Below, one piece after another: positions 1 to 64,000 of a stretch of DNA of 64,000 nt. This DNA is from Chloroflexota bacterium (GTDB lineage Bacteria; Chloroflexota; UBA11872; UBA12225): positions 141,113 through 205,112 of the forward strand of contig JAUJOR010000010.1 in the NCBI GenBank assembly GCA_030447525.1, written 5' to 3'. How positions within the stretch are numbered: position 1 is the stretch's first letter; each line of letters opens with the position of its first letter. The notes below the pieces were generated by a model. It had not been told where the DNA came from and ran no database searches. It worked only from the letters and a program-made list of their open reading frames with translations. The position numbers and the translations under genes are program-made.

Positions 1-601
1 TGGAGGCATGCAGCTCCACCGGCAAGGCCGACTGCCAGGCATGGGGACCCATCTCCGCCACCGCCTGCGCCCGAGACAGCAGGGGCACCGCCTGGGGGTG
101 CTCCCGGTGCAGCCAGGTGCCGTAGTGGCCGCTGGCCTTGTTGTGGCTGCAGGTCAGGTGTGCCTCCTGGAAGCCGTAGTAGGGGCCGTGCCAGCCCCCC
201 TTGCCCCCCGAGGCCATGGCCTCCGGGGTGTCCCATCCCTCGAACGAGTCGGGGGACTGCGGCAGGTGGTGCACGTCCAGGTGCCCCTTGCCGACGATGC
301 CGGTGCGATAGCCGTGCGCCGCGAGGGCGGTAGCCAGGGTCCACGTCTGGGGGGGGAAGCGGACGCCGTTGTCCCACAGGCCGTGGGCGTGGGGCCAGCG
401 TCCAGTCAGCACGCTGGCTCGCGCCGGCATGCAGATCGGGCTGGAGGTGTAGCAGCGCGCGAAGCGCACCCCCTCGCGCGCCAGCCGGTCGAGGTGGGGC
501 GTCCTGACGTGAGGGTTGCCCTGGGCGCCGATGGCGTCCCAGCGCAGCTGGTCGGCCATGATCAGGAGGACGTTGGGCCGCCTTGCTCGCTGTGTATCCA
601 C
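1..601 (-). CDS. Sulfatase, N-terminal part only; the gene continues beyond the window start
   Basis: The reverse-strand translation reads VDTQRARRPNVLLIMADQLRWD...YTSSPICMPARASVLTGRW, which is the sulfatase N-terminus with the CxPxR formylglycine motif. A GTG start at 601 is preceded by AAGGGAGG 5 nt upstream. It is absent from the ORF track because it has no in-window stop. Confidence 0.75.
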   Translation of the reverse strand, partial: MDTQRARRPNVLLIMADQLRWDAIGAQGNPHVRTPHLDRLAREGVRFARCYTSSPICMPARASVLTGRWPHAHGLWDNGVRFPPQTWTLATALAAHGYRTGIVGKGHLDVHHLPQSPDSFEGWDTPEAMASGGKGGWHGPYYGFQEAHLTCSHNKASGHYGTWLHREHPQAVPLLSRAQAVAEMGPHAWQSALPVELHAS

Positions 602-657
602 GTCCCCTCCCTTTCCCGTCTCCGCTCCCGTCTCCGGGCGGGGGCCGTCCCCAGTCC

Positions 658-2391
658 TCAGCGCAGGTACTGCTGCATGGCGTCTTTGCTGGAGTCGAAG
701 ATGGGGGTGTAGTCCCACAGGGTGCCGTTGCGGCGCATCGCCTCCCGGATCATCATACGGGAGGCGATGCTGCGCCGGACGTCCGCCTCGATCCGCTCGA
801 AGTCGAAGCGCTCCGCGATGGCCCCCCGCAGCTCCCGCTCCACGGGGGCGTGCTGAGGCTTTCCGATCAAGTTGTCCCACTCCCCCGGATCGGTCTCCAA
901 GTCGAACAGCTGGGCGTCCACCCCGACCATCAGGTTCAGCTTGAAGCGCCCGCGCCGGACCATAAAGCACGGCACCGGGTTGTCCTCGACGTGCATCTCG
1001 GCGAAGGTCGTCCGGGGGGCCGTGTCCGAGCCGCCGAGCAGGCCCAGCAGGCTCCGGCCATCCAGGGGCAGGCGGGCCTCATCTGGGACGCCGGCCAGGT
1101 CGAGGAACGTCGGCAGCAGGTCGATCAGGTTCACCGGCTGGCGCACCACCGTCCCGGCGTGGGCGTCCCCGGGGAAGCGGGCGATCAAAGGCACGCGGCT
1201 GGAGGGATCATAGAAGATGCGCTTTTGCACCATCCCCTTCTCGCAGAGCATGTCCCCGTGGTCGGAGCTAAAGACCACTACCGTGTCTTCCCACAGGTTG
1301 TGCTCCTGCAGGGTGGCGATCAGCTCGCCCACCTTGCGGTCGATATACGTGATCAGGGCGTAGTAGGCCCGCCGCACGCGGTACAGGCTCTCCGGGCTGC
1401 GCAGCTCCTCCTGGAAGTGGCGCACGCCGTGGTTGGCGTTGAGCCAGCGGTCCATCGCCGAGTAGCGAGATTCCAGGTCTTCCGGGAAGTGGGGGAGGGC
1501 GATCTCCTCCCCTTCGTAGAGGTCCCACACATCCTGGGGTGGCCAGAACGGCTCGTGCGGGTGGTGGTAGGAGACGCACAGGAACCAGGGCGCAGGGCGG
1601 CCCCCCGCGCCGGAGGCGTGCTGGCGCTCGGCCGCGCCCTCCTCGGCGCCCAGCGGGCTCTGCCCCAGCTGGCTCTGCTCGCCGTCCGGCCCGGCTCCCC
1701 CGCGCTGCCCGGCTCCCGGCCGGGCGGCCGGCGTCGGACGCCCCCAGCGGCGCTCCGCCATCCCCTTGACTGCCCCCTGGGCGCGGAGATACTCCAGGGC
1801 GCGGAAGTGGGTCTCCTCGTCGTAGCTGAGGTGGTGGTGCCAGCGCCCGACGTGGACGTTGGAGCCGACGTAGTTCCCGGCGTGGCGCCCACGCCCCCGC
1901 TCCGGGCTAAACGCCGCCGGGTCGCGGGCGAGCGCCCAGGGGGAGCGATTGTCCAGCATGTTGAACTCTTCGGCGTAGATGTCCGTGGTCAGCCGGCGCC
2001 GGAAGCCGTGCAGCTGGTCCGGCCCCACGAAGTGCATCTTGCCGGAGAGGACGCAGTCGTAGCCGGCGTTGGTCAAGTAGTGACCGACGGAGGGGATGTC
2101 CGCGGCGAAGAGGGCGGCGTTGTCGTAGACGCGGTTGGTCGAGGTGTACTGGCCGCTGACCAGGCAGGCACGGGCCGGGGCGCACAGGGGCGAGGGGGAG
2201 TAGGCGGCGTCGAAACGCACTCCCCGGCGCACGAGCGCGTCCAGGTTCGGCGTCCGCACCACCGGATGCCCATAGGCGCCGGTGAGGGTGGCCACCAGCT
2301 CGTCGGCCATGATCAGCAGGATGTTGGGGGCGCCCGGAGCGGCCAGGGCGCCGGGGACGGTGGGATGGGACGCTTCCATCACGTGCTGCAC
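658..2391 (-). CDS. Sulfatase (arylsulfatase / choline-sulfatase-like) with an internal low-complexity Gly/Ala/Pro insertion
   Basis: 577-aa ORF with NILLIMADE, SPLCAPARACLVSGQY (CxPxR) and a C-terminal VVFSSDHGDMLCEKG sulfatase core. The GTG start is preceded by GGAG. Confidence 0.85.
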   Translation of the reverse strand: MQHVMEASHPTVPGALAAPGAPNILLIMADELVATLTGAYGHPVVRTPNLDALVRRGVRFDAAYSPSPLCAPARACLVSGQYTSTNRVYDNAALFAADIPSVGHYLTNAGYDCVLSGKMHFVGPDQLHGFRRRLTTDIYAEEFNMLDNRSPWALARDPAAFSPERGRGRHAGNYVGSNVHVGRWHHHLSYDEETHFRALEYLRAQGAVKGMAERRWGRPTPAARPGAGQRGGAGPDGEQSQLGQSPLGAEEGAAERQHASGAGGRPAPWFLCVSYHHPHEPFWPPQDVWDLYEGEEIALPHFPEDLESRYSAMDRWLNANHGVRHFQEELRSPESLYRVRRAYYALITYIDRKVGELIATLQEHNLWEDTVVVFSSDHGDMLCEKGMVQKRIFYDPSSRVPLIARFPGDAHAGTVVRQPVNLIDLLPTFLDLAGVPDEARLPLDGRSLLGLLGGSDTAPRTTFAEMHVEDNPVPCFMVRRGRFKLNLMVGVDAQLFDLETDPGEWDNLIGKPQHAPVERELRGAIAERFDFERIEADVRRSIASRMMIREAMRRNGTLWDYTPIFDSSKDAMQQYLR

Positions 2392-2679
2392 CTGCTCCGT
2401 TGCAATGTCAGGCGTGTCACTGCTGTGCCTCCTCGCGGGTCATGATCCGCGCCAGGGGGCGGGGCATTGCTTCGTTTGCATCAAGATGCGGCCATGGGGC
2501 CGCATCGTACCTGCAGCGAACGTCGCGCCGCCATCCCGGGCGGTGGCGGACCAGGCGATGAGCGCCGTGAAGGAGACGCCGGCCGCTCGACCAGAGCGAG
2601 CTTACCCGGCGCCGCGCCGACCCGTCGACACCAGCCCCTCAACAGGTGAGATACATAGGAGCGTCACTCACGCCCGCGC

Positions 2680-4071
2680 TCACGGGCGCGGCAGGTTCAT
2701 GATGGACTGCATCTCGCTGTTCAGCTCGCGCAGGAGGCCCGGCTCGACCTTGGCCTGCCCGTCCGTGATCTTGCGCGTGGCGGGGTCGCGGATGGCCTCA
2801 ACTTCCGGGGCGCGGAAGTTGGCCGGGGCGCTGTAGGGCTCCTTGATCTCCTTGATGGAGTCCAGCTGCACCTGCTGCGCCTGCTTCGGGAGTTGCGGGT
2901 GGTTCAAGATGCGCGAATCGGCCCACACGTCCGGCCGGCCGCCCAACGTGGTGGAGCCCTTGGTCTGCAGCCCCAGCGCCACCCCCATCTCCTTGTCGGT
3001 CAGCCACTTCATCAGCTCAAAGGCGGCGTCGGGGGCCTTGGACTGCCTGGCCACCGACTGCGCGTCCCCGGCGAACATCCCGCCGCGCTTCCCGGTCTTG
3101 GTGTGCTTGGGCATCATCGCCCCGTCCCACTTGAACTTGTCGCCCACCTTGGGGAGCAGCTCCACCGTCTTGAAGTTGAAGTACGTGCGCCCGATCATGG
3201 CCACCTTACCCTCCACGAACGCCGCCGCCGCGCCGGGGATGGGATGCATCGTGCGCTCGCGCTGGATCAGGTTCTCGTACCACTGCATCGCCTCCAGCAC
3301 CTGGGGCGAGTCCATCGTGGCCTTGGTGCCGTCCTTGGAATAGGCGTCCCCGTTGAACGCCCGCAGGTGCGCCACGTGCGCTTCGCCCCCCCAGGAGTTG
3401 ACGGCGTAGCCCCACTGTGTGGTCTCCTGGCCCTGGCGCTCGGTAAGCTGCTGCGCCGCCTTGAACAGATCGTCCAGCGACCAGTTGTTGGTGGGGAGTG
3501 GCACGCCGCGCCTCTCGAAGAGGTTGGCGTTGTAGAAGAAGCCGGCGGCGAGCACCTGCCCCTTATAAGGCAGGCCGAACAGCTTGCCGTCGATCTTCAT
3601 GATGTCGATCACCTCGGGGAACCACTGCTTCAGGTCCACCTTGTCGCGCGCCAGCAGGTTGTCGATGTTCAGGAAGGCCCCGGCCGCGGCAAAGTTGTGG
3701 AAGCTCTGGCTGCCCAGGAAGGAGTGCACGTTGTCCGGCAGCGTGTCCGAGGCCGCCATCGTCTGCAGCTTGGCGATCAACTCGCCGCCGGTCACCACCT
3801 CGCGCTCGACCGAGATGTGTGGGAACTGCTCCTTGAAGGCCGGCAGCCGCGCGTCGAGGGCCTGGGACTCCTGGTCGAGACGCTCGATCAGCCGGATCTG
3901 TGCCGGCGCGGTGCCCCTTGCCGCCTGCCCGCCGCCCCCGCCCTCGCCTCCAGACCCGGCGCCCGGCGCGCAGGCGGCGAGCGCCGCCAGACCCGCCGTC
4001 CCACTTGCGCCCAGGCGGGCCATCGCCCGCCGCGTGACCCGTTCCGCCACCCACTTGCCCGTTGATTCCAT
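2680..4071 (-). CDS. ABC transporter sugar-binding lipoprotein (family 1 extracellular solute-binding protein)
   Basis: The ATG at 4071 (MESTGKW) is preceded by AAGAGGAG. The N-terminus has a signal/lipobox (LAALAACAPGAG). Typical SBP motifs appear throughout. The longer upstream extension in the ORF track is Arg-rich and is probably not translated. Confidence 0.8.
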   Translation of the reverse strand: MESTGKWVAERVTRRAMARLGASGTAGLAALAACAPGAGSGGEGGGGGQAARGTAPAQIRLIERLDQESQALDARLPAFKEQFPHISVEREVVTGGELIAKLQTMAASDTLPDNVHSFLGSQSFHNFAAAGAFLNIDNLLARDKVDLKQWFPEVIDIMKIDGKLFGLPYKGQVLAAGFFYNANLFERRGVPLPTNNWSLDDLFKAAQQLTERQGQETTQWGYAVNSWGGEAHVAHLRAFNGDAYSKDGTKATMDSPQVLEAMQWYENLIQRERTMHPIPGAAAAFVEGKVAMIGRTYFNFKTVELLPKVGDKFKWDGAMMPKHTKTGKRGGMFAGDAQSVARQSKAPDAAFELMKWLTDKEMGVALGLQTKGSTTLGGRPDVWADSRILNHPQLPKQAQQVQLDSIKEIKEPYSAPANFRAPEVEAIRDPATRKITDGQAKVEPGLLRELNSEMQSIMNLPRP

Positions 4072-4308
4072 GCCATGATCTCCTCTTACGCTGGTCATGC
4101 TTGCATCCCTCCCTGGGAGACCTCTCCCAGTCAGACCAGGCCCCATCAGTGTGCCCGAGGACGCGCAGCCACCGGCCGGGCTTCTCGCCTCAGGCTGACC
4201 GACGGCCCGGACTTCCAGTGCCAGCTGCAAGAGGGCATCAAGCCGTTGCTGCCCAACCGCGCCTCGGTGGCGCAGGCGGTACGTGAGCTGCGCCGGATGT
4301 TGGAGCCG

Positions 4309-4336
4309 CAAGTCCGTAGTTACGTAGTTACGTAGT
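4309..4336. promoter_or_regulatory. AT-rich tandem repeat (GTAGTTAC x3, containing palindromic TACGTA cores) abutting the start codon of the glycoside-hydrolase gene
   Basis: CCGTAGTTACGTAGTTACGTAGTATGG stands out in a 70% GC background. It lies in the divergent SBP / GH intergenic region. Confidence 0.3.
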
Positions 4337-5449
4337 ATGGAAGAAAGTATGACAGCCGACAGGCTAGACCGATTTGGCGGCTGGACCGCCGTTCAAGCTG
4401 ACGCGACGGGGTTCTTCCGGGTAGCAGAGGTGGCCGGCCGGTGGTGGTTCATCACTCCGGAAGGGCATGGGTTCCTCTCGCTGGGTGTGAACCACATCGA
4501 CTCGTCGGCGCTGAAGTACCCGGATAACCACGCTGTCTGGAAGGGGCGCTTCGGGGACGAGGAGACGTTCCTAAAGCACGGAGTCTACCGGGATCTCACC
4601 GGGTGGGGTTTCAACACTATTGGATGGTCCCAGGAGGTGGTGGTGCCCGGCCGGACACACACCCCTCCTTGGGGCCATCACCAGTACCGGTGGGCCGGCC
4701 TCCCGTACTGTCACCTCCTCCCATTCAGTGAGATGGAGCTGTGGAACAAGTATCCAAGGTATCCCGACGTCTTCAGTACCGAGTTCGCGGATTGGTGTGA
4801 CTATGTAGCCCGCGCATCTTGCGCGGACATGGCCGACGATCCGTTCCTCATCGGCTACTTCTACGCCGATGTTCCTGCCTGGGGAGGGCACCCCGGGGGG
4901 CAGCAGTGGCCCGGCGCAGCGGAGGGGGATGCGGCCGGCCAGCCGGCTGATCTTCAGCACATTGCCGAGCGTTATTACCAGACCATTCACGACGCTGTGC
5001 GCCGGTACGATCCAAACCATCTCCTTCTGGGAGACCGGTACGAGGGTCGGGCACCCCTGCCGAAGGTGGTCTTAGACGCCATGGTCCCCACCGTAGACGT
5101 GGTGAGCATGCAGTATTTCCCGCCACTCGACGGTCTGCTTGATCTGGTGCAAGAATGGCATGGCGCTACGGGGAAGCCGGTCCTGCTCGCCGACAGCGCC
5201 TTCCACCTGCATAACCGACGCATGGCCATTGCCGGTCAGGCCGAGCGCGGCCGGCTGTACGCCGAATGGACGGAGCGCTGTTTCCAGGTCCCCTGCTTTA
5301 TCGGCTGGCACTGGTGTGCGTACATTGAGAATCTGTGCCGCCGCGCAGGGCTGAAGGACCGCTTCGATGAGCCATATGGTGAAGCGATCGGACCGATGAG
5401 CGAGGCTAATCGTCGCGTCTATCGGGTGGCTACCGGCACGCAGGCATGA
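4337..5449 (+). CDS. Putative glycoside hydrolase, TIM-barrel GH5-like / DUF4038-like family (family not resolved)
   Basis: 370-aa ORF with a WWFITPEGHGFLSLGVNHI cellulase-like N-terminal segment and a Trp/acidic-rich barrel. It is divergent from the SBP gene, and an AT-rich repeat sits at its start. Confidence 0.45.
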   Translation: MEESMTADRLDRFGGWTAVQADATGFFRVAEVAGRWWFITPEGHGFLSLGVNHIDSSALKYPDNHAVWKGRFGDEETFLKHGVYRDLTGWGFNTIGWSQEVVVPGRTHTPPWGHHQYRWAGLPYCHLLPFSEMELWNKYPRYPDVFSTEFADWCDYVARASCADMADDPFLIGYFYADVPAWGGHPGGQQWPGAAEGDAAGQPADLQHIAERYYQTIHDAVRRYDPNHLLLGDRYEGRAPLPKVVLDAMVPTVDVVSMQYFPPLDGLLDLVQEWHGATGKPVLLADSAFHLHNRRMAIAGQAERGRLYAEWTERCFQVPCFIGWHWCAYIENLCRRAGLKDRFDEPYGEAIGPMSEANRRVYRVATGTQA

Positions 5450-5474
5450 CGATCAATCTGCCGAGCCTTGTGCC

Positions 5475-5927
5475 CTACGCTTGCCTCAGGCTGGCGTGGA
5501 ACTCGTGGAAGTCCTCCAGCTTGTTCAGGGTCACGGCGTCCTTGATCGAGCCGTCGTCAGGCAGGCCCACGACGCTGAGGATGGACTGCCGCGTGCTGTC
5601 ATCATGGATGTACCCGGCGATGGCAGCGTTGTGGCGCTCAATGGCCGTCGGGTCGATCTGACCCCCCTTTTGCTGGCGTACCCACTGCTCGAACTGCGGG
5701 TACGTCGGGAACTCGGTCTTGAGGTACCCAATGGTCTGCTCGCGGTCGAGGCCCAGCCCGTCCAACGTCATCTGGTCGAAGCCCCTGCCACACTCGTCGT
5801 ACCCTTCGTGGAGCATCCCCTTGCTGCTCAGGAGCACCTTCTGCCACAGCCGCGGCAGGTGCATTGCCCCCAGCGGCCCCTTCACGTCAGAGCTGATCAA
5901 CGGCACCATCTTCTGCCCGGCCATCAC
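5475..5927 (-). CDS. DUF5069-family small protein
   Basis: 150 aa. The pattern VPLISSDVKGPLGAMHLPRLW...YPQFEQWV...GLPDDGSIKDAVTLNKL matches my recollection of the DUF5069 consensus. Confidence 0.5.
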   Translation of the reverse strand: MMAGQKMVPLISSDVKGPLGAMHLPRLWQKVLLSSKGMLHEGYDECGRGFDQMTLDGLGLDREQTIGYLKTEFPTYPQFEQWVRQQKGGQIDPTAIERHNAAIAGYIHDDSTRQSILSVVGLPDDGSIKDAVTLNKLEDFHEFHASLRQA

Positions 5928-6172
5928 ACCTCCCCTTCGTCGTCACGCCCCGGCAACCCGTTCGCCGGCGGCCCGTACATGGGGATGCGCCGGCCCCCGA
6001 GGCGGAGACAATGTAATCGGCCGGCGGCGCCGTGTCAAAGACCGGACCCGTCGTCGAGCGGACGCCATCGTCGCTTCGTGGGGCACGAAGGCGTTCGAGG
6101 CCCAGGGCCAGCGTGCGCTGCTCTACCAGTGAGCCACTCTCCCTATCCCGCTATCGTAGGGCAATAGCCTCC

Positions 6173-7075
6173 TCAATCGCCCTGACGCCACCGCTCATCG
6201 GCATCGGTCAGCAGGTGCCGCAGGTAGCTGTCTCGGTTCGTCAGAAAGTCGTGCGTGATCCGGAAGTACTCGGTGTCTTCGTACGCGACCGGCACGATGC
6301 TCGCCGCCGTGAGCTGGTAGATCCGAGCGGTAGGGTAGGCCAGCAAGACCGGCGAGTGCGTGGCGATCACGAACCGGGAGTCGCGGCGCCGGACGTGCTC
6401 ATCGAGCAGCGGGAGCAAGGCCAGCTGGCGGGCGGGAGAGAGGGCGGCCTCCGGTTCGTCCAGGAGGTAAAGGCCGTTCCCGCGGAAGCGGTGCGTTGCC
6501 AAGGCGAGAAACGCCTCGCGCCGGCCAAAGCTGCGCGCCGGCGCGGTGGTCTGGATTGCCAGCTCCATCAGAGGCCCAACTGTGTCCGCATTGGGGGGTT
6601 CATCGGTGTTGTGGCTCGGGGCTCGTTCAACTAAGTGCTTCAGGGTCGAAGCGGCGATGAAGCGCCGGAACGAGATGGAGGAGAGGCCGGCCAGGGCGCA
6701 CACGGCATCGCCCGGGAGGACCGGAATGGCGACGATCACGAACAGCCAGAGGCCGCCCCGTGCCGCCAGCACCCCGGTATAGCGCTCGATAGTCTGAGGC
6801 TTCAGCAGGCGCCGTACCAGTGGTTTCCCCCAGCGACGGGCGAGCGCAAACACCACCATCGAGCCAGCTGCTACGCCGCCCAGGGTGAGCGCGAGCGCCA
6901 TCCAGGGGCCGAAGGCCAGGGCGCCAACGGCAGGCAGCAGGCCGCCGGGGAGCGGCGAGAGGATCACCTGGGCGGCCTCGACGAGGAAGTAGGCCAGCGG
7001 CGCCAGGAGGCCAAACTCCTCGCCTGGCCACGCTCGCCCAGCGGGAGCGCCAGGTGACCCTGACGCGCGGGGCAC
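6173..7075 (-). pseudogene. Chimeric ORF: a TVP38/DedA-like membrane segment (about 6610-7075) fused to the C-terminal Walker-B/H-loop part of a COG3910-type AAA/ABC-like ATPase (about 6173-6610)
   Basis: The N-terminal half (LLAPLAYFLVEAAQVILSPLPGG...GKPLVRRLL) resembles the VTT/DedA domain. The C-terminal half (GLYLLDEPEAALSP...FVIATHSPVLLAYP) is an ATPase lacking its Walker A and signature motif. One frame spans two unrelated partial genes. Confidence 0.5.
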
Positions 7076-7443
7076 AGCGAGGACTGCCGGCCGCGGTGGC
7101 CGACCGCCAGCGCCTCGTGCAGGTGCTGCTCAACCTGGTGCGCAACGCCGTGGCGTACACGCCGGAAGGCGGTATAGTCGCCGTCACCGCCGAGCGCTCC
7201 GACCCCGGACAGGTGGCGTTCACGGTCGTCGACACCGGCGTGGGCATTGCACCGGAGGACCTGCCGCACGTCTTCGAGCGCTTCTACCGCGCCGACCCAT
7301 CACGCACGCGGGCGAGCGGTGGCTTTGGCCTCGGCCTCGCCATCGTGCGTGACCTGGTCAGGGCGGTGGGAGGAGCAGTGGAGCTCGAGAGCGTGGAGGG
7401 CGAAGGGACGCGCTTCCGCGTTCTGTTGCCGGCGGCGCCCTGA
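7054..7443 (+). pseudogene. Sensor histidine kinase remnant: only the HATPase_c C-terminal domain remains
   Basis: The sequence DRQRLVQVLLNLVRNAVAYTPEGG...VDTGVGIAPEDLPHVFERFYRAD...GLGLAIVRDLV carries the N, G1 and G2 boxes. No HisKA or sensor part lies upstream, which is instead occupied by the opposite-strand chimera. Confidence 0.65.
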
Positions 7444-7485
7444 CATCACCTGCTTCGATAGACAGCGGCCGGCGCACGGAAGCAG

Positions 7486-8106
7486 ATGGCACGCATTCTG
7501 ATCGTCGAGGACGAGGTCGATCTCTCCAACCTGCTGCGCTCGCACCTGGAGCAGGATGGTCACGAGGTGGTGCAGGCGTTCGACGGACCAACAGGTCTGG
7601 CGCAGGTGGAGCAGCACAATCCGCAGCTGGTGATCCTGGACTGGATGCTCCCCGGGCTAGACGGATTGGCGGTCTGCCGGCGCATCCGGGAGCGCCACCT
7701 GGTGCCGGTGATCATGCTCACGGCGCGGAACGAGGAGATCGACCGCGTGCTGGGCCTGGAGGCGGGGGCCGATGACTATGTCCCTAAGCCGTTCGGGATC
7801 CGCGAGCTCCTGGCCCGCGTGCGGGCCGCGCTGCGCCGTGGCGCGCTCGGCACGGGCGCGGCCACCAGCGTGGGCGCCCTGCACTCGACGAACGCTGCGA
7901 GGGCGTCCGCTCCGGCCTCGCGCGGCGGATCGGAGCTCCCGGCGGCGCCGGGTCCGGTGGTGCGGGGGTCGCTCCGCATCGATCCGGCGGCCCGCACCGT
8001 CTCAGTCCAAGCCAACCAGGTGGACTTGACCCGCACGGCGCAGGCGAAAAGTGCCAGTCCTCGTGCCGCGCTGGGAAGGTCATCAGCCAGGAACCTGTGC
8101 GGTTGA
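7486..8106 (+). pseudogene. OmpR-family response regulator with an intact receiver domain and a truncated or missing winged-helix DNA-binding domain
   Basis: MARILIVEDEVDL...LDWMLPGLDG...DDYVPKPF is a complete REC domain. The linker reaches the point LRIDPAARTVSVQANQVDLTRT where the wHTH should begin, but the downstream sequence is unrelated in every frame. Confidence 0.6.
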
Positions 8107-8218
8107 TCGTCGGCGGCGCGTCCAGTGGGGTGACTAAGGAACCACTGGGCCGGCGCCCCTTGGACGGGCACGTACTCTTCTTGGCTCGGCGTGCCTGGAC
8201 GCGTATCCGGCTTGCGTG

Positions 8219-8650
8219 TTACTGGGACATGGGCAGGTCAAGAAGGTCGAGCCCGCTGTGATCATCTTGGACACGGCCAACATGCACGTCTTCCGTGCGC
8301 AGCCACACTTCGAGCGTGGGGTACACCGTGGCCTCCTCCACATGACCGCCCAGGACGGTGAAGTCCCGGCGGCTGAACACACCGTGCAGGTGCAGGTGGG
8401 GCTGGCCTCCCTTGCGCGAGGCATTCCCCTGGAAGCTCACCACTTCCATGTTCTCCTCCACGTCGCGGTATTCATAAGCGCGAGTTGCCGCATTCCAGTA
8501 GCCCAGGCGCACGCTCCGCACTGCCCCGACAGCGCTCAGGTTGGCGAACTCCACGTCCTCGGCGCGCAGAAACGCGAGGAGCGTCTCCTTGAGCGGCTCT
8601 TCCCGTTCAATCCGCACGATGTATCGATCCCCAAATCGACGAAAACGCAT
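8219..8650 (-). CDS. PPC (DUF296) domain protein, predicted DNA-binding (PD1-like) protein
   Basis: 143 aa. The pattern MRFRRFGDRYIVRIEREEPLKETLLAFLRAEDVEFANLSAVGAV...LHLHGVFSRRDFTVLGGHVEEATVYPTLEVWL is typical of this family. Confidence 0.6.
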   Translation of the reverse strand: MRFRRFGDRYIVRIEREEPLKETLLAFLRAEDVEFANLSAVGAVRSVRLGYWNAATRAYEYRDVEENMEVVSFQGNASRKGGQPHLHLHGVFSRRDFTVLGGHVEEATVYPTLEVWLRTEDVHVGRVQDDHSGLDLLDLPMSQ

Positions 8651-9084
8651 GTCAGTCTCCCTGTGGCTGTATCGGCTGCACGGGTACTTGGTTCGGGACC
8701 TGGCTCATGGTCCGCGGTGCCGCACCACGTCAGGTCACTGGTCGTGCCGCGAGCGGGTCGGATCTATGAGCGCTTTGGGCTTCCCAGATCGCCGGCGAGG
8801 GTGCGGTGAGCGCCGAGCCGATGATGCTACGCCTTGCACCGGTGGGGCGGGGCCCTGAGGAGATATCGCGACCACACCCTTGAGGAATGCTCCCCAAGAT
8901 GTCTCCGGTCACGCCCGGAACTCCCTCCCTCTCACGATCCTACCGTCTGTTCAGTGCTGCACGTGCGCCGGCTGCGCGTGGGTTCGGAGCGGCACCGGAG
9001 CGGGCGCGGGCGGCATACTAGAGGTGGAGCACTGCTGTTGCTGTACCGAGGGCCCGTCGAGCGCGCCCCCATTGCCTGACGCCG

Positions 9085-9636
9085 ATGACCATTGTCTTGC
9101 CGACGACGCTGTTGCTCGTCCGCCACGGTCACGTGACCGACAACACACCCGGCGCCGGGGCCCGCCTGTGCGGCTGGACCGACCCGCCGCTGAGTCCGCT
9201 CGGCCTCCGCCCGCGGTGGCGGGCGGCCCGGCGCGAGATCGGCTGCGGCGAGCTGGACGGCTGGATAGTGGAGGACGTGCGCCAGCACTTCCCGACCCTG
9301 TGGGCGGCCAACACACGCCAGGAGGACGCGGGGTTCCGTTGGCCGGGGAGCGAGAGCTACCGCGCCCTCCGCCGGCGAGTGCTGCGGGCGCTCAGGGGCA
9401 TCGCCGGCGCCCACCCGGGCCGGCGGGTGCTCGTGGTGACCCACGCCGGGGCGATCACGCAGGTGCTGGGCGCCCTCGCCGGGACGAGCCCTGCCCCCTG
9501 GGAGGCGTTCCGCGCCGGCAACGCCAGCATCACCGAGCTGCGCTGGCACGCCGGTGGAGGCGCACTCGTCCGCTTTGACGGCCGCGGCCACCTGGCGGGC
9601 GTGGCGGGCGACCCCGAGGCGCCGCTGCCGGCCTAA
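9085..9636 (+). CDS. Histidine phosphatase family protein (phosphoglycerate-mutase-like)
   Basis: It has LLLVRHGHVTDN (the RHG motif), GWTDPPLSPLG and VVTHAGAI. At 183 aa it is rather short for the family. Confidence 0.55.
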   Translation: MTIVLPTTLLLVRHGHVTDNTPGAGARLCGWTDPPLSPLGLRPRWRAARREIGCGELDGWIVEDVRQHFPTLWAANTRQEDAGFRWPGSESYRALRRRVLRALRGIAGAHPGRRVLVVTHAGAITQVLGALAGTSPAPWEAFRAGNASITELRWHAGGGALVRFDGRGHLAGVAGDPEAPLPA

Positions 9637-10760
9637 CGGCGCCAGCAGGCGTCGGCGCGGTGGACGACGCGCAGGTAGGCACGGGCCGCCCGCGCGGCGT
9701 CGGCGCGCGCCCGCGGCCCCGGACTCCGCCACCCGTCCGCCACGGCCAGGTGGTAGCGGAGGGTGCCGGCCAGGGCGTTGCAGGCGCCGGCGAACCAGTA
9801 CCCGTCCCGCAGGTCGCGGTCGAGCCGGTCGGGCAGGGCGCGGGCGTAGAGATACCGGCGCAGCAGCGTGTCGTGGCGCCGCGCCGCCTCCGGCTCCCAC
9901 AGCCCCAGGGACTGCAACCAAGAGCTGACGTCCTCCAGCGGAGACCCGCGCCGGACGCGCCCCCAGTCGAGGAGCACCAGCCGCAGGCACCCGCCGCGCC
10001 GGGCGACGACGACGTTGCCCGGATGGACGTCGCCGTGGATCGGGCCCGGTTCGAGCCCCGGCGACGGGGCCTCCAGCAGCCGGCGCCGGACGGCCGGCAG
10101 GGCGGCGACAACGCGCCTCATCTCCGGCACGGCCGGCCGGAAGGATGCCCACTCTCCCTTCGCCGTCACGGTTTCCAGGGCTTCGAGAGTCGTGGCGGCC
10201 GATTCTCGCAGCTCGACCTCGTAGTCCCAGTCGGCCCCCGGTGCGTGACCGACGGTCGCCAGCGCCGCGTGGAGCCGCGCCAGTTCCTCCAGCGTCCGGC
10301 CGGCCAGAGTGGTGTCTCCCCAAGGCCAGCGGCGCCAGGGGCGGACATACTCTAGGTACAGGTCGCAGCCCCCGCCGCGGCGCTGGACGTGCAGGAGCCG
10401 TGGCGTGAGGGGCGGACCGTCCAGCCCGGCCAGCGCCTCGTAGACCGCCGCTTCACGTGTGGCACCATCACTTCTCACGTGCTTCACCACGAATTCGGTC
10501 GAGTCCGCCGGGCGCGCTGCGCCTGCCCGGCGGACTCGGACGTGGGCCACGGTCGCGGCCTGCAGCCCGCCCCGCAATGGGCGGATGTCCAGCCCCACGC
10601 TTCCCAGCCCGCCGAGCGCGCCGGTGGTGTGCCGCGCCGTGAACGTCACCAACGCGCCCCGGTCAAGTCCCCCATCGACGTCCCCATCGGCGTCCTCGTC
10701 GGCCAGCGTCCGTGCCATCGCGTCCGCCATCACGTCGCCACCTGATCTGGTACCCGTCAT
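9633..10760 (-). CDS. Phosphotransferase-family kinase (APH / choline-kinase-like fold)
   Basis: 375 aa with the HGD catalytic motif (GPIHGDVHPGNVVV) and LVLLDWGRVRRG (Asp of the DFG-like motif). Confidence 0.65.
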   Translation of the reverse strand: MTGTRSGGDVMADAMARTLADEDADGDVDGGLDRGALVTFTARHTTGALGGLGSVGLDIRPLRGGLQAATVAHVRVRRAGAARPADSTEFVVKHVRSDGATREAAVYEALAGLDGPPLTPRLLHVQRRGGGCDLYLEYVRPWRRWPWGDTTLAGRTLEELARLHAALATVGHAPGADWDYEVELRESAATTLEALETVTAKGEWASFRPAVPEMRRVVAALPAVRRRLLEAPSPGLEPGPIHGDVHPGNVVVARRGGCLRLVLLDWGRVRRGSPLEDVSSWLQSLGLWEPEAARRHDTLLRRYLYARALPDRLDRDLRDGYWFAGACNALAGTLRYHLAVADGWRSPGPRARADAARAARAYLRVVHRADACWRR

Positions 10761-10802
10761 GCCACCTGTCCCTCTCGCCCCGATCCAGGGCCGATGGCAA
10801 GT

Positions 10803-11141
10803 CTAGCGACTGTTCTGGGCTGCACGTGCGCCACCGCCTGCATCCCGGCCCCGCGCGGTCTCCTCCTCGTCCAGGATCTGCAGCAAGAGGTCAGACTCCC
10901 CTGCCACCACGCCAGGGACGAACGCCCCCAGCAGACCGAGCTGGGCCGCCAGGTAGGCCGTTCCCAGGGCCACGGCGACCACCGCCAGCAGGAACAACTC
11001 CCGGCTGCGTAAGGCCGCCACGCGCTCGAAGAGCCAGGGGAAGAGGCGCAGCCCCACTGGTCCCAGGCTCGCCAGCAGGGCGGCTGCGACGCATGCGGCG
11101 CCGGAGGCCACGGCCAGGTTGACCAGGAGGGTGCCGCTCAC
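10803..11141 (-). pseudogene. Internal fragment of a CPA2-type cation:proton antiporter (KefB/KefC-like)
   Basis: SRELFLLAVVAVALGTAYLAAQLGLLGAFVPGVVAGESDL matches the central TM region of Kef-type antiporters. Only about 110 aa are present, with no N- or C-terminus. Confidence 0.45.
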
Positions 11142-11753
11142 GCGCCGCTCGTGGCAGTCGTATTGGTAGTGGTATTGATGCTCCTCTTAATGTCAAGCGG
11201 CACAGCCGGCCGGTGCTGGGGGGAGGGAGGGCCCGGATGGGCCGGAGGCGCTCGGCGCGGCGGGCGCGGTTTCGCAGGCAGCCGCGTCCGGCCACGCGGG
11301 GTGAGCCCGTGCGGCGGGGGCGCCTTGCTGCTGGGCATCGCCGGCCGGCGGTCAGCGGGGCGGCGGGCTGTCCGGCGCCGGCGGCGGCGGCGTGCTCCTC
11401 CTTGTGGGTGTCTACCCCGCCGACGATCCCTACGTCCGGCACGTCGGGCACGGTTTCGGGCACCGTCTGCACCGGTCGGCCCGTTACTCCGCTCATGGCG
11501 CTGCCTTCCTCCCTCACGGGACTGCGAACGGCACCCTAGCGTCGCGACGGGCGGACAGGACACTGACGGGGCCGCCCCGCGCGGGGACGGCGGCCACGAC
11601 GGGCGGGTGCACGACACACCAGCGGGCCGCCGGCCGGGGCGGACGGATCAACACGAGGACACGCAGTGGTCGGCCCGGTTTTGGGGTCACACCCCGGCGC
11701 AGCGGCCCACTAGAATCATCACTGACGCAATACCACCAGGGAGGGTGATACGT

Positions 11754-12296
11754 ATGGCAGCACAGAGCTTGGGTCCGCGGCTCACCGCCATTGGACAGAG
11801 GCTGGGGAATGATCTGGGCCAATGGCTGGGGCGCGCGGACTACCGCTGGGGGGTGCGCAACAGGCAACTCGCGGCGGGCGCCGCCGGCGTGGGCATAGCC
11901 AGCATGGCCGCCACGTCGCTTCTGCAGCTGGGGGTGGTGAAGCACCTCCCCGATCCACCGCTGCCGGGATTCGACTCCGACAAGGTGAACCTCTCGCCAC
12001 ACGCGTTCCCGTTCGGCATGCCAGACGGGCCGCTGGCTCTGGGTGCGTACATCACGGCGCTGGCGCTGGCTGCCTGGGGGCCCGCAGACCGGGCGAAGAC
12101 CCAGCCGTGGGTGCCGCTGGCGGCCGGGGGCCAGGCCGCGTTGCTGGCGGCGGTGTCCGGGTACTACTTCTATTCGATGCCGGCGAAAGAGCATGCCTGG
12201 TGCGGGTACTGCATTGTGGCCGCTCTGGCCAGTCTCGCCATCTTCGGGTTGGTCCTGCCGGAGGCGCGGCTGGCGGCCAGGGAGGTGCGTGGCTAG
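11754..12296 (+). CDS. Membrane protein with a CxxC motif in a TM helix, resembling the vitamin K epoxide reductase family (tentative)
   Basis: The ATG at 11754 is preceded by GGAGGGTGA. The protein is 180 aa with 4-5 hydrophobic helices and has KEHAWCGYC. The long Arg-rich upstream extension in the ORF track was ignored. Confidence 0.4.
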   Translation: MAAQSLGPRLTAIGQRLGNDLGQWLGRADYRWGVRNRQLAAGAAGVGIASMAATSLLQLGVVKHLPDPPLPGFDSDKVNLSPHAFPFGMPDGPLALGAYITALALAAWGPADRAKTQPWVPLAAGGQAALLAAVSGYYFYSMPAKEHAWCGYCIVAALASLAIFGLVLPEARLAAREVRG

Positions 12297-12339
12297 TCGC
12301 GCCTCACGGGATCGGGGAGTCGCGTGGCGTCCTCGGCGA

Positions 12340-13149
12340 TCAGGCGCGCTCTCGGTCTTCCAGTACTGCGCGGGCGGCGGCTCGTCCTGGTACCGCGGAC
12401 ACGCCACCGCCGAGGAACGTTCCCGCGCCGCTGAGGTAGAGGCCGGGCACCGGCCCCCAGTGGTGCGCTAGCTCGCGGTCGGGGCGGAACAGGGGCATCT
12501 GGTCCGGCGTCATGTCCAGGTGCATCGGGTGCCCCCCGAGGAGGCCGATCTCCTCTTCCCAGTCCTCTGCGTGCCGCCAGGCGACGCCCGTGACCGCATC
12601 TTTGAATCCCGGCGCCCGGGCTTCCACCGCGTCCAGCAGGCGCCCCGCCTCCCGCTCGCCGTTCTCCCGCCAGGAGGCGCCGTCCGCGAACCGCGCCGGG
12701 TAGGACGCGCACGCCACGTAGGCGCCGTGCTTCCCTGGCGGCGCCACCGACGCATCGATCGCCGAAGGGGTGAAGATGTAGACACCCGGCTCAGAAGGAG
12801 AAATACCTGCCTCGGCCTGCAGGAAATTCTTCCGTACTTGCTCCGCCGAGGCGGTCACCGATTGCACGCCGTTCCATGCGTCCGAGCGGGCGGGGTCACC
12901 GTGCTCGTGCCCGCGCCAAGGCGGCAGCCGGTCCAGCGCTGCGTGGACCACGAACTGCACCGCGTTGGAGCGGTGGCGCGCCTGCACCCGCCGCGCGAGC
13001 GCGGGCGTGAGGCCCACGTACATCGCGGCCGGCACTGTCTCGCCGCGCAGCGAGCCGTGCGCCCATGCTCCCAGGCCCGCCGCGGCGACCAGCGCCATGA
13101 CCGGGGTGAGGCTCCGGGCCCCCGTGAGCGCGGCGCCTGGCACGCACAA
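12340..13149 (-). pseudogene. C-terminal 270 aa of a CrtI-like FAD-dependent oxidoreductase (phytoene-desaturase family); the N-terminal FAD-binding half is absent
   Basis: It ends PGLYLSGAGTFLGGGVSAVPGRAAARAVLED, which is the family C-terminus. No Rossmann GxGxxG region lies upstream. Confidence 0.5.
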
Positions 13150-13543
13150 TGCACAGAGGAATCGCGATCGCGTGGCAGGTCAGGGGATGCAAAGAGTGCC
13201 GCATGTCCCAACGATCGGCGCATGACCACCTTCAGTCCTACCTACCAGCAAGCACAGCCTGCGACGGCCCGCGGCGGACGCACGAGCGGCCACCCCTCAG
13301 CGCCCGCCCGCGGGCGCCTTCATGTTCGCTACGGGAATCGAGTGCAGCTGTCCGCCTCTGCCCAAGACAAGAACGGCGAACGCCTCCGCCACGACGGCCG
13401 GTGGCAGCGCCGTATCCGTCTTTCAGAACGTACGTGAACCGAGAACAGAGTTTCGCCCCTGCCGACGTGGGGCACCTGGAAGCGAGTGCCGGTGACGTCA
13501 CAGCGGCGTCACAGTGCGCACGCAACGTGCCCGAGGGCGTGCG

Positions 13544-14120
13544 ATGCAAGTCGCCGGCGCCGACTCTCCCCATGCGCTGGGCGTGCTCCCCACGCCGCCC
13601 GCTCCCTTCGCCGCGCTCAGGCGCTTCCCGCGATGCGCGCTCATCGTGCGAGCGGAGTCGCCCGCCCGCAGCGTGTACGTCGTTGGGTCGGGATACGTCC
13701 GCGTCTACTTCCTAGCGGAAACGGGTGAGGAGACCTCGCTGGCCTTGCTCGGTCCCGGCCAGGTCTTCGGCATCGCGGCGCTGCTGGGGTTCCCCACCTG
13801 CCGCGTCTTCGCCGAGGCGCTGACCGCGATCGAGTTGTGGGAGCTGCCGGTGGAGCGGCTGCGCCGGGCGCTGCCGGAGGACACGGCCGTCCTCGGTCTC
13901 CTGGTGGGCGCCCTCGGACGCCGGCTCGCCGCGGCAGAGGCGCTGCTGCGCGACGTCGCGCTGCTGCCCGTGTCCGCCCGCGTATCGGGCCTGCTGGGGC
14001 GCCTCTCCGCCTCTCTGGGCGGCGAGCCGCCGCGGCTGACCAACGAGTACCTCGCGCGCTCGTCGGCGCGCGCCAGACGGTGAGCCGCGCCGGCGCGCGC
14101 CGTTCGCACGGCCGGCGCCA
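13544..14120 (+). pseudogene. Crp/Fnr-family regulator with cNMP-binding domain, frameshifted in the C-terminal HTH
   Basis: The cNMP domain is in frame (YVRVYFLAETGEETSLALLGPGQVFG). The HTH starts RLTNEYLAR and then continues in another frame (LVGARQTVSRA). Confidence 0.5.
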
Positions 14121-14156
14121 CATAAGGCGCGGCCGGCGCGCGGAGTCGCGGATGCC

Positions 14157-14879
14157 ATGGATGGAGGTTCAGGAAGTACGGCCGCTGGCGACCCGGGTGA
14201 GGAGAAGACGTGGTACCTGCGCCGGGTAGACGTCTTCCGCGCCTGTCCGACGACGAGATCGAGCAGGCTCGGAGCGATGCTGGAGGCTCGGGTCTTCTCT
14301 GCGGGCGAGCCTGCTGGTCGCCCTCGACACGCCGCGGCGGCAGGTGTACGTCGTGAAGACCGGGGCCGTTCGGCTGTTCCACCGCGGACCGGACGGGCGG
14401 GTGATCACGGCCGGCACGGTGGAGCGCGGCGGTCTGCTCGGCGTCTCATCGCTCTTCAACGGCACTGCGCAGGACGGCTTCCTCCTGGCCGAGGCGGCCA
14501 GCGAGGTCGTGGCGTGCTTGGGCGACGGCTGGAGCTTCCTGCGCGCTATCACCCGGTGGCCGTCCGTGCTGCTCACGCTGGCCGAGCAGGCTGGGCGCGC
14601 AGGCTCGTGCAGGTGGAGCAGCAGATCGGCGCGGTGGCAGCTGCGGACGCGCGTACCCGCCTCGCCCGCGCGCTGTACCACCTGGCCCGCGATGCGGGCG
14701 AGAGCCTGCCGGGGGACGGACGGCTTATCCGGCTGACGCCGACGCACGCCACGCTGGCCGCGCACATCGGCGCCAGCCGGGAGACGGTCACCCGCGCCCT
14801 TGCGGCGCTCGAGGCGGGCGGGGCTACATCCGGCGCCATGGGCGCCGCACGGTGCTGCCCAACCCCGCGCGGCTGGTGA
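14157..14879 (+). pseudogene. Second Crp/Fnr-family regulator, split over at least two frames
   Basis: The cNMP domain (MYVVKTGAVRLFHRGPDGRVITAGTVERGGLLG) is in frame 14344. The HTH (TRLARALYHLARDAGE...RLTPTHATLAAHIGASRETVTRAL) is in frame 14157. Confidence 0.5.
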
Positions 14880-14919
14880 CTGACTTCGGTCTCCCCGGCG
14901 GCGACTGACTACATCCAGG

Positions 14920-16618
14920 GGGCCTGTTGCCAAAGTCGGGTATGGTGGTCAGGAGGAGCACGGTGCGGGGTACGCGCGCCCCGTGCACGCGACGGGAACG
15001 GCCGCTGGGCCGGACCGGAGCTCGAACCGGGGACAGGCCCGCTTGAGAAGGGGGAGGGGCCCAACGCCGCACCCCCCATGGCCGGGCTGGGGGCGCGCCG
15101 TTGGGCCAGCTTCTTGACGTCGTACGCGATGGCGCGCCCAGCGCCTGGATCAGCACCTTGTCTCGCCCCCGACACTGCGCCCGCCGCAGCCCGTGACGGT
15201 CCTTCAGTTCGGCGTTGGCCGTCTCGACCCAGTACGCGCGCGGCGCCGGCTGCGCTTGGCGGGTGGCGTGCGGAGATAGGCGACGACTCGGTCGCGCAGT
15301 CCCCCATCGTCCGGGCGCACGAGGGTGCGGGCCGCCGGGCCGCAGCAGCACTGCGCCTTGACCGGGCACGCCCCGCAGACCTTCGGCCGCCTGCGGTAGA
15401 TCAGGCCACCGGCCGCCCCGGCAGTGCGCGAGGAGCCCTGGCGGGTGAGGAGCGTTCGGTGGGACACCGATAGCGATTAGCGATCGGCGGCGAACTCGTA
15501 CACGAAGCGGTCGGCAGAGTAGTCACCCCGGTCGCTCATGGTGCTGTGGGGCGGGATGCTCGCCCGGATGCCCTGCTGCTCCAGCGCCACGTAGTTGGCG
15601 TAGGTCCCGTACTTGGTATCCGCCACCACTTCGGCCACCGTACGCCCGGTCGTGCCTCGATGCTCCTTGAGCAGCCGGTCCAGCAGGTGCTCGTCGGCAA
15701 CCTCGCCCGGAGTCACGTCCAGCGCGGTGATGAGACGCGCCCGCCCGCCGTCCACGCCGACGTGCGCCTTGTAATAGAAGGCGTAGGGAGACCCCCTCGC
15801 GCTTGACCAGCCCCGCGTCGGGATCGGTGCGACTGGTCACCAAGGCGTTCACCGGCCCCCTGGTCCCCGTTGGGCACGTCCTCCGGACCGGCCACGTGCA
15901 GCGACGGGCGCGCCGCGCGCGTTCGCCGTGAGGCCACCGGCCGAGTCCGGCGCCGGCTGCTCCCCCTCGCCGGGAGGGCCGGCGGCGGCGTGGGATCGGA
16001 GACGGGATTCTCCTGCCACACCGTCGCGACGTACCCGGCCGCGCTCGGCAGCTGAGTGAGCAGCGCCCGCGCGCCGGCCGACCCAAGACTGGCATTGGCC
16101 TTGACCAGCGTGCTGTCCACGTAGAGGACGTCGCCCCGCACCAGGCCGGCCCGCTCGCGTTTCCACCACCTCGGTGAAAAGCCGCCTGGTACACGGGCAG
16201 GCCGAAGCGCGCCCGCGCCTTGGACAGCATCGAGTGGTCCGGCGCGTCTCGTCGAGGTCGTACCCCAAGAACCAGCGGAAGGCCAGGTGCAGGCGCGCCT
16301 CCTCGGCCAGCCGCCGCTCCGACGTGATGCCGTAGAGGTACCCGAGCAGCATCAGCTTGAACAGCACCACCGGATCGACCCCCGGCCGGCCGGTGTGGCT
16401 GTAGAACCGCGCCGTCAGCCGCCGCACAAAGCTGAGGTCGAGCGCCGCCCCGATGCGCCGCAGCAAGTGGTCGCTCGGGACCTGCGCTTCTAGCGAGAAC
16501 TCGTAGAAGCGCTTCGGCGTGAATTCCTTACGGCCCAACATCGTGCCCCACCTCGAACAGGGAGCCACCATCCTACTCAGACCTCGGCCGGTCCGGCCAG
16601 AGTTTGGCAACAGGCCCC
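14920..16618 (-). mobile_element. IS1182-family (IS5 superfamily) insertion sequence, copy A, with the transposase reading on the minus strand and frameshifted
   Basis: The 1699-bp element is bounded by terminal inverted repeats GGGGCCTGTTGCCAAA. Transposase pieces are FYEFSLEAQVPSDHLLRRI...GYLYGITSERRLAEEARLHLAFRWFLGYDLDE, VLYVDSTLVKANASL, DTKYGTYANYVALEQQGIRASIPP and the C-terminal CPVKAQCC...ETANAELKDRHGLRRA, spread over three or more frames. Confidence 0.8.
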
Positions 16619-16887
16619 AGGGAGGTGCTGCAAGACACCGCCGGGAGCGTCCGCCTCAGCTTGACCTCGCCCGCTGGAGTCGCGGGGTGGGAACATGTCT
16701 GGCGGAATGCGCCCGAGCACACCGTGTGCCGCCGTTTTGGAATGGCGGGAGCCATTGGGGGGGATGCGTATTTCCGATGCAGACGCGGTTGTGACGAATG
16801 TGACGGAATCGGTGCCGGCAACGGCCTACGATGGCTTCAACCCCAGGGGACTCACTCTTCCCGTGCCCTGGGGCAGAGGGGGGCATC

Positions 16888-19281
16888 ATGAGCAAGCGGA
16901 ACACCATGGCGACGGCGGGCAAGACTCTCCCCAGGCTTCTGGCGGCCGCAGGGCTGACGTTCGTGCTGGTCATCCCGCCGGCCGTGCTGGCGGCCGGCAG
17001 CGCCGCCCCTGAGGCCGCGCCTGGGGCCGCTACCGGGGCGTCGGCAAGCGCGCAACTCGCGTCTTCGCCGGGATTCCCGCTGGTGCAGTTGCCGCCCGGG
17101 TTCATGATCGAGAAGGTGGTGGACGGTCTGACCTACACCACGGGCATGACGTGGGACGATCAGGGACGCATGTACGTGCTGGAGGCGGGCGGCCAGTTCG
17201 TGGAAGAGGAGCCGCCCTCGCGCATCCTCCGCATCGAGCCCGGCCGCGCCACCGAGGTAGCGGATTTGGCCGCTATGGGCGTCGCTGATTCCGCGGTGGG
17301 CATCACCTGGCACAACGGCGCCTTCCTGGTGACGCACCGCGACAGCCGAGACCGCTCCGGCGCCGTCTCTCGTGTGACGCTGGACGGTCAGCGCACGCAG
17401 CTCTTCAGCGGGATCATGGACAGCCAGTCCGAGCACCAGATCAACGACGTCAAGATCGGCCCGGACGGCCGCGCCTACGTTGCTGTGGGACCGGCTAGCA
17501 ATGCGGGCGTGGTCGGCATCGACCTGGCGCCGTTCACGATGCGCAGCCCGGGCGTGCACCACCACCCGTGCCAGGAGATCGTGCTCACCGGGCGCAACTA
17601 CCGCACGCCGGACTTCCGCTCCAGGGAGGTGCAGGGCGACCTTGCTAACACGGGCGCCTTCGTGCCCTTCGGCACGCCGACCGAGCCGGGGCAGGTGATC
17701 AAGGGCACCAACAAGTGCGGCGGCGCCATCCTGGTGTTTGACCCGGCCAGTCCGGCCAGTGCCGAGGCCACCCTGCGCCCCTACGCGCACGGCTTCCGCA
17801 ACGTCATCGGCGTGGCCTGGACGACGCGGGGTGAGATGTACGCTGGAGTCAACGGCTATGACATCCGCGGCTCGCGCTCCGTCAGGGATGAGTGGGATGC
17901 AACCTACCGTGTCCAGGAGGGGGTGTGGTACGGCTGGCCGGACTTCTCGGCAGCGCTGGAGCCGGTGACCGAGCGTAAGTTCGAGGTGCCGGACGCGAAC
18001 CAGGCACCGGTTTTCATGCGGGGCGTGGCGCAGGGCAAGGACCTGGGGTTCGTCATCGACCACGCGGCGAGCGGCCTGATGCCACCCGATCGTTCGCTGG
18101 TGGCCGGGCTGCACCTGTGGAACTCCTCGCCGTCCATGCTTGACGTGGCGCCGGCGTCCTGGGGCGACATGGCCGGGCAGTTGTTCGTCGCTGAGTGGGG
18201 CGACCTGGCGCCGCCCACCAATCCGCTTGCCGGTAGCCCCTCCGGCTACCAGATCACGCGCATCGACCCCGCCTCCAAGCGTGCGATGCCCTTCGCCCGC
18301 AATGCCAAGCTCGGGCCGGCCTCGGCGCAGGGCGCGCCGGGAATGGGGCTCGAGCGGCCGTTCGACGTGAAGTTCGGGCCCGACGGCGCGATGTACATCT
18401 CTGACTACGGTGTGGCGCGCATCAACCCGGCGCGCACGGCGGAGGGCAAGCCGCCCTACGAGTTCCCGGTAGGGACGGGCGCCATCTGGAAGATCAGCCG
18501 CACCGCCGCGGGGCCGGGCGAGTTCCCGCACGCCATTGACGGGCGCACGATCTTCGACGAGCCCATGCCGACCCAGGTCCAGTTCCGCGCGGTGTACGGT
18601 GGGCGCACGCTCGAGGAGTGGGCGGCCCAGCACACCGCCGAGCTCCGCGCCGCCCGGAGTGATCGGGGAAGCGCCACCTACCGCGTCACCATCGAGAACC
18701 TCACCCAGGGCCAGCCCTTCTCGCCGCCGGTACTGGCGGCCCACGGCGGCGGCTTCGACATGTTCGAGGTGGGCCGCGCCGCCTCGGACGAGCTCGCCGC
18801 CATCGCCCAGGACGGTGAGCCGGGGCCGATGTTCCTCGCCGCCAGGGCCTCCGGGAGCGTCACCGAGGCGGTGAATGCCGGCGCGGCGGTGCCGCCCAAG
18901 GGGATGCTGAGGCGGGAGATCCGGGCGAACCACGGCGACCGGCTGTCCATCGCCTCGATGCTCGTCTGCACCAACGACGGGTTCTGGGCCCTGGACGCCG
19001 TGGCCCTCCCGGCGCAGGGAGCGCAGTCCTTCATGGCCACCGGGTACGACGCCGGACGCGAGCAGAACACCGAGCAGAGCGAGCACATCGTCGATACGTG
19101 CAGCATCCCACGGCCCCTGCCGGGCGACAACGACGGCAACATGAACCGGCCCGTGGCATCCAACCCGGTGGAGCCTATCCGGGACCATCCCGGCGTCAAG
19201 GGCACGGGCGAGCTCGATCCCGGCTTCCATGGATTCGCCAATCCTGTGGCCAGGATCACCGTCGAGCGCGTCGGCGCATAA
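16888..19281 (+). CDS. Secreted two-domain protein: SGL/sorbosone-dehydrogenase-like six-bladed beta-propeller fused to a C-terminal spondin-N (reeler-like) domain
   Basis: The ATG at 16888 is preceded by AGAGGGGGG. The N-terminus has a signal peptide (LLAAAGLTFVLVIPPAVLAAGSAAPEA). Propeller motifs include DVKFGPDGAMYISDYG. The C-terminus (ATYRVTIENLTQGQPFSPPVLAAHGGGFDMFEVGRAASDELAAIAQDGEP...MLVCTNDGFWALD) matches spondin_N. Confidence 0.6.
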   Translation: MSKRNTMATAGKTLPRLLAAAGLTFVLVIPPAVLAAGSAAPEAAPGAATGASASAQLASSPGFPLVQLPPGFMIEKVVDGLTYTTGMTWDDQGRMYVLEAGGQFVEEEPPSRILRIEPGRATEVADLAAMGVADSAVGITWHNGAFLVTHRDSRDRSGAVSRVTLDGQRTQLFSGIMDSQSEHQINDVKIGPDGRAYVAVGPASNAGVVGIDLAPFTMRSPGVHHHPCQEIVLTGRNYRTPDFRSREVQGDLANTGAFVPFGTPTEPGQVIKGTNKCGGAILVFDPASPASAEATLRPYAHGFRNVIGVAWTTRGEMYAGVNGYDIRGSRSVRDEWDATYRVQEGVWYGWPDFSAALEPVTERKFEVPDANQAPVFMRGVAQGKDLGFVIDHAASGLMPPDRSLVAGLHLWNSSPSMLDVAPASWGDMAGQLFVAEWGDLAPPTNPLAGSPSGYQITRIDPASKRAMPFARNAKLGPASAQGAPGMGLERPFDVKFGPDGAMYISDYGVARINPARTAEGKPPYEFPVGTGAIWKISRTAAGPGEFPHAIDGRTIFDEPMPTQVQFRAVYGGRTLEEWAAQHTAELRAARSDRGSATYRVTIENLTQGQPFSPPVLAAHGGGFDMFEVGRAASDELAAIAQDGEPGPMFLAARASGSVTEAVNAGAAVPPKGMLRREIRANHGDRLSIASMLVCTNDGFWALDAVALPAQGAQSFMATGYDAGREQNTEQSEHIVDTCSIPRPLPGDNDGNMNRPVASNPVEPIRDHPGVKGTGELDPGFHGFANPVARITVERVGA

Positions 19282-19386
19282 TCACCGCACGGGGTCTGCT
19301 CTGGGAGACCTCGCGGCGCAGACGGAATGGAACCTGCCAAGGTGGAGACACAGACGCATGGGGGGGTGTCCGGTTGGACTGACATT

Positions 19387-20640
19387 ATGGCCCCACGGAA
19401 CGGTGAACACCGGGGTAGCCGGCATGGGGCCTTCATGTTCGCTACGGGAATCGAGTGCAGCTACCCCGTCATTGCGAAGGATGGAAGGTCGCACCGGCAG
19501 GATTCGCTGGAGAAGGGCGGCCACTACCGGTATTGGCGCGAGGACCTGCGCCTCGTCCGCGAGGAGCTGGGGCTCACCTACCTGCGCTACGGCACGCCGC
19601 TGCACCGCGTGTTCATTGGTCCCGGCCGCTACGACTGGGCCTTCACAGACGACGTACTTGCAGAGATGGAGCGGCTGGGCATCGTGCCCATCGTGGACCT
19701 GTGCCACTTCGGGCTGCCGGACTGGCTGGGCAACAGCTTCCAGAACCCGGACGTGCCCCGCCACCTGGCGGAGTACGCCCGCGCGTTTGCCCGGCGGTTT
19801 CCCCGGGTGCACCTCTACACACCGGTGAACGAGATCTACGTCTGCGCCAAGTTCTCCGGCCTGACCGGCTGGTGGAACGAGCGCCTGGCGAGCGAGCGCG
19901 GCTTCGTCACCGCGCTCAAGCACCTGTGCCTCGCCTCCCTGGACATGATGGAGCAGATCCTGGCGGTGCGGCCGGACGCCGTCTTCGTCCAGAGCGAATC
20001 CAGCGAGCAGTTCCACCGCTCCTGCCCCTCACCGGAAGCCGGCGAGCTCACCGCCTTCGAGAACGAGCGGCGCTTCCTGGCGCTGGACGCGCTCTATGCG
20101 CGGCCGCTCAGCGCCCGCATGGAGCGCCACGTCCTGGAACACGGCGTCACGCGCGCCGACCTGGACCGCTTCATGAACAACACGCTGGGCGAGCGCTGCA
20201 TCATGGGCAACGACTACTACGCGACCAACGAGCACATGGTCATGAGCGACCTGTCCATCCGCGCGGCCGGGGAGGTCTTCGGCTGGTACCTGGTGACACG
20301 CCAGTACTACGCGCGCTACCGCCGGCCGGTGATGCACACCGAGACCAACACCCTCAACTGCAGCACGGACCCATCGGACTGGCTGTGGAAGCAGTGGCAC
20401 AACGTGCAGCACATGCGCAGCGAGGGCGTGCCGGTCCTGGGCTTCACCTGGTACTCGCTGACGGACCAGGTGGACTGGGACAGCGCCCTGCGCGAGGACA
20501 ACGGCACCGTCAACGAGATCGGGTTATTCGACCTGGACCGCAAGATCCGGCCCGTCGGGCGCGAGTACCGCGAGCTGGTGCGCCTCTTCGGCGCGGTTCC
20601 GCTTGTGCCCAAAGCGCCATTCCTGGGAGCAGGTTTGTGA
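19387..20640 (+). CDS. GH1-like (family 1 glycosylhydrolase-related) protein of the FMFATGIE subgroup
   Basis: The family N-terminus AFMFATGIECSYP is present with a TIM-barrel-like remainder. An alternative start is the ATG at 19435. The stop TGA overlaps the next gene's GTG start (GTGA). Confidence 0.55.
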   Translation: MAPRNGEHRGSRHGAFMFATGIECSYPVIAKDGRSHRQDSLEKGGHYRYWREDLRLVREELGLTYLRYGTPLHRVFIGPGRYDWAFTDDVLAEMERLGIVPIVDLCHFGLPDWLGNSFQNPDVPRHLAEYARAFARRFPRVHLYTPVNEIYVCAKFSGLTGWWNERLASERGFVTALKHLCLASLDMMEQILAVRPDAVFVQSESSEQFHRSCPSPEAGELTAFENERRFLALDALYARPLSARMERHVLEHGVTRADLDRFMNNTLGERCIMGNDYYATNEHMVMSDLSIRAAGEVFGWYLVTRQYYARYRRPVMHTETNTLNCSTDPSDWLWKQWHNVQHMRSEGVPVLGFTWYSLTDQVDWDSALREDNGTVNEIGLFDLDRKIRPVGREYRELVRLFGAVPLVPKAPFLGAGL

Positions 20641-22055
20641 CCGTAAGCGCAGTGCAGGGGTCGCGCGTGGCAATCGCCCATACCGTGGAGAAGCACCGCT
20701 CGCCCGAGCGCGTCGAGAGGCTGGTGAAGGAGGCGCTGCAGCACCTCGGCGGCATTTCTGCCTTCGTCGCACCCGGAGACACCGTGTTCATCAAGCCTAA
20801 CCAGACGGTCTTCTACTCCGCTGAGGAGGGCTGCACCACCGATCCGCTGGTGGTGGGGGCGCTCATCCGGCTCTGCAAGCGCGCCGGCGCGGGCCGGGTG
20901 CAGGTGGGCGAGTCCAGCGGCGACTTCTTCGATTCCATCAAGAACATGCACATCACCGGCATGGCGCAGGTGGCGGAGAAGCACGGCGCGGAGCTCCTGG
21001 ACCTGGGGAGCGACGACGTGCCCAACCGCACCGTCCCCATCCCGCGCGGCGCCGTCATCAAGGCCGTGCCCCTTCCCACGCCTCTGCTGGACGCGGACGT
21101 GATCATTGACGTCCCCAAGGCCAAGAACCACCACATCGAGCCCATCTCCGGCGCGCTCAAGAACTGGGTGGGGGCCGTCAACCGCAGGTGGCGCGCCCAC
21201 AACCACGGCGACGAGGACATGACCGAGCGGTTCATGGACATCATGACCGTCTCCCGGCCGCACCTGTGCGTGGTGGACGCCCTGATCTGCGGCGAGGGGG
21301 ACGGCCCCATCGCCAACCAGCCCCACTGGTGCGGCGCCATCCTCGCCTCGGACGATCCCGTGGCGACGGACGTGGCCATCGCCCGCCTGATGGGGCATGA
21401 CTGGACGAAGCTGCGCTTCGCTGAGGAGGCCGAGAAGCGCGGGCTGGGCACCCGCACCCACATCGAGTACCTCGGCGTGCCACTGGACTCCATCGCCTTC
21501 GAAGCGTGGGCGGGGCACCACGGTTACGGCTACCTGCCGGTGAATTTCTTGGTCGGCGACGGGGTCACGCTGGAGGGTACCGTCGGCCACGTCAAGAGCG
21601 CGCTGGACAGCCTGCTGCGGCGCGGCGAACTGGCCGAGGTGATCTGGCTCAAGGGGACGCCGACCCTGATGATCGGGCGGATCGAGGACCCGCACTTCGA
21701 GGAGCACCTCAAGGAGGGGCCGTACGTCGTCTTCGACGACGCCGCGCTGCCTAGGTACAAGGAAGACCCGCGCGTCACGTTCATCCCCGGCCACCCCGTG
21801 CTGCGCGAGGGCATGCCGGGGCTGATGAAAGGACTGGGGGTGAAGGTGCCCGGCCAGACGGTGATGCAGTGGCAGCAACTCCAGCGCTGGGGCATGCACC
21901 TGCTGGAGTACGGCTCGGGGAAGCAGATCGCGCGGGCGGCCGGAAAGACGGCCGTGGGTGTGGGGCTGGGGGCGGCCGGGCTGGCGGCGGCGGTGATTGG
22001 CGCCAGAAGGCTGTCTGGATTGGCCGGAACCGCCGGAGGCGTCAATCGTGGATGA
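20637..22055 (+). CDS. DUF362 domain protein
   Basis: The GTG start overlaps the upstream stop. VFIKPNQTVF...DPLVVGALIRLCKRAGAGRVQVGESS matches the DUF362 core. The C-terminus is hydrophobic and Gly/Ala-rich. The gene lies inside a spurious 866-aa ORF-track frame. Confidence 0.55.
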   Translation: MTVSAVQGSRVAIAHTVEKHRSPERVERLVKEALQHLGGISAFVAPGDTVFIKPNQTVFYSAEEGCTTDPLVVGALIRLCKRAGAGRVQVGESSGDFFDSIKNMHITGMAQVAEKHGAELLDLGSDDVPNRTVPIPRGAVIKAVPLPTPLLDADVIIDVPKAKNHHIEPISGALKNWVGAVNRRWRAHNHGDEDMTERFMDIMTVSRPHLCVVDALICGEGDGPIANQPHWCGAILASDDPVATDVAIARLMGHDWTKLRFAEEAEKRGLGTRTHIEYLGVPLDSIAFEAWAGHHGYGYLPVNFLVGDGVTLEGTVGHVKSALDSLLRRGELAEVIWLKGTPTLMIGRIEDPHFEEHLKEGPYVVFDDAALPRYKEDPRVTFIPGHPVLREGMPGLMKGLGVKVPGQTVMQWQQLQRWGMHLLEYGSGKQIARAAGKTAVGVGLGAAGLAAAVIGARRLSGLAGTAGGVNRG

Positions 22056-22608
22056 GACAGGCGACGGCTCGGCGGTGGAGCAGGTGCGGCGCTTCCTCTT
22101 CTCGGGCTACGCGCACGAGCACCGGCCGCTGGGCGCCTACGCTACTCTAGTGGCGCTCTTCAACGCCCTCTTCGCTGGGTTTCTGCTCACCACCAAAGCG
22201 GCTGACCGGCGCATCCCGGAGCGCGTGTCCGCAGGAGATATCGTGCTGCTGGGGGTCGCCACCCACAAAGCGAGTCGCCTGCTGTCGCGGGACTGGGTGA
22301 CCAGCTTTCTGCGCGCGCCGTTCACGCGCTTCGAGGGCAAGGGCGAGCTTCCCGCGGAGGTGAGCGAGGAGCCGCGCGGCCGGGGCTTCCGGTACGCCAT
22401 GGGCGAGCTGCTGACCTGCCCTTATTGCGTGGGGCAGTGGCTGGCGGCGTTCTTTGCGTACGGGCTGGTATTCAAGCCGCCGGCAACGCGGCTGGTGGGC
22501 AGCGTGTTCGCCATACTCACCATTGCCGACTTCTTGCACCTGGCGTACGTCATCGCGGAAGAGCAGACCGAGCCGGACACGTCCACGCCTTCGGAAGCCA
22601 TACCATGA
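22051..22608 (+). CDS. DUF1360 family membrane protein
   Basis: The GTG start overlaps the upstream stop. LLTCPYCVGQWLAAFFAYGL is the DUF1360 signature, with two or three TM segments. Confidence 0.55.
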   Translation, partial: DETGDGSAVEQVRRFLFSGYAHEHRPLGAYATLVALFNALFAGFLLTTKAADRRIPERVSAGDIVLLGVATHKASRLLSRDWVTSFLRAPFTRFEGKGELPAEVSEEPRGRGFRYAMGELLTCPYCVGQWLAAFFAYGLVFKPPATRLVGSVFAILTIADFLHLAYVIAEEQTEPDTSTPSEAIP

Positions 22609-23864
22609 GGGACGATTGCTTCGGGGGAAGCACCGCCACACAGCGTCCATGCGCCCACAGCACAGGAGTATCGCGCCCATGGCACCCGCCGCCTCCCCCA
22701 ACTCCCCCCAATTCACTCGCTTCTCCTGCGTCGCGCACCTTCCCCCGGCGCACCGCCCTTGGCTCCCTGGGCGCCCTCGCCGCGCTGGGTAGCGCCGCGT
22801 GCGGCCAGGCTTCGCAGGCGCCAGCCGGCACGCGGCGCCCATTCGAGGGTCGATCGCTGACCATCTTCGTCTACACCGGCATCTGGGAGAAGTGGTACCG
22901 CGAGCTCTTCGTGCCCGCGTTCGAGGCGGAAACCGGTGCCAAAGTCATCGTTGATGCCGGCTGGTGGGACGCGCTGCCCAAGCTCAAGATCGCTCCGCCG
23001 GACCAGCCACCGTTCGATCTGATGCTGACCGACCCAACGCAGGGGTTCCCCGCCATCCGAGATGGGCTGGCCGCCAAGCTCAACCTGAGCAACATTCCCA
23101 ACGTGAAGCGCTTCGCACCCAAGGTGCTCGACGCGTCAGTCTTCAAGGATGGCTGGGGCGTGCCGCACATCTCCTCCCCCATGACGCTGGCCTGGGATAA
23201 GGAAGCGCTTCCCGCTGGACTCAAGGGCTGGGGTGACCTGCTGGAAGCGCCGGCGCGGGGCAATTTCACGGCCTACGGCTCCTACTACATGGGACCCTTC
23301 ACCTTTGCGGCCATCAAGGCAGCGCGGGAAGGCAAGGCGGGCCAGGCCCGCCAGATGGTGGAGAACGACCTGGATGGGGTGCTCAATTACGCCAAGGAGC
23401 ACCGTGACGCGGTGAAGTACTGGTGGTCGGCGACGACCGACGCAGTGCAGGCATTCCTGAACAAGAACGTCGTGGCCGGATCGCTGCACGGGAACGGGCT
23501 GCTTGCCCCGCTGCGCGACAAGAAGCCGATCGACTTCGTCATCCCGGAGCGCGATCGTGCCTACGTGCAGCTCTTCTGGCTGGTGCCCAAGGGATCCAGG
23601 AACAAGGACGTGGCCGAAACGGCGCTGAACCACATTACCGGCAGCACCTTCCAGTGGAACCTGGCCAGCAAGAGCGGCGAGCTGGCGACGCACCACCCGG
23701 AGGCTGCGGAGCAGATCGGGGCGCAGGACAAGCTGTGGGGCCGCGTCTACCCGTCCGCCGCGCCCGACTGGGCCAACCTCAGCTACTACCCCTACGAGTT
23801 CTACGACAAGAACGACAAGAAGATCGCGGACTTTTGGAACCGGGAGGTTCTGCGCAAGGGATGA
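22605..23864 (+). CDS. ABC transporter substrate-binding protein (PotD / iron(III)-type SBP fold)
   Basis: The ATG at 22605 overlaps the upstream stop (ATGA). It has a Tat/lipoprotein-like [20 protein letters not shown] and SBP-like domains. Confidence 0.6.
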
Positions 23865-24564
23865 TGCCGCCGGCCGTCGCGCTGGCTGAGGTCTCCAGGC
23901 GCTACGCCCCCGGCGCGCCGCCTGCGCTGGACCACCTCACGCTTGAAGCGCGCGAGGGCGAGTTCCTCTTTCTCCTGGGACCGAGCGGCTCCGGCAAGAC
24001 GACGGCGCTGCGCCTGATCGGCGGGTACGAGCGCCCCGATTGTGGCGAAGTGCGGCTGGGCGGCGTGCTGGCCAACCCCACGCCATCGGCCTGGCGCACG
24101 CCATGTGGACGCTGCCGCTCGCCTTTCTCGCGCTGCGCGCCGCGTTGGCCACGGTGGACCGGCGCCTGGAGGAGGCGGCGCGTGGACTGGGCGCGCATCC
24201 GGCGCGCGCCTTCATGTTGGTCACGCTGCCCCGTCTCTGGCCCGCCATCGAGGCCGCGGCGTTCCTGTGCGCCGTGATGTCGCTGAACGAGCTGCCCACG
24301 GCGCTCTTCCTGTCCACTCCCGCGGGGCGCACACTGCCCACGCTGATCTGGCCGCAGCTGCGCTACAACCTCACGCCGCTCGTCGACGCCGCGTCTGGGC
24401 TGCTCCTGCTCCTCACCGTGGGCGGTCTGGGCCTGTCCGGGCTGCTCGGCTCGCGCCGGTGGCGCCGCGGGTCGGACGAGACACCGGCTGCCCGCGCTGC
24501 CCGTGCGGCGCCAAACGAGACTGACCATGGATCGCTCGCCGTTCTCGTTTCGCGCCCTGCTTGA
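23861..24564 (+). pseudogene. Deletion remnant: ABC ATPase N-terminus (Walker A) joined to the C-terminus of an ABC permease
   Basis: [68 protein letters not shown] is followed, after a frame change near 24070, by the permease tail [56 protein letters not shown]. Confidence 0.6.
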
Positions 24565-26125
24565 GGCGCAGGCGGCACGCGAGGGCGCGCGGCCGTTCTT
24601 CACCTTTGGTGGGCACACTTGGACCGCTGCTGAGATGGATGCCGGCGCCAACCGCCTGGCCAACGTGCTGCGGGATGCGGGAATTGGACGCCGCGACCAT
24701 GTGGCCGTGCTGCTGCCCAATGGCCCGGAGATCGTCTGGTGTTGGTGGGGGCTGGCCAAGCTGGGCGCCGTGTACGTCCCTGTCAACACGCAGCTCGTCG
24801 GCGAGAGCCTGGCGCACGTGTTGACCCATTCTGAGGCCGTGGCGCTGGTCACCACCGACCCGTTGCTTGCCCAGGCCCGCGCGGCGCTGCCCGCCTGGCC
24901 CGCCGCCCTGCGGCACGTCCTCTCCGGCGCCGGCCTGTCCGGGCGCGTGGCTGCCGCCTCGCCCGCGCCACCGCCCGCGGTGGACGAGCGGCCCGAAGAC
25001 CCAGCCCTCATCATCTACACCTCGGGCACCACCGGTGCGCCCAAGGGTGTGCTCTGGAGCCGTCGGGCGCAAACGCACCACGCGCGCCGCTACGCCGCGG
25101 AGCTCAACTGCGCCGAACCGGGCGAATCGGTCTACACGTGCCTGCCCTTCTTCCACGTCACGTCGATCGGCGTCTCCATCTCCAGCTACTTGCGCGGTGC
25201 GCGCGTCGCCGTCGATTCGGCTTTCGACCCGTTCTCTCACTGGCAGCGCATCCGTGAAGAGCGCGCGGTGCTCTTCCCGTACGTTGGCGCCATCTTGAGC
25301 CTGCTGCACAAGCGCCCGCCGCGCCCAGACGACGCCGACAACCCGGTGCGCTGGGCGATGGGTGCCGCCGCCCCAAAGGAGATCTGGGAGCCGGTGGAAC
25401 GTCGCTTCGGCCTGCGCCTGGTGGAGACGTACGGCCAGACCGAGTTTGCCGGCCACTGGCTGATGCGTCCCCTAGCCGACCGCACCGTCGGCGGCAAACC
25501 CGGCACCGTCGGGAAACCGCCGGCGCGGCTGGCGGTGAAGCTAGTGGACGAGCAAGGCCGGGAGATCATCGCCCCGGACGTGCCGGGTGAGCTCGCCGTC
25601 CGCGCCGCCAGCGCGCATCTGCTGATGGAGGGCTACTATAAGCAGCCAGACGCGTCCGCGCGCGCTTTCCGCGACGGCTGGTACTCCACCGGGGACCGCC
25701 TCTCGCGCGACGCGGACGGCTATTTCACCTATCACGGCCGCCTAAAGGACTTCATCCGCCACCGCGGCGAGAACGTGTCCGCGTTCGAGGTCGAGCTGAC
25801 CGTCTCGCAGCACCCGGCGGTACTCGAATGCGCCGCCGTGGGCCTACCGTCGGACCTGGGCGAAGAAGACGTGCTGCTCTGCGTCGTTCCGCGCGACACC
25901 GCCGCACAGGACGCGCAGGATACCCAGAACACGCGTGATCCCGAAGCGCTCTACGCCTGGTGTCGCAGACGCCTGGCGCCGTTCATGCTGCCGCGCTACA
26001 TCCTCTACCTGGAGGCGCTGCCCAAGACCGCCACTCAGCGCGTGCGCAAGTTCCTGCTCGCGGAGCGCGGCGCTGCCGGCGCCTGGGACCGGCAGCATCC
26101 CTGGCCAGGTCAGCGCCGGCGCTGA
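24527..26125 (+). CDS. AMP-dependent synthetase/ligase (acyl-CoA synthetase family)
   Basis: It has IIYTSGTTGAPKGV (AMP-binding motif I), YGQTEF, WYSTGDRLSRDADGYFTYHGRLKD and a C-terminal LPKTATQRVRK motif. The ATG lies at 24527. Confidence 0.8.
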   Translation: MDRSPFSFRALLEAQAAREGARPFFTFGGHTWTAAEMDAGANRLANVLRDAGIGRRDHVAVLLPNGPEIVWCWWGLAKLGAVYVPVNTQLVGESLAHVLTHSEAVALVTTDPLLAQARAALPAWPAALRHVLSGAGLSGRVAAASPAPPPAVDERPEDPALIIYTSGTTGAPKGVLWSRRAQTHHARRYAAELNCAEPGESVYTCLPFFHVTSIGVSISSYLRGARVAVDSAFDPFSHWQRIREERAVLFPYVGAILSLLHKRPPRPDDADNPVRWAMGAAAPKEIWEPVERRFGLRLVETYGQTEFAGHWLMRPLADRTVGGKPGTVGKPPARLAVKLVDEQGREIIAPDVPGELAVRAASAHLLMEGYYKQPDASARAFRDGWYSTGDRLSRDADGYFTYHGRLKDFIRHRGENVSAFEVELTVSQHPAVLECAAVGLPSDLGEEDVLLCVVPRDTAAQDAQDTQNTRDPEALYAWCRRRLAPFMLPRYILYLEALPKTATQRVRKFLLAERGAAGAWDRQHPWPGQRRR

Positions 26126-26201
26126 CCTGGCCAGGGGGGTGAGTTACAGCCATGCACACGTCTACCGGCTATTGACCGGCGTACGTGAGTACGTGAGTAC
26201 G

Positions 26202-27485
26202 ATGCCTCCATCCGCCGCCGGTCCGTTGCGCCGCGCTGTGATCACCGGGATAGGCGCGGTCACGCCACTGGGACTGTCAATGCCGGAGACGTGGCGCCGC
26301 CTGGTGGCCGGCGAGAGTGGCATTGGACCCATTACGCTCTTCGACGCCGCCGCCGTGGGGACGGAGACGCGCATCGCCGGTGAGGTGAAGGGCTTCGACC
26401 CCGGCGCGTTCATGGACGCGAAGGCCGCCCGGCGCATGGACCGTTTTACGCAGTTCGCCGTCGCCGCCGCCGGCATGGCGCTGCACGACGCGCGATTCAC
26501 CATCGACGACTCCAACCGCGACGACGTCGCCGTGCTAGTCGCCACCGGCGCGGGCGGTCTGGCCAGCATCACCGAGACTGAGCACGTACTCATGGAGCGC
26601 GGGCCGAAGCGTGTCAGCCCGTTCTCCGTGCCGATGCTGATGTCCAACGCCGCCGCGGGGCAGATCGGCATCCAGTTCGGCGCGCGCGGCATGGGCGGTG
26701 CCTTCGTCTCCGCCTGCGCCAGCGCCAATGACGCCATCGGGCTGGCTCTGATGGCGATCCAGACCGGGCGCGCCACTGCCGTCATCGCCGGCGCCAGCGA
26801 AGCGTGCGTTACCCCGCTGTGCGTCGCCTGCTTCGACCAGGCCGGCGCCCTCTCCAAGACGCACAATGACGACCCAACGGCGGCATCGCGCCCCTTCGAC
26901 AAAAACCGCGATGGGTTCGTGCTGTCGGAGGCGGCCACCGTGCTGATCGTGGAGGAGCTGGACGCGGCCCGGGCGCGCGGCGCCACCATCTGGGCCGAGC
27001 TGGCGGGGTACGGTGCGAGCATGGATGCCTTTCACCTCACCGCCCCACCACCGGGTGGCGAGGGCGCGGTGCGCGCCATGCGCGCTGCGCTGCGGTCGGC
27101 CGGCATGCGCCCGGACGATGTGGACTACGTCAGCGCCCATGGCACCAGCACGCCGCTGAACGACAAGACCGAGACGCTTGCCATCCGCACCGTCTTCGGC
27201 GCGCACGCCGACCGGCTGCTGGTCAGCAGCCTCAAGAGCATGGTGGGGCACTCCGCCGGCGCGTGCGGGGCGCTGGAAGCCGCCGCCTGTGCGTACACCA
27301 TCCGAAAAGGGATCGTGCCGCCGACCATCAACTACGGCACCTCCGATCCCGACTGCGACCTGGACTACGTACCCAACCAGGCGCGGCGCGCCCCAGTGCG
27401 GACCGCGCTCTCTAATTCCTTTGGTTTCGGCGGCCACAACTCGTGCCTGGTGCTGCGGGCGTGGCGTGACCGGCACCGTTGGTGA
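26202..27485 (+). CDS. fabF: Beta-ketoacyl-ACP synthase II (KAS II)
   Basis: 427 aa with the active-site Cys region GMGGAFVSACASANDAIG and the His-His pair (VSAHGTSTPLND, MVGHSAGACG). A tandem GTACGTGAGTAC x2 sits immediately 5' of the ATG. Confidence 0.8.
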   Translation: MPPSAAGPLRRAVITGIGAVTPLGLSMPETWRRLVAGESGIGPITLFDAAAVGTETRIAGEVKGFDPGAFMDAKAARRMDRFTQFAVAAAGMALHDARFTIDDSNRDDVAVLVATGAGGLASITETEHVLMERGPKRVSPFSVPMLMSNAAAGQIGIQFGARGMGGAFVSACASANDAIGLALMAIQTGRATAVIAGASEACVTPLCVACFDQAGALSKTHNDDPTAASRPFDKNRDGFVLSEAATVLIVEELDAARARGATIWAELAGYGASMDAFHLTAPPPGGEGAVRAMRAALRSAGMRPDDVDYVSAHGTSTPLNDKTETLAIRTVFGAHADRLLVSSLKSMVGHSAGACGALEAAACAYTIRKGIVPPTINYGTSDPDCDLDYVPNQARRAPVRTALSNSFGFGGHNSCLVLRAWRDRHRW

Positions 27486-27571
27486 GGCCGGCGCCGCGCT
27501 AGATGCTTCCACCGAGTTGTTGCGAGCGAATCCGGCTTCCCCGATCTGGGTCGGACCTGCAGGTACCCCAA

Positions 27572-29274
27572 GGGGCCTGTTGCCAAACTCTGGCCGGACC
27601 GGCCGAGGTCTGAGTAGGATGGTGGCTCCCTGTTCGAGGTGGGGCACGATGTTGGGCCGTAAGGAATTCACGCCGAAGCGCTTCTACGAGTTCTCGCTAG
27701 AAGCGCAGGTCCCGAGCGACCACTTGCTGCGCGCATCGGGGCGCGCTCGACCTCAGCTTTGTGCGGGCGGCTGACGGCGCGGTTCTACAGCCACACCGGC
27801 CGGCCGGGGGTCGATCCGGTGGTGCTGTTCAAGCTGATGCTGCTCGGGTACCTCTACGGCATCACGTCGGAGCGGCGGCTGGCCGAGGAGGCGCGCCTGC
27901 ACCTGGCCTTCCGCTGGTTCTTGGGGTACGACCTCGACGAGACGCCGCCGGACCACTCGATGCTGTCCAAGGCGCGGGCGCGCTTCGGCCTGCCCGTGTA
28001 CCAGGCGGCTTTCACCGAGGTGGTGCGCAGTGCGAGCGGGCCGGCCTGGTGCGGGGCGACGTCCTCTACGTGGACAGCACGCTGGTCAAGGCCAATGCCA
28101 GTCTTGGGTCGGCCGGCGCGCGGGCGCTGCTCACTCAGCTGCCGAGCGCGGCCGGGTACGTCGCGACGGTGTGGCAGGAGAATCCCGTCTCCGATCCCAC
28201 GCCGCCAGCGGCCCTCCCGGCGAGGGGGAGCAGCCGGCGCCGGACTCGGCCGGTGGCCTCACGGCGGCGCGCGCGCGCGCCCGTCGCTGCACGTGGCCGG
28301 TCCGGAGGACGTGCCCAACGGGGACCAGGGGCCGGTGAACGCCTTGGTGACCAGTCGCACCGATCCCGACGCGGGGCTGGTCAAGCGCGAGGGGGGTCCC
28401 CTACGCCTTCTATTACAAGGCGCACGTCGGCGTGGACGGCGGGCGGGCGCGTCTCATCACCGCGCTGGACGTGACTCCGGGCGAGGTTGCCGACGAGCAC
28501 CTGCTGGACCGGCTGCTCAAGGAGCATCGAGGCACGACCGGGCGTACGGTGGCCGAAGTGGTGGCGGATACCAAGTACGGGACCTACGCCAACTACGTGG
28601 CGCTGGAGCAGCAGGGCATCCGGGCGAGCATCCCGCCCCACAGCACCATGAGCGACCGGGGTGACTACTCTGCCGACCGCTTCGTGTACGAGTTCGCCGC
28701 CGATCGCTAATCGCTATCGGTGTCCCACCGGGCGTGGCACCCTCACCCGCCAGGGCCTCCTCGCGCACTGCCGGGGCGGCCGGTGGCCTGATCTACCGCG
28801 GGCGGCCGAAGGTCTGCGGGGCGTGCCCGGTCAAGGCGCAGTGCTGCGGCCCGGCGGCCGCCCGCACCCTCGTGCGCCCGGACGATGGGGGACTGCGCGA
28901 CCGAGTCGTCGCCTATCTCCGCACGCCACCCGCCAAGCGCAGCCGGCGCGCCGCGCGTACTGGGTCGAGACGGCCAACGCCGAACTGAATGGACCGTCAC
29001 GGGCTGCGGCGGCGCAGTGTCGGGGGCGAGACAAGGTGCTGATCCAGGCGCTGGGCGCGCCATCGCGTACGACGTCAAGAAGCTGGCCCAACGGCGCGCC
29101 CCCAGCCCGGCCATGGGGGTGCGCGTTGGGCCCCTCCCCCTTCTCAAGCGGGCCTGTCCCCGGTTCGAGCCTCCGGTCCCGGCCCAGCGGGCCGTTCCCG
29201 TCGCGTGCACGGGGCGCGCGTACCCCGCACCGTGCTCCTCCTGACCACCATACCCGACTTTGGCAACAGGCCCC
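27572..29274 (+). mobile_element. IS1182-family insertion sequence, copy B (plus orientation), transposase frameshifted
   Basis: The 1703-bp element has the same terminal repeats and internal sequence as copy A but in inverted orientation. Its indels differ from copy A (for example DLDETPPDHSMLSKARARFG reads through here). Confidence 0.8.
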
Positions 29275-29425
29275 AAGGAAGCACTTAGTGGGTCACGTTG
29301 CATTTAACTGGCGATGACCTGACCTGGTGAGCAAACCATTTATCTGCGGGTGGTGATTATATACTTGACGCAGTAGGAAACCTGTGAGACAATGTACTGG
29401 AACAAGAGTCCTAAGGTTGCCTACG

Positions 29426-30413
29426 ATGCCGAAGGCGAAGCCGGTTGATCCGCTCGAACTGACCACCAGCAGCATCGCGAAGTTCTTCTCTACGGAAGAG
29501 GACGCGTGGCTGATGGTGGAGCGGCTGCGCTGGCCTACGGGCACGGTCTGCCCGCACTGCGGCGTGATCGGCAATGCGACCTACCTCACGCCGAAGTCCG
29601 GCTATCGGACGACGCGGGCGGGCAACACGTCCTACCGTCGCGTATGGCAGTGCCGTGAGCGGGAATGCGGGCAACAGTTCAGCGTGCTCGTGAACACGGT
29701 GATGGAAGACACCAAGATCCCGGTGAGCAAGTGGCTGCTGGCGATGCACATGCTGTCCGCCGGCAAGAACGGCGTCTCCGCCCACGAGCTGCACCGGACG
29801 CTCGGCATCACCTACAAGAGCGCGTGGTTCATGGCCCACCGCATCCGCTACGCGATGGCGGAACCGGCGCGCGTCCTGTTGGGCGGCGTCGTAGAGGCCG
29901 ACGAGACCTACGTCGGCGGGCGCATCAAGCGGGCGCACGGTACCCCTAAGTCAAACAAGACTCCCGTCGTGACGCTGGTGAGCCGCGACGGCGAGGCGCG
30001 CTCCCAAGTCATGCACGCCGTGACGGGCGCGAACATCGGGCGGGTGCTCACGGAGCACGTTGCGCCGAGTGCCACGCTGATGACCGATGAGGCTTCCTTA
30101 TAGAGCCGGGTCGCGGGTTCGCCGGCCACGAGACGGTCAACCACAGCGCCGACGAGTATGTACGCGGGAGCGCCTACACCAACACCGTCGAAGGGTTCTT
30201 CAGCCAGCTGAAGCGCAGCATCGACGGGACGCACCACCACGTCAGCGAGTGGCACCTACACCGCTACTTGGCCGAATTTGACTTCCGCTACAATGCGCGC
30301 AAGATCAAGGACGGCGAGCGCACGGAACGTGCCTTTCAACAGGTGGCTGGAAAGCGGTTGATGTACCGGGACTCGTTGGGCGCCGCCGGATCGCCGCTGT
30401 CACGGTAGCGGCG
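29426..30413 (+). pseudogene. IS1595/ISXO2-like transposase with a single frameshift near 30100
   Basis: The N-terminal Zn-ribbon is WPTGTVCPHCGV...WQCRERECGQQF, followed by VEADETYVGG. After LMTDEASL there is a stop, and the protein continues in the +2 frame as FAGHETVNHSADEYVRGSAYTNTVEGFFSQLKRSIDGTHHHVSEWHLHRYLAEFDFRYNARK. Confidence 0.7.
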
Positions 30414-30428
30414 GGGGAGTGGACGCGC

Positions 30429-30635
30429 ATGGCGAAGCAAATCGGGCTGCATTTGGAGGGGGGCATGATATCTGCCCAGGTCTACCACCAGAAGGTGGGG
30501 GATTTCCTCGACATGCTCCGTGCCATAGACCGGAACGTTACCGAGGATATGGCTCCTGAATCCGATGCCCAGACCTCTATTACGTGGCTCGTGGAGAACG
30601 TGAGGAAGGGCAGCCTCGATCTGGCGCTCCAATGA
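30429..30635 (+). CDS. Hypothetical small protein, passenger of the IS1595-like element
   Basis: 68-aa ORF with no recognisable family. It overlaps the next ORF by a few nucleotides. Confidence 0.25.
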   Translation: MAKQIGLHLEGGMISAQVYHQKVGDFLDMLRAIDRNVTEDMAPESDAQTSITWLVENVRKGSLDLALQ

Positions 30636-30639
30636 CGGC

Positions 30640-31173
30640 GTGCTGGCGGCAGCCGTTGTCACTCCGCAAAAGCGCATTGTGCTCACCGACGACGTGAGAA
30701 CGAACCTGAACCGGTTCCTCCGTCCGGTGTTCTCTCACTATGGCTCCATTGAGGGCATCCTAGAGATGGTTTCCGTCGCCGGTGGCCCGCATTTCACTAT
30801 CCGTGATCGATTGAGCGGGCGGTCTATCCGATGCACAGTCCAGCAGGGCCGCGCGCGGGAAGTCGCCGGATTCTTGGAGCAGCGGGTCAGCGTAACCGGC
30901 CGCGTGCGAACTAACGAACTTGGTGGCGTGGTCAACGTGACGATGGAGGAAATTGAGCCGATCTCTCGTTCGAGGAAGCGGTTAAGCGGCTGCTCCAGGC
31001 GCCGCCCGTCTCGAACGAGGAACTGCTGGAAAAGACACGCCGCCCCCGGCGCAAGAATGCCGATCCGCGTCCGAACTAGCCCCCTCTGGTACTGTGTCAA
31101 GTATATAATCACCAGCCAACACGCTGCAGGCGGCCCTGGCGTTGATCATCCCGGCCCGCAAGTCGCAGTTTGA
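30640..31173 (+). CDS. Hypothetical protein, passenger of the IS1595-like element; the 3' end is uncertain
   Basis: 177-aa ORF whose last about 20 codons run through the right inverted repeat. It may form one product with the 30429 ORF after frameshift or coupling. Confidence 0.25.
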   Translation: MLAAAVVTPQKRIVLTDDVRTNLNRFLRPVFSHYGSIEGILEMVSVAGGPHFTIRDRLSGRSIRCTVQQGRAREVAGFLEQRVSVTGRVRTNELGGVVNVTMEEIEPISRSRKRLSGCSRRRPSRTRNCWKRHAAPGARMPIRVRTSPLWYCVKYIITSQHAAGGPGVDHPGPQVAV

Positions 31174-31411
31174 TGCCTGGACGAAGATCGCACCGGGCAA
31201 GAACCTCAAGAGCGCGCTACCCACCGACGTCGCCCGGCCGGACCCGGGCGCGGGGTGGCCCAGGGCCGCCGAGGTCAGCGCCGCGTCAATCCCATCATGC
31301 AGAATCTCTTCGATAAGATAAGAAGGAGATCTCGGTGCCGGATGCCCTCAAGCAGGCCCAGGACGCGAAGGTGGGCATCCTCGGCCCGGCGGCGGGCAAG
31401 TAGCGGGGGAG
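31114..31411 (+). pseudogene. C-terminal remnant of a sugar ABC SBP gene truncated by the IS insertions
   Basis: SBP-tail motifs in two frames (TLQAALALIIPARKSQFDAWTKIAPGKNLKSALP, then VPDALKQAQDAKVGILGPAAGK with a stop). There is no 5' part. Confidence 0.4.
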
Positions 31412-33103
31412 ATGCGCCTGCTGATAACGGGTGGTCAGAGCATGCTGGCGGGGGCCCTGGCCGACACGCTCGCCGGGGAGCACGGTGTACGACTCGTCGC
31501 TACCGAACACGCCGCCCTCGACGTCGCGCCCGGCGACCATGAGCTGCTGCGCGGCGATCTACGGGACTCCGGCTTCGCCCAGCGCGCGGTGGAGGGGGTC
31601 GACGCCATTCTGCACCTGGCGCCGCTGTGGTCGGGGCTCCCGCCGGACACAGCGGACGAGGTGCGGATCGATTGCGCCACGCGCGGGACGTACGTCCTGC
31701 TCAACGCCGCCGTCGCGGCCGGGGTGCGGCGAGTGGTGCTCGCCAGCACGCTCGACCTCTTCGCCGCCTACCCCAGCGACTGGTACGTGGGCGAGTCGTG
31801 GCGGCCCCGCCCCACAACCGATGTGACGCAGCTGGCGGCCTCGCTGGCGGAGGCCTCGGCCCGCGAGATCAGCCGGGTCGAGCCGCTGCACACCGTCTGC
31901 CTGCGCCTCGGGGAGGTCGTCGACGACCAGGACGTGGCAGGCACGCCGTACGACCCGCGGTGGCTGCACGTGGCCGACGCGGTACAGGCCTTCCGGCGCG
32001 CGCTGGCGTTCGGACTCGGCTCACGACAGTTCGCCACCACCGGTCCGCCGCTGCACGGCTGGTGGGTCTTCCACATCCCCGGCGGCGGCGCGCGGACGCA
32101 GGTGCCGCTGGCCTGGGCGCGCCACGAGCTGTTCGGGTACGCGCCCCAGCACACCTTCGCCTCTTCTCAAGACCAGATCGCGCCGCAGAACACCGCCCGC
32201 TCCTGGGGCGCCGCGGGCGCTCCTGACTCCTCGGCCACGCCGCCTCACGTGACGCGAGGTGTACCTCGCAAGACGACCGCGTCCCGTCCTATCCGCCGTG
32301 TCGTGGTCTTCGGCGCGGGCGGGCCGCTGGCCGCGGCCACGACGCCGCTGCTGACCGCTTCATACACGCTGCGGGCGACCGACCTGCGGTCGCTGCACGC
32401 CATCGCCGCTGACCCCAGGACGGCGGCGCCCGGGCGGCCGGTGCCGCCACTCCTGGCGCCACCGCACGAGATGCGCCAGGTGGACGTGACCGATCCGGCG
32501 CAGGTCATGGCGGCGTGCGCCGGGATGGACGCCATCGTGAACTGCTCGGTGGTGCGCCCCCACCCGGTGAACGCCTTTCTGGTCAACACCATCGGCGCGT
32601 ACAACATCGCCCGCGCCGCCGTGGCGCACGACATCCGGCGGGTGGTGCAGACGGGGCCGCAGCAGGTGACGATGGACCGCCCCGGCGGGTACTGGTGGGA
32701 CTTCGACGTGCCAGACGACGCGCCGGCGCGCCCGGGATCGCTGCTCTACAGCCACAGCAAGTACCTGGGGCAGGAGATCCTACGGATCTTCGCCGAGAAC
32801 CACGGCCTGGAGGTCCCGGTGCTGCTCTTCTCGCGCTTCGTAGATCCCGAGGTGAACCGTCCCAACATTGACGGCATGTTCCCGATGACGGTGTCGTGGC
32901 GGGACGCCGCCCTCGCCATCCGCTGCGCCTTGGAGGTGCCATCGCTGCCGGCGCCGTGCGAGGTGTTCCACATCCTGGCCGATCTACTGCACGGGAAGTA
33001 CCGCAACGAGAAGGCCAAACGGCTGCTGGGCTGGCAGCCCCGGGACACGCTGGAGCACCTCTGGGGCCGCCGTCACACCCTGGAAGAAGAAGCGGCCCGC
33101 TGA
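31412..33103 (+). CDS. Tandem fusion of two NAD-dependent epimerase/dehydratase (extended SDR) domains
   Basis: 563 aa. Domain 1 (MRLLITGGQSMLAGALADTL...) has a Rossmann fold. Domain 2 starts at about aa 290 (RRVVVFGAGGPLAAA...) and has the YxxxK catalytic motif YSHSKYLGQE. The start is preceded by GGGGGAG. Confidence 0.55.
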   Translation: MRLLITGGQSMLAGALADTLAGEHGVRLVATEHAALDVAPGDHELLRGDLRDSGFAQRAVEGVDAILHLAPLWSGLPPDTADEVRIDCATRGTYVLLNAAVAAGVRRVVLASTLDLFAAYPSDWYVGESWRPRPTTDVTQLAASLAEASAREISRVEPLHTVCLRLGEVVDDQDVAGTPYDPRWLHVADAVQAFRRALAFGLGSRQFATTGPPLHGWWVFHIPGGGARTQVPLAWARHELFGYAPQHTFASSQDQIAPQNTARSWGAAGAPDSSATPPHVTRGVPRKTTASRPIRRVVVFGAGGPLAAATTPLLTASYTLRATDLRSLHAIAADPRTAAPGRPVPPLLAPPHEMRQVDVTDPAQVMAACAGMDAIVNCSVVRPHPVNAFLVNTIGAYNIARAAVAHDIRRVVQTGPQQVTMDRPGGYWWDFDVPDDAPARPGSLLYSHSKYLGQEILRIFAENHGLEVPVLLFSRFVDPEVNRPNIDGMFPMTVSWRDAALAIRCALEVPSLPAPCEVFHILADLLHGKYRNEKAKRLLGWQPRDTLEHLWGRRHTLEEEAAR

Positions 33104-33192
33104 CCACCTGGCGCAGCTCTCTGAGTCCCAGAGCGGGGAGGTGCGTATCCTAAGGGCCATCCAGCCGATGCGCTGCGTGGGGAGGAACCGAA

Positions 33193-34533
33193 TTGAGACG
33201 GGGTGATGGCCAGACGATCGCCGAGCCGGCGCGGTCGGTGCCGGTGTACGGGAGCTGCGACGTGCTGGTGGTCGGCGGCGGCCCGGCCGGGTTCGCGGCG
33301 GCGGTGGCCGCCGCCCGCGAGGGGGCGGACGTGGTGCTCATCGAGCGCTACGGCCACCTCCGCGGGCTGGCCACCGGCGGGCTGGTCTTCTGGATCGACC
33401 GCATGACCGACTGGGGCGGCCACCTGGTGGTGGCCGGCATCGGGCAGGAGCTGATGGACCGCTGTGGCCAGGACGCCATCCTGGGACCGCCGCGGGAGCT
33501 GTGGGGGTCCGGCGACAAGGAGGCGGTGGCCTACTGGGGCATCCGCGCCAGCGCCCACCGCGGGGTGGTCACCTGGGCCCCCACCGTCGACCCGGAGCTG
33601 ATGAAGTGCGTCTCCAACGACATGGTGCGCGAGGCCGGCGTGCACACCCTCTTCCACTGCTGGGCCGTCGCCGCCATCCACGACGCCGGGCGCGTCCGGG
33701 GCGCAATCTTCGAGAGCAAGGAGGGGCGCTTCGCCCTGCTGGCGCGGGTGACGATCGACGCCTCGGGCGACGGCGACGTCTTCGCCGCCGCCGGCGCGGA
33801 CTACGAGAGCGACTTCGACAGCCAGACCATCCACGCCCGGGTGAACACCAGCTTCCGCTTCGGCAACGTGGACATGCCTCGCTACCTGGACTTCAAGCTG
33901 AACCAGGCGTCGGAGCACAACGAGCTGCTGCGTCGAGGGGCCGCCGCGGGGGTGGAGCTGCGCGTCCACGCCACGGCCTACGACTCCGTGGCCCTGTTCA
34001 TGACCCCCAAGTTCTCGGGGTACTCGGCGCTCAAGGTGGCCGATCTGACGGCGGTGGAGTTCCGCTCGCGCGACGCCATGCGCCAGGGCCTGGCCTGGTT
34101 CCGCGCCCACGTCCCCGGGTTCGAGCGGGCCTGGATCCTGGACACGGCGCCCCAGGTGGGCACGCGCCACACACGCCGCCTGGCCGGCGTCACGCGGGTG
34201 ACCCTTGACCACTGGCGGGCGAGCGGGCGCTACCCGGACGCCATCGGCCTCTGCCCCGGACTGACGCCCGAGTTCCCGACGCTGGAGATCCCCTACGGCT
34301 GCCTCGTGCCCCAGCGCCTGGACGGCGTCCTGGCCGCCGGGCGGAACCTCTCCGCCGACCCGCCGTCGCACAACCCGCTGCGCGAGGTGCCGGAGTGCTG
34401 GGTGATGGGCCAGGGTGCGGGTCTGGCCGCCGCCCTGGCCGTGCGGAATGACGTCTCCCTGCGCGACGTGCCCATGTCCGAACTCCAGCAGAAGCTCCGC
34501 CGGCAGGGCGCCGTCGTCGACCCGCCGGCCTGA
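33193..34533 (+). CDS. FAD-dependent oxidoreductase (pfam12831-like, typical of polysaccharide-utilisation loci)
   Basis: DVLVVGGGPAGFAAAVAAAREGADVVLIER is a dinucleotide-binding motif. The TTG start is preceded by GGGAGGA. Length is 446 aa. Confidence 0.65.
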   Translation: MRRGDGQTIAEPARSVPVYGSCDVLVVGGGPAGFAAAVAAAREGADVVLIERYGHLRGLATGGLVFWIDRMTDWGGHLVVAGIGQELMDRCGQDAILGPPRELWGSGDKEAVAYWGIRASAHRGVVTWAPTVDPELMKCVSNDMVREAGVHTLFHCWAVAAIHDAGRVRGAIFESKEGRFALLARVTIDASGDGDVFAAAGADYESDFDSQTIHARVNTSFRFGNVDMPRYLDFKLNQASEHNELLRRGAAAGVELRVHATAYDSVALFMTPKFSGYSALKVADLTAVEFRSRDAMRQGLAWFRAHVPGFERAWILDTAPQVGTRHTRRLAGVTRVTLDHWRASGRYPDAIGLCPGLTPEFPTLEIPYGCLVPQRLDGVLAAGRNLSADPPSHNPLREVPECWVMGQGAGLAAALAVRNDVSLRDVPMSELQQKLRRQGAVVDPPA

Positions 34534-34777
34534 CGCGCCGGGGTTTTTGGCCGGTGCCTGGATCGGCCGGTGCCTGGATCACTCAACGTCCCATCGGAAG
34601 GCCACGTCAGTGGCTGTCTTGAGCACCCCGGGCCACGATCTGTAGTACGCTCGAGCCGCTGTCCGCCCGGGCGCTGAAACGGGGAGACCGCGCCGCACGT
34701 GAGCGGCGGGCGACCGGCGCCGCTTGTGGCCGGCGCTGTCCGGGGGCACAATGCCTCAAGAGAGGGGCACCACATCC

Positions 34778-36115
34778 ATGAACCGGATCGAGCAGCAGAT
34801 GAAACGACACCTGAGTCGCCGGAAGGCCATTGGCGGCGCAGCGGCGATGGCGGGCGTTATCGGCGCCGCCTGCACGGGTACGGCCGGCCCGGAATCGAGA
34901 GCGACCGGGAGTGAGACCGAAGCCGGTGAGGTGGAGTGGTCGCAGTGGGGGAGCAACGCCGACTTCGCCATTGCGCAGGCGCAGGTCGACGCCTACAACG
35001 CCACGCGGCCGAAGCTGCCGGTGCGCGCCAACCTCCTCACCGGCAACTACCTCGAGAAGCTGCGGGCCATGGTGTCCGCCGGCAGCCCTCCGGACCTCCA
35101 GCACCACAACTCCGGCCAGTTCGAGGCGCTCTCCGCCACCAAGGCCTTTTTCGACCTGGACCCCCTGATCAAGCGCGACAAGTACCGTCTGGACGACATC
35201 TACCCTGCCTTCCAGGACGGCGTGAAGTTCGGGGGCAAGATGTTCGCCCTGCCCACCACGGGCGCCAACATCCTGCTGTTCTACAACCGCACCCTGTTCG
35301 ACAAGGCCGGCCGGAAGTACCCCACGCCAGAGTGGGGCTGGCGCGACCTGGAGGAGGCGGCACGGGCGCTCACCAACTCCGCCGGCGCCGACCAGACGTG
35401 GGGGTTCCACGTGCGCAACTCCGTCTCCAACTGGGCGTCCACCATCTGGCAAAACGGAGGCGAGATCTGGAACGCCGACATGACTCGGTGCCTGATCAAC
35501 GAGCCGGCCGCGGTGGAGGCGTTGGAGTTCTTCTACGGCCTCAAGACCAGGCACAATGCCTCCCCGCCGCCGGACGTGCTCACGGCCGGCGGGGGCGAGC
35601 GGGGCCTGTTCATGGCCGGCAAGCTGGCCATCAACCCCACCGGGGCCCACCAGCGCTTCGAGTACGTGGCCATCGACGGCTTCCAGTGGGACCTGCAAGT
35701 GCTGCAGCAGGGAAAGAAGCGCACGAACATCCTGTTCACCGACATGGAGGCGATCGACGCCGGCACGACACGCCCGCAAGCAACCTGGGAGTTCCTGAAG
35801 TGGCTCGTGGCCGACCCGGGGCAGGAGATCCGGGCGGACAAGGTGCGGGCCATCCCCTCCAGCCGCAAGTACGTGGAGACGGCGGCCTTCCGCAACAACC
35901 CGGCGGGGAAGAACAACAAGGCTATCGCCGACGACATGCCCCACGGGCGCGTCCCGCCGAACGCCAACTCACTGTTCTTTGAGCTCAACGAGCGCTGGAA
36001 CCCGGAGCTCCTGGCGCTCTACAACGGCACCAGGCCGGCCAAGGCCGTGGCCGAGGCGATGGCGGAGCAGACGAACGCCCTGCTCAAGACGTCAGGGGGC
36101 AAGGCCCTAAAGTAA
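34778..36115 (+). CDS. ABC transporter sugar-binding protein (Tat-lipoprotein)
   Basis: MNRIEQQMKRHLSRRKAIGGAAAMAGVIGAACTG is a Tat/lipobox signal, with AGAGAGGGG as SD. The protein has the family-1 SBP fold. Confidence 0.8.
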   Translation: MNRIEQQMKRHLSRRKAIGGAAAMAGVIGAACTGTAGPESRATGSETEAGEVEWSQWGSNADFAIAQAQVDAYNATRPKLPVRANLLTGNYLEKLRAMVSAGSPPDLQHHNSGQFEALSATKAFFDLDPLIKRDKYRLDDIYPAFQDGVKFGGKMFALPTTGANILLFYNRTLFDKAGRKYPTPEWGWRDLEEAARALTNSAGADQTWGFHVRNSVSNWASTIWQNGGEIWNADMTRCLINEPAAVEALEFFYGLKTRHNASPPPDVLTAGGGERGLFMAGKLAINPTGAHQRFEYVAIDGFQWDLQVLQQGKKRTNILFTDMEAIDAGTTRPQATWEFLKWLVADPGQEIRADKVRAIPSSRKYVETAAFRNNPAGKNNKAIADDMPHGRVPPNANSLFFELNERWNPELLALYNGTRPAKAVAEAMAEQTNALLKTSGGKALK

Positions 36116-36141
36116 GGCCAAGCCGCGCGACCGCGTAGGAA

Positions 36142-37461
36142 ATGCGAGAGGAGTCGAAGTTGACAGACCGCATCATGCACCGCCGGGGGATACTGGGTCT
36201 GCTCGCCAGCGCGCCGATCATCGCCGCCTGCGGCACGGCGGACGGGCCACGGGCACCCACGGCCGCGCGCCGCCCGGCGACTCTGGACTTCCTTCACGCC
36301 GATGGCCCGCCCCAGAAAGAGAAGCTGGAGCGCATCGCCGAGGGCTTCAAGGCCAAGAACGCCGGCTCGCAGATCAATGTCATCTACACGCCGTGGGGCG
36401 AGTTCGAGACCAAGATCGTCGCCTTGCACACCGCCGGCACGCCGCCGGACTTCCACCAGATCGACGACGACGCCGTCCCCTTCTTCGCCATGCGCGACCT
36501 CCTCCTGCCGGCAGACGCGCTCCTGAAGGAGCACGCCATCAACCGCGGCGACTACCACAAGATGATCTGGGACCTGACCACGGTACAGGGCAAGGTGATG
36601 GCCCTCACCCTGGCCCTCAAGCCGCGGGCCTACCTCTACAACCGCGACCTGTTCGACCAGGCGGGCATCAAGGCCCCCACTACCTGGGCGCAGGCCTGGT
36701 CGGCCGACCAGCTGCAAGAGCACGCCCGCAAGCTCACCCAGGGCGACGTGTGGGGCTACATGTGGGACTATTGGATCTGGGACTCCATCCCAGCCATGAA
36801 CGGCGGCGACCATTTCTCGCCGACCTGGACGGAGTACCTCATCCCCCGCTACGCCGACGCCTACCAGTGGATCGCCGACCTGGCCTACAAGCAGCGCGTC
36901 GCCCCGCCGCCGGACGTGCGCCGGCAGCCCGGCGGGGAGCGCCAGATGTTCACCAACGGGAAGCTGGCCATCTGGAACACCACCATCTCGGTGGCCCGGC
37001 AGCTCAACGACGCCAAGGACCTGCGCTGGGACGTCATGCCCGTGGCCAAGCTGCTGCAGAGTGCCAAGGCCGAGGCCAGCCTGTTCACCTTCTCCATGGC
37101 CAAGGCGACCAAAGACCCGGCCGGGACGGCGGCGTTCGCGTCCTACTTCATGACCGACGCGGCGCAGGAGATCATGGCCGAGGGCGGCGACCTGATGCCG
37201 GTGAAGACCAGCGTCCAGAACTCCAAGGCCTTCCTCGATCCGGCCCGGCAGCCGCAGCAGGCCAAGGTGTGGATCGAGTCGCTCGAGCACCAGGGGCGCT
37301 GGCCCTTCCTCTACAACGGCATCGAGCTGCGGGACGAGGTCCGGCCGGCGGTGGACCTGATCTGGAACGGCCAGGCGCAGGCCAAGGAGGCCCTGGAGGG
37401 GGTGCGTCCCAGGATCATGGAGCTGCTCAAGGTCTCCCAAGAAAAGATGAATCGGCGCTGA
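36142..37461 (+). CDS. ABC transporter sugar-binding protein
   Basis: It has a lipoprotein signal (ILGLLASAPIIAACG) and SBP motifs. An alternative TTG start at 36161 has a better SD. Confidence 0.75.
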   Translation: MREESKLTDRIMHRRGILGLLASAPIIAACGTADGPRAPTAARRPATLDFLHADGPPQKEKLERIAEGFKAKNAGSQINVIYTPWGEFETKIVALHTAGTPPDFHQIDDDAVPFFAMRDLLLPADALLKEHAINRGDYHKMIWDLTTVQGKVMALTLALKPRAYLYNRDLFDQAGIKAPTTWAQAWSADQLQEHARKLTQGDVWGYMWDYWIWDSIPAMNGGDHFSPTWTEYLIPRYADAYQWIADLAYKQRVAPPPDVRRQPGGERQMFTNGKLAIWNTTISVARQLNDAKDLRWDVMPVAKLLQSAKAEASLFTFSMAKATKDPAGTAAFASYFMTDAAQEIMAEGGDLMPVKTSVQNSKAFLDPARQPQQAKVWIESLEHQGRWPFLYNGIELRDEVRPAVDLIWNGQAQAKEALEGVRPRIMELLKVSQEKMNRR

Positions 37462-37529
37462 GGCACCCGCCTGACGCCCTGGTCCCTGGTGGACGCACCC
37501 ACCTGAATCCTCCAACGGAGAGTACGGCC

Positions 37530-38705
37530 ATGACAGCGAATGCCCAGTTTCCGGCGCCCTTCTCGTTCGGCACGCCGGCGGAGGTGGTCTTCGGCATGGG
37601 GACGGTGCGCGCCGCCGGCCAGCGCGTAGCCGCCCTCGGCGTGCGCCGGGCGCTCTTCCTGGTCGATCAGGGCGTCCTGGCCGGCGGCCTGACGACGCCG
37701 GTCGAGGACTCCCTGCGGGCCGCCGGTGTGGAGTGGGAGACGTTCGACGGCGTCACCGGCGAGCCGACGGACCGCTCCGTGCAGGCGGCGCTCGACCGCG
37801 CGGACAGCCTCCGCCCGGATGGGATCGTCGCCATGGGGGGCGGCTCGGCGCTGGACACCGCCAAGGCCGTGGCGCTCGTCGGCGCCAACGGCGGGACGGT
37901 GCTGGAGTACCTCAACCGGGAGCGCACGGCCGAGCGGGCGGGTGTCCCCGTTGTGGCCATTCCGACGACGTCGGGCACCGGGGCCGAGGTCACGCCCATC
38001 TCCGTGATCATCGACGTCGACCGGCGCTTCAAAGGGGGCATCTCCGGGCCCCAGCTGATGCCCCGGCTGGCCGTCTGCGATCCCGAGCTGACGCTGGGAC
38101 TCCCTCCCAGCGTGACCGCCAATAGCGGCATCGACGCCCTGACGCACTGCCTGGAGTGCTACGCCAACACCGCCTTCCACCCCTACGCCAAGCTGCTGGC
38201 CCTGGAGGGCGTCCGCGTCATCGGCCGGCACCTGCGCCGCGCCGTGGTCCACGGCGGCGACCCGGCGGCCCGCTGGGGGATGATGTGGGGCGCCAACCTG
38301 GGCGGGCTGTGCATCGCCCGCGCCGGCACCGGGGACGTCCACGCCTTCGCCGGGCCGGTGAGCGGGATGTTCGGCGTGCCCCACGGGCGGGCTAACGCCA
38401 TCCTGCTGCCCCACGTCATGGCCTTCAGCCTGCCCGGGGCGATCGAGCCGTACGCAGACGTGGCAGCGGCGCTCGGCGAGCCCATTGCCGGGCTCTCGCG
38501 GGTCGCCGCCGCCGAGCGGGCGGTGGACGCCGTGCGGCGCCTGATCGCCGACGCTGGCGGGCCCCTGCGCCTCGCCGATTGCGGCGTCCAGGAGGGTGAC
38601 CTGGCCGCGCTCGCCCGCGACGGCTTCGGGCGTGGCAACCGTGCCATCAACCCGCGCGTCGCCACCGAGGAGGACGTCGCCGCCATCTACCGCGCCGCGC
38701 TGTGA
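37530..38705 (+). CDS. Iron-containing alcohol dehydrogenase family protein
   Basis: GGGSALDTAKA and the His-rich metal site (ALTHCLECY, HGRANAILLPHV) are present. The ATG at 37530 is preceded by GGAGAG. It lies inside a spurious longer ORF-track frame. Confidence 0.75.
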   Translation: MTANAQFPAPFSFGTPAEVVFGMGTVRAAGQRVAALGVRRALFLVDQGVLAGGLTTPVEDSLRAAGVEWETFDGVTGEPTDRSVQAALDRADSLRPDGIVAMGGGSALDTAKAVALVGANGGTVLEYLNRERTAERAGVPVVAIPTTSGTGAEVTPISVIIDVDRRFKGGISGPQLMPRLAVCDPELTLGLPPSVTANSGIDALTHCLECYANTAFHPYAKLLALEGVRVIGRHLRRAVVHGGDPAARWGMMWGANLGGLCIARAGTGDVHAFAGPVSGMFGVPHGRANAILLPHVMAFSLPGAIEPYADVAAALGEPIAGLSRVAAAERAVDAVRRLIADAGGPLRLADCGVQEGDLAALARDGFGRGNRAINPRVATEEDVAAIYRAAL

Positions 38706-38707
38706 AC

Positions 38708-38730
38708 GGCGCCACGTGCAATGGCGCTGG
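38708..38730. terminator. Candidate bidirectional stem-loop between the convergent Fe-ADH and SDR genes
   Basis: GGCGCCAcgtgcaaTGGCGCt has a 6-7 bp GC stem. No clear U-tract, as expected in a high-GC genome. Confidence 0.2.
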
Positions 38731-38790
38731 GGCACCCACCTTGAACGGGGGGCTACATCGTCGAGCGCCGCACTGTGAGCGCTGCGCCCT

Positions 38791-39597
38791 TCAACGGCGC
38801 AGCAGCCCACCACCGTCGAAGACGTAGGTGCCGCCGACGGCGAAGCTGGCGTCGTCTGAGCACAAGAACGCGATCGCCCGGGCGAGCTCGACGGCCTCGG
38901 CCGTGCGCCCCAGCCAGCGGGGGTCGAAACGCTCCTCGATGTCCGCCCGCGTCTTGCCCTCCAGGGCCAGACGTTTCTCGGTCAGGCCGGTGTAGACGGC
39001 GCCGGGGCAGACGCAGTTCACGCGGATGCCGTCGGCGACGTAGTCGATGGCCATCTCACGCGAGAGCGTCAGCACCCCACCCTTGGAGGCGGCGTACGGG
39101 GCGTTGTGCTTCAACGGCGTGAAGGCCTGCACCGAGGAGATGTTGACCACGGCCCCGCCGCGGACACGCAGGTGCGGGATGGCGTACTTACTGACCAGGT
39201 ATGTCCCTTTGAGATTGACGCCCAGGACGTGATCCCACTCGTCTTCCTCGGTGCTCTCGACTGTATGGTTGGGCAGCCCGATGCCGGCGGCGTTGACCAG
39301 GATGTCGATCCCGCCGAACGTTTCGCAGGCCGCTTGCGCCAGGCGCTCGGCATCGGCGCGCTTGGACACGTCGACGCGGACGAAGCGGGCGCGGCCACCA
39401 CGCCCCTCGATCCCGGTGACGACCCGCTCCCCGGCTTCCACGGTCCAGTCGCCGATGACGACGGCCGCCCCTTCGACGGCGAACAACTCGGCGGTGGCGC
39501 GGCCGATCCCAGAGGCGCCACCGGTGACGACCGCCACCCGGCCGGCGAACCGCGCCCGTACGCCTGACAGTCCCGACTGTGCCGTTGTCTCGTCCAT
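38791..39597 (-). CDS. SDR-family oxidoreductase
   Basis: It has the cofactor-binding motif VTGGASGIGRA, NAAG, and the catalytic YAASK triad. Confidence 0.8.
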   Translation of the reverse strand: MDETTAQSGLSGVRARFAGRVAVVTGGASGIGRATAELFAVEGAAVVIGDWTVEAGERVVTGIEGRGGRARFVRVDVSKRADAERLAQAACETFGGIDILVNAAGIGLPNHTVESTEEDEWDHVLGVNLKGTYLVSKYAIPHLRVRGGAVVNISSVQAFTPLKHNAPYAASKGGVLTLSREMAIDYVADGIRVNCVCPGAVYTGLTEKRLALEGKTRADIEERFDPRWLGRTAEAVELARAIAFLCSDDASFAVGGTYVFDGGGLLRR

Positions 39598-39854
39598 GCG
39601 TCGCGAGTATACGCCCTCCGCTGGGCCGGGAATTTGGCTCTGGGGGACGACGTAGGGCTGGAAGAGGAGTAGCTTCTTTTCTGTGGGGGGTGCCCCCCAC
39701 GCCCCATGCTCCTAAGCCCGCCGCCTGCGGCCTCGATCCCGAGCGCCAGGGCGGGCTCAGTCGGAGAGATCAATCACCACTGCCTCTCCAGCCTCGCCCT
39801 TATCGCCTTGCCGGCCGGGCCTCCGGGCTGGGAGTGCCGTTGACGAGGAAGGAG

Positions 39855-39874
39855 TGTTAGTGCAGAATAACACG
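39855..39874. promoter_or_regulatory. Candidate operator: inverted repeat GTGTTA-N8-TAACAC in the divergent SDR / IclR intergenic region
   Basis: Perfect 6-bp arms, AT-rich relative to the 70% GC background, lying just 5' of the IclR gene. Confidence 0.3.
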
Positions 39875-39944
39875 CGTGACAGCCCGTTCAATCCCGGTTA
39901 TTTCGAATGCCGCGCGAAATGGCCAGGCGGAAGGGGACGGCGTC

Positions 39945-40712
39945 GTGCCGCGGGCGCAGACGCGCAGCCTGCAGCGGGGGCTGGCGACGCTGGAGTACGT
40001 GGCGCAGGCGGGCGAGGTCAGCGTGTCGGAGGTGGCGGCGGCGCTGGGGTTGCCCCGCCCCTCGGCCCACATCCTCCTGCGTACCCTGACGGAGGCCGGG
40101 TACCTGCGCCAGGCCCGGCGCCGCGGGCGCTACCGCCCGGACCTGCGCGTGCTACAGGTGGCGCGAGACGTCTTAGCGCGGCTGGCCGTGCGGGAGCGGG
40201 CGGCCCCTCTGCTGCACGAGCTGGCCCAGGCGACGGGGCTCAGCGTCTACCTGGCTGTCCTCGCGCGGGGAGAGGCGATGACGGTAGACCGTGTCGTCCC
40301 CAAGCCCCGCCCGGCGGCGCGGGCGGACATCGGCGTGACCAACCCGGCCTACGCCTCGGCCATGGGCAAAGCGCTCCTGGCGTACCTCCCGCCGGCGGAG
40401 CTGGAGGGCTACCTGACTACGGTGCGCCTGGAGCCGGTGACCGAGCGGACGATCACCTCCGTGGCCGCCCTGCGGCGGGAGCTGGCCCGCGTGCTGGAGC
40501 AAGGCTACGCCCTCAGCGAAGGGGAGCACCGCCCGGGCGTGCGCAGCGTCGCCGCGCCGGTGTTCACCCACACCGGGGAGGCGGTGGCCGCCCTCTGCGC
40601 GCGCCACGACACTCCCGCCAGCGAGCCCCCGCCGGAGGCGCTCATCCGCAGCGTTGTGGAGGCCGCCGAGCGCATCTCGCACACCCTGGGCTACGGCGCC
40701 TTGCTCGAATGA
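39945..40712 (+). CDS. IclR-family transcriptional regulator
   Basis: The N-terminal HTH is SLQRGLATLEYVAQAGEVSVSEVAAALGLPRPSAHILLRTL and the C-terminal domain is the effector-binding domain. The GTG at 39945 is preceded by GAAGGGGA. An alternative GTG lies at 39876. Confidence 0.65.
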   Translation: MPRAQTRSLQRGLATLEYVAQAGEVSVSEVAAALGLPRPSAHILLRTLTEAGYLRQARRRGRYRPDLRVLQVARDVLARLAVRERAAPLLHELAQATGLSVYLAVLARGEAMTVDRVVPKPRPAARADIGVTNPAYASAMGKALLAYLPPAELEGYLTTVRLEPVTERTITSVAALRRELARVLEQGYALSEGEHRPGVRSVAAPVFTHTGEAVAALCARHDTPASEPPPEALIRSVVEAAERISHTLGYGALLE

Positions 40713-40826
40713 GCCTCCCGCCGGTGGGCCCGCCCGGTGTCCCCCCGCTCCGCAGGCGCTCGCCACCTCCGGCACAGCGGCGTTGCAGGCGTAGTGCCAT
40801 GACGTGGTGGTGGCTTGGTGGTGGCG

Positions 40827-41877
40827 CTACTTGGGGGCGATCACCGCCTCCACCTGGGCGCGGACGCGGGTCAGCCCGTCCTTCGCCGTGACCACGCCGT
40901 CCCAGATCTCGTTCAGGTTGTTGCCCCGGTAGAGCAGGCGCGCCCCCTGCGTGTCCAGGGTCTGGTTCGGCTGCGTCTGGTGGTTGAAGGACTCCACGAT
41001 CAGCTCCATGTTCGCCGGCGGTTTCCCCTAGTTCGCCGCGATGTAGTCCTTGGCGCAGGTCTTCTTCGCCAGAATGACGTTAGCCGTTGTCGATGAAGAT
41101 GCGGGCGACGTCCTCGTCGGTGAAGAACTGCAGCAAGCGCCAGCCGTTGTCCGGGTGCTTGGCCCCCATCGCCAGGGCGTAGGTCTGGATGCTGGCCTCC
41201 ATCATGCGCTTCGCCGGCATCGGCGTCGGCGTTACGTCCCAGGCGCAGGCGGTGTCGCGGCGCAGGCGGTTGATCGAGCCGGTGTTGGCGAACCACATCG
41301 CCAGCTGCTCGTTGACGAACATGTCGTTCCCCCCCTTGAGCTCGTTCGCCACCTGCCGGGTCGGCTGCACGCGGTGCCGGTTGGTCAGATCGGCGATCCA
41401 CTGCATGGCCTCGTGGCCGGGCGGGTCGGCCAGGGTGAACTGGCGCCCGTCCTTGCTGAAGATCCCGCTGGGGCTGCCGTTGTTCATCGAGAACGTCTGC
41501 TCGTTCCCGGTGTCGACGTAGAGGGAGGCGCCGTAGACCCCCGGTGGGGTCTGGGGGCGAGTCAACTGGCGCGCCGTCTCGACGAGGTCGTCGAACGTCC
41601 AGCCGGAGGGCTCCCACTTTGCCGGAGGCAGGGGGATGCCTCCTTCTTGAACAGGTCGGCGTTGTAGAAGATCAGGCGCGGGTTGGCGCCGAAGAACCAG
41701 GAGTAGTGCTTCCCGTCGTAGACGGGAAAGTCGTAGACGGCGGGAGAGAAGTCCGCGCAACGAATCATCGCCTCCCTCGCGCGCGGCGTTGCCGCCGGGC
41801 GTCCTCGCCGTTCTCGCTGCAGGCGCGCCCAAACACGCGCGAGCGAGGGTCTCCCCGCCCTGCGGCGCCCTGCTCAT
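40827..41877 (-). pseudogene. Sugar ABC SBP, N-terminally truncated and with at least two frameshifts
   Basis: SBP segments occur in three frames (YNADLFKKE; GWTFDDLVETARQL...LAMWFANTG; the C-terminal NEIWDGVVTAKDGLTRVRAQVEAV). No signal peptide is present. Confidence 0.55.
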
Positions 41878-42143
41878 TCCGAATAGCGCCCAGGGTACGC
41901 CGTGGCACCATACCTATCATGTACGGGAAGTATATGAGGTCGCCGGACGAGGGCGTCTGTCGTCTGGCCTTCCCTGCTGCTGTGACCGGCCACAGGGCCG
42001 GTTGCTTCGGAAGAGCGCCGTTTGACCGAGCCGGCGGGCTGAACTACCATGCCGGTCGAGGGGGGCTCGTTTGACGGACTCGCGCGCGGCTGAGGAGCGA
42101 TGTCCCGTTTGAGCCGACGAGATTGACACGGGGAGGGAGCACC

Positions 42144-43529
42144 ATGAGCCCGAAACAGGAACCGGTAGCCAGCACGGTGGGGCGGGCGACCCGCCGCGGG
42201 GTGGTACGCGTCGGCGCCGGGCTGGCCGGGCTCGGCGTCTTCGCCGCCTGCGGGCAGGCGGGGGGCTCTCCCGGGGCGGCCAGGCCGGCGCTGTTCAAGG
42301 AGCGTACGGTGCTGCGCTACCAGAGCTACAAGAACCCCGAGGAGCTGGCCGTCTTCCAGCAGGGCGTGCAGCGCTGGGTGGAGCGCGTCGGCAATGTGGA
42401 GGTCCAGACCGACATCGTCCCCCAGGGAGAGTACATCGAGAAGCTGCTGGTGCGCATCAGTGGGGGCGACCCGCCGGACATGATGGAGGTCAACGACCGC
42501 ATGTCCAGCGACTTCATCATGCGCGGTACGCTCCTCGAACTGACCGACCGCATCAAGCGCGACGGCAAGGAGGTCGACCTCGACGACGTCTTCCCGGCCT
42601 ACCGTGACGTGCTGCTCTACAAGGGCAAGCGCTACGGCATCCCGGACTACTGCGGCCCGACGGTGATGTACGTCAACAAGCTGTTCTTCCAGCAGGCCGG
42701 GCAGCCCCTGCCGGACGACTCCTGGGACTGGGACAAGTTCCTGGAGGTGGGGCGGATCCTCACCAAAGACACCAACGGCGATAAAGTGCCCGATCAGTTC
42801 CTGACCACCAACTCCCTGGGTGGCAGCCCCTCCTGGACGCCGATGCTGTGGTGGAGCTTCGGCGGCGACATGATCAAAGGGCCGGGGCCGCACCATCCGA
42901 ATGAGACGGAGTGGCTGCTCGACCGCCCGCCGGAGACCGCCCGGGCCAACGCGGCGGCGGTGGAGTACTGGGGTTCGCTCATCTACCGGCACAACGTCAT
43001 CCCGCAGCCGGGGCAGCGGGGGGACTTCCAGCGCACAGCCAACATCGCCACCGAGATCGCCGGGCGCTGGCTGGTGCCCATCTACCGCACGCTCGACTTC
43101 GTGCAGCAGGGCTACCTGACCATGGTGCTGCCGCCCAAGGGGCCCAAGGGACGCAAGGTGCGCAACTCGACCTTGAACGCCACCATCCCGATCAACGCCA
43201 AGCGCCCGGACGAGGCGTGGGAGCTGGTCAAGTTCCACACCGGCCCGGAGGGCATGTCGGTGGCGGTGGAGGGCCAGCGCACCAACTCCACCCGCAAGAG
43301 CGTGATGGAGGCGTTCAAGAAGTCCCTCCTGCCGTGGGAGAGCTATGACGTCTACGCCAAGGCCAACGAGCTGTTCACGCAGCCGATGCCCATGACCTAC
43401 AACTGGACGCTGGCGGAGCGGACGCTCAGCGATGGCTTGAACGCCGCCTACCGGGGCGAGAAGTCGGCCGGGCAGGCGCTCAAGGAACTCCAGGTGCAGC
43501 TCGACGAGCTGATGAAGCGCGGCCTGTAG
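42144..43529 (+). CDS. ABC transporter sugar-binding protein (Tat-lipoprotein)
   Basis: The ATG is preceded by GGAGGG. The signal is RATRRGVVRVGAGLAGLGVFAACG. Confidence 0.8.
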   Translation: MSPKQEPVASTVGRATRRGVVRVGAGLAGLGVFAACGQAGGSPGAARPALFKERTVLRYQSYKNPEELAVFQQGVQRWVERVGNVEVQTDIVPQGEYIEKLLVRISGGDPPDMMEVNDRMSSDFIMRGTLLELTDRIKRDGKEVDLDDVFPAYRDVLLYKGKRYGIPDYCGPTVMYVNKLFFQQAGQPLPDDSWDWDKFLEVGRILTKDTNGDKVPDQFLTTNSLGGSPSWTPMLWWSFGGDMIKGPGPHHPNETEWLLDRPPETARANAAAVEYWGSLIYRHNVIPQPGQRGDFQRTANIATEIAGRWLVPIYRTLDFVQQGYLTMVLPPKGPKGRKVRNSTLNATIPINAKRPDEAWELVKFHTGPEGMSVAVEGQRTNSTRKSVMEAFKKSLLPWESYDVYAKANELFTQPMPMTYNWTLAERTLSDGLNAAYRGEKSAGQALKELQVQLDELMKRGL

Positions 43530-43571
43530 GGGACCTGTTGCCCGTCGGGCCTCTCCAGCGAGGAGGATGTC

Positions 43572-43871
43572 ATGGCCGGTACACCTATGGAGAGGGGAGG
43601 GCGCAACGGCTGGACACGGCGCAGCGTGGTGGCGGGGCCGGCGGTGCTGCCGCTGGTCGGGAGCGCCCTGGCCGCCTGCAGTCCGCCGGGCTCGTCGGCC
43701 CCGGCCGCGGGGGCTACTCCGGCGACGCGGGGCCCGCTGACCATCGAGGTGCTGACCCGCGCTGGGGTGGGCAAGCCGACCGGCCACAGCCAAGGCCGTC
43801 CAACGCGCCGGCACCGTCCTGGCAGCGTAGGTGGCAGGGGCAGCATCGCCCAGATCATGCACCTCCCGTAG
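43572..43871 (+). pseudogene. N-terminal fragment of an SBP lipoprotein (Tat signal only)
   Basis: WTRRSVVAGPAVLPLVGSALAACS is followed by about 40 residues of SBP-like start and then non-homologous sequence. Confidence 0.35.
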
Positions 43872-43935
43872 CTCCGGGAACTGGACGACCGTGTGCCGCT
43901 GCCGCGCGATGGGCACAGGCGCCCGGCGTCCTCTC

Positions 43936-45246
43936 TCAGCCGCCGAGCAGCGCGGTGACTTCGCGCTCGATGTTCAGCGCGGCGTCCCTGGCCGAAATCT
44001 TCTGGTCGAGCAGGTCGGCGCGCTGGCGGGAGACGATGGCGTTCATCTCGTCCCAGGGCTTGACCAGCGGCTGCTGCTTCGCTTCCTTGGCGGCGTCCAA
44101 CCAGCGCTGCTTGTTGAGGTTCAGCACGTTGCGCTGCAAGAAGACGGTCTCCGCCACCGGCCGGTACCCGGGGATGTCGAACCCCCCGGCTCGCTCGACG
44201 TACGTGGCGCCCTCCGTCCCGGCGAAGGCCATGAATTCCCACGCCGCATCCTTTACTTTGGAGCTGGACCACATGGCGTAGCAGTCGGTGTACCAGCGGT
44301 GGAAGCGGGGCTTGGGGCCGATGGGACGGAGGACGAGCTCCGGCTGGAAGTCGAGGTTCTCCCACTGGGCCAGGATGTACGGACCGGCGTTGCCGAACAC
44401 CGCCTGCCGCCCGGCCCGCCACATGTCCACGCCCTGCGGTCGGTCGCCGCCGGTGCGGCGGGGCTGCACCCGGTGCGTGTGGGTGAGGTCGGACCAGAAC
44501 TGCAGCGCCTGCGACCCGCCGGGCGTCTGGTTGACCACGCTCTTCTTCTTGTCTTTGTCGAGGAACTCTGCCCCGAAGTCCCACCACAGGGGCCACGTCT
44601 CGGTGTAGTCGACCCCCCAGGTGTCGAGGTTGCCCTGAGCGTCCTGCTTGGCCACACGCTTGAGCACGTCCAGGAAGTCCTGGTGGGTCCAGGTCTTGTC
44701 GAAGTCCGGCCTGAGCGTCACCCCCGCCTTGTCCAGCAGCGCGCGGTTGATCGCCAGCACTCCGGCGCCCCACCCCTGGCTCACGCCGTACAGTCTGCCG
44801 CCCACTGACTGCTCGTCTATGGCCAGGGGGTAGAACTGCTCCGTCTTGAGCTTGGAGCGAGTGTAGAGCGGGGTGAGGTCTGCGAGCCCGCCAGCGCTCT
44901 GGAAGGGGATGATCCGCCGGGTGGTAGTCCAGATCACGTCGGGCGCCGACCCGCCGGCGAAGGCGGTGATCAGCTTGGCACCGTAGTCCGTCTCCGACCC
45001 GGAGTCGTTCGTCGCCTCAATCTTGTGATGGGGGAATCGCTTGCCGTACTCCGTGGCGGCGGCCTGCACCTTCTCCCATCCCGCCTGGTACAGGTTGCAC
45101 CAGTAGACGATCGTGGCAGGACCTCGGCCGGCACCCTGGGCAGGCTCGTCCTGCTGTGTCCGATCGGCGGCACACGCCGCTGCCAAGCTGCTCCCGGCCA
45201 CCGCCAGCATCGCCAGCACCGCTCGCCGCGTCGTGCCCTGCGCCAT
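43936..45246 (-). CDS. ABC transporter sugar-binding protein (Tat-lipoprotein)
   Basis: TRRAVLAMLAVAGSSLAAACA signal, with a full-length SBP fold. Confidence 0.8.
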   Translation of the reverse strand: MAQGTTRRAVLAMLAVAGSSLAAACAADRTQQDEPAQGAGRGPATIVYWCNLYQAGWEKVQAAATEYGKRFPHHKIEATNDSGSETDYGAKLITAFAGGSAPDVIWTTTRRIIPFQSAGGLADLTPLYTRSKLKTEQFYPLAIDEQSVGGRLYGVSQGWGAGVLAINRALLDKAGVTLRPDFDKTWTHQDFLDVLKRVAKQDAQGNLDTWGVDYTETWPLWWDFGAEFLDKDKKKSVVNQTPGGSQALQFWSDLTHTHRVQPRRTGGDRPQGVDMWRAGRQAVFGNAGPYILAQWENLDFQPELVLRPIGPKPRFHRWYTDCYAMWSSSKVKDAAWEFMAFAGTEGATYVERAGGFDIPGYRPVAETVFLQRNVLNLNKQRWLDAAKEAKQQPLVKPWDEMNAIVSRQRADLLDQKISARDAALNIEREVTALLGG

Positions 45247-45318
45247 ATCCACCATACCCTCCTTACGCCGCGAGTAGCGCACGCGCCGGTGCTGCTGTCA
45301 ACCTCTGCCGAGCGGGCG

Positions 45319-46485
45319 TCAGTCCGCGGCGGGCGGGGCCACGGGGGCGGTCTCCCAGGCCGCCGCCGCGGGCGACGCTTCCCACGCCGCCAGATCGAGC
45401 AGGCCCAGGCCGCGCCCGTACCCCGCCTCGTCGCCCTGGCGGTTGACCATGAATGCCAGCCAGCGCCCGTCCGGGCTGACGTTAGAGTTCGTCGCCCGCC
45501 AGGGGAAGCGCTCCACCATGCGTGTCAGGCGCACCCGCCGGCCCGAGCCGTCCAGCTTGAGCTTCCAGAGGTCGATGTTCTGGCCGTACGGCGGCGGCGT
45601 GTCCACGGAGCACTCCAGGCAGATGTGCTCGTGGTCGGGGAAGATCCCCTCGCACTCGTTGTGCACCCCGCCCTCGTACACGTACGTGCGCACCGCTCCC
45701 GTCTCCAGCTCCACGCCCTTCACGATGCACTTGGGCCGTGGAGACCCCCCCTCCCCTCCCACGTGGCGGTGGCGCACGTACTCGGCCATGATCACCTCCG
45801 CGTCCTCGCGTCCGCCGCGGTGGCGGAAGTCCTGCGGCTCAGGCGCCAGGTTGCTGCCGGACTCGGCGCGGTAGATGACGCGGTCTGCTCCCAGCCGCGC
45901 CACGCCGCCCTGCCCGCACTCCAGATCGGTCACGTGGCACTCGAACACGTCGGGCGCGCCGAGTGAGGGGTCGTTGCGTCCGCTCACCGCATAGGTGATC
46001 CGAGGCGCCACGGCCGAGACGCCGATGCCCTCGAAGATGCGCCGACCCAGCGGCAGCGGCGGGCGCAGCGCGCGAGCGTCCATCCACCACAGCTCGGACT
46101 CGACGCGCCGGCTGGTGTCGCGGTCCTTGAACTCGGCCGGGCCGATGAGCAGATAGTCGCCGGTAGGCAGGAACAGGACGCGCAGGAACGAGTGGAAGGT
46201 ACCCAGGTCGCGCGTAAGGTGGCGCAGCGCCCGTGTCTCGAGGTCGATCTCGCAGACGTCGCCGTAGTTCTTCTCGATGAACGCGATCCGCCGCCCATCG
46301 GGAGACCAGGCGGGGCGTTCCCCGAAGTCGGTCAGCTTCTGGTGCCAGGGAGGCGGGTCGTCCAGCGGGTGGGGTGTGCCCGGCGCGTCCGGCTGGTTGG
46401 GCCCGGCATACCCTGTGAAGTCGGGCGATGGCCATGCCCTGGCCGTCAGTCCGGCCCGGTCGTGCTGGGGGGGCTGTTGCGTCAT
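45319..46485 (-). CDS. TolB/PD40-like beta-propeller protein, possibly an oligogalacturonide lyase (PL22-like)
   Basis: 388 aa, the same length as PL22 Ogl. It has SPDGRRIAF / SPDGRWLAF propeller repeats and a His/Cys/Glu-rich central region. Confidence 0.4.
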   Translation of the reverse strand: MTQQPPQHDRAGLTARAWPSPDFTGYAGPNQPDAPGTPHPLDDPPPWHQKLTDFGERPAWSPDGRRIAFIEKNYGDVCEIDLETRALRHLTRDLGTFHSFLRVLFLPTGDYLLIGPAEFKDRDTSRRVESELWWMDARALRPPLPLGRRIFEGIGVSAVAPRITYAVSGRNDPSLGAPDVFECHVTDLECGQGGVARLGADRVIYRAESGSNLAPEPQDFRHRGGREDAEVIMAEYVRHRHVGGEGGSPRPKCIVKGVELETGAVRTYVYEGGVHNECEGIFPDHEHICLECSVDTPPPYGQNIDLWKLKLDGSGRRVRLTRMVERFPWRATNSNVSPDGRWLAFMVNRQGDEAGYGRGLGLLDLAAWEASPAAAAWETAPVAPPAAD

Positions 46486-46547
46486 TCCTGTCCCTCGTGC
46501 GGGTGGTGTCGTGGGTGCCTCTGGGCCGGCGCCCGCCGGTCATCGGA

Positions 46548-48152
46548 TCAGGGGAGCGCCTCGTAGGCGGGCAGCGTCAGGAACTCCGGGAAGTCCTCCG
46601 CCATCGCCACCTGCTCGAACACGCGCGCCGCCTCGTCGAGCCGGCTCTTGGCGACCAGCGCCGCACCCCACGCCCCGCGCAGCTTCTGGACCTCATCCTC
46701 CTGGAGGCGACGCACCAGGTCGCGCGTGACGGCGGGGCCCTCCTCGAGCCGGACGCCGTGGCGGACCCACTGCCAGACCTGCGCGCGCGAGATCTCGGCC
46801 GTGGCGGCGTCCTCCATCAGGTTGTTGATCGCCGCCGCACCCACGCCGCGCAGCCAGGATTCGATGTACTGGACGCCGACGCTGATGTTCGTCCGCACGC
46901 CGGCTTCGCTCACCGCGCCGCCGGGCACGGCGAAGTCAAGGAGGTCGGCAGCCGTGACGCTCACCTCCGGGCGCTGTTTCCCGAGCTGGTTGGGACGGTC
47001 GCCCAGGGCCTGGTCGAACACCTCGAGGGCCACCGGTACCAGATCGGGGTGTGCCACCCAGGTGCCGTCGAAGCCGTCGCGCGACTCGCGCTCCTTGTCC
47101 TCGCGCACCCGCGCCAGCGCGAGCTCGTTCACCTGCGGGTCGCGCCGGGAGGGGATAAAGGCGGCCATGCCGCCCATGGCGAAGGCCCCCCGCCGGTGGC
47201 ACGTCTTGACCAGCAGCTCGCTGTAGGCGCGCATGAACGGCACGGTCATGCTCACCTGCCCCCGGTCGGGCAGGACCTTGTCCGGCCGGTTCCGCAGCTT
47301 CTTGATGGCGCTGAAGATGTAGTCCCAGCGCCCGGCGTTGAGCCCGGCCGAGTGGTCCCGCAGCTCGTAGAGGATCTCCTCCATCTCGAAGGCCGCCGGC
47401 AGCGTCTCGACCAGCACCGTCGCCTTGATGCTCCCCTGGGGGAGGCCCACCCGCTCCTGGGCGAAGACGAAGACCTCGTTCCAGAGCCGCGCCTCGAGAT
47501 GACTCTCCAGCTTGGGCAGGTAGAAGTACGGCCCCGAGCCGCGATCCAGCAAGCGCCTGGCGTTGCGGCAGAAGTAGAGACCGAAGTCGAAGAGGCTCGC
47601 GCTCACCGGCCGCCCGTCCACCAGCAGGTGCTTCTCGTGCAGGTGCCAGCCGCGCGGCCGGACGAGCATAGTGGCCACCTGCTCGTTCAGCCGGTACACC
47701 CGGCCGTCGCCCTGGTCGAAGGAGATGGTGCGCTCAATGGCGTCGGTGAGGTTGATCTGCCCTTCGATCAAGTTCTCCCACGTGGGAGCGAGCGAGTCCT
47801 CGAAGTCCACCATGTAGCCGGGGGCGCCGGAGTTGAGCGCGTTGATCATCATCTTGCGCTCGACAGGGCCGGTGATCTCCACGCGCCGATTCTGGAGGTC
47901 GGCCGGCACCGGCGCCACGCGCCATTCCGCTTCGCGCACGCTGCGGGTCTCGGGCAGGAAGTCCGGCAGGCGGCCGGCGTCGAACGCCTCCTGCCGCTCC
48001 GCCCGGCGCGCGAGCAGGCGCTCCCGCGCGGGACCGAAGCGGCGCTGCAGCTCGGCGACGAACGCGAGGGCCTCGGGCGCGAGCACCTGTGCGTGGCGCT
48101 CGCCGACCGGGGCGCGGAGCTCGATCCCGGGTGCGCTGGACAGCTGAGTCAT
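46548..48152 (-). CDS. aceB: Malate synthase A
   Basis: 534 aa that align along their length with the malate synthase A family (for example [33 protein letters not shown] and the [17 protein letters not shown] catalytic region). Confidence 0.85.
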
Positions 48153-48189
48153 CTGAAGCTCTCCTTGTACGGGTGCGGCGGGGAACGCC

Positions 48190-49335
48190 TCACGCGCCCC
48201 CTAGGGGCAGGGGCACGCTCTGGCCGGTCTCCACCGAGCGGTAGGCGGCGAGCACCAGCTCCAGGGACCGGCGCCCTTCTTCGCCCGGCACCGGCACCGG
48301 GCGCCCCTCGGCGATGGCGCGCAGGAGCGCGTCGATGGCCCCGGCGAAGCCACGGGGCGGCTGGGCCCCGGCGCCGGAAGGGGGCTGGAGCTGCACCTCC
48401 ACCGTCCCGTACAGCGGCGGCAGCCCCGCGGTCAGGGCGGCCCCGCCGGGCTCTGCCGCCGAACCCTCCAGCAGGGGCCGGGCGCTCTTGTAGGAGAAGA
48501 CGCGGATGCGGTCCTCCAGGTCCATCTGGACGGAGCCGTCCTCGCCGAAGAGCTGCAAGGGCATCAGGCCCCAGTTGGCGGCCATGCGCGGGTCGCGCAG
48601 CACGTACGACACCGTGCTTTCGGCGATGGCGCCGTTCCGGAACCGCAGCAGCACGATCCCGCTGTCTTCCGTGCGCCGGCTTTCCCCCAGCAGCCGGCTG
48701 GTGCCGGCGATGGCGGAGACGCTCTCCACGTCCCCTAGGAGCCAGCGCAGCATGTCCAGGGTGTGGATGGCGATGCCCCCGATCACGCCGTCGTGCTTCC
48801 AGTACGTCCGCTTCCGCCCGGGCTCCATGTGCTCCCAGGAGTAGGTGATGTCCTGGGGATACGCGCTCTTGGCCACGATAGGGCGCCCGATAACGCCCGC
48901 CTCGATCAGCTCCTTGATCTTCTGGTGGCGCGGCTCGAAGCGCTTGGTCTGGTCGACCATCAGCTGCACGCCCGCCTCACGCGCCGCGGCGATCATCGCG
49001 TCCGCCTCGTCCAGCGTGTTGGCGATCGGCTTCTCGACGAACACGTGCTTGCCGGCGCGTGCCGCCCCGATGGAGACCGGCGCGTGCAGGTCGTGGGGCA
49101 GACACACGTCCACCACGTCGACGTCGTCACGCGCCACCGCCTCCTCCCAGGAGGTCTCCCACCGCCCGGCGCCGTAGCGCCCGGCTGCCCGCTGCGCCAC
49201 CTCCGGACGCAGGTCCACGCACGATACCAGCCTCGCCAGCGGGTGCTCCTGGTACGCGGCAAGATGCGATCCGGAGACGCCGCCGCAGCCGACGACGCAC
49301 ACCCGCAGCGGCCGCGGGTCTGTCTGTCCCATCAC
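48190..49335 (-). CDS. Gfo/Idh/MocA-family NAD(P)-dependent oxidoreductase
   Basis: It has an N-terminal Rossmann fold ([16 protein letters not shown]) and the EKP motif (HVFVEKPIA). Confidence 0.8.
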
Positions 49336-49350
49336 GAATGCCCTTCCCGT

Positions 49351-50250
49351 CTACCGCGCTCCCGCGCTCGTCGGCACGGGCGCCGTGGCCCCATCGTCTG
49401 TGTTGGCGAGCACGCTCTTGAGGTACCCGACCGCCCAGGCCGTGCCGATCTCCTGCCGGCGCTCCGGCTCCACTTTGGGCAGGTGCTCGGGGCAGATGGG
49501 GCCGGCGTACCCCAGGTCGCGCAGCGCGCGCAGGCAGCGGTCCGGACGCACCTCGCCGTCGCCGAGGAACACCTCCTCGGTCTCCGCGTCCGGCGTCCAG
49601 GGCCGCTGGGTCATGCGCACGTCGCGCACGTGGACGAAGAAGATGCGCTCCAGCAGCGGGCGCGCGGCGCGGATCACGTCGTCGCCGGCCATGTGCAGGC
49701 AGCCGAAGCAGAAGACGAGGCCGTTCTCGGCGTCGGGCACGGCGTCGAAGAGCGAGTCGAACTCGCGCTCGCCCCACAGCCCCTTCTCCGGCGGCCAAGG
49801 GCTGTGCGTGGCCAGGCGCACGCCGGCCCCGCGGGCTCGCTCGCAGGCGCGGGCGTAGAAGTCGGCGTTGCGCGCGAACTGGTCGGCCGCCTCCTGCCCC
49901 GTCCGCGCGCCGTCGAGCGGCGGGTGCAGCGTGACCGTCGGGATGCCGGCCTCCCCCGCCGCGTCCAGCGTGCGGGCGAAGGCTTCGAAGTCGCGCCGTC
50001 CATCCTCGGTTTCGGGCATCGCCCAGCCGCACGACTCGCGCACCGGCGCCAGCGCCACCACGGCGATCCCGGCGTCGTCGAAGCGCCGCCGGTGCGCCCG
50101 CAGCTCCGGGCCGCTGGGGTAGCCCCGCTCGGCCGCCGCCGGGATGGTGGAGGCCGCCTCCTGCACCGCGTCGAAGCCCACCTGGCGGCAGTAGCGCACC
50201 CGTGCAGCCGGTTCGTTGGTGACCATCCCTGCCTTCAGCGTGATCTGCAC
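49351..50250 (-). CDS. Xylose-isomerase-like TIM-barrel protein (sugar phosphate isomerase/epimerase; distant similarity to mannonate dehydratase UxuA)
   Basis: The GTG start at 50250 is preceded by GAAAGGA. AP-endonuclease-2-like TIM-barrel motifs are present (FVHVRD, HSPWPP). The longer upstream ORF-track extension is not supported. Confidence 0.5.
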   Translation of the reverse strand: MQITLKAGMVTNEPAARVRYCRQVGFDAVQEAASTIPAAAERGYPSGPELRAHRRRFDDAGIAVVALAPVRESCGWAMPETEDGRRDFEAFARTLDAAGEAGIPTVTLHPPLDGARTGQEAADQFARNADFYARACERARGAGVRLATHSPWPPEKGLWGEREFDSLFDAVPDAENGLVFCFGCLHMAGDDVIRAARPLLERIFFVHVRDVRMTQRPWTPDAETEEVFLGDGEVRPDRCLRALRDLGYAGPICPEHLPKVEPERRQEIGTAWAVGYLKSVLANTDDGATAPVPTSAGAR

Positions 50251-50288
50251 TCTTGGTCCTTTCTCGTTTCTCGTCTTCCTGGGTCTGT

Positions 50289-52997
50289 TCAGCGTGTAGC
50301 CGTGGCGAGTGCCGCCGCTTGGCGCAGGAGGTAGTAGGGGCGGCCGGTCAGGTCGGGTCCCAGGCCTGGCGAGAGCCACGCGGCGCCTTGCGCACCGCGC
50401 ACGTCGAAGAAGTACTGGAGTGGGTACGGCGAGTCGGTGTACGCGGCGGGGATGGCGGCCCGGTAGCCATCGCCGTTGCGCTCCATCTCCACCACCTCGT
50501 ACCGCTCGGCCTGGTTCGCGTGCCGGTAGTGGAGGCGCACGCCCGCGACCTGCTCCTCCTGGGCTCCGTCCGCCGCCACGCGGATCGATACCGCCTCGCC
50601 CCGCCGAAACGGTCCCGGCGGCGTGTGGGCGAGCGGGCCACCGCGGCGCGCTATTTCCAGCTCGGCCAGCGTGACGGGAGCACGACTCGTCGTCTGGCCA
50701 GGCTTGCCACCTCCAGCGGCGGCGCCGTCCAGCAGGCCGGTCATGGCGGCCGCGTCCTCGTCGATCGCCGCCAGGCGATCGCGCCAGGTGCCGCGCAGCC
50801 AGTGATCCGGCCCGAAGGTCAGGTCGTCCAGGTAGACGGCGTCGCCGGCCGCCGCCGCGGCGGCGAACGCGGCGCGGGCGTCCCCGTACGCGGCCAGCCC
50901 TTGCTCCAGCAGGGAGCGGGAGCCGGTCCGCTCGTACAGCGCGTGCGCCGTTCCGGCGCGCAGCTTGGCGGCGAAGAAACGTCCCAGCGCCGCCTGGATC
51001 GTGACGTCTGTCTGCCAGCGGCGGGATTCCGCGTCCGCGTTAGGGTCGCCACCGGCGCCGGTCACGGGAGCTCCGGCCGTCCAGCGGCCGAGCGCCGCCT
51101 CCGCCGTCGCCGCCAGCTGGTCTAGCCAGCGCGCCACGTCGAGGGGCGAGTACCGCCCGCTTGGCTGTCTGGCGATGGATTCGTCGGCGAACTGCTCCAC
51201 GGTGGAGAAGAGCGCCGGATCGAGCGGGCTGACGGTGCCGAACCGCTTTGGCGCAGGGGTGTCGCCGTACGGCCGCGCCGGCATGGGCGCCACGATGGGG
51301 ACGTCGGTGTACATCTCGGGCCAGTAGTGGTAGTTCGCCGCCGACGGATGGTGGGCGACGGTGATCAGCGGCAGGATGCGTGACGCGCTGGCGAGCGCCT
51401 CCTCGGCCGCGGGCGCGTTCTGGCCGAACTGGCGGCGCAGCGTGCGGCGCCACTGGTCCGGGTCAGCGTCCGGGTTATAGAGGCACCGGCCCAGCAGCCG
51501 GTACGTGTAGCGGTACTTGGCCCAGTCTCCCTGCGGCGACTGGAGCGATTCCTGCGCATAGCCGCCGCGGTGCCCCGGCACGCCGGAGCCCTTGCGCCCC
51601 TTGAAGGAGAGCGGCTCGAAGAACTCGGTGCCGAGCGCGCCGCCGAACTGCGCCGCGCGCCCATAGCCGGCGGCGAAGCGGGGATCGCCCCACAGCAGGA
51701 GGCGCTGGGTGCCGGGCCAGACGCGCCAGATCAGGCCGTACTCCCGGTCCTCGCGCAGCACGTCGCCGTAGCCGTAGCGGATGAAGCGGCGCAACGCCTC
51801 GGAGAGCGCCATCCACCGGCCGTGATCGCCCGTGGGCTCGCGGGGCTGCTCCAGCTCGCGGATCTCTGCCTGGTGGTAGGGCAGGCCCAGGTGCTCCGCC
51901 CAGTACTTGGGCGAGACGTTCACGCCCGCGCCCGTGCCGGCCGCGAGGGCGTTGCCGATCATGCGCTCGTCGATGCCCTTGGCGTGCAGGTCCAGCTCCA
52001 CCGGGCGGCCGCACGAGGCCACGCCCTCGAACACGGTCTTCCAGAAGTCGTAGGACTGCTCCGGCACGCCGCTCTCGCCGTGGATGCGGAAGGTGACGCC
52101 GTCGATGGTGGGCACCTCCTGGAGCAGCAGGCGCACGGCGTCGCGGCAGTATGCGGCGTGCGTCTCGTTCGTGAGGCCTTCGATGGTGTGGTTCGCCTCG
52201 GGCGAGTCCTGCCACTGGTAGGCGTGGGTCCACAGGCCGAGCTGGAAGTGCAGCCCGCGCCGCTTCACCTCCTCCCCGATGAAGCGCAGCGACGCCAGGT
52301 TGCGCTCCCGCTCCCCCTCCGGCAGGGCCGTGACGCGCACGGCAAAGCCCGGTACCTCCAGGAGGAAGGGGTAGGGGAAGTAGAAGTACGCATCCTGGAT
52401 GGTCCGTGGGAAGTCGTAGCCCAGCCCCAGCGCCAGGTTGAAGCGGTTGAACCGGTGCGTCACCAACTCCGTCAGGTACGTCGCCCACCAGGAGCGGTCG
52501 TGGAACCAGCCTTTGTCGTGGACGTCGCTGGAGAACAGACGCATGATGCTGCGCACGGCGTTGGCCGGGCGCTCGACCACGGGGCCGGGCACGTCCAGCG
52601 CGGCGAGGGGGTCGCCGGCATGCCGCACGCGGTCGACAAGCTCCAACAGGGCATAGACGAGGCCACGCGCGTCCGCGCCGGCGGCCAGGGTGACCGGCCG
52701 GCCGTTGGCGCTTCCGGTGGCGAGGGCCAGCGCCTCGGGCTCGACCGGAAGCGCCGCGCCCACCGCGGTGAGGAGGTCGCGGGCGGCACGTGATTCGGGG
52801 CCGCCCGCGAGCACGACGCGGCCGCGCGCGGACGCTGGAATCCCCCTGCTGGTCTGCGCCGCAACGCCGCGCCGCCCCAGGGCTTCACGCAGCTCGGCGG
52901 CGGCCCAGCCGACGGCGGGCGCCGCCGCGGTGGGTTCTGCCTGATCCAGGACGATGGTGACGCTGCCGGCGGCGGTTTCGGTCACGGCTGTCTCCAA
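50289..52997 (-). CDS. Large (902 aa) glycoside-hydrolase-like protein, with a GH20/GH67-type N-terminal alpha/beta domain plus a TIM barrel; the family is unresolved
   Basis: One intact long ORF, the first gene of a minus-strand operon ending with the SBP at 43936. Trp-rich barrel motifs occur (GLWTHAYQW). It is cytoplasmic, with no signal peptide. Confidence 0.3.
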   Translation of the reverse strand: METAVTETAAGSVTIVLDQAEPTAAAPAVGWAAAELREALGRRGVAAQTSRGIPASARGRVVLAGGPESRAARDLLTAVGAALPVEPEALALATGSANGRPVTLAAGADARGLVYALLELVDRVRHAGDPLAALDVPGPVVERPANAVRSIMRLFSSDVHDKGWFHDRSWWATYLTELVTHRFNRFNLALGLGYDFPRTIQDAYFYFPYPFLLEVPGFAVRVTALPEGERERNLASLRFIGEEVKRRGLHFQLGLWTHAYQWQDSPEANHTIEGLTNETHAAYCRDAVRLLLQEVPTIDGVTFRIHGESGVPEQSYDFWKTVFEGVASCGRPVELDLHAKGIDERMIGNALAAGTGAGVNVSPKYWAEHLGLPYHQAEIRELEQPREPTGDHGRWMALSEALRRFIRYGYGDVLREDREYGLIWRVWPGTQRLLLWGDPRFAAGYGRAAQFGGALGTEFFEPLSFKGRKGSGVPGHRGGYAQESLQSPQGDWAKYRYTYRLLGRCLYNPDADPDQWRRTLRRQFGQNAPAAEEALASASRILPLITVAHHPSAANYHYWPEMYTDVPIVAPMPARPYGDTPAPKRFGTVSPLDPALFSTVEQFADESIARQPSGRYSPLDVARWLDQLAATAEAALGRWTAGAPVTGAGGDPNADAESRRWQTDVTIQAALGRFFAAKLRAGTAHALYERTGSRSLLEQGLAAYGDARAAFAAAAAAGDAVYLDDLTFGPDHWLRGTWRDRLAAIDEDAAAMTGLLDGAAAGGGKPGQTTSRAPVTLAELEIARRGGPLAHTPPGPFRRGEAVSIRVAADGAQEEQVAGVRLHYRHANQAERYEVVEMERNGDGYRAAIPAAYTDSPYPLQYFFDVRGAQGAAWLSPGLGPDLTGRPYYLLRQAAALATATR

Positions 52998-53049
52998 TGG
53001 TGCGCCGGTTCGGGGGCGACGGTGTGAGGCTGCGTGGCCACGGCGGCCG

Positions 53050-54492
53050 CTACATGCCGCCGGCGTTGGCCTGGGTGAGCTGCGTGTTCTCGCGGATCAG
53101 GTCCTCGAGCTGCGGCTTGATTGCCGCCGCCATCTGCGCGGCGGCGGCTTTTCCGGTCAGCAGCTCCTTCTGGTAGGCGTCCGCGATCAGCTTGTCCATG
53201 TCCGGGAACTTGATGATCTCGTGCTCGGGGTGGCTGAACTTCTCGGCCGCGTCGACGAACACCTTCCAGTCCTGCTTGGCGCCTGGGGTGAGCCATGCCT
53301 CGGACAACGCCACCTTCCGGTTGGCCGGCAGCCCCCGGTGCAGCTCTGCCATCGCTTTCTGGCCAGGCTCCCCGGCCAGATACTCGATCAGCTGCCAGGA
53401 GTCGTCCGCCTTCTTGGCGCCGTTGTTCTTGGAGATGGTGATGTTCAGCTGCGGGTTGCGCGTCCAGGGCTGGGTCGTCCGCCGCGGCGTGGGAGCGATA
53501 TCCCAGTGGAGATCTTTCTGCGCCGCGAGCGTGGGGGCCGCCGACGTGATGGAGGCGAACATGCCCAGCTTGCCGGCGAAGAGCATCCCATTGGTGCCGC
53601 CCTGCGTCAGCCGCCGGTCGTCCGCAGTGGGGTTCACCTTGTGGCGCAGGCGCAGGTCGGCCACCCACTGGAAGGCCTCCACCACTGGCCTGGTGTCGAT
53701 CTGCACCTTGGTGTGGTCCTTCGAGAGCAGCTCGCCGCCGTTGGACCAGATGAAGGGCTGCACCGACCACCAGCTGTCGCCGTTGTCATAGCCGAACGTG
53801 GACTGCTCCGGGGACGCGCCCACCTTGGAGAGCCTGCGCGCGGTCTCGAGCAGTGCCTCCCACGTCCACCTGGGGTCGTCCCACTTGTGGGGCGGCTCGG
53901 CGACGCCAGCCCTGGCGAAGACGTCCTTGTTGTAGAAGATCACCAGCGGCGAGTGCGTCAGCGCCAGCGCCAGCACCTTGCCGCGGAAGACGTTCTTGCT
54001 CCATTCCAGTGGGAAGATGTCTTCCTTCTTATAGGTCCTGGAGCGCTTGACGTACTCGTCCAGCGGCAGGAACGTGTCTTTGACCGCCCAGGCAGCCAGG
54101 TTCTTCGTCGTCCACATCATGACCTCAGACTCGCTGCCCGCGGCCAGGAGCGTGTTCATGCGGGTGAAGTGGTCGCCGTCGGGGTTGGTCCGGTATGGCT
54201 CGACGGTGATGCGCCCGCTCTGCCGGCTGAAGTCCTCGCAGAGCTTGTTCCAGATAGCGGCCTCGGCCTCGCTGGCGTAGTAGCCGTACTGGAGCGTCAC
54301 CGGCCCCGTCTGCTTCGGCGCAGTGAGGCCGGCGCCGCGCTCCTGCCCGCACGCGGCCAGCAGGGGAAAAGTAAGCGTCCCGCCCGTGCCAATCCGTGCC
54401 AGAAAGCGGCGCCGGGACAACCCAATTGCGTGGTGGACAGACTCGGATCCGCCGCGCGGATCGTCGGTCGGCTCCGGCATGGCCTTCGGCAT
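53050..54492 (-). CDS. ABC transporter sugar-binding protein (Tat-lipoprotein)
   Basis: SRRRFLARIGTGGTLTFPLLAACG signal, followed by the SBP fold. Confidence 0.8.
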   Translation of the reverse strand: MPKAMPEPTDDPRGGSESVHHAIGLSRRRFLARIGTGGTLTFPLLAACGQERGAGLTAPKQTGPVTLQYGYYASEAEAAIWNKLCEDFSRQSGRITVEPYRTNPDGDHFTRMNTLLAAGSESEVMMWTTKNLAAWAVKDTFLPLDEYVKRSRTYKKEDIFPLEWSKNVFRGKVLALALTHSPLVIFYNKDVFARAGVAEPPHKWDDPRWTWEALLETARRLSKVGASPEQSTFGYDNGDSWWSVQPFIWSNGGELLSKDHTKVQIDTRPVVEAFQWVADLRLRHKVNPTADDRRLTQGGTNGMLFAGKLGMFASITSAAPTLAAQKDLHWDIAPTPRRTTQPWTRNPQLNITISKNNGAKKADDSWQLIEYLAGEPGQKAMAELHRGLPANRKVALSEAWLTPGAKQDWKVFVDAAEKFSHPEHEIIKFPDMDKLIADAYQKELLTGKAAAAQMAAAIKPQLEDLIRENTQLTQANAGGM

Positions 54493-54736
54493 GGCTGTAT
54501 GACCTCCTCTTGCCGTTCGCCGTGTTCGCCCGTTCCGCCTCCAGGTCAGAGCGTACAGAATAGCAAGCACACTCCTACTCGACCACACGTGTTAACTTGA
54601 ACAGCTACATCGGCCTCGCCTGAGTCAGTTCGTGTGCTGTCCCACCAGTGGTTGTGCAATCGGATGCCGGCGAGAGGACGTGCCGCCACCCGGTCCGCCC
54701 ATGCTACACGCCGGACCTGCGGACGCCACGGGGTTG

Positions 54737-55640
54737 GGAGGCTAGGGTTCAATCGTGACGATCTCCCACGTCCGCAATTCCGGCACCACTAGGAGGCCGT
54801 CGCGCACTTCCAGGTCGCGCCGGAGCGCACGGGCGCGCGCTTGCTTCGCCCCGCCGCCAACGCGCAGGCGCAGATCCCGGATGGGTAGGACATCGTGCCG
54901 CACGCCCACCCCGCTGGCCGTATGCAGCGGGAGCGGTTACTCCCCTCCGGGCCGCTGATGTGAGTCTGACGCATCGCCGCTAGGAGCGACCCGGCCCAGC
55001 TCCTGGCGCACGATCCTTGCCCCCGCCACGAGCGTCCGCAGCTTCAGCTCGGCGTTCACCAGCTCCGCCAGGTCAGCCGCGATCTCGAACCGGTCCCGGT
55101 ACGGGCCGCCGTCGGGCTGGATCTGCAGCGCGAACATCAGCGGCCCGGGGCAGGTCACCTTCAAGGGCCGGTCGGTCAGCGTGCGCGCCAGGGCGTACTC
55201 CTCGACGATGCCCAGGCCGGCGGCGGGGAGCGGCCGGGCATCTTCCTGCTCCTCCTGGGGACGCAGCATGATGCGGTCGACGGCGCGATACTGGGGCACC
55301 ATGTCGTAGCCGGCCGAGCCGAGCTTACGCGCCACGCCCAGCGGCTGGAGCCCGGCCAGGCAGCCGTAAAACCCCTGCACGAAGTGCAGCCGGCGCATCT
55401 CGCCGTCGCTGATCACGTCGACGCCGGCCTGCTCCATGTCCTGCATCGCCAGGCGCGTGGCGTCGGCGTAGAGCTCCTCCAGGTCGGTGGGGCCGAACTC
55501 GCCCCGCGCCACGGCCTGGCGCGCGACGTGGAGCCAGCCGGGGATGCCGTGGCTGCCGACGACGGTCACCGGCAGGAGCGGCAGCGGTGGGAGGGATGGC
55601 TGCAGCGACGTGGCCCCGGATGCGGCGGCCTCCGTCACGC
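54737..55640 (-). pseudogene. Cobalamin-independent methionine-synthase-like (MetE C-terminal-domain family) protein, frameshifted
   Basis: The N-terminus LPLLPVTVVGSHGIPGWL and most of the barrel are in one frame. The C-terminal segment (GVGVRHDVLP...LVVPELRTW) continues in another frame. Confidence 0.45.
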
Positions 55641-56911
55641 CTCCACACCGTAGCGCTTGATCACGTCCTGGTTGAGCTCCACGCCCAGGCCGGGCTGCTG
55701 TGGGACCGGCAGGCAGCCGTCGGGCTCGATCTTGAACGGCTCGGCCAGGATGTGGTGCGGCACCATGCTGCCGGCCTCGGCGTCGTAGGCCGTCCGCTCG
55801 CGGGTGGACGAGCGCTGCCTGCCGGGCGGGAAGAGCGTGCACTCCTGTGGGCCCCGCGCGTTCGGGACCGCCGCCACCAGTTGCAGCGTGGCCGCCATGC
55901 CGACGTGGATACTAGCCCGGATTATTCACGGGGTTGAGACCGCCCAGATCACAGCGGCCCTTGTGTCTACATGAGCCACCAGGAGGGAAATGGCCCTGTC
56001 TCAGGCACCGTTCCAGGAGTAGCTGGGCTAGCACCGTTACCGTGTATGAATAATCCGGGCTAGTGTCGTGCGGCGTGAACGCCTTGCTGAACGCCTCAGC
56101 CAGGTGCGCGACCTTCTGGCAGGTCAGCAGCCCGCCCGCCTTGATGGGGTCCGGCTGCACCACCTCGCACGCGCCGCGGACGATGGCGTCCTTGTAGCGC
56201 CAGAGCGAGAAGTCCTCTTCGCCGAAGGTGATGGGGATGCTAGTGTGGTGGTTGACGTACGCCAGCGCATCGAGGTCGCGCTCGGGCACCGGCTGCTCGA
56301 GGTGCAGCACGTTGAACGGCTCCAGCGCCTGGCACATGCGCACCGCGCTGGGTGCGGACCACGCGCTGTTCGCGTCCAGCAGCAGGTCGACGCCGTCGCC
56401 GACGGCGGCGCGCACCGCGCGCACACCGTCCAGGGTGGTGTCCGGGCGGGCGTCGAACCCCTGGCGGGTGGAGACCTGCAGCTTCAGAGCGGTGAAGCCG
56501 GCCTCCACCGCCTGCGCCGCGAGATTCGCCTGGGCCGGCGGCGTGTCGCGCGCGATGGTGAGGTACACGCGCACCCGGTCGCGGTAGGCGCCGCCGAGCA
56601 GCTGGTGGACGGGGACCCAGCGCCTTGCCCTTGAGGTCCCACAGCGCCAGCTCCAGGCCGGAGAGGGCGCACATCTGCAGGCGCCCCTCCAGCTTGTAGG
56701 TGCCGATGGCCAGGCGCTCGTGCAGCGCCTCGATGCGCAGCGGGTCTTGCCCAACGGCCAGCGGCGCGAGCGAGTGCTTGAGCGCGGCCACGATCAGCGG
56801 TGCGCTCATCGGGCTGGCCTCGCCGACGCCCGTGACGCCCTCGTCGGTTTCGACCCGTACCAAGACGTAGCGGTCCGCCAGCACGATGGGCGTGACGCGG
56901 GTGATCTTCAC
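55635..56911 (-). pseudogene. Enolase-superfamily (mandelate racemase / sugar-acid dehydratase) gene, interrupted by a MITE and carrying a frameshift near 56630
   Basis: The N-terminus VKITRVTPIVLADRYVLVRVETDEGVTGVGEASP has a GTG start overlapping the upstream stop. The frame changes after WDLKGKALG. The body reads ...VAHLAEAFSKAFTPHD, then the 154-bp element, and the authentic C-terminus IHVGMAATLQLVAAVPNA...GLGVELNQDVIKRYGVEA resumes at 55910. Confidence 0.7.
55911..56064. mobile_element. MITE-like non-autonomous element with 18-bp perfect terminal inverted repeats (ACTAGCCCGGATTATTCA)
   Basis: 154 bp, AT-richer than its flanks. Removing exactly these bases fuses ...FTPHD to IHVGMAATLQLV... 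in frame, restoring a canonical enolase-superfamily C-terminus. Confidence 0.7.
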
Positions 56912-57588
56912 TACTTCACCATGTCCAGCAGGTTCTGGGCCTCGGACGCGGCCTGGCTCAGCGCGTCCTTCACGCCGACCTTGCCGTCGAGGACGCTCTC
57001 CACCGCCTTGTTGATCACCTTGCTGATGTCGTCCCAGGCGGGGCTCTGCGGCATGGCCTGCGACCCTTCCAGGTTCTTGAGCACCACGTCGCTCCAGTAC
57101 GGGTTCAGATCGCGATAGGCCTTCTCCTCGTTGAACTTGCGCACCGCCGCCGGCCGTTTCTGGGCCAGGAGCGCCTTGCGCGCGCCTTCCTCGAGGCTGA
57201 TGTACTTGAGCAAGGTCCAGGCGGGCTCGTGCTGCTGACTGGCCTGCGGGATGGCGTACACCCAGACGTAGTTGGCGACCGTCTTCGACTTCGCCTTGGC
57301 ATTCTTCGAGTTGTACGGCGGCACGGCGGCGCCCAGCGGGAAACCGGGCTCCTCCTCGTCGATGCGAAAGAACATCGAGACGATCTCGGCGCACATGTCC
57401 TCCACCAGCTTGGTGCGCACGCCGTCCCATTCGTGGAAGAGCTCCAGCGTTACCGGCGCGGTGGACGCGGCGCCGCCACCGGGAGCGCCGTCCCTCTGGG
57501 CGCCGCAGGCCGTCCCGAGCAGCGCCAGGAAGCCACCGCCTGAGGTCAGACTGACGCGCAACAAACGCCGCCGTGTCGCCATCGCCAT
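56911..57588 (-). pseudogene. Sugar ABC SBP with an internal deletion (about 200 aa missing)
   Basis: The signal peptide (MAMATRRRLLRVSLTSGGGFLALLGTACG) and the SBP C-terminal tail (PAWDDISKVINKAVESVLDGKVGVKDALSQAASEAQNLL) are joined in a 225-aa ORF. Confidence 0.5.
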
Positions 57589-57871
57589 CCCTCCCCCAGT
57601 CCTTTATGCCGTTCCGGCATCTGGCCACATCCAGTGAGTGTCCGGCGCGGATGCGCCTCCATAACGCCGCTCCTACGACTTCGATATGGTGGTTATTCGG
57701 AACGGGACTACAGGGAATCCATCCTTCTGGAGACCGACTTGAACCTGCCAGATCGGCAATCTTAGGCGTGGCGGCGACGGACCTCGCGCTCGCTGCATCT
57801 CCGTCGGGCGCGACCGGCTCCGTGGCAGTCGGCCGGCACGCCGTCCACGGTCGGTCGGCTGCCAGGTGCGG

Positions 57872-58954
57872 CTAACTGCTCCCGCCGATGCCTCCGAGCG
57901 TGACCCTGCCGGCGCTGGCGCAGAACTCCGTCCCGTACGTTTTCGAGCACGCGCGCATCTGCGTCACAATCTCGGCGCCCGCACCGTCCGCCGGATTGAG
58001 CGGCGCCGGGTCGTTCGCATCGTCGCGCCGCAGCGGGATGACCGCCACCTCGGCCAGCGTCCGGTCGCGCATGGCGCACCGCACCAGCAGGCCATCCAGG
58101 CTCTGGCCCCGCATCTTCGTCCAATCGAAGGCGAAGTTGCCCAGGCTGTAGAAGACCGGGCGCTGGCCGCCCGGTCCCTGGAACAGCTCGACACCCTGCA
58201 GCACGTGCGGGCCATGGCCGATCACCACGTCCGCACCTGCCTCGACCGCCACTCTGCCGATCGCCCGCTGGTACTCGCACGTCTGGCTGCTGCCCGACAC
58301 CCCCCAGTGGCACGAGACGACGACCAGGTCCACCTGCTCGCGCAGCCGCCGCACGTCCGTCTGCATCGCCGCCAGCTCGCCGGCGTCGGGCCAGGTGACC
58401 ACCTCCGGCGGGCCGCCGGGCATCTCGTGCAGGCGCCGGTTGGGCAGGTAGGCGGTATGCGCCCTGATCGTCGCCACGCCGGGCGTGCGCTCAGTGGCGG
58501 CGTGCCCCGCGGGCCAGAAGACCGACGTGTACGAGAGGAAGCCGAAGCGCACGCCCCTGCGCTCGACCACCACCGGAGCGCGCGCCTCGTCGCGCGTGCG
58601 CCCGCCCCCGGCGTGCCGGATGCCCGCCTCGTCCAGCACGGCGAGGCTGCGCAGCATCGCCTCGGGCGGATAGGTGACGTTGTTGGCGCAGCCCACGACG
58701 TCGACGCCGGCCGCGACGAGGCCGCGCACCATGCGCGGCTCGGAGTGGCGCCAGCCCGCCTTGTGCGGGATGTCCGGCGCCGCCGGGTTCTCGGCAGGGC
58801 CGGCGAGCGGTCCCTCGAGGTTGACGAAGCGTACGTCCACGTCCCGGAATAGGGGCAGGACGTGCCGGAAGGCGCCGGACGGGTCCTCACGGAACTGGAG
58901 ATTGGTGTCCCCCGCCAGGAGCAGCGTGACGGCGGCGCGGGCGTCTGAGGCCAC
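57872..58954 (-). CDS. CapA-family metallophosphoesterase (poly-gamma-glutamate biosynthesis CapA-like)
   Basis: The pattern LLLAGDTNL...NLEGPL...VVGCANN...GHGPHVLQGVE is typical of the CapA/PgsA fold. Confidence 0.65.
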   Translation of the reverse strand: MASDARAAVTLLLAGDTNLQFREDPSGAFRHVLPLFRDVDVRFVNLEGPLAGPAENPAAPDIPHKAGWRHSEPRMVRGLVAAGVDVVGCANNVTYPPEAMLRSLAVLDEAGIRHAGGGRTRDEARAPVVVERRGVRFGFLSYTSVFWPAGHAATERTPGVATIRAHTAYLPNRRLHEMPGGPPEVVTWPDAGELAAMQTDVRRLREQVDLVVVSCHWGVSGSSQTCEYQRAIGRVAVEAGADVVIGHGPHVLQGVELFQGPGGQRPVFYSLGNFAFDWTKMRGQSLDGLLVRCAMRDRTLAEVAVIPLRRDDANDPAPLNPADGAGAEIVTQMRACSKTYGTEFCASAGRVTLGGIGGSS

Positions 58955-58957
58955 GGC

Positions 58958-60073
58958 TCAGGCTCCCGCGCCGCCGGCGAGCAGGCGCTTGATCAGGTGC
59001 TCGCGCCACGGGACGCCCAGGCCGGGCTCGTCCGACAGCGTCATGTGGCCGTCCGCGACGGCGGGCGGATCGTACAGGTCGTTGGAGTGGTCCTGCTCCA
59101 GCCGGGGCCGGTACTCCACGATCAGGGAGTTGGCAACGGCGGCCACGCAGTTCGCTCCCGAGTACACGTTGCCGTGCGGCGCCATCGGCAGGTGGTACGC
59201 CGAGGCAAACGCTGCGATCTTGAGCCACTCGGTGATGCCGCCGCAGGTGCGGGGGTCGTCTTGGACGATGTCCACGCCCTGCGCGCCGATCAGGTCGCGG
59301 AAGCCCCAGCGCGTGAACTCGTTCTCGCCGCTGGCCACCGGGATGTCCAGCGCGGCGCACAGGGCCGCCTGGCCGCGGTAGTCGTCGGGCTTGATCGGCT
59401 CCTCGAACCAGTACGGCTCGTAGCGCTCGATCATCCGGGCGAAGCGCAGGGCGGTGGTGAAGTCCCACGCGTTGTTCGCGTCGACCATCACGTCCACGTC
59501 TGGTCCCACGGCCTCGCGCACCACCCGCACCCGCTCGGCGTCCTGCTGCAGGCCCGCTCCCGGCCAGCCGACCTTCATCTTCACCGCGCGGTAGCCGGCG
59601 TCGAGGATGCCCTCCATCTCAGTGGCCAGCTCACGCAGGCCCTTGTCCTCGCCATAGTAGCCTCCGGCGCCGTAGATGGGCAGCCGGTTGCGGTGGCCGC
59701 CCAGCAGCTTCCAGACGGGCTGGCCCAGCGCCTTGCCCCGCAGGTCCCAGAGCGCGACGTCCAGCTTGCCGAGAGAGGAGATGTACTCCCCCTTCGCCAC
59801 GGGCTTGCGGTTGTGGGCGTACAGGCGGTCCCAGCACGCCTCGGCGTTGAGCGGATCCTGCCCGATCAGCAGGTCGCGCAGACGGCCCAACACGGTGGCG
59901 TCGGCCTCGAAGCCGTAGCCGGTCACCCCCTCGTCGGTGCGCACCTCCAGCCGCGTGCCGAAACGCGGGCTCGACCCGTCAGAACGCTCCTGATGGACGA
60001 TCGAGTTCCAGGTAGGGGCAATCGTCTGCGGCGGAAGCGGGACGCGCGTCGCTGTGATGTCCGTGATCTTCAT
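58958..60073 (-). CDS. Enolase-superfamily enzyme (mandelate racemase / muconate lactonizing family; sugar-acid dehydratase-like), intact
   Basis: 371 aa with KMKVGWPG, the metal ligands DANNAW...EEP...D, and the C-terminal PHGNV...LIVEY. Confidence 0.75.
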   Translation of the reverse strand: MKITDITATRVPLPPQTIAPTWNSIVHQERSDGSSPRFGTRLEVRTDEGVTGYGFEADATVLGRLRDLLIGQDPLNAEACWDRLYAHNRKPVAKGEYISSLGKLDVALWDLRGKALGQPVWKLLGGHRNRLPIYGAGGYYGEDKGLRELATEMEGILDAGYRAVKMKVGWPGAGLQQDAERVRVVREAVGPDVDVMVDANNAWDFTTALRFARMIERYEPYWFEEPIKPDDYRGQAALCAALDIPVASGENEFTRWGFRDLIGAQGVDIVQDDPRTCGGITEWLKIAAFASAYHLPMAPHGNVYSGANCVAAVANSLIVEYRPRLEQDHSNDLYDPPAVADGHMTLSDEPGLGVPWREHLIKRLLAGGAGA

Positions 60074-60297
60074 GCCGTCCTCTCCCTCTCACGCTGGCAC
60101 TCTGGCAGGTACTCGACCCGGGCGCCGATCCACAGGCCGCGGCAGCTCGGCGAAGGGACGGCTCACGACACGCTGGCGTGAGGTGCTTCCCTCCTGGACG
60201 ACTAGGCCCGCCGTGCTGGGCGGTCGGCGCGAACACCTCGCGCATGCCGGGGACGCGGTGTGGGTGTCCGTCATCGCCGTCGCCGTCCTGGTGGCCA

Positions 60298-61803
60298 TTA
60301 CGCTCCTCTCGCCTGTTCCCGCGCCGGCAGCTCCGGCAGCGCCAGCGCGTCGTTCGTGGCCCGCTGCCAGGCGCGCAGGCGGTCGAGCAGGTCCGTGGCG
60401 ATCCCCGCATTGCCGGCGTCGTGGAAGGCGTTGTGCAGCTCGCCCGGGTCGGCGACCAGGTCGTAGAGCTCGAACTCGCGCGTGGCGTGGACGTTGAGCT
60501 TCCAGCGCCCGCGGCGGATGGTGCGGGCGTCCACCGACCGCAGCTTCGTCTCCGCGTCGCGCGTGGTGTTCACCTCGCCGCTGCCGGCGATCTGGCGCGG
60601 CAGTCCGTTCCACTCGATCACCACCTCGGCCTCGTCGGGCGCCGTGTCCCCCCCGGCGAGCAGCGGGACGAGGCTGCTGCCCTGCACGTGCTCCGGCTCC
60701 GGCTGTTCCAGCAGCTCGAGCAGCGTGGGCGTCAGGTGGACCTGGCTCACCGGCGTCGTGATGCGCCTGAGAGCCAGGCCTGGCGCGCGCACGATCAAGG
60801 GCACGTGGGTGGCGCCCTCGTACGGCACGCTCTTCTGGAGCAGGCGGTGCTCCCCCATCATGTCGCCGTGGTCGGTGCTGTACACCACGACGGTGTCATC
60901 CGCCAGTCCGAGCGCTTCCAGCCGGTCCAGGATCTGGCCGACGTACTTGTCCACCAGCGTGCAGGAGCCCCAGTAGCGAGCCTTGAGCGCCTTCCAACCG
61001 CGCTCGTCGTCGGTGGAGACCTGCGGGTTGTCGCCGGCGTAGGCCTGGCGGCGCTGGCGGTAGCGTGCCGGCACCGTCTGCTCCATCTCGCGGTACCAGG
61101 ACTCGGGCAGCGGCACGTCCTCCGGCCGGTAGAGGCTATCGAACGGGCTGAAGTAGGGCGGGTGCGGCTCCAGGAAGTTGACCATCAGCAGGAAGGGGCG
61201 CTTGCGGTCGGCGGCGCGCTCGTCCAGGAAGCGGGCGCACTCCGCTGCCTGAAACGCCGGCTTTCCCGCCTCTTCCGGCAGGCGTGCTTCAGTGGGCCGG
61301 CTGAATACCCTGGCGCCGTCACGCGCCTCGTCGGGTGGCTCGTAGCCGCGCGAGACCAGGAAGTGGTGGTAGTCGCTGAACCCCTCGACGGCGCGGTCGC
61401 GCGTGTAGGTGTCCTCGGTACTCACCCAGAAGTCGAAGCCGTGCGTATTGAGCGCCGGCCGGCCCAGCTCGTTCCCCAGATGCCACTTGCCGACGTAGCC
61501 GCACGTGTAGCCGGCGGGCCGCAGCAGCTCGGCCAGTGTCGGCATCTCCGCGGACAGCGGGATGTTGTTCTGCAGCACGCCGTGGGTGTGCGGGTAGAGG
61601 CCGGTCAGCACCGAGGCGCGCGAGGGGCTGCACACCGGCTGGGTGCAGTACGCCTGCTCGAACAGCGCGCCGCCGGCGGCCAGCCGATCGACGTTGGGCG
61701 TGCGCGGCCCGCTGGCGCCCGCCGAGCTGCGGTACGCGCCGATCGTGTCGGGGCGCTGCTGGTCGGTCCAGATGAAGAGGACGTGCTTGGGTGGTTGAGT
61801 CAT
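60298..61803 (-). CDS. Sulfatase
   Basis: It has VLFIWTDQQRPD, QPVCSPSRASVLTG (CxPxR) and VVYSTDHGDMMGEH. Confidence 0.85.
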   Translation of the reverse strand: MTQPPKHVLFIWTDQQRPDTIGAYRSSAGASGPRTPNVDRLAAGGALFEQAYCTQPVCSPSRASVLTGLYPHTHGVLQNNIPLSAEMPTLAELLRPAGYTCGYVGKWHLGNELGRPALNTHGFDFWVSTEDTYTRDRAVEGFSDYHHFLVSRGYEPPDEARDGARVFSRPTEARLPEEAGKPAFQAAECARFLDERAADRKRPFLLMVNFLEPHPPYFSPFDSLYRPEDVPLPESWYREMEQTVPARYRQRRQAYAGDNPQVSTDDERGWKALKARYWGSCTLVDKYVGQILDRLEALGLADDTVVVYSTDHGDMMGEHRLLQKSVPYEGATHVPLIVRAPGLALRRITTPVSQVHLTPTLLELLEQPEPEHVQGSSLVPLLAGGDTAPDEAEVVIEWNGLPRQIAGSGEVNTTRDAETKLRSVDARTIRRGRWKLNVHATREFELYDLVADPGELHNAFHDAGNAGIATDLLDRLRAWQRATNDALALPELPAREQARGA

Positions 61804-61908
61804 GCGGTCGGGCGCTCCTGCGGGCGTGGTCAGGCGAGCGGTCGTGGTCGGGGCACGTGATGGGGACTACACGGGTGTGGGGCTGTCTCTTAGCAGACAC
61901 ACTACCAC

Positions 61909-62021
61909 CGGCTTGATCTATCAGGCGACGGCCGAGGCGGGCTCCTGGCGCCTGAAGGCGAACTCGGCTTGATCTTGCCGGCGACGGCAGCGGCGGTCTC
62001 CTGGCGCCAGAAGGCGAACTC
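61909..62021. repeat. Two tandem copies of an imperfect 56-bp unit (about 85% identical)
   Basis: GGCTTGATCTATCAGGCGACGGCCGAGGCGGGCTCCTGGCGCCTGAAGGCGAACTC is followed by GGCTTGATCTTGCCGGCGACGGCAGCGGCGGTCTCCTGGCGCCAGAAGGCGAACTC. Confidence 0.7.
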
Positions 62022-62808
62022 CGGCGTGTTGTTGACCACCGGCGGGACGAGGAACAGGTTCCGGCCGGCTGGGGTGCCGTCGTCCGGAGCGTCTTCCGCG
62101 GCCCGGGCGTACACGAGCGGACCGTTGAGCGCGAGCACGCCGGCCTGCGCCAGCCGCGGCAGGCCGGCGGCGGTAGTGCCCGGCCAGCCGCTCGGCGGTC
62201 CAGCGGGCGCCGGCGTCGCCGGAGCCGATGTGCTCGTGGTAGAGCACGTCGAACGGCACGTGGTCTCCGGCCAGGGCGGCGTAGCAGCCGCGGAACTCGT
62301 GGACCCACTGCCGCGTCCCCTGCAGCCCGGGGGACTGCCCCTCGTGGGCCAGCCACTCGAAGATGGGCCGCGAGTAGACGACGGCGACCTGAGCGGCCGA
62401 CTCCACGTCGCGGTAGTACGACTCGTGCCGGGCCAGAAAGCGGTACGTCTCCTGGAGGGCCGGCAGCGCGCGCGTGTCGTCCTGTCCCTGCGCGGTGCCG
62501 GAGAGGGCGATCCACGGCTGGCCGCCGCCGGCGGCGATCTGCATCACGTCGTAGGCCAGCTGGCCGGGAGGCTGGCCGGAGCGCCGGCTGCCCTGCAGGC
62601 CGAAGTAGCTGAGCAGCACCGTGATCGGCTGGTTGTGCTGGAAGGTGCGCGCCAGCTGGCACTCCTCGCCCGCCCAGTAAGGCCAGTGCGGGTGCGCGTA
62701 CCAGGGCGCCTCCCCGGCGGCGCCGGCCGCTGTTCGAGCGAGCGACGTTTGACCCACGGCGGTCTCCAACTTACCATAGCCGCGGCCCCCGTCGAGCATG
62801 TCCATCAT
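61921..62808 (-). pseudogene. Protein resembling the trimerisation (M) domain of GH42 beta-galactosidases (class-I glutamine-amidotransferase-like fold); frameshifted near 62150 and with a duplicated C-terminal peptide
   Basis: AAQVAVVYSRPIFEWL...GDHVPFDVLYHEH is the GH42-M hallmark. The tail continues in another frame (LALNGPLVYARAAEDAP...PEFAFWRQETAAAVAGKIK). The last codons are repeated by a 56-bp tandem duplication. No catalytic TIM-barrel domain lies upstream. Confidence 0.35.
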
Positions 62809-62835
62809 GTCCGTAGGGAGGATGTGGAGTCGGAC

Positions 62836-64000
62836 ATGGAGCGCGATACAGAGACCATGGACCGGCCCGCGGGCTGGACTCGTGCGGCCGCGAGTCCCAG
62901 AACGCGCCGCGCCCTGCTCGTCGGCGGCGCCGCCAGCGCGTCCCTGGTACTGGCGTCGTGCCAGGCCGGCGGCGCCGGTGCACCGCCCCCGGCGGCGCTG
63001 CAGCCGGCCGAGCTGAGCTTCATGGTCTCGGTCAACCCGCAGGACTTCGGGCACGACCGGGTGGTGGACCAGTTCCAGAAGGCCTTGCCACAGGTGAAGG
63101 TGGAGCTGGTCCACACGCCCCAGAACTACGACCAGAAGTGGGACTCGATGCTGGCGGCCGGGACTCCGGCCGAGGTGACGCAGATCAACGACGACTTCGT
63201 GCCCAGCCACGGACGCAAGGGCCTGCTGCGCGCCCTGGACCCCTACGTGACGCGTGACAAGATCAGAAAGAGCGACTTCTACGACCTGTTCTGGTCGTTC
63301 CCGGTGGCGGACGGGAAGTGGTTCGCCCCGGCGCTGGGGTTCCGGCCGTCGCTGCTGTACGTCAACGTGGACCTGTTCCAGCGCGCCGGTGTCGCCCTGC
63401 CCGCGCAGGACAAGTGGGAGGTGCCCGGCTGGACCTGGGATGACTTCCTGGCCGCCGCGCGCAAGCTGACCGCCGACACCGACGGCGACGGCAAGATCGA
63501 CCAGTGGGGCGCCAGCCTCTACCACGATACGATCTTCGAGTCGCTCTGGTCCTGGAACAACGGTGGCCCGGGGTGGTGGACCGACGACGCGCTGCGCCTC
63601 GGCCTGGCCGAGCCCAAGGCGACCGAGGCAGTGGAGTGGGTGGTCGACCTCACCTGCCGCCACCAGGTGCAGCCCCCCTGGGACGACCTGCGGCAGACGA
63701 ACGCCGCCACCCTCTTCCAGACCGGGAAGCTGGCGATGATGCTGAGCGCCACGCCCAGCGTGCCGACCTTCCGGCAGCGCGCCACGGGCTTCACCTGGGA
63801 CGTGATCCCCTACCCGCGGCGCGCGGCGCGCGTCAGCTCAGGAGGGCTCTCCACCTACTGTATCCCCGCCGGAACGAAGCTGCCCGACCACGGCTGGGCG
63901 TTCCTGAGCTACGCCATCGGCGACGAGGCGCAGAAGGTGTACTCTGGCGGTGGGGGCATGCTCCCGCCCAGGATCCCCCAGGGCAAGCTGTACGTGGAGG
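62836..64000 (+). CDS. ABC transporter sugar-binding protein (Tat-lipoprotein), 3' end outside the window
   Basis: MERDTETMDRPAGWTRAAASPRTRRALLVGGAASASLVLASCQAGG is followed by SBP motifs to the window end. It is not in the ORF track because it has no stop. The long antisense ORFs listed there (61921..63663 and 61319..62662) are Arg/Gly-rich artefacts. Confidence 0.75.
   Translation, partial: MERDTETMDRPAGWTRAAASPRTRRALLVGGAASASLVLASCQAGGAGAPPPAALQPAELSFMVSVNPQDFGHDRVVDQFQKALPQVKVELVHTPQNYDQKWDSMLAAGTPAEVTQINDDFVPSHGRKGLLRALDPYVTRDKIRKSDFYDLFWSFPVADGKWFAPALGFRPSLLYVNVDLFQRAGVALPAQDKWEVPGWTWDDFLAAARKLTADTDGDGKIDQWGASLYHDTIFESLWSWNNGGPGWWTDDALRLGLAEPKATEAVEWVVDLTCRHQVQPPWDDLRQTNAATLFQTGKLAMMLSATPSVPTFRQRATGFTWDVIPYPRRAARVSSGGLSTYCIPAGTKLPDHGWAFLSYAIGDEAQKVYSGGGGMLPPRIPQGKLYVE

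Follow-up and report, generated by a model that had tools for sequence, protein, structure and literature searches.

The closest described relatives of the protein studied here are the uronate dehydrogenases (Udh; EC 1.1.1.203), known from Agrobacterium tumefaciens (PDB 3rft/3rfv), Chromohalobacter salexigens (3ay3) and entry 6mfh, which are single-domain Rossmann-fold SDRs whose ~267-aa chains form a homohexamer. Arg174 of Udh has a role in binding the uronate carboxylate. Udh accepts NAD+ as its sole cofactor and forms tight dimers through helices a3/a4 (PMC5442039), and its substrate-recognition motif S-S-N-H lies at strand b5 (Ser110/Asn111/His112 in the numbering of PMC4476818). Azf, the haloarchaeal NAD-dependent glucose-6-phosphate dehydrogenase (NF041293), is a Udh-like SDR of ~250 aa whose reaction is the oxidation of a sugar at its anomeric carbon.

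Catalytic and non-catalytic SDR folds are also found paired within one chain. In the ketoreductases of modular polyketide synthases and animal fatty-acid synthases, a truncated, non-catalytic N-terminal Rossmann subdomain packs as a pseudo-dimer on the catalytic C-terminal SDR subdomain. Of the two, the structural subdomain is the more degenerate and may be shortened. These are classical-type SDRs inside megasynthases, and their substrates are carrier-protein-bound acyl chains. Malonyl-CoA reductase (MCR), likewise a Chloroflexota enzyme, carries tandem pairs of a catalytic and a non-catalytic SDR (SDR1-SDR2 and SDR3-SDR4 of RfxMCR), in which the non-catalytic SDR lends support to its catalytic partner and SDR4 adds to the pocket (PMC10470521).

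A single gene encoding two SDR domains

The window, that is, the whole stretch of 64,000 nucleotides from a Chloroflexota bacterium analysed in this study, contains the following fusion gene.

31412..33103, + strand: fusion gene, 563 aa plus stop, comprising an N-terminal pseudo-SDR, a disordered linker and a predicted catalytic C-terminal SDR
31412..32173, + strand: N-half (aa 1-254), Rossmann-fold pseudo-enzyme domain, PF01370 E 5.8e-12 alone
32174..32281, + strand: linker (aa 255-290), of low complexity and variable length, poorly conserved
32282..33100, + strand: C-half (aa 291-563), predicted catalytic Udh-like SDR
32312..32326, + strand: cofactor-binding motif G-A-G-G-P of the C-half (aa 301-305), near-invariant in 36 homologs
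32747..32761, + strand: catalytic motif Y446-S-H-S-K450 of the C-half, Y446 and K450 invariant in 36 homologs

The first-pass annotation described one 563-aa ORF with two consecutive SDR domains, and this description was borne out. The ORF list showed no internal stop, and the Pfam scan matched PF01370 (Epimerase) to the ORF in two separate stretches, each half also matching when scanned singly (the C-half with E 1.1e-7). Codon-position GC was in agreement, GC3 being 0.87 and evenly high along the ORF, and values of 0.87-0.95 over the fusion gene, the PF12831 gene and the two SBP_bac_1 genes supported coding for all of them. In the alignment, the start MR(I/L)LITGG was conserved among fusion homologs, and the 563-aa start was thus preferred to that of the 553-aa database version (P0001).

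An ORF of this kind could be an artefact, in which two adjacent SDR genes were merged by a sequencing or assembly frameshift or by a lost stop codon. The linker, with its low complexity and weak conservation, fits such an origin, as does a two-gene form on one low-coverage metagenome contig (L090), in which the N-half gene is followed by a stop, 8 nt and the C-half gene, the linker being missing. However, the uninterrupted, full-length fusion was found in over 120 independent protein clusters, drawn from assemblies of NCBI, JGI, ENA and Logan, and in at least 230 loci of species-representative genomes, closed chromosomes included; it made up most of the top full-length matches among 1.84 billion representatives, and the evenly high GC3 also speaks against a merger. 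An artefact is thus extremely improbable, and the 563-aa ORF is one genuine gene carrying two SDR domains.

The fusion occurs in many Chloroflexota and additionally in Armatimonadota and Dormibacterota, frequently as two paralogs per genome. Its architecture had been regarded as unusual; it instead belongs to a widespread, conserved family. This family is uncharacterised, but its design is a variation on a known one, tandem catalytic and non-catalytic SDR pairs being known structurally in MCR (PMC10470521). Split-gene and standalone C-half forms are rare. Standalone C-half-type proteins retain GAGGP and YxxxK (P0174, P0175 and P0186) or carry LGAGGP (P0203), and in some lineages (P0135, P0136, P0139 and P0148) the N-half is trimmed while the C-half match is still complete. 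The standalone, split and fused forms offer a natural series in which the passage from homodimeric SDRs to asymmetric pseudo-heterodimers could be studied.

Asymmetry of catalytic residues between the two halves

The C-half showed the hallmarks of an SDR, namely a Gly-rich dinucleotide-binding loop, a Rossmann fold, and Thr with Tyr-x-x-x-Lys. In the alignment of 36 homologs, G301, G303, G304 and P305 of the GAGGP loop were each conserved in 36/36 and A302 in 35/36 (element conservation 0.99), and the catalytic set was equally constant (T414 in 35/36, Y446 and K450 in all 36), confirming the intact YSHSK motif reported for the second domain. D324, D358, N377, C378, G415 and P416 were likewise invariant or near-invariant. 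The C-half matched Udh residues 83-233, a range that includes the YxxxK region, Y446 and K450 aligning with Udh Y136 and K140, and its AlphaFold model displayed an alternating strand-helix pattern with pLDDT >90.

The N-half, which had been judged partly degenerate, indeed was. It matched Udh residues 4-123 and yielded a confident strand-helix model; its Gly motif, however, reads TGGQSMLA, and T139 and A143 stand in place of the catalytic Tyr and Lys. Neither residue of the Tyr-x-x-x-Lys pair was present in the N-half of any of the 36 aligned homologs, position 139 being A, R, S, E, H or T and position 143 being A, P, V, T or L but never K. The mean pairwise identity was 0.64 for the C-half vs 0.49 for the N-half, and the C-half was the more conserved in 100% of sequence pairs, so that the N-half evolves faster. 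Judged from these residues, only the C-half is most likely the NAD-dependent dehydrogenase of the pair.

The linker was modelled by AlphaFold with pLDDT <50 at residues 255-285, and it was gap-rich in the alignment, with a conservation of 0.30. Despite this disordered segment of 30 aa, the model of the whole chain reached a pTM of 0.88, which suggests a fixed packing of the two domains, the putative interface being read from the pTM alone. Considering this value together with the tight Udh dimer formed via a3/a4 (PMC5442039) and the split two-gene form, the protein is most likely an intramolecular pseudo-dimer, and the pseudo-dimeric reading of the first-pass annotation remains the best one.

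The N-half may do more than pack. One alternative is that it binds NAD(H) and serves as a regulatory or sensor domain, as in NmrA/HSCARG-type atypical SDRs, or that it helps to build the substrate site of the C-half with residues of its own, after the manner of SDR4 and SDR3 in MCR, where Arg1164 of the non-catalytic SDR4 of RfxMCR helps to bind the SDR3 substrate (PMC10470521). Residues resembling those of a cofactor site are retained in the N-half (T6 in 35/36, G7 in 34/36, D49, R51 and H68 in 36/36, S112 in 35/36), together with the further invariant polar residues E128, W130, E147, R165, H186, D189 and H221. D49, R51, H68 and these seven are more invariants than a passive scaffold might need. 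On the other hand, Ser replaces the central Gly of the dinucleotide loop in 28/36 sequences, and Ala replaces the last Gly in 11/36, this window included; the non-catalytic SDR2 of MCR was resolved without a cofactor (PMC10470521), parts of the N-half are deleted in some lineages, and the standalone C-half-type enzymes occur without any N-half. An active N-half therefore appears unlikely on balance, and a non-catalytic partner of the C-half is preferred.

In having two SDR folds in one chain, one with catalytic residues and the other without YxxxK, the fusion falls into the tandem catalytic/non-catalytic SDR architecture of MCR and of the polyketide and fatty-acid synthase ketoreductases, which denotes an architectural class and not a homologous family. 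No sequence relationship to MCR could be detected: neither the PDB sequence matches listed (60 out of 96) nor the 50 listed fold matches included an MCR chain. MCR has four such domains plus an extra domain, whereas the fusion has two; the catalytic domain comes first in SDR1-2, whereas the dead copy is N-terminal in the fusion; and MCR acts on a CoA thioester with NADPH, whereas the fusion presumably acts on a sugar with NAD. The polyketide and fatty-acid synthase ketoreductases share the domain order of the fusion, but they are embedded in megasynthases, whereas the fusion is a free-standing, Udh-like protein found in catabolic gene neighbourhoods.

Relation to uronate dehydrogenases and nucleotide-sugar enzymes

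Among the PDB sequence matches listed, both halves were closest to the ~267-aa uronate dehydrogenases (6mfh with E 8.7e-24, 3ay3 and 3rft), and among the fold matches listed they were again closest to Udh (TMt 0.69-0.75). Each half has the size of one Udh chain. Azf was the best NCBIfam match of the fusion, covering both halves in two stretches (E 2.4e-17; 63 bits, far under the 400-bit cut-off), and was also the best NCBIfam match of the N-half. The fusion differs from these enzymes in being a 563-aa covalent tandem with one dead copy, whereas Udh and Azf are single-domain proteins, and the identity between Udh and either half is only 22-27%.

The substrate-binding residues of Udh have not been kept. 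The S-S-N-H motif (S110-S111-N112-H113 in the aligned Udh) is absent from both halves, the C-half having T414-G415-P416-Q-Q-V-T-M-D at this site, that is, T-G-P with a 4-residue insertion after b5, and the N-half having S112-T113-L114-D115. Udh R174 (PDB numbering, after b6) aligned with G488 of the C-half, which is Gly in 29/36 sequences, though the placement is approximate in this gapped loop. Furthermore, the C-half contains an insertion of ~17 residues after b2, around residues 331-347, with the consensus KPQSPGAPLP. These alignments suggest that the fusion probably falls outside the uronate dehydrogenases proper.

The first-pass annotation left the substrate between a nucleotide-sugar and a free sugar, and of these two options the free sugar is the better supported. 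A GalE-, RmlB- or RmlD-type nucleotide-sugar epimerase, dehydratase or reductase, with a part in making glycans or in salvaging activated sugars, is what the databases would suggest: Pfam places both halves in PF01370, 'NAD dependent epimerase/dehydratase', weak matches to GDP_Man_Dehyd, RmlD_sub_bind and Polysacc_synt_2 were obtained, and the fusion is named 'nucleoside-diphosphate-sugar epimerase' or 'NAD-dependent epimerase/dehydratase'. However, the best equivalog scores were 28-56 bits against cut-offs of 224-730 (rmlD 27.8 vs 224; PseB 28 vs 408), and the GalE/RmlB matches in the PDB were confined to query residues ~1-120 to 1-190, without the C-terminal NDP-sugar-binding region, the GalE-type ones spanning just the Rossmann part at the N-terminus. 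At ~255-270 aa, the halves are also shorter than NDP-sugar enzymes, which run to 310-350 aa, and the top matches by sequence and by fold were Udh. The recurrent gene neighbours described below are catabolic enzymes and transporters, and glycosyltransferases and nucleotidyltransferases were not among them, although neither was the object of a dedicated search. A nucleotide-sugar enzyme is thus very unlikely.

The epimerase-type database annotation is probably wrong on the substrate class, and it conceals the pseudo-enzyme nature of half the protein. Most members of the abundant phyla Chloroflexota, Armatimonadota and Dormibacterota are uncultured, and the annotation of carbohydrate catabolism in them is largely generic; pathway reconstruction for these phyla could improve if the family were recognised as free-sugar dehydrogenases of Udh/Azf-like type that carry their own dead partner, though the fusion overturns no established idea.

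Gene neighbourhood and proposed function

Neighbours within 5 kb were counted for 86 fusion loci representing 40 lineages. An enolase-superfamily dehydratase was located within this distance in 11 lineages, and in 6 it was adjacent and co-directional. GFO/IDH/MocA genes were near the fusion in 10/40 lineages, ABC solute-binding proteins and permeases in 8/40, and any sugar-acid dehydratase or aldolase in 14/40. The neighbourhoods were heterogeneous, no partner family occurring in more than about a quarter of the lineages, and some fusion loci had no sugar genes nearby. In the window, the nearest enolase-type dehydratase is 23 kb from the fusion gene.

Action on a sugar released by neighbouring sulfatases and hydrolases had also been envisaged, but this link was not upheld. 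The only sulfatase found in the window (658..2391) lies 29 kb from the fusion and the GH1-like gene (19327..20640) 11 kb from it, and the intervening DNA holds unrelated genes and IS remnants. The recurrent neighbours in the 86 loci of 40 lineages included neither sulfatases nor GH1-like genes.

Considering these results, we propose the following scenario, to which we assign a probability of roughly 60% as a whole: a real gene encodes a duplicated Udh/Azf-type SDR, in which a dead N-half accompanies a live C-half acting on a free sugar. The family may have arisen by tandem duplication, or by fusion of two adjacent genes, of a Udh/Azf-type SDR, and the two copies would then have diverged into an asymmetric pair. 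The C-half would be the enzyme, using the GAGGP dinucleotide-binding loop, Thr414-Tyr446-Lys450 and an Asp at the end of b2, which in SDRs is a marker of preference for NAD over NADP. The N-half, having lost the catalytic Tyr and Lys family-wide, would most likely be a built-in non-catalytic dimer partner, packing on the C-half through helices equivalent to those of the tight Udh dimer to form a covalent pseudo-dimer; it may still bind a nucleotide or give residues to the C-half pocket. Judging from homology and gene neighbourhood, the C-half may oxidise a free sugar, or a derivative of one, at a hydroxyl group, with the anomeric C1-OH as the most likely site, to yield a lactone. An ABC system may bring in the substrate, and the product may enter a route of aldonate dehydratase and aldolase.

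The PF12831 flavoprotein and the local gene cluster

Downstream of the fusion gene, the full-length PF12831 flavoprotein and two solute-binding proteins that the first-pass annotation had listed were recovered by Pfam. The cluster and the sequence immediately upstream of it comprise the following.

31115..31403, + strand: truncated, frameshifted remnant of an upstream SBP gene, from blastn/tblastn with L004
33193..34533, + strand: PF12831 FAD-dependent oxidoreductase, 446 aa, TTG start after GGGAGGA
34724..36115, + strand: solute-binding protein 1 (SBP_bac_1), Pfam E 4.3e-24, in the same place in the 90%-identical relative L004
36142..37461, + strand: solute-binding protein 2 (SBP_bac_1), Pfam E 3.2e-18, syntenic in L004
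37530..38705, + strand: iron-containing alcohol dehydrogenase, 391 aa, with Fe-ADH and ADH_Fe_C domains, the last co-directional gene of the cluster

The flavoprotein matched PF12831 over positions 1-416 of 416 (E 1.3e-84; 285.4 bits vs a cut-off of 27), and G28, G30, P31 and G33 of its N-terminal FAD-binding motif of the GxGxxG type, V-V-G-G-G-P-A-G, were invariant. Its 4266 homologs all carry generic names, and its fold matches were generic two-domain flavoenzymes only (TM ~0.4). A limited search found no evidence for PF12831 as a marker of sulfated-glycan loci.

The double SDR and the flavoprotein might form a dedicated two-enzyme module acting sequentially on one substrate, for example one derived from a sulfated or complex glycan, as first suggested. 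Both genes point the same way, with 89 nt between them, and the arrangement is identical in the 90%-identical relative. They are neighbours once more, in reverse order and beside an ABC transporter, in a lineage ~55% identical whose flavoprotein shares only 32% identity; that two gene orders exist speaks against the simple inheritance of one arrangement. However, a PF12831 gene within 5 kb was seen at just 2/86 fusion loci and in 2/40 lineages, the two genes being adjacent in both lineages, and the MAG AVDCRST_MAG77 encodes both a 68%-identical fusion (L010) and the 79%-identical flavoprotein (P0281), but not within 10 kb of each other. The flavoprotein family is also far larger than the fusion family and extends to other phyla, and no sulfatase is closer than 29 kb. 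The flavoprotein is thus only an occasional neighbour of the fusion family, and a dedicated module appears doubtful.

More speculatively, and in our view distinctly unlikely, the family could be a kind of sugar dehydrogenase, so far unrecognised, whose asymmetry is obligate: the dead N-half would complete the C-half pocket or sense NAD(H), which would explain its invariant residues (E128 to H221 as listed above). In the window lineage, among soil Chloroflexota, the breakdown of a sugar derivative would then begin with this enzyme and the PF12831 flavoprotein.

The start of the iron-containing alcohol dehydrogenase (MTANAQ...) matched the 391-aa gene call of L004, and its best NCBIfam matches were choline dehydrogenase and lactaldehyde reductase, both under their cut-offs. 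Comparison of L004 with the window by blastn showed that synteny begins at 31115, and residues 361-420 and 427-454 of the L004 SBP matched the upstream remnant in two different frames (tblastn). The 5' part of the cluster has probably been lost in the window lineage through an IS-associated rearrangement.

Integrity, start and spread of the double-SDR gene

The gene at 31412..33103 encodes a 563-residue protein (the fusion) that comprises an N-half (residues 1–254), a linker (residues 255–290) and a C-half (residues 291–563). In this window of about 70% G+C, the ORF list gives 563 codons free of stops, and G+C is distributed over the codon positions as in genuine genes (GC3 0.87). The NAD-dependent epimerase/dehydratase family PF01370 hits the protein in two separate stretches (Pfam) and also hits each half scanned singly (N-half, E 5.8e-12; C-half, E 1.1e-7). 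ORF, Pfam and GC3 results agree on a single uninterrupted double-SDR ORF followed by a PF12831 gene and two genes for solute-binding proteins (SBPs), as the first-pass annotation had described. The features of the locus are as follows.

27759..28710, frameshifted transposase gene with DUF772 (27759-28664) and a DDE_Tnp_1 fragment (28432-28710)
29384..30103, IS1595-type transposase gene fragment, truncated within the DDE domain
31115-31403, 3' remnant of an SBP gene, last ~95 codons, truncated at 31115
31412..33103, forward strand, fusion
33193..34533, flavoprotein, PF12831 over the whole profile, E 1.3e-84
34724..36115, SBP_bac_1 solute-binding protein (Pfam)
36142..37461, SBP_bac_1 solute-binding protein (Pfam)
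37530..38705, iron-containing alcohol dehydrogenase (Fe-ADH; Pfam domains)
38791..39597, opposite strand, classical SDR (Pfam)
39876..40712, IclR-type regulator (Pfam)

Searching 5.8 billion proteins recovered over 120 clusters of full-length relatives (500–590 aa, about 98% query coverage, 47–90% identity) from independent NCBI, JGI, ENA and Logan assemblies, with Chloroflexota predominating. When one genome per species was searched, relatives were encoded at 230 loci, 80 of which were retrieved with matches to query residues ~1–554. Among the fusion loci retrieved are some on closed chromosomes, from Caldilineaceae and further Chloroflexota, together with loci from Chthonomonadaceae (Armatimonadota), Dormibacterota and one Rubrobacter MAG, and the closest fusion in these species-representative genomes was 68% identical, in an uncultured Chloroflexi MAG. 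In an exhaustive profile search against 1.84 billion representatives, 333 clusters reached E ≤ 1e-30, and the best of these were mostly full-length fusions. Because the protein is full-length across clusters, loci and profile-search results, the fusion is a conserved gene without a frameshift; the same architecture is kept across independent assemblies and species-representative genomes, ruling out a frameshift or fusion artefact. The search for relatives called for by the first-pass annotation thus found a real gene with many full-length homologs. Two fusion paralogs per genome are common, and in many Chloroflexota they occupy distant chromosomal positions (locus pairs L014/L017, L018/L019, L023/L024, L075/L077 and others).

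The homologs conserve the N-terminus MR(I/L)LITGG, so the start of the 563-aa form is correct. The 100%-identical database copy P0001 (553 aa) begins ten codons later, apparently at Met11 (31442 vs 31412), and this public gene call probably lacks strand b1 as well as the Gly loop.

Asymmetry between the two halves

By sequence, both halves were closest to uronate dehydrogenase (Udh; EC 1.1.1.203), a single-domain protein of ~267 aa, with 6mfh (E 8.7e-24), 3ay3 and 3rft each matching both halves, and Udh was also the top match of both halves in the fold comparison (TM-score normalised to target, 0.69–0.75). The top NCBIfam match for the fusion, the haloarchaeal NAD-dependent glucose-6-phosphate dehydrogenase Azf, was far under the cut-off. 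Identity between the two halves is just 26% over 135 residues, which marks the duplication as old. The AlphaFold2 model, for which 36 homologs were used, had a mean pLDDT of 86, with disorder limited to residues 255–285, and because its pTM is so high despite the floppy linker, the model holds two ~260-residue domains in a defined mutual orientation, from which we infer that the halves would share an interface. Both halves were aligned with Udh, and residues were tallied over the 36 homologs.

Residues of the two halves at Udh positions (36 homologs)
Gly-rich loop: C-half, G301, G303, G304 and P305 in 36/36 and A302 in 35/36; N-half, T6 in 35/36, G7 in 34/36 and Ser for the central Gly in 28/36
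End of strand b2: C-half, D324 in 36/36; N-half, no conserved equivalent
Active-site Ser/Thr: C-half, T414 in 35/36; N-half, S112 in 35/36
Catalytic Tyr (Udh Y136): C-half, Y446 in 36/36; N-half, position 139 variable, never Tyr
Catalytic Lys (Udh K140): C-half, K450 in 36/36; N-half, position 143 A, P, V, T or L, never Lys

The Tyr/Lys pair is thus present in 36/36 C-halves and 0/36 N-halves, bearing out the earlier description of the second SDR domain as intact in its catalytic motif and the first as partly degenerate. In SDRs, an acidic residue at the position of D324 goes with a preference for NAD over NADP. Every sequence pair showed higher conservation in the C-half than in the N-half (mean identity 0.64 vs 0.49), and the C-half Gly loop (conservation 0.99) and b5 strand (0.95) were almost invariant. 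The N-half in turn keeps D49, R51, H68, E147 and R165 in 36/36, and with this number of invariant polar residues the N-half might bind a nucleotide or add to the C-half pocket, a role that we regard as rather improbable.

Variants of the family bear on the asymmetry as well. In a 450–486-aa subgroup (P0135, P0136, P0139 and P0148), the N-half is trimmed and the C-half complete. Complete standalone proteins of the C-half type (~270 aa; P0174, P0175, P0186 and P0203) have GAGGP and YxxxK intact and may correspond to the ancestral form, which was presumably a homodimer; the contig of one standalone protein (L091) is only 1.1 kb long. On contig L090 (ENA ERZ4232226 NODE_135525, 219-1327), the protein is split into a 238-aa N-half gene, TGA, 8 nt and a C-half gene that opens with ATG and starts MRVCFYGAGGPVAAA, without the long linker and without the KPQSPGAPLP insertion, though this case is suggestive only because the contig is short and at low coverage (3x). 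Together, the residue asymmetry, the conservation difference and the trimmed, standalone and split variants indicate that the C-half is the probable enzyme and the N-half its putative pseudo-enzyme partner.

A proposed covalent pseudo-dimer and its precedents

The Udh hexamer consists of three tight dimers held via helices a3 and a4 (PMC5442039). In the simplest reading, a dimer of this type would have been made covalent in the fusion protein, and one active site of the covalent dimer would then have been left to decay. N-half helices 82–103 and 138–156 would then be expected to form a four-helix bundle with C-half helices 385–405 and 445–464, in the manner of the Udh a3/a4 dimer. The pseudo-dimer idea of the first-pass annotation is the best explanation, with indirect support from the pTM of 0.88 and the Udh dimer precedent. 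Ketoreductase domains of polyketide and fatty-acid synthases have the same asymmetric build, with the structural half first, as in the fusion. The asymmetry of catalytic and non-catalytic SDRs has already been documented structurally in Roseiflexus malonyl-CoA reductase, in which every catalytic SDR precedes a non-catalytic one, devoid of YxxxK and with no cofactor bound, and Arg1164 of SDR4 aids substrate binding at SDR3 (PMC10470521).

The fusion architecture is that of a Udh/Azf-like sugar dehydrogenase turned into a covalent catalytic/non-catalytic pair, without a characterised member, and the database names of the fusion proteins are misleading. It can help in annotating Chloroflexota metabolism and illustrates pseudo-enzyme evolution, though it would not surprise an SDR specialist.

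Substrate and gene neighbourhood

Like Udh, the C-half keeps the fold and catalytic residues of the sugar C1-dehydrogenase type. Udh R174, which we take to bind the uronate carboxylate, aligns with Gly in the C-half. The Udh b5 motif S-S-N-H is changed to T-G-P plus a four-residue insertion; roles of the b5/b6 motifs in uronate recognition by Udh have been described (PMC4476818). With these uronate-recognising residues replaced in the C-half, the fusion falls outside Udh and is probably not a uronate dehydrogenase.

The first-pass annotation had proposed a nucleotide sugar or a free sugar as substrate. A nucleotide-sugar role is unlikely because the scores of the fusion for NDP-sugar families (NCBIfam) are far under the cut-offs, the GalE/RmlB structure matches cover the N-terminal Rossmann part only, and each half is too short for the NDP-binding C-terminal region. 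For the free-sugar alternative, neighbours were clustered and annotated at 86 loci, corresponding to 40 lineages at 70% identity.

Neighbour families of the fusion (lineages with the family at ≤5 kb; lineages with it adjacent and co-directional)
Enolase-superfamily (MR_MLE) dehydratase: 11; 6
GFO/IDH/MocA oxidoreductase: 10; 2
ABC solute-binding protein and permeases: 8; 1
Zn-ADH: 5; 2
Xylose-isomerase-like TIM barrel: 4; 2
DHDPS-type aldolase: 4; 0
HpcH-type aldolase: 2; 0
UxuA-like dehydratase: 2; 1

At 33/86 loci (14/40 lineages), one or more genes for a sugar-acid dehydratase or aldolase lay ≤5 kb from the fusion. These families make up an oxidative sugar-catabolism toolkit, which fits free-sugar oxidation by the fusion and leaves that part of the proposal standing, although the association is only moderate because no family occurs in more than about one quarter of the lineages. 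Such oxidative, non-phosphorylative catabolism would proceed from the sugar to a lactone/aldonate, a 2-keto-3-deoxy acid and then pyruvate plus an aldehyde. In one closely related genome group (nine loci, one lineage), an Antibiotic_NAT gene (aminoglycoside 3-N-acetyltransferase family) always lies directly downstream of the fusion.

The PF12831 flavoprotein and distant sulfatase

In the 90%-identical relative L004, the order is cupin, SBP, SBP, fusion, PF12831, SBP, SBP, Fe-ADH and then the other-strand SDR. In a lineage ~55% identical, a PF12831 paralog (32% identical) adjoins the fusion in the opposite order, behind an ABC transporter. According to a tblastn-based count, PF12831 is near the fusion in only 2/40 lineages (carried by L004 and locus L006), and a conserved SDR–flavoprotein pair was rejected; in one MAG that encodes a 79%-identical flavoprotein and a 68%-identical fusion, the two genes were not found within 10 kb of each other. 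A functional link is possible in this lineage only.

The flavoprotein family is very large (4266 matches at E ≤ 1e-10) and highly conserved, with generic names only. No NCBIfam model scored above its cut-off, the PDB sequence search for a solved relative found the FAD-binding N-terminus only, and a literature search on its identity was uninformative. With its AlphaFold2 model (pLDDT 78), Foldseek found only generic two-domain flavoenzymes (TM ~0.4).

The window sulfatase (658..2391) lies 29 kb from the fusion and the GH1-like gene (19327..20640) 11 kb, with IS remnants in between, and a sulfatase link was rejected on that 29-kb distance. The real, conserved gene and, indirectly, the pseudo-dimer thus survive from the first-pass annotation, and its nucleotide-sugar, sulfatase and dedicated-flavoprotein links are left unsupported.

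Upstream rearrangement and other genes of the window

Synteny with L004 starts at 31115, within the former upstream SBP gene, whose remnant is 87–90% identical to residues 361–454 of the intact L004 SBP and is frameshifted internally near 31295–31317. The breakpoint, which is spanned by an ORF without a Pfam match (30640-31173), marks where the cluster lost its upstream genes, namely the cupin, one SBP and most of a second. Given the synteny break, the frameshifted remnant and the upstream transposase fragments, the 5' part of the cluster has been replaced, probably along with its promoter. A consensus scan of 30500..38900 gave no sigma-70-like promoter. A weak terminator-like hairpin at 34525..34541 (consensus match; 5-bp GC stem then GGTTTTTGG) overlaps the flavoprotein stop codon and might set the SBP genes apart from those for the fusion and the flavoprotein. 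Further downstream, the minus-strand SDR scored above the cut-off of a 'glucose 1-dehydrogenase' subfamily model (224 bits vs 215; NCBIfam), and no narrower name for the Fe-ADH or the IclR-type regulator was above cut-off.

The 64 kb hold at least seven SBP_bac_1-type genes (e.g., 2680-4311, 34724-36115, 36142-37461, 41080-41877, 42123-43529, 43936-45282 and 53050-54588), of which 41080-41877 (265 aa) is apparently truncated. The annotated ORFs near the fusion included no ABC permease gene, and the SBPs of the window may be orphan or decaying. The nearest sugar-acid dehydratase gene, 23 kb from the fusion, is the enolase-superfamily gene at 55912-56754 on the reverse strand, whose best match is galactonate dehydratase, under the cut-off; its called ORF (280 aa) covers the C-terminal domain only and may reflect truncation or a wrongly called start. 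A 902-aa ORF at 50289-52997 on the reverse strand has a strong coding signal (GC3 0.90) and no Pfam match at E ≤ 1e-5; it is flanked by a GFO/IDH/MocA gene (48190-49335) and the SBP gene at 53050-54588, with a malate synthase gene (46548-48152) farther along.

Follow-up and report, generated by a model that had tools for sequence, protein, structure and literature searches.

A malate synthase A gene embedded in a probable acid-sugar catabolic operon of an uncultured Chloroflexota bacterium

Results

Seven genes and their transcription

Positions 43936-54492 of the window (the whole 64-kb stretch of DNA analysed here) hold seven co-directional minus-strand genes, in the order SBP1, 898-aa protein, TIM barrel, Gfo, malate synthase (MS), propeller and SBP2. 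An earlier, sequence-only reading had described a minus-strand string with an embedded malate synthase, and all seven of its genes are present at the coordinates it gave. The features are:

53050..54492, minus strand: SBP1, extracellular solute-binding lipoprotein, SBP_bac_1 (PF01547/PF13416), first gene of the string
50289..52985, minus strand: 898-aa GH138-like hydrolase candidate, GTG start at 52985, with a structural and a profile match to GH138
49351..50250, minus strand: xylose-isomerase-like TIM barrel (TIM), GTG start at 50250, PF01261 and partial PF03786 (UxuA)
48190..49332, minus strand: Gfo/Idh/MocA oxidoreductase (Gfo), PF01408/PF02894/PF22725
46548..48152, minus strand: malate synthase A (MS), TIGR01344, with MS_N, MS_TIM-barrel and MS_C
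45319..46485, minus strand: PD40 beta-propeller, PD40 repeat match only (Pfam)
43936..45255, minus strand: SBP2, solute-binding lipoprotein (PF01547/PF13416), last gene of the string
42123-43529, plus strand: convergent SBP gene, where the string ends
39861..40712, plus strand: IclR-family regulator (HTH_IclR and IclR_C), some 3 kb past the end of the operon

The intergenic gaps are short (64, 38, 18, 37, 62 and 63 nt in string order; the TIM-Gfo gap is 15 nt instead of 18 if Gfo starts at GTG 49335), and each gene has a GGAG-type ribosome-binding site on its 5' side. That of MS is AAGGAG, 8 nt 5' of its ATG. The SBP1 ATG at 54492 follows AGAGGAGG and the SBP2 ATG at 45255 follows TAAGGAGGG; the N-terminus of SBP1 (RRRFL...LLAAC) is Tat/lipoprotein-like and that of SBP2 is Tat/lipobox-like. 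The longest reading frame of TIM begins at 50379, overlapping the preceding 898-aa gene, and its start is likely to be GTG 50250.

Promoters or terminators between the genes would have spoken against a single operon. Scanning the gaps between the seven genes gave no promoter-like or terminator-like site in any of them, and none of the intergenic regions folded more stably than shuffled controls, so that no stable hairpin was seen either. As MS starts only 37 nt past the Gfo stop codon, a promoter of its own would have to reach into the Gfo coding sequence. We infer that the string is probably one transcription unit, in which MS is co-transcribed with the carbohydrate genes. The IclR gene is a candidate regulator only. 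Its nearest NCBIfam models are PcaR/PcaU, BhcR, IclR and KdgR, all scoring below cutoff, and one other propeller locus (L093) is also flanked by an IclR gene.

Transposase fragments and gene or pseudogene fragments lie near the string in the window, and point to genome flux.

The malate synthase

MS scored 809 bits against TIGR01344, the malate synthase A equivalog model, and so exceeded its cutoff of 594.5 by 215 bits; the three Pfam domains of MS together span its full length. In the PDB it matched 3cux (688 bits) and E. coli malate synthase A, 3cuz (605 bits). Residue-level alignment to 3cuz showed that RPRGWH, VETLP, GRWDY and an 11-residue motif are kept. The catalytic Arg/Asp and Mg2+ ligands of the E. 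coli enzyme, which we take to be Arg166, Glu250, Asp278 and Asp447, are found at the matching positions. Judged by these features, MS is a canonical malate synthase A.

An isocitrate lyase (ICL) probe, used by tblastn for both the window and 80 relatives, gave no match in the window. Having no ICL gene adjacent to MS, the string does not fit an aceBA(K) glyoxylate-shunt operon.

The carbohydrate-related neighbours

The 898-aa protein has no match in Pfam or NCBIfam, and belongs to a family of more than 3,700 homologues that are 53-58% identical across phyla. The top five Foldseek matches of its AlphaFold2 model (pLDDT 82.6) were GH138 BT0997/BPa0997 (E 2e-26, TM 0.56-0.72), followed by GH67/GH115 alpha-glucuronidases. 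The family profile reached GH138 at E 5e-9, over two partial stretches only and at 13-15% identity, and the single sequence at E 0.12. The protein is a candidate cytoplasmic GH138-like, uronidase-like glycoside hydrolase. The earlier description of a 902-aa GH-like protein thus holds as to its hydrolase-like character, which can now be named GH138-like, while the length is 898 aa from GTG 52985.

The TIM subfamily profile matched the mannonate dehydratases 1tz9, 3ban and 4eac (E 6e-33 to 3e-28), then IolE and IolI; the match to the UxuA structures was confined to the C-terminal ~170 residues. Against NCBIfam UxuA, TIM scored 35 bits, with a cutoff of 191. With a partial match below the curated cutoff, it is related to UxuA but not a member. 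The subfamily is rare, having 7 cluster representatives at E<=1e-30 among 1.84 billion. Gfo fell below the cutoff of every NCBIfam equivalog, the best being IolG, levoglucosan dehydrogenase and Gfo6 xylose dehydrogenase; its best PDB match was WlbA-type 3q2k. It is predicted to be an NAD(P)-dependent sugar oxidoreductase.

Members of the propeller family from Chloroflexota, Actinopolymorpha and Paenibacillus share 60-70% identity, and many of their His, Glu and Asp residues are invariant. It had been labelled PL22-like. We found no PL22 Pfam match at E<=0.001, and a profile search of the PDB gave only TolB-type PD40 repeats. Foldseek matches of its AlphaFold2 model (pLDDT 87) were generic (TM ~0.3-0.45), with TolB, PL22 and lactonases alike at ~0.4 (PL22 3pe7 ~0.42). 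We have dropped the label, as the PL22 fold matches no better than TolB or lactonases. The propeller is a putative cytoplasmic PD40-type enzyme, and could be a lactonase or a lyase.

Malate synthase and the sugar module in relatives

ICL was adjacent to MS in 31 of the 80 species-level relatives; a further 31%-identical probe match, in L004, is assigned by Pfam to the ICL/PEP-mutase family. Other MS neighbours among the 80 loci were GlcD-like FAD oxidases, CCG, amidohydrolases and HIUase (ureide-type). Since these neighbours are mostly glyoxylate producers, the position of MS tends to track a glyoxylate source.

The closest relatives are 73-80% identical to the window MS; MS genes in other contexts are 78-81% and those adjoining ICL 64-69% identical. 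In these closest relatives MS does not lie beside ICL and, in three genomes, it comes after genes for sugar dehydrogenases and lactonase-type enzymes. Two of these (L089 and L001, MS 79-80% identical) have the order Zn-ADH, apionate lactonase, MS, inside a cluster with apiosidase (GH140-type), GHMP-kinase and SBP genes; L089 also has a LacI gene, and a 13-nt gap 5' of MS. In L002, two Gfo genes, Amidohydro_2 and an unknown ORF precede MS, with a 29-nt gap before it. The closest relatives have in common the locus MS-PhyH-FeADH-unknown-Lhr. The flanks of the window MS share no homology with theirs, and by this comparison it has left the locus that they share. Homologues of the 898-aa protein, TIM or the propeller were found in none of the 80 MS loci.

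The nearest copy of the 898-aa/TIM/Gfo trio (L081; 78, 85 and 85% identical) has neither MS nor propeller, and its nucleotide homology to the window stops exactly at the Gfo stop codon. MS was seen neither in the other contexts of the 898-aa family, of which seven are distinct (L081, L082/L084, L083, L085, L086, L087/L088 and L092), nor in two further propeller-only contexts (L093 and L094). Relatives keep SBP1 together with the 898-aa protein, TIM and Gfo. The pairing of SBP1 with the 898-aa protein is conserved, SBP1 adjoining the 898-aa homologue at 84% identity in L082/L084 and 55% in L087/L088. The propeller-SBP2 pair is kept in L094 at 94.6% nucleotide identity, and in another Chloroflexi MAG genes of the Gfo, IclR and UxuA-like kinds lie close to a member of the propeller family. 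Actinopolymorpha has its propeller gene directly 3' of one for an 860-aa protein with 46% identity to the 898-aa protein; this link between the two families in an actinomycete places MS, in the window, between members of one module.

These comparisons bear on whether the placement is a local rearrangement of a gene that in relatives accompanies aceA. By this test it is a local rearrangement: the closest MS relatives share another locus, the nearest trio copy has no MS, and aceA adjoins MS in the 31 broader relatives given above, though not in the closest ones. As judged from gene order and homology, it is lineage-specific, MS having been recruited into an uncharacterised acid-sugar operon.

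Discussion

Does the pathway yield glyoxylate?

The sequence-only reading took the presence of MS to suggest that the sugar pathway yields glyoxylate. MS is indeed embedded among sugar-catabolic genes of fitting families, although no glyoxylate-forming step was found in the window. By sequence, Gfo, the UxuA-like dehydratase and possibly a lactonase-like propeller would fit the first half of a non-phosphorylative, Dahms-type route, as would the upstream enolase-superfamily acid-sugar dehydratases (arabinonate and galactarate dehydratase-like). A glucose-1-dehydrogenase-type SDR also lies near the string. Among the scanned ORFs of the 64-kb window we found no aldolase (DHDPS, HpcH or Eda-type), in agreement with the earlier reading, nor any Aldedh, GlcD-type oxidase or ICL. 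The suggestion of novel chemistry is drawn from the absence of a glyoxylate-forming enzyme in the window. An aldolase-free "Route III" to glycolate was reportedly described by Watanabe et al. in 2019, and we know of no uronate route that yields glyoxylate. That the sugar genes form a dedicated pathway to glyoxylate is a plausible hypothesis.

We favour, at a probability of roughly 45%, a unit that imports and breaks down an acidic, probably uronic-acid-containing glycan fragment, with a recruited and functionally coupled MS. SBP1 and SBP2 would capture the substrate, with the permease encoded elsewhere, and the GH138-like hydrolase would release an acid sugar. Gfo, the propeller enzyme and the UxuA-like dehydratase might then convert this to a 2-keto-3-deoxy acid, and enzymes encoded outside the window would cleave it further to a C2 unit, either glycolaldehyde or glycolate, from which glyoxylate would form. 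Finally, MS would condense glyoxylate with acetyl-CoA to malate. The substrate, the order of reactions and the origin of glyoxylate are inferred. It is doubtful that the module is, beyond this, an uncharacterised route in which the carbon skeleton of a rare acidic sugar from plant or algal walls is cleaved to glyoxylate or glycolate without a classical aldolase, with MS as its dedicated last step.

MS may instead be a passenger, brought between Gfo and the propeller by a recent rearrangement and taking no part in the module's chemistry. It would then serve general glyoxylate/C2 assimilation (the glyoxylate shunt, glycolate or ureide salvage), and its co-transcription would be an accident of position. 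This is a real possibility: the placement is unique among the 80 MS loci and the nine other distinct module contexts, synteny with L081 ends precisely where Gfo does, the MS clade has its ancestral locus elsewhere, the flanks of the window MS lack homology to those of its relatives, and the window has transposase and pseudogene fragments and no glyoxylate-forming enzyme. Moreover, the L094 contig (94.6% identical) breaks 13 nt past the position of the MS stop codon, and the 17 nt leading up to this break do not match the window, a hint of strain-to-strain variation at the junction. Yet an insertion into a compact operon that leaves short gaps and good ribosome-binding sites on both sides would persist more readily where co-expression brings a benefit, and pure chance is made less likely by the recruitment of the same MS clade behind sugar dehydrogenase/lactonase genes in three further genomes.

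The break in L094 falls at the MS-propeller junction, and would also fit an assembly error at the Gfo-MS or MS-propeller junction, by which strain variants were joined into a chimeric MAG contig. The contig is metagenome-assembled, with the exact proteins on one 211-kb NCBI contig; independent contigs cover 53447-50124 (L083) and 46535-43912 (L094), neither spanning an MS junction. We consider such a mis-join very unlikely, given that neither base composition nor GC3 shifts at the junctions, that no irregularity is seen in reading frames, ribosome-binding sites or gaps, and that neither junction has a repeat to cause it. The unusual context by itself would also suit an MS homologue that condenses acetyl-CoA with another 2-oxo-aldehyde or acid from the module. 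With a score 215 bits above cutoff, all catalytic and Mg-binding motifs kept, and identities of 78-81% to MS in other contexts and 64-69% to ICL-adjacent MS, a changed substrate is most improbable.

If the doubtful reading given above, with MS as the dedicated last step of an aldolase-free route, were true, then together with the MS-terminated apiose-type clusters of sister lineages it would mean that this Chloroflexota clade uses MS as a general C2 sink, serving C2 fragments of oxidative sugar catabolism and not the glyoxylate shunt.

Comparison with known systems

Malate synthases that are independent of ICL and co-transcribed with the enzymes supplying their glyoxylate are known from the E. 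coli glcDEFGB operon, which pairs glycolate oxidase with malate synthase G, and from Streptomyces, where aceB1 lies in the allantoin cluster. The MS relatives with GlcD-like and ureide-type neighbours resemble these. The window differs in that its MS neighbours are hydrolase-like, Gfo, TIM and propeller proteins, with no recognisable glyoxylate-forming enzyme.

Non-phosphorylative, Dahms-type pentose pathways run through a dehydrogenase, a lactonase, a dehydratase, KDP aldolase, oxidation of glycolaldehyde to glyoxylate, and malate synthase. Candidate counterparts in the window are Gfo as the dehydrogenase, the sugar-acid dehydratase-like TIM, the propeller as a possible lactonase, and MS as the terminal enzyme, along with the arabinonate/galactarate dehydratase-like genes upstream. 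The window differs from these pathways, of which Route III is an aldolase-free variant, in having no aldolase, FAH-type hydrolase or glycolaldehyde/glycolate oxidation genes among the ORFs scanned, and in a dehydratase that resembles UxuA and not the IlvD- or enolase-type enzymes.

D-apiose is a rare plant-wall sugar with an oxidative catabolic route, one branch of which yields glycolate. Its gene clusters were reportedly described by Carter et al. in 2018. The L089 and L001 variants of these clusters share with the window only the logic of an MS behind sugar dehydrogenase/lactonase genes; when the proteins of the L089 cluster were used as tblastn queries, the window gave matches only for MS, the SBPs and a 43%-identical Fe-ADH. 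The window is not a D-apiose cluster: apiosidase, apionate lactonase, ApnO, kinase and RuBisCO-like protein (RLP) were not found in it.

The GH138 alpha-galacturonidase BT0997/BPa0997 (PDB 6hze/6hzf/6hzg) acts on rhamnogalacturonan-II chain A (according to PMC13501991). The 898-aa protein has the same multi-domain layout and a similar length; it differs in being cytoplasmic, outside any PUL and 13-15% identical. Gfo/Idh/MocA proteins have xylose-isomerase-fold partners in levoglucosan LgdA/LgdB (PMC7676230) and in O-/C-glycoside beta-eliminases (PMC10628242). Gfo and TIM of the window show the same fold pairing and are encoded side by side, while TIM is far nearer to the UxuA dehydratases (E 1e-33) than to 3-keto-glycoside eliminases/hydratases (E 1e-6 to 1e-3).

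Gene string and identity of the malate synthase

The minus-strand gene string proposed in the sequence-only reading was confirmed by listing the ORFs, by their third-position GC and by scans against Pfam and NCBIfam, from which the following gene map was drawn.

54492-53050, minus: SBP1, solute-binding lipoprotein
52985-50289, minus: 898-aa protein without a Pfam model, GH138-like
50250-49351, minus: TIM, xylose-isomerase-fold TIM-barrel protein, UxuA-like
49332-48190, minus: Gfo, Gfo/Idh/MocA oxidoreductase
48152-46548, minus: MS, malate synthase A
46485-45319, minus: propeller, PD40 beta-propeller protein
45255-43936, minus: SBP2, solute-binding lipoprotein

The string is packed as an operon. 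From SBP1 to SBP2 the gaps are 64, 38, 18 (15 from the GTG at 49335), 37, 62 and 63 nt; a GGAG-type ribosome-binding site was read in the sequence for each, and no promoter-like or terminator-like sites were found within them. None of the spacers folds better than its own shuffled controls, and a riboswitch or other known RNA was rejected, as an Rfam search of the window gave no match. A convergent SBP gene on the plus strand (42123-43529) bounds the end of the string.

By sequence criteria, MS is a canonical malate synthase A. It scored 809 bits against TIGR01344 (cutoff 594.5) and, against known structures, 688 bits for 3cux and 605 bits for the E. coli enzyme (MSA, 3cuz); the motifs with the catalytic Arg and Asp and with the Mg ligands are conserved. 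Given this score and the conserved motifs, a divergent or neofunctionalised enzyme was rejected. The best relative among species-representative genomes is 78% identical (MAG CADCTC010000001).

Protein families around the malate synthase

The 898-aa protein had no Pfam or NCBIfam match. More than 3,700 proteins make up its family, which spans Chloroflexota, Verrucomicrobiota and Acidobacteriota at 53-58% identity. The best structural match of its AlphaFold2 model (pLDDT 82.6) was the GH138 enzyme BP0997 (E 2e-26, TM 0.56-0.72), followed by GH67 and GH115 alpha-glucuronidases, and a profile of the family detected GH138 by sequence (E 5e-9). GH138 is the alpha-galacturonidase of RG-II chain A (PMC13501991). 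Because of these structural and profile matches, the protein is a candidate for a distant, cytoplasmic, uronidase-like hydrolase. Its family, with a GH138/GH67-like fold and often paired with an SBP (loci L081-L088 and L092), may be a new glycoside hydrolase family.

The TIM subfamily is rare, with 7 cluster representatives at E<=1e-30 among 1.84 billion. Its profile was closest to the UxuA mannonate dehydratases (E 6e-33 to 3e-28), with IolE and IolI next; as UxuA was far closer, a role as a 3-keto-glycoside eliminase was rejected. Gfo scored under all equivalog cutoffs.

The propeller gave a good model (pLDDT 87), which matched TolB, the PL22 enzyme Ogl and the Drp35/SMP30 lactonases equally weakly (TM 0.3-0.45), and profile searches returned PD40 repeats only. 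The earlier label of this protein as PL22-like is therefore unproven. That numerous His, Glu and Asp residues are invariant in it suggests a metal-dependent enzyme.

The flanking genes are partnered in other genomes. SBP1 adjoins the 898-aa protein in loci L082/L084 (84% and 73-76% identical, respectively) and L087/L088 (55% and 56% identical) of the 898-aa family; L084, the one locus from a metagenome contig scan with the 898-aa protein, has the same arrangement as L082 and ends right after the gene. The trio of 898-aa protein, TIM and Gfo is kept in L081, another locus of this family (78, 85 and 85% identity). In Actinopolymorpha pittospori, a propeller-family gene directly follows an 860-aa protein that is 46% identical to the 898-aa protein, and in another Chloroflexi MAG Gfo, IclR and UxuA-like genes lie near a propeller-family gene. 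Therefore, as judged from gene context, MS stands within a real module, between genes that belong together elsewhere. In L081, the nearest relative, some 320 nt are missing from the 5' part of the TIM gene (L081 5766-5878 vs window 50320-49892), leaving 181 aa in place of 299 aa, and the module may be decaying there.

Malate synthase neighbourhoods in other genomes

We compared MS with 80 species-level relatives (60-78% identical). An isocitrate lyase gene, searched for with a single probe sequence, was directly beside MS in 31 of them; L004 gave a further, 31%-identical probe match, which Pfam places as an ICL/PEP-mutase-family gene. At the other 49 loci the commonest neighbours were GlcD-like FAD oxidases (7), CCG, Amidohydro_1 (5), HIUase/transthyretin and glycerate kinase. 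Such neighbours represent the classical sources of glyoxylate, glycolate and ureides.

In two loci of the closest relatives, L089 (1-11605) and L001 (290-11599), MS closes a string in the order Zn-ADH, apionate lactonase (PF25837/PF25838), MS, with a gap of 13 nt ahead of MS in L089. This string is clustered with a GH140-type apiosidase, a GHMP kinase, an epimerase and an SBP, and in L089 also with a LacI gene ahead of MS. No RuBisCO-like protein or DUF1537 kinase was present within 10 kb in either locus. From their gene content, L089 and L001 may encode an undescribed D-apiose route ending in glyoxylate and malate. In L002, two Gfo genes, an Amidohydro_2 gene and an unknown ORF precede MS, which follows after 29 nt; the Amidohydro_2 family includes sugar lactonases. 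Thus, the position of the MS gene tends to track the source of glyoxylate, and in the clade of the window's MS the gene has repeatedly become linked to oxidative sugar genes.

Surroundings of the string in the window

The window holds further genes.

2680-4392, minus: SBP gene
22206-23864, plus: SBP gene
34703-36115, plus: SBP gene
36139-37461, plus: SBP gene
37464-38705, plus: Fe-ADH, lactaldehyde-reductase-like, beside the IclR/SDR pair
38791-39597, minus: glucose-1-dehydrogenase-type SDR, divergent from the IclR gene
39861-40712, plus: IclR-family regulator, nearest models PcaR, BhcR, IclR and KdgR
41080-41877, minus: SBP gene fragment
42123-43529, plus: SBP gene
58958-60073: intact enolase-superfamily acid-sugar dehydratase, arabinonate/galactarate dehydratase-like
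about 62900-63999, plus: SBP gene

The SDR passes the glucose-1-dehydrogenase subfamily cutoff, and a second enolase-superfamily acid-sugar dehydratase gene is a fragment. Two sulfatases, a PGA_cap protein and a GH1-like gene are also present. At least nine SBP genes lie in the 64 kb, and the window ORFs scanned included neither an ABC permease nor an ATPase; so dense a set of 'orphan' SBPs is unusual. Among the same ORFs we found no aldolase, aldehyde dehydrogenase, glycolate oxidase or isocitrate lyase. In L089, L090 and L001, MS has a different Fe-ADH as its conserved neighbour, 43% identical to that of the window.

Between PGA_cap and SBP1 (54937-57603, minus) lie the N-terminal piece of a MetE-like gene, the C-terminal domain of an enolase-superfamily protein with the N-domain missing, and an ORF of 225 aa without matches; in L082 and L084 this interval holds other genes. 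The region seems to be in flux, and the fragments in it are probably pseudogenes. Transposase fragments (DUF772, DDE_Tnp_1, IS1595) at 15849-16655 (minus), 27663-28710 (plus) and 29369-30103 (plus) indicate that mobile elements have been active in the island. An ORF of the AMP-binding, acyl-CoA ligase-like kind (24347-26125, plus) and a ketoacyl-synthase ORF (25800-27485, plus) share about 325 nt, read in different frames, which could reflect a frameshift or over-extended starts. An 825-aa protein (16804-19281, plus) has DUF7133/ScyE-like propeller repeats, with a spondin domain at its C terminus (NF038123, 135 bits), and is followed by the divergent GH1-like gene.

Recruited enzyme or passenger

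How is the presence of MS in this module best explained? We favour, tentatively and with a probability of roughly 0.45, a single transcription unit for an acidic glycan fragment, in which a canonical MS was recruited within this lineage. The string would handle the fragment, a C2 unit would be converted to glyoxylate by steps encoded outside the window, and MS would capture that glyoxylate. What the analysis shows is the packing of the operon, the identity of MS, the partnership of the module genes and the contexts in other genomes; here we infer the substrate, the order of the reactions and the origin of the glyoxylate. The main rival, somewhat less likely, is that MS is a passenger put there by rearrangement. 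In the comparison of loci the placement of MS is not conserved. Nucleotide homology between L081 and the window stops at the Gfo stop codon, with unrelated SBP genes thereafter; MS was absent from all nine other distinct contexts of the 898-aa and propeller families; and the 80 MS loci held no homologues of the 898-aa protein, TIM or propeller. The closest MS relatives (L089, L001 and L090/L091, 78-80% identical) have a common downstream block of PhyH, Fe-ADH, an unknown gene and an Lhr helicase that is missing from the window, and no homology to their loci was found beyond the MS coding sequence. Insertion scars around MS were rejected, there being neither flanking repeats nor flanks shared with relatives.

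A 94.6%-identical relative, L094, carries propeller and SBP2. Its contig starts in the MS-propeller spacer, 13 nt past the point where the MS stop codon would lie, and over the initial 17 nt its sequence departs from that of the window (L094 1-67 vs window 46486-46552). By itself L094 is uninformative, but it would fit a junction that differs from strain to strain. An assembly chimera and an altered specificity of MS are both very improbable. Proteins identical to MS and the 898-aa protein occur together on one 211-kb NCBI contig, and a 10.3-kb Logan contig holds a copy of the 898-aa protein that is at least 90% identical (P0361). G+C is about 70% across the window, and the nearest kin of its proteins are uncultured Chloroflexota.

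If MS is only a passenger, the arrangement is routine operon shuffling in a MAG. If recruitment and coupling are true, they would point to an undescribed conversion of a glycan-derived acid sugar to glyoxylate in abundant uncultured soil Chloroflexota. There would be a functional handle on three conserved enzyme families that lack an assigned role: on a GH138-like family of more than 3,700 members without a Pfam model, on a rare UxuA-like TIM subfamily and on a widely conserved PD40 propeller enzyme. The module families without an assigned role and the MS-terminated apiose-type clusters of sister genomes are the more promising leads.

Comparison with known systems

The earlier suggestion of novel chemistry, made because no aldolase was visible, is not upheld, since that absence covers the 64-kb window only. 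Aldolase-free routes to glycolate are known. One such route was reportedly described by Watanabe et al. in 2019. Sugar catabolism would, on the favoured reading, join isocitrate lyase, glycolate oxidase and ureide degradation as MS-linked sources of glyoxylate. The linkage of MS to glyoxylate-producing catabolic operons is known from the E. coli glc operon and the Streptomyces allantoin cluster; its apparent link to a module of GH138-like, UxuA-like, Gfo and propeller genes, seen from gene context in a single lineage, is new.

Follow-up and report, generated by a model that had tools for sequence, protein, structure and literature searches.

Insertion sequences (ISs) of the IS1380 family are described in ISfinder as having ends that begin with CC and direct repeats of 4-5 bp. 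The duplications made by ISEcp1 measure 5 bp; its ends are different, and it mobilizes adjacent DNA by one-ended transposition. Elements of the piggyBac type have ends that start with CCC... and finish with ...GGG. Direct repeats of 5 bp are documented for IS1247, which is a member of the IS1380 family (PMC3281130). The piggyBac transposase superfamily has been paired with IS1380-like elements (PMC5718144); in another study IS1380 is the outgroup for piggyBac, the target of which is TTAA (PMC10813416). Non-autonomous miniature elements (MITEs) also occur in bacteria, and the MaeMITEs of Microcystis are an example (PMC2779907).

Here we describe a short non-coding element that splits a gene of the enolase superfamily in a 64-kb stretch of DNA from a Chloroflexota bacterium; this whole stretch is referred to as the window. 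The element is probably a MITE that was derived from an IS of the IS1380 family. Like the MaeMITEs and the IS630-derived MITEs, it is shorter than 600 bp, has terminal inverted repeats (TIRs) and a duplication, lacks a transposase and has borrowed its ends; unlike the IS630-derived MITEs, its parent seems to be IS1380. The closest relatives are IS1380 ISs with CC...TTCA ends. Full-length metagenomic copies of these (loci L059, L081, L073 and L036) share the terminal 13-mer with the window element, and ISAzs25 and ISAzs3 (Azospirillum sp. B510 pAB510b) have a variant of it with 2-4 mismatches. However, these ISs are 1.46-1.75 kb long and contain a transposase, whereas the window element has a length of 144 bp, is non-coding and has a core that is unrelated to the sampled interiors. 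A palindromic tetranucleotide at both sides is also a property of piggyBac, with TTAA there and CTAG at the window element; piggyBac has eukaryotic hosts and precise excision as a hallmark, whereas the window element is bacterial. ISEcp1 and other members that capture resistance genes belong to the same IS1380 family, but no one-ended mobilization was seen at the window element.

Results

Structure and boundaries of the element

At 55911-55928 the window has the 18-mer ACTAGCCCGGATTATTCA, which returns as its exact reverse complement at 56047-56064; the two are 118 nt apart. Even when up to 3 mismatches were allowed, the 64-kb window contained no match other than these 2; the number expected from 100 shuffles was 0. 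The earlier note interpreted this structure as a 154-bp element with perfect 18-bp TIRs. The symmetry is indeed exact, but it is composed of one host base, a palindromic CTAG, which is the target-site duplication, and a 13-bp TIR with the sequence CCCGGATTATTCA. The TIRs match at 13/13 nt, and at 18/18 nt when CTAG, which is itself a palindrome, and one base of the flank are included. The element proper extends from 55916 to 56059 (144 bp), and the net addition to the host is 148 bp, which is the element plus one CTAG. The features of the locus are as follows (positions in the window).

55635..56911, minus strand: enolase-superfamily pseudogene (MR/MLE, galactonate-dehydratase-like) split by the element; the 376-aa reconstruction is 93% identical to the orthologue P0001
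55912..55915, no strand: left copy of the target-site duplication CTAG; based on the flanks of full-length elements and the empty site in L121
55916..55928, plus strand: left 13-bp TIR CCCGGATTATTCA; same termini on the IS1380-transposase elements L059, L081, L073 and L036
55929..56046, no strand: core of 118 bp without a transposase ORF, 61% GC; six-frame translation gives short open stretches only
56047..56059, minus strand: right 13-bp TIR, which reads TGAATAATCCGGG on the plus strand; inverse of the left TIR
56060..56063, no strand: right copy of the target-site duplication CTAG; same basis as the left copy
56618..56619, minus strand: 2-bp deletion (frameshift) in the enolase-superfamily gene; from the alignment with L121, independent of the element
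about 55912-56574, minus strand: P0032, a 220-aa NCBI gene call that carries PF13378

The outer boundary was tested with the 13-mer CCCGGATTATTCA, allowing up to 1 mismatch, at ends that had not been selected by the 18-mer query. At such ends CTAG or a one-base variant still precedes the 13-mer, while the base before CTAG can be A, C, G or T. Among the loci listed, CTAG precedes 171/187 copies of the TIR and the base in front of it is not conserved. Because of this variation the two CTAGs mark the outer limit of the element. If an element of 152 bp included both of them, the host would lack four bases and its frame would be broken; a duplication is therefore required. A 2-bp duplication of TA inside CTAG yields the same sequence as a 4-bp duplication of CTAG; we infer a stagger of 4 bp and not of 2 bp.

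The core is richer in AT, as noted before, with 61% GC against 71% in the flanking gene. Several features that characterize a MITE are present here: a length of 144 bp, no transposase ORF, perfect TIRs, CTAG on both sides and an empty site in relatives. Ends in common with autonomous ISs are found in other genomes (L059, L081, L073 and L036). The usual definition of a MITE also includes several homogeneous copies per host genome; the 64-kb window holds one copy, and families with the same TIR are multi-copy in other genomes.

Two inverted copies of an IS of ~1.75 kb, which are 94-100% identical, are located at 14904-16632 and 27558-29289 of the window. They bracket about 10.9 kb and are arranged like a composite transposon. 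This IS is IS1182-like, since it gives a match to DUF772 and a weak one to DDE_Tnp_1_6; its reading frame is broken. The statement that the element is unrelated to these copies proved correct, and no further match to ACTAGCCCGGATTATTCA is found there.

The interrupted gene and its empty site

The pseudogene has a GTG start codon at 56911, which overlaps with the stop codon of the gene upstream of it. On the minus strand the ORF 55912-56754 reads ...VAHLAEAFSKAFTPHD and then enters the element; the ORF 55635-55898, with its frame offset by one, holds the C-terminal MAATLQLVAAVPNA...GVEA. Both ORFs are as the earlier note described them, with the host ORF running into the element and the C-terminus resuming after it. 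When the host protein was reconstructed with a single ACTAGT kept, it had 376 aa, which is the length of the four best orthologues (P0001-P0004; 93-82% identity). Over its whole length the reconstructed protein can be aligned with P0001-P0016, in which MR_MLE_N (PF02746) and MR_MLE_C (PF13378) are present; P0001 (376 aa, 93% identical) carries both of these domains.

In the protein alignment all of the orthologues have FTPHD-TS-(I/V)H(V/L)GMAAT without any interruption. At the DNA level, the alignment of the window with the 93%-identical orthologue (L121) has a clean gap of 148 nt at this site, which gives 148 bp as the size of the net insertion. This orthologue has GAC ACC AGC ATC at the empty site, while another has ACG AGC. 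The stretch ACTAG...CTAGT of the window corresponds to 6 nt in the orthologues, and removal of 148 bp leaves ACTAGT. This encodes the Thr-Ser that is present at that position in every orthologue. Judged from this comparison, the site before insertion in the window lineage was ACT AGT, where the CTAG target arises from synonymous third positions. The junction of an empty or excised allele would read ...GACACTAGTATC...

These data bear out the claim of a clean insertion into an enolase-superfamily gene. The comparison with orthologous genes that the earlier note had proposed gave the uninterrupted state in all cases, with no conserved extra segment; none of the orthologues carries the inserted segment. 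The proposed deletion of exactly 55911-56064 does restore the frame, but it would also remove the conserved Thr-Ser; the true excision is 148 bp.

Translation within the element gives TS-PDYSYTV...NPVNNPG, which is 48 codons, and ends at the stop codon TAG within the distal CTAG. With 148 extra bases the reading frame is shifted and translation meets this stop, so that ~90 C-terminal residues are lost. The last 48 residues of P0032 are translated from the element. P0032 is a chimeric ORF, since the insertion added a transposon-encoded tail to it.

Decay of the gene and its operon

Further lesions were found in the same gene and in its neighbors. In the frameshift alignment with L121, the window reads GCGCT--GGGTCCCC against GCGCTCGGCGTCCCG, and this 2-bp deletion is independent of the element. 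A comparison of window 54937-57588 with the orthologous contig L121 revealed a 664-bp internal deletion in the upstream solute-binding-protein gene (junction about 57386-57403) and a 526-bp deletion in the downstream Meth_synt_2-like gene (junction 55044/55045). On the basis of this comparison the operon around the element is decaying. The operon carries these other lesions as well, so that the insertion is just one of the events that hit DNA which was dispensable already or became so later. A recent insertion would agree with the perfect repeats and the intact duplication, but these give no date for it.

A 1.4-kb segment at 57472-58876 of the window is absent from L121; the ORF 57872-58954, which overlaps it, matches PGA_cap (PF09587, 184 bits).

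Full-length relatives belong to the IS1380 family

A transposase is encoded between the same repeats in L059, L081, L073 and L036. With the NCBIfam model NF033539 (IS1380 family transposase; cutoff 180) the scores were 376.6 bits (L059, a protein of 448 aa) and 215.6 bits (L073); the element in L081 is identical to that in L059, and L036 was assigned solely by its 35% tblastn identity to L059. In L057, L004 and L038 an IS1380 transposase lies next to the single retrievable end, and in a tblastn search relatives of the transposase adjoined the 18-mer in 7 of the loci listed. From CCC to GGG the full-length elements measure 1456-1750 bp, with CTAG at their two sides. Among those with a located partner end, L077 has CTAA at one side and the others have CTAG on both sides. 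The parentage is assigned to IS1380 because these full-length elements with the same ends encode an IS1380 transposase. The ends of the window element, CCCGG.../...CCGGG, together with the 4-bp CTAG on both sides, also fit the description of the IS1380 family. A tblastn search of the 64-kb window detected no IS1380 transposase.

Identity among these transposases is no higher than 35-43%, and yet the 13-mer is common to all of them, which is partly due to the fact that the search demanded an exact match. IS1380 copies from cultured bacteria have variant ends: CTAA is followed by CCGGGATTATGCA in ISAzs25, and CTAG is followed by CCGGGAAAATTCATGA in ISAzs3, by CCCGCATTTCTCA in Pseudomonas putida KF715, by CCGCTCTTATTCATGA in Microvirga and by CCCGAATCTCTCA in Rhizobium (R. 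leguminosarum). These ends, CC(S)G...TTCA, differ from CCCGGATTATTCA at 2-4 positions. It follows that CTAG flanks and CC...TTCA ends are general for this IS1380 clade. Papers on MITEs of the IS1380 family, on CTAG targeting by this clade or on the TIR sequence were not found in the searchable literature; this is not proof of novelty.

One locus, L124 (407-981, minus strand), contains a 570-bp internally deleted IS1380 derivative with CTAG-flanked ends, in which the first 48 transposase codons are fused to the C-terminal part. This derivative is likely an intermediate on the way from an IS to a MITE. In both L059 and L124 the coding sequence of the transposase extends right up to the terminal repeat; at L059 5947-5962 and at L124 about 415-425 the stop codon TGA is formed by the innermost three bases of TGAATAATCCGGG. 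This overlap may help to explain the strong conservation of that part of the repeat.

The same ends are common in other genomes

The 18-mer was searched on both strands of genome contigs (one genome per species, 596 Gb). It was found in at least 120 loci, with an estimated ~17 chance matches. The loci belong to Planctomycetota, Acidobacteriota, Nitrospirota, Myxococcota, Desulfobacterota, Chloroflexota, Actinomycetota, Armatimonadota and other phyla, and among those listed several classes of Pseudomonadota are also represented. Except for a frequent TGA(A), the interior next to the 18-mer is unrelated between loci. Elements of 36-240 bp with unrelated cores make up about half of the loci. An inverted partner is present within 4 kb at 63/123 ends (among the loci listed); the paired ends span 36-382 bp in 57/63 cases and 1.46-2.3 kb in the other 6/63.

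For instance, short elements with the same core have different flanks within one MAG (L001/L035/L048, L002/L042, L025/L090 and L033/L055), from which it follows that such mini-elements move in these other genomes. Similar cores also occur across related MAGs, as in the Nitrospira loci L012/L037/L065. The view of the window element as a small, non-coding mobile element with inverted repeats is in this way supported: the same ends are abundant elsewhere, with autonomous ISs among them.

Several other properties of this population were observed. In L103 (about 6413-6448, plus strand) the sequence CTAG CCCGGATTATTCATGAATAATCCGGG CTAA consists of two abutted terminal repeats only, and L118 contains a still shorter version of it; both look like an integrated repeat-repeat junction. 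The cores of the planctomycete mini-elements L030, L044, L047, L094, L106 and L117, which come from different MAGs, contain the palindrome AACCCGAAGCG(C/T)AAGCGAGG...CCTCGCTTGCGCTTCGGGTT, a divergent form of which is found in L107. This palindrome may be a separate repeated module that is carried as cargo. In L006, L008, L035, L042, L060 and others the 18-mer lies 30-55 nt from the end of a contig, which suggests that repeats with the 18-mer commonly break metagenome assemblies.

Searches for copies of the core

No second copy of the 118-bp core is present in the 64-kb window, and a blastn comparison with the at least 120 loci gave no similarity beyond the ends among the loci listed. In the JGI metagenomes an exact 21-mer (TIR plus 8 nt of the left end) retrieved no copy with the same core; the hits were L124 and L125 only, which share 11 nt beyond the TIR with the window element, of which the query itself had fixed 8. 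Peptides from all six frames, concatenated into one query, recovered only P0032, the window's own fragment, from 5.8 billion proteins. When the element was compared with the full-length ISs by blastn-short and tblastx, nothing beyond the ends was found and no transposase remnant in the core. The searches for core copies are insensitive, as they require exact words or called ORFs.

Discussion

The most plausible explanation of these data is that the element is a MITE of IS1380 descent, and we hold this with good confidence. In this scheme a full-length relative would supply an IS1380-type DDE transposase in trans, which would recognize the terminal repeats. After a staggered cut at the tetranucleotide CTAG the element would be integrated and CTAG duplicated; the target would have been the CTAG within ACT AGT (Thr-Ser) of the enolase-superfamily gene. 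For the window genome the mobilization in trans is inferred.

A different history has to be considered, in which a full-length IS1380 copy inserted at this site and later lost its interior, so that the 144-bp element itself never transposed and has no amplified family. It would agree with the finding that no copy with the same core turned up in the window, the loci listed, the JGI metagenomes or the protein collection. Furthermore, derivatives with internal deletions are known in the clade, like the 570-bp element in L124, and the deletions in the surrounding operon show that this genome is prone to them. We nevertheless consider such an origin in situ unlikely. No transposase-coding or subterminal remnant of an IS was detected in the core, albeit a short one, and elements of the same size class are present in multiple copies at different sites in other genomes; also the absence of core copies comes from searches of low sensitivity.

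Other origins are even harder to reconcile with the data. IS630 targets CTAG, and an IS630-type origin was considered because of this tetranucleotide. In that case the element would be a MITE of the IS630/Tc1-mariner type (GCCCGG...CCGGGC, 146 bp), moved by an IS630 transposase with duplication of TA inside CTAG. The sequence formally fits a TA duplication within CTAG, and IS630-family elements abut these ends in L059, L073 and L036. However, the ends of the IS630 element in L059 are different (GTAGTCTGTKAC), and this element is situated outside of the CCCGG...CCGGG element. Every transposase found between CCCGGATTATTCA ends is of the IS1380 family, and no IS630 ORF or transposase occurs between these repeats in any locus listed. 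With ends of a different sequence (GTAGTCTGTKAC and not CCCGGATTATTCA) that lie outside of the repeats, IS630 was rejected as a parent, and we judge it highly improbable. Readings without a transposon, finally, are hardly credible, be it a structured RNA with a function, a hairpin with a regulatory role, an intervening sequence or a protein insertion that is specific to the lineage. The earlier note had pointed to a strong hairpin, and the whole 154 nt do fold strongly, with -68 and -72 kcal/mol (z = -4.2 and -4.5). Yet it is only the repeats that pair; by itself the core folds no differently from shuffled sequences (z = -0.04 and +0.87), and with no excess structure in the core the hairpin RNA was dropped. 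There was no match in Rfam at E≤1 in window 55500-56500, and no promoter- or terminator-like sites were found in window 55600-56400. Against an insertion at the protein level speaks that no orthologue has one there, and that the reading frame is shifted by the segment, which has a stop codon at its end.

The IS630-family elements that abut the outer CTAG of full-length IS1380 elements are located at L059 4745-5945, L073 157-677 and L036 about 2014-2650. In L059 the right end of the IS630 element, ...CAGACTAC followed by TA and G, runs directly into CCCGGATTATTCA. Because both families use CTAG, and because insertion of IS630 recreates CTAG at the borders of the inserted element, each of them may be the landing site of the other.

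Returning to the IS1380-derived MITE, it is tempting to go one step further by analogy and to see the element as part of a huge population of IS1380 mini-elements across phyla that mirrors piggyBac and its TTAA, with near-invariant 13-bp ends, a strict CTAG and CCC/GGG termini. We offer this comparison as a speculation and presently regard it as doubtful.

For the host genome the element is ordinary; it is one more lesion beside the 2-bp frameshift and the two large deletions. The insertion accounts for P0032, a gene call with a transposon-encoded C-terminal tail. For annotation, the signature CTAG-CCCGGATTATTCA...TGAATAATCCGGG-CTAG marks widespread IS1380-derived mini-elements across many phyla, and these elements distort gene calls and seem to break MAG assemblies. 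If the IS1380 transposase excises seamlessly and restores a single CTAG, then such insertions would be reversible gene switches and not permanent lesions. With a strict tetranucleotide target and the relationship between IS1380 and piggyBac, these elements would be a reasonable system for asking about piggyBac-like seamless excision in bacteria.
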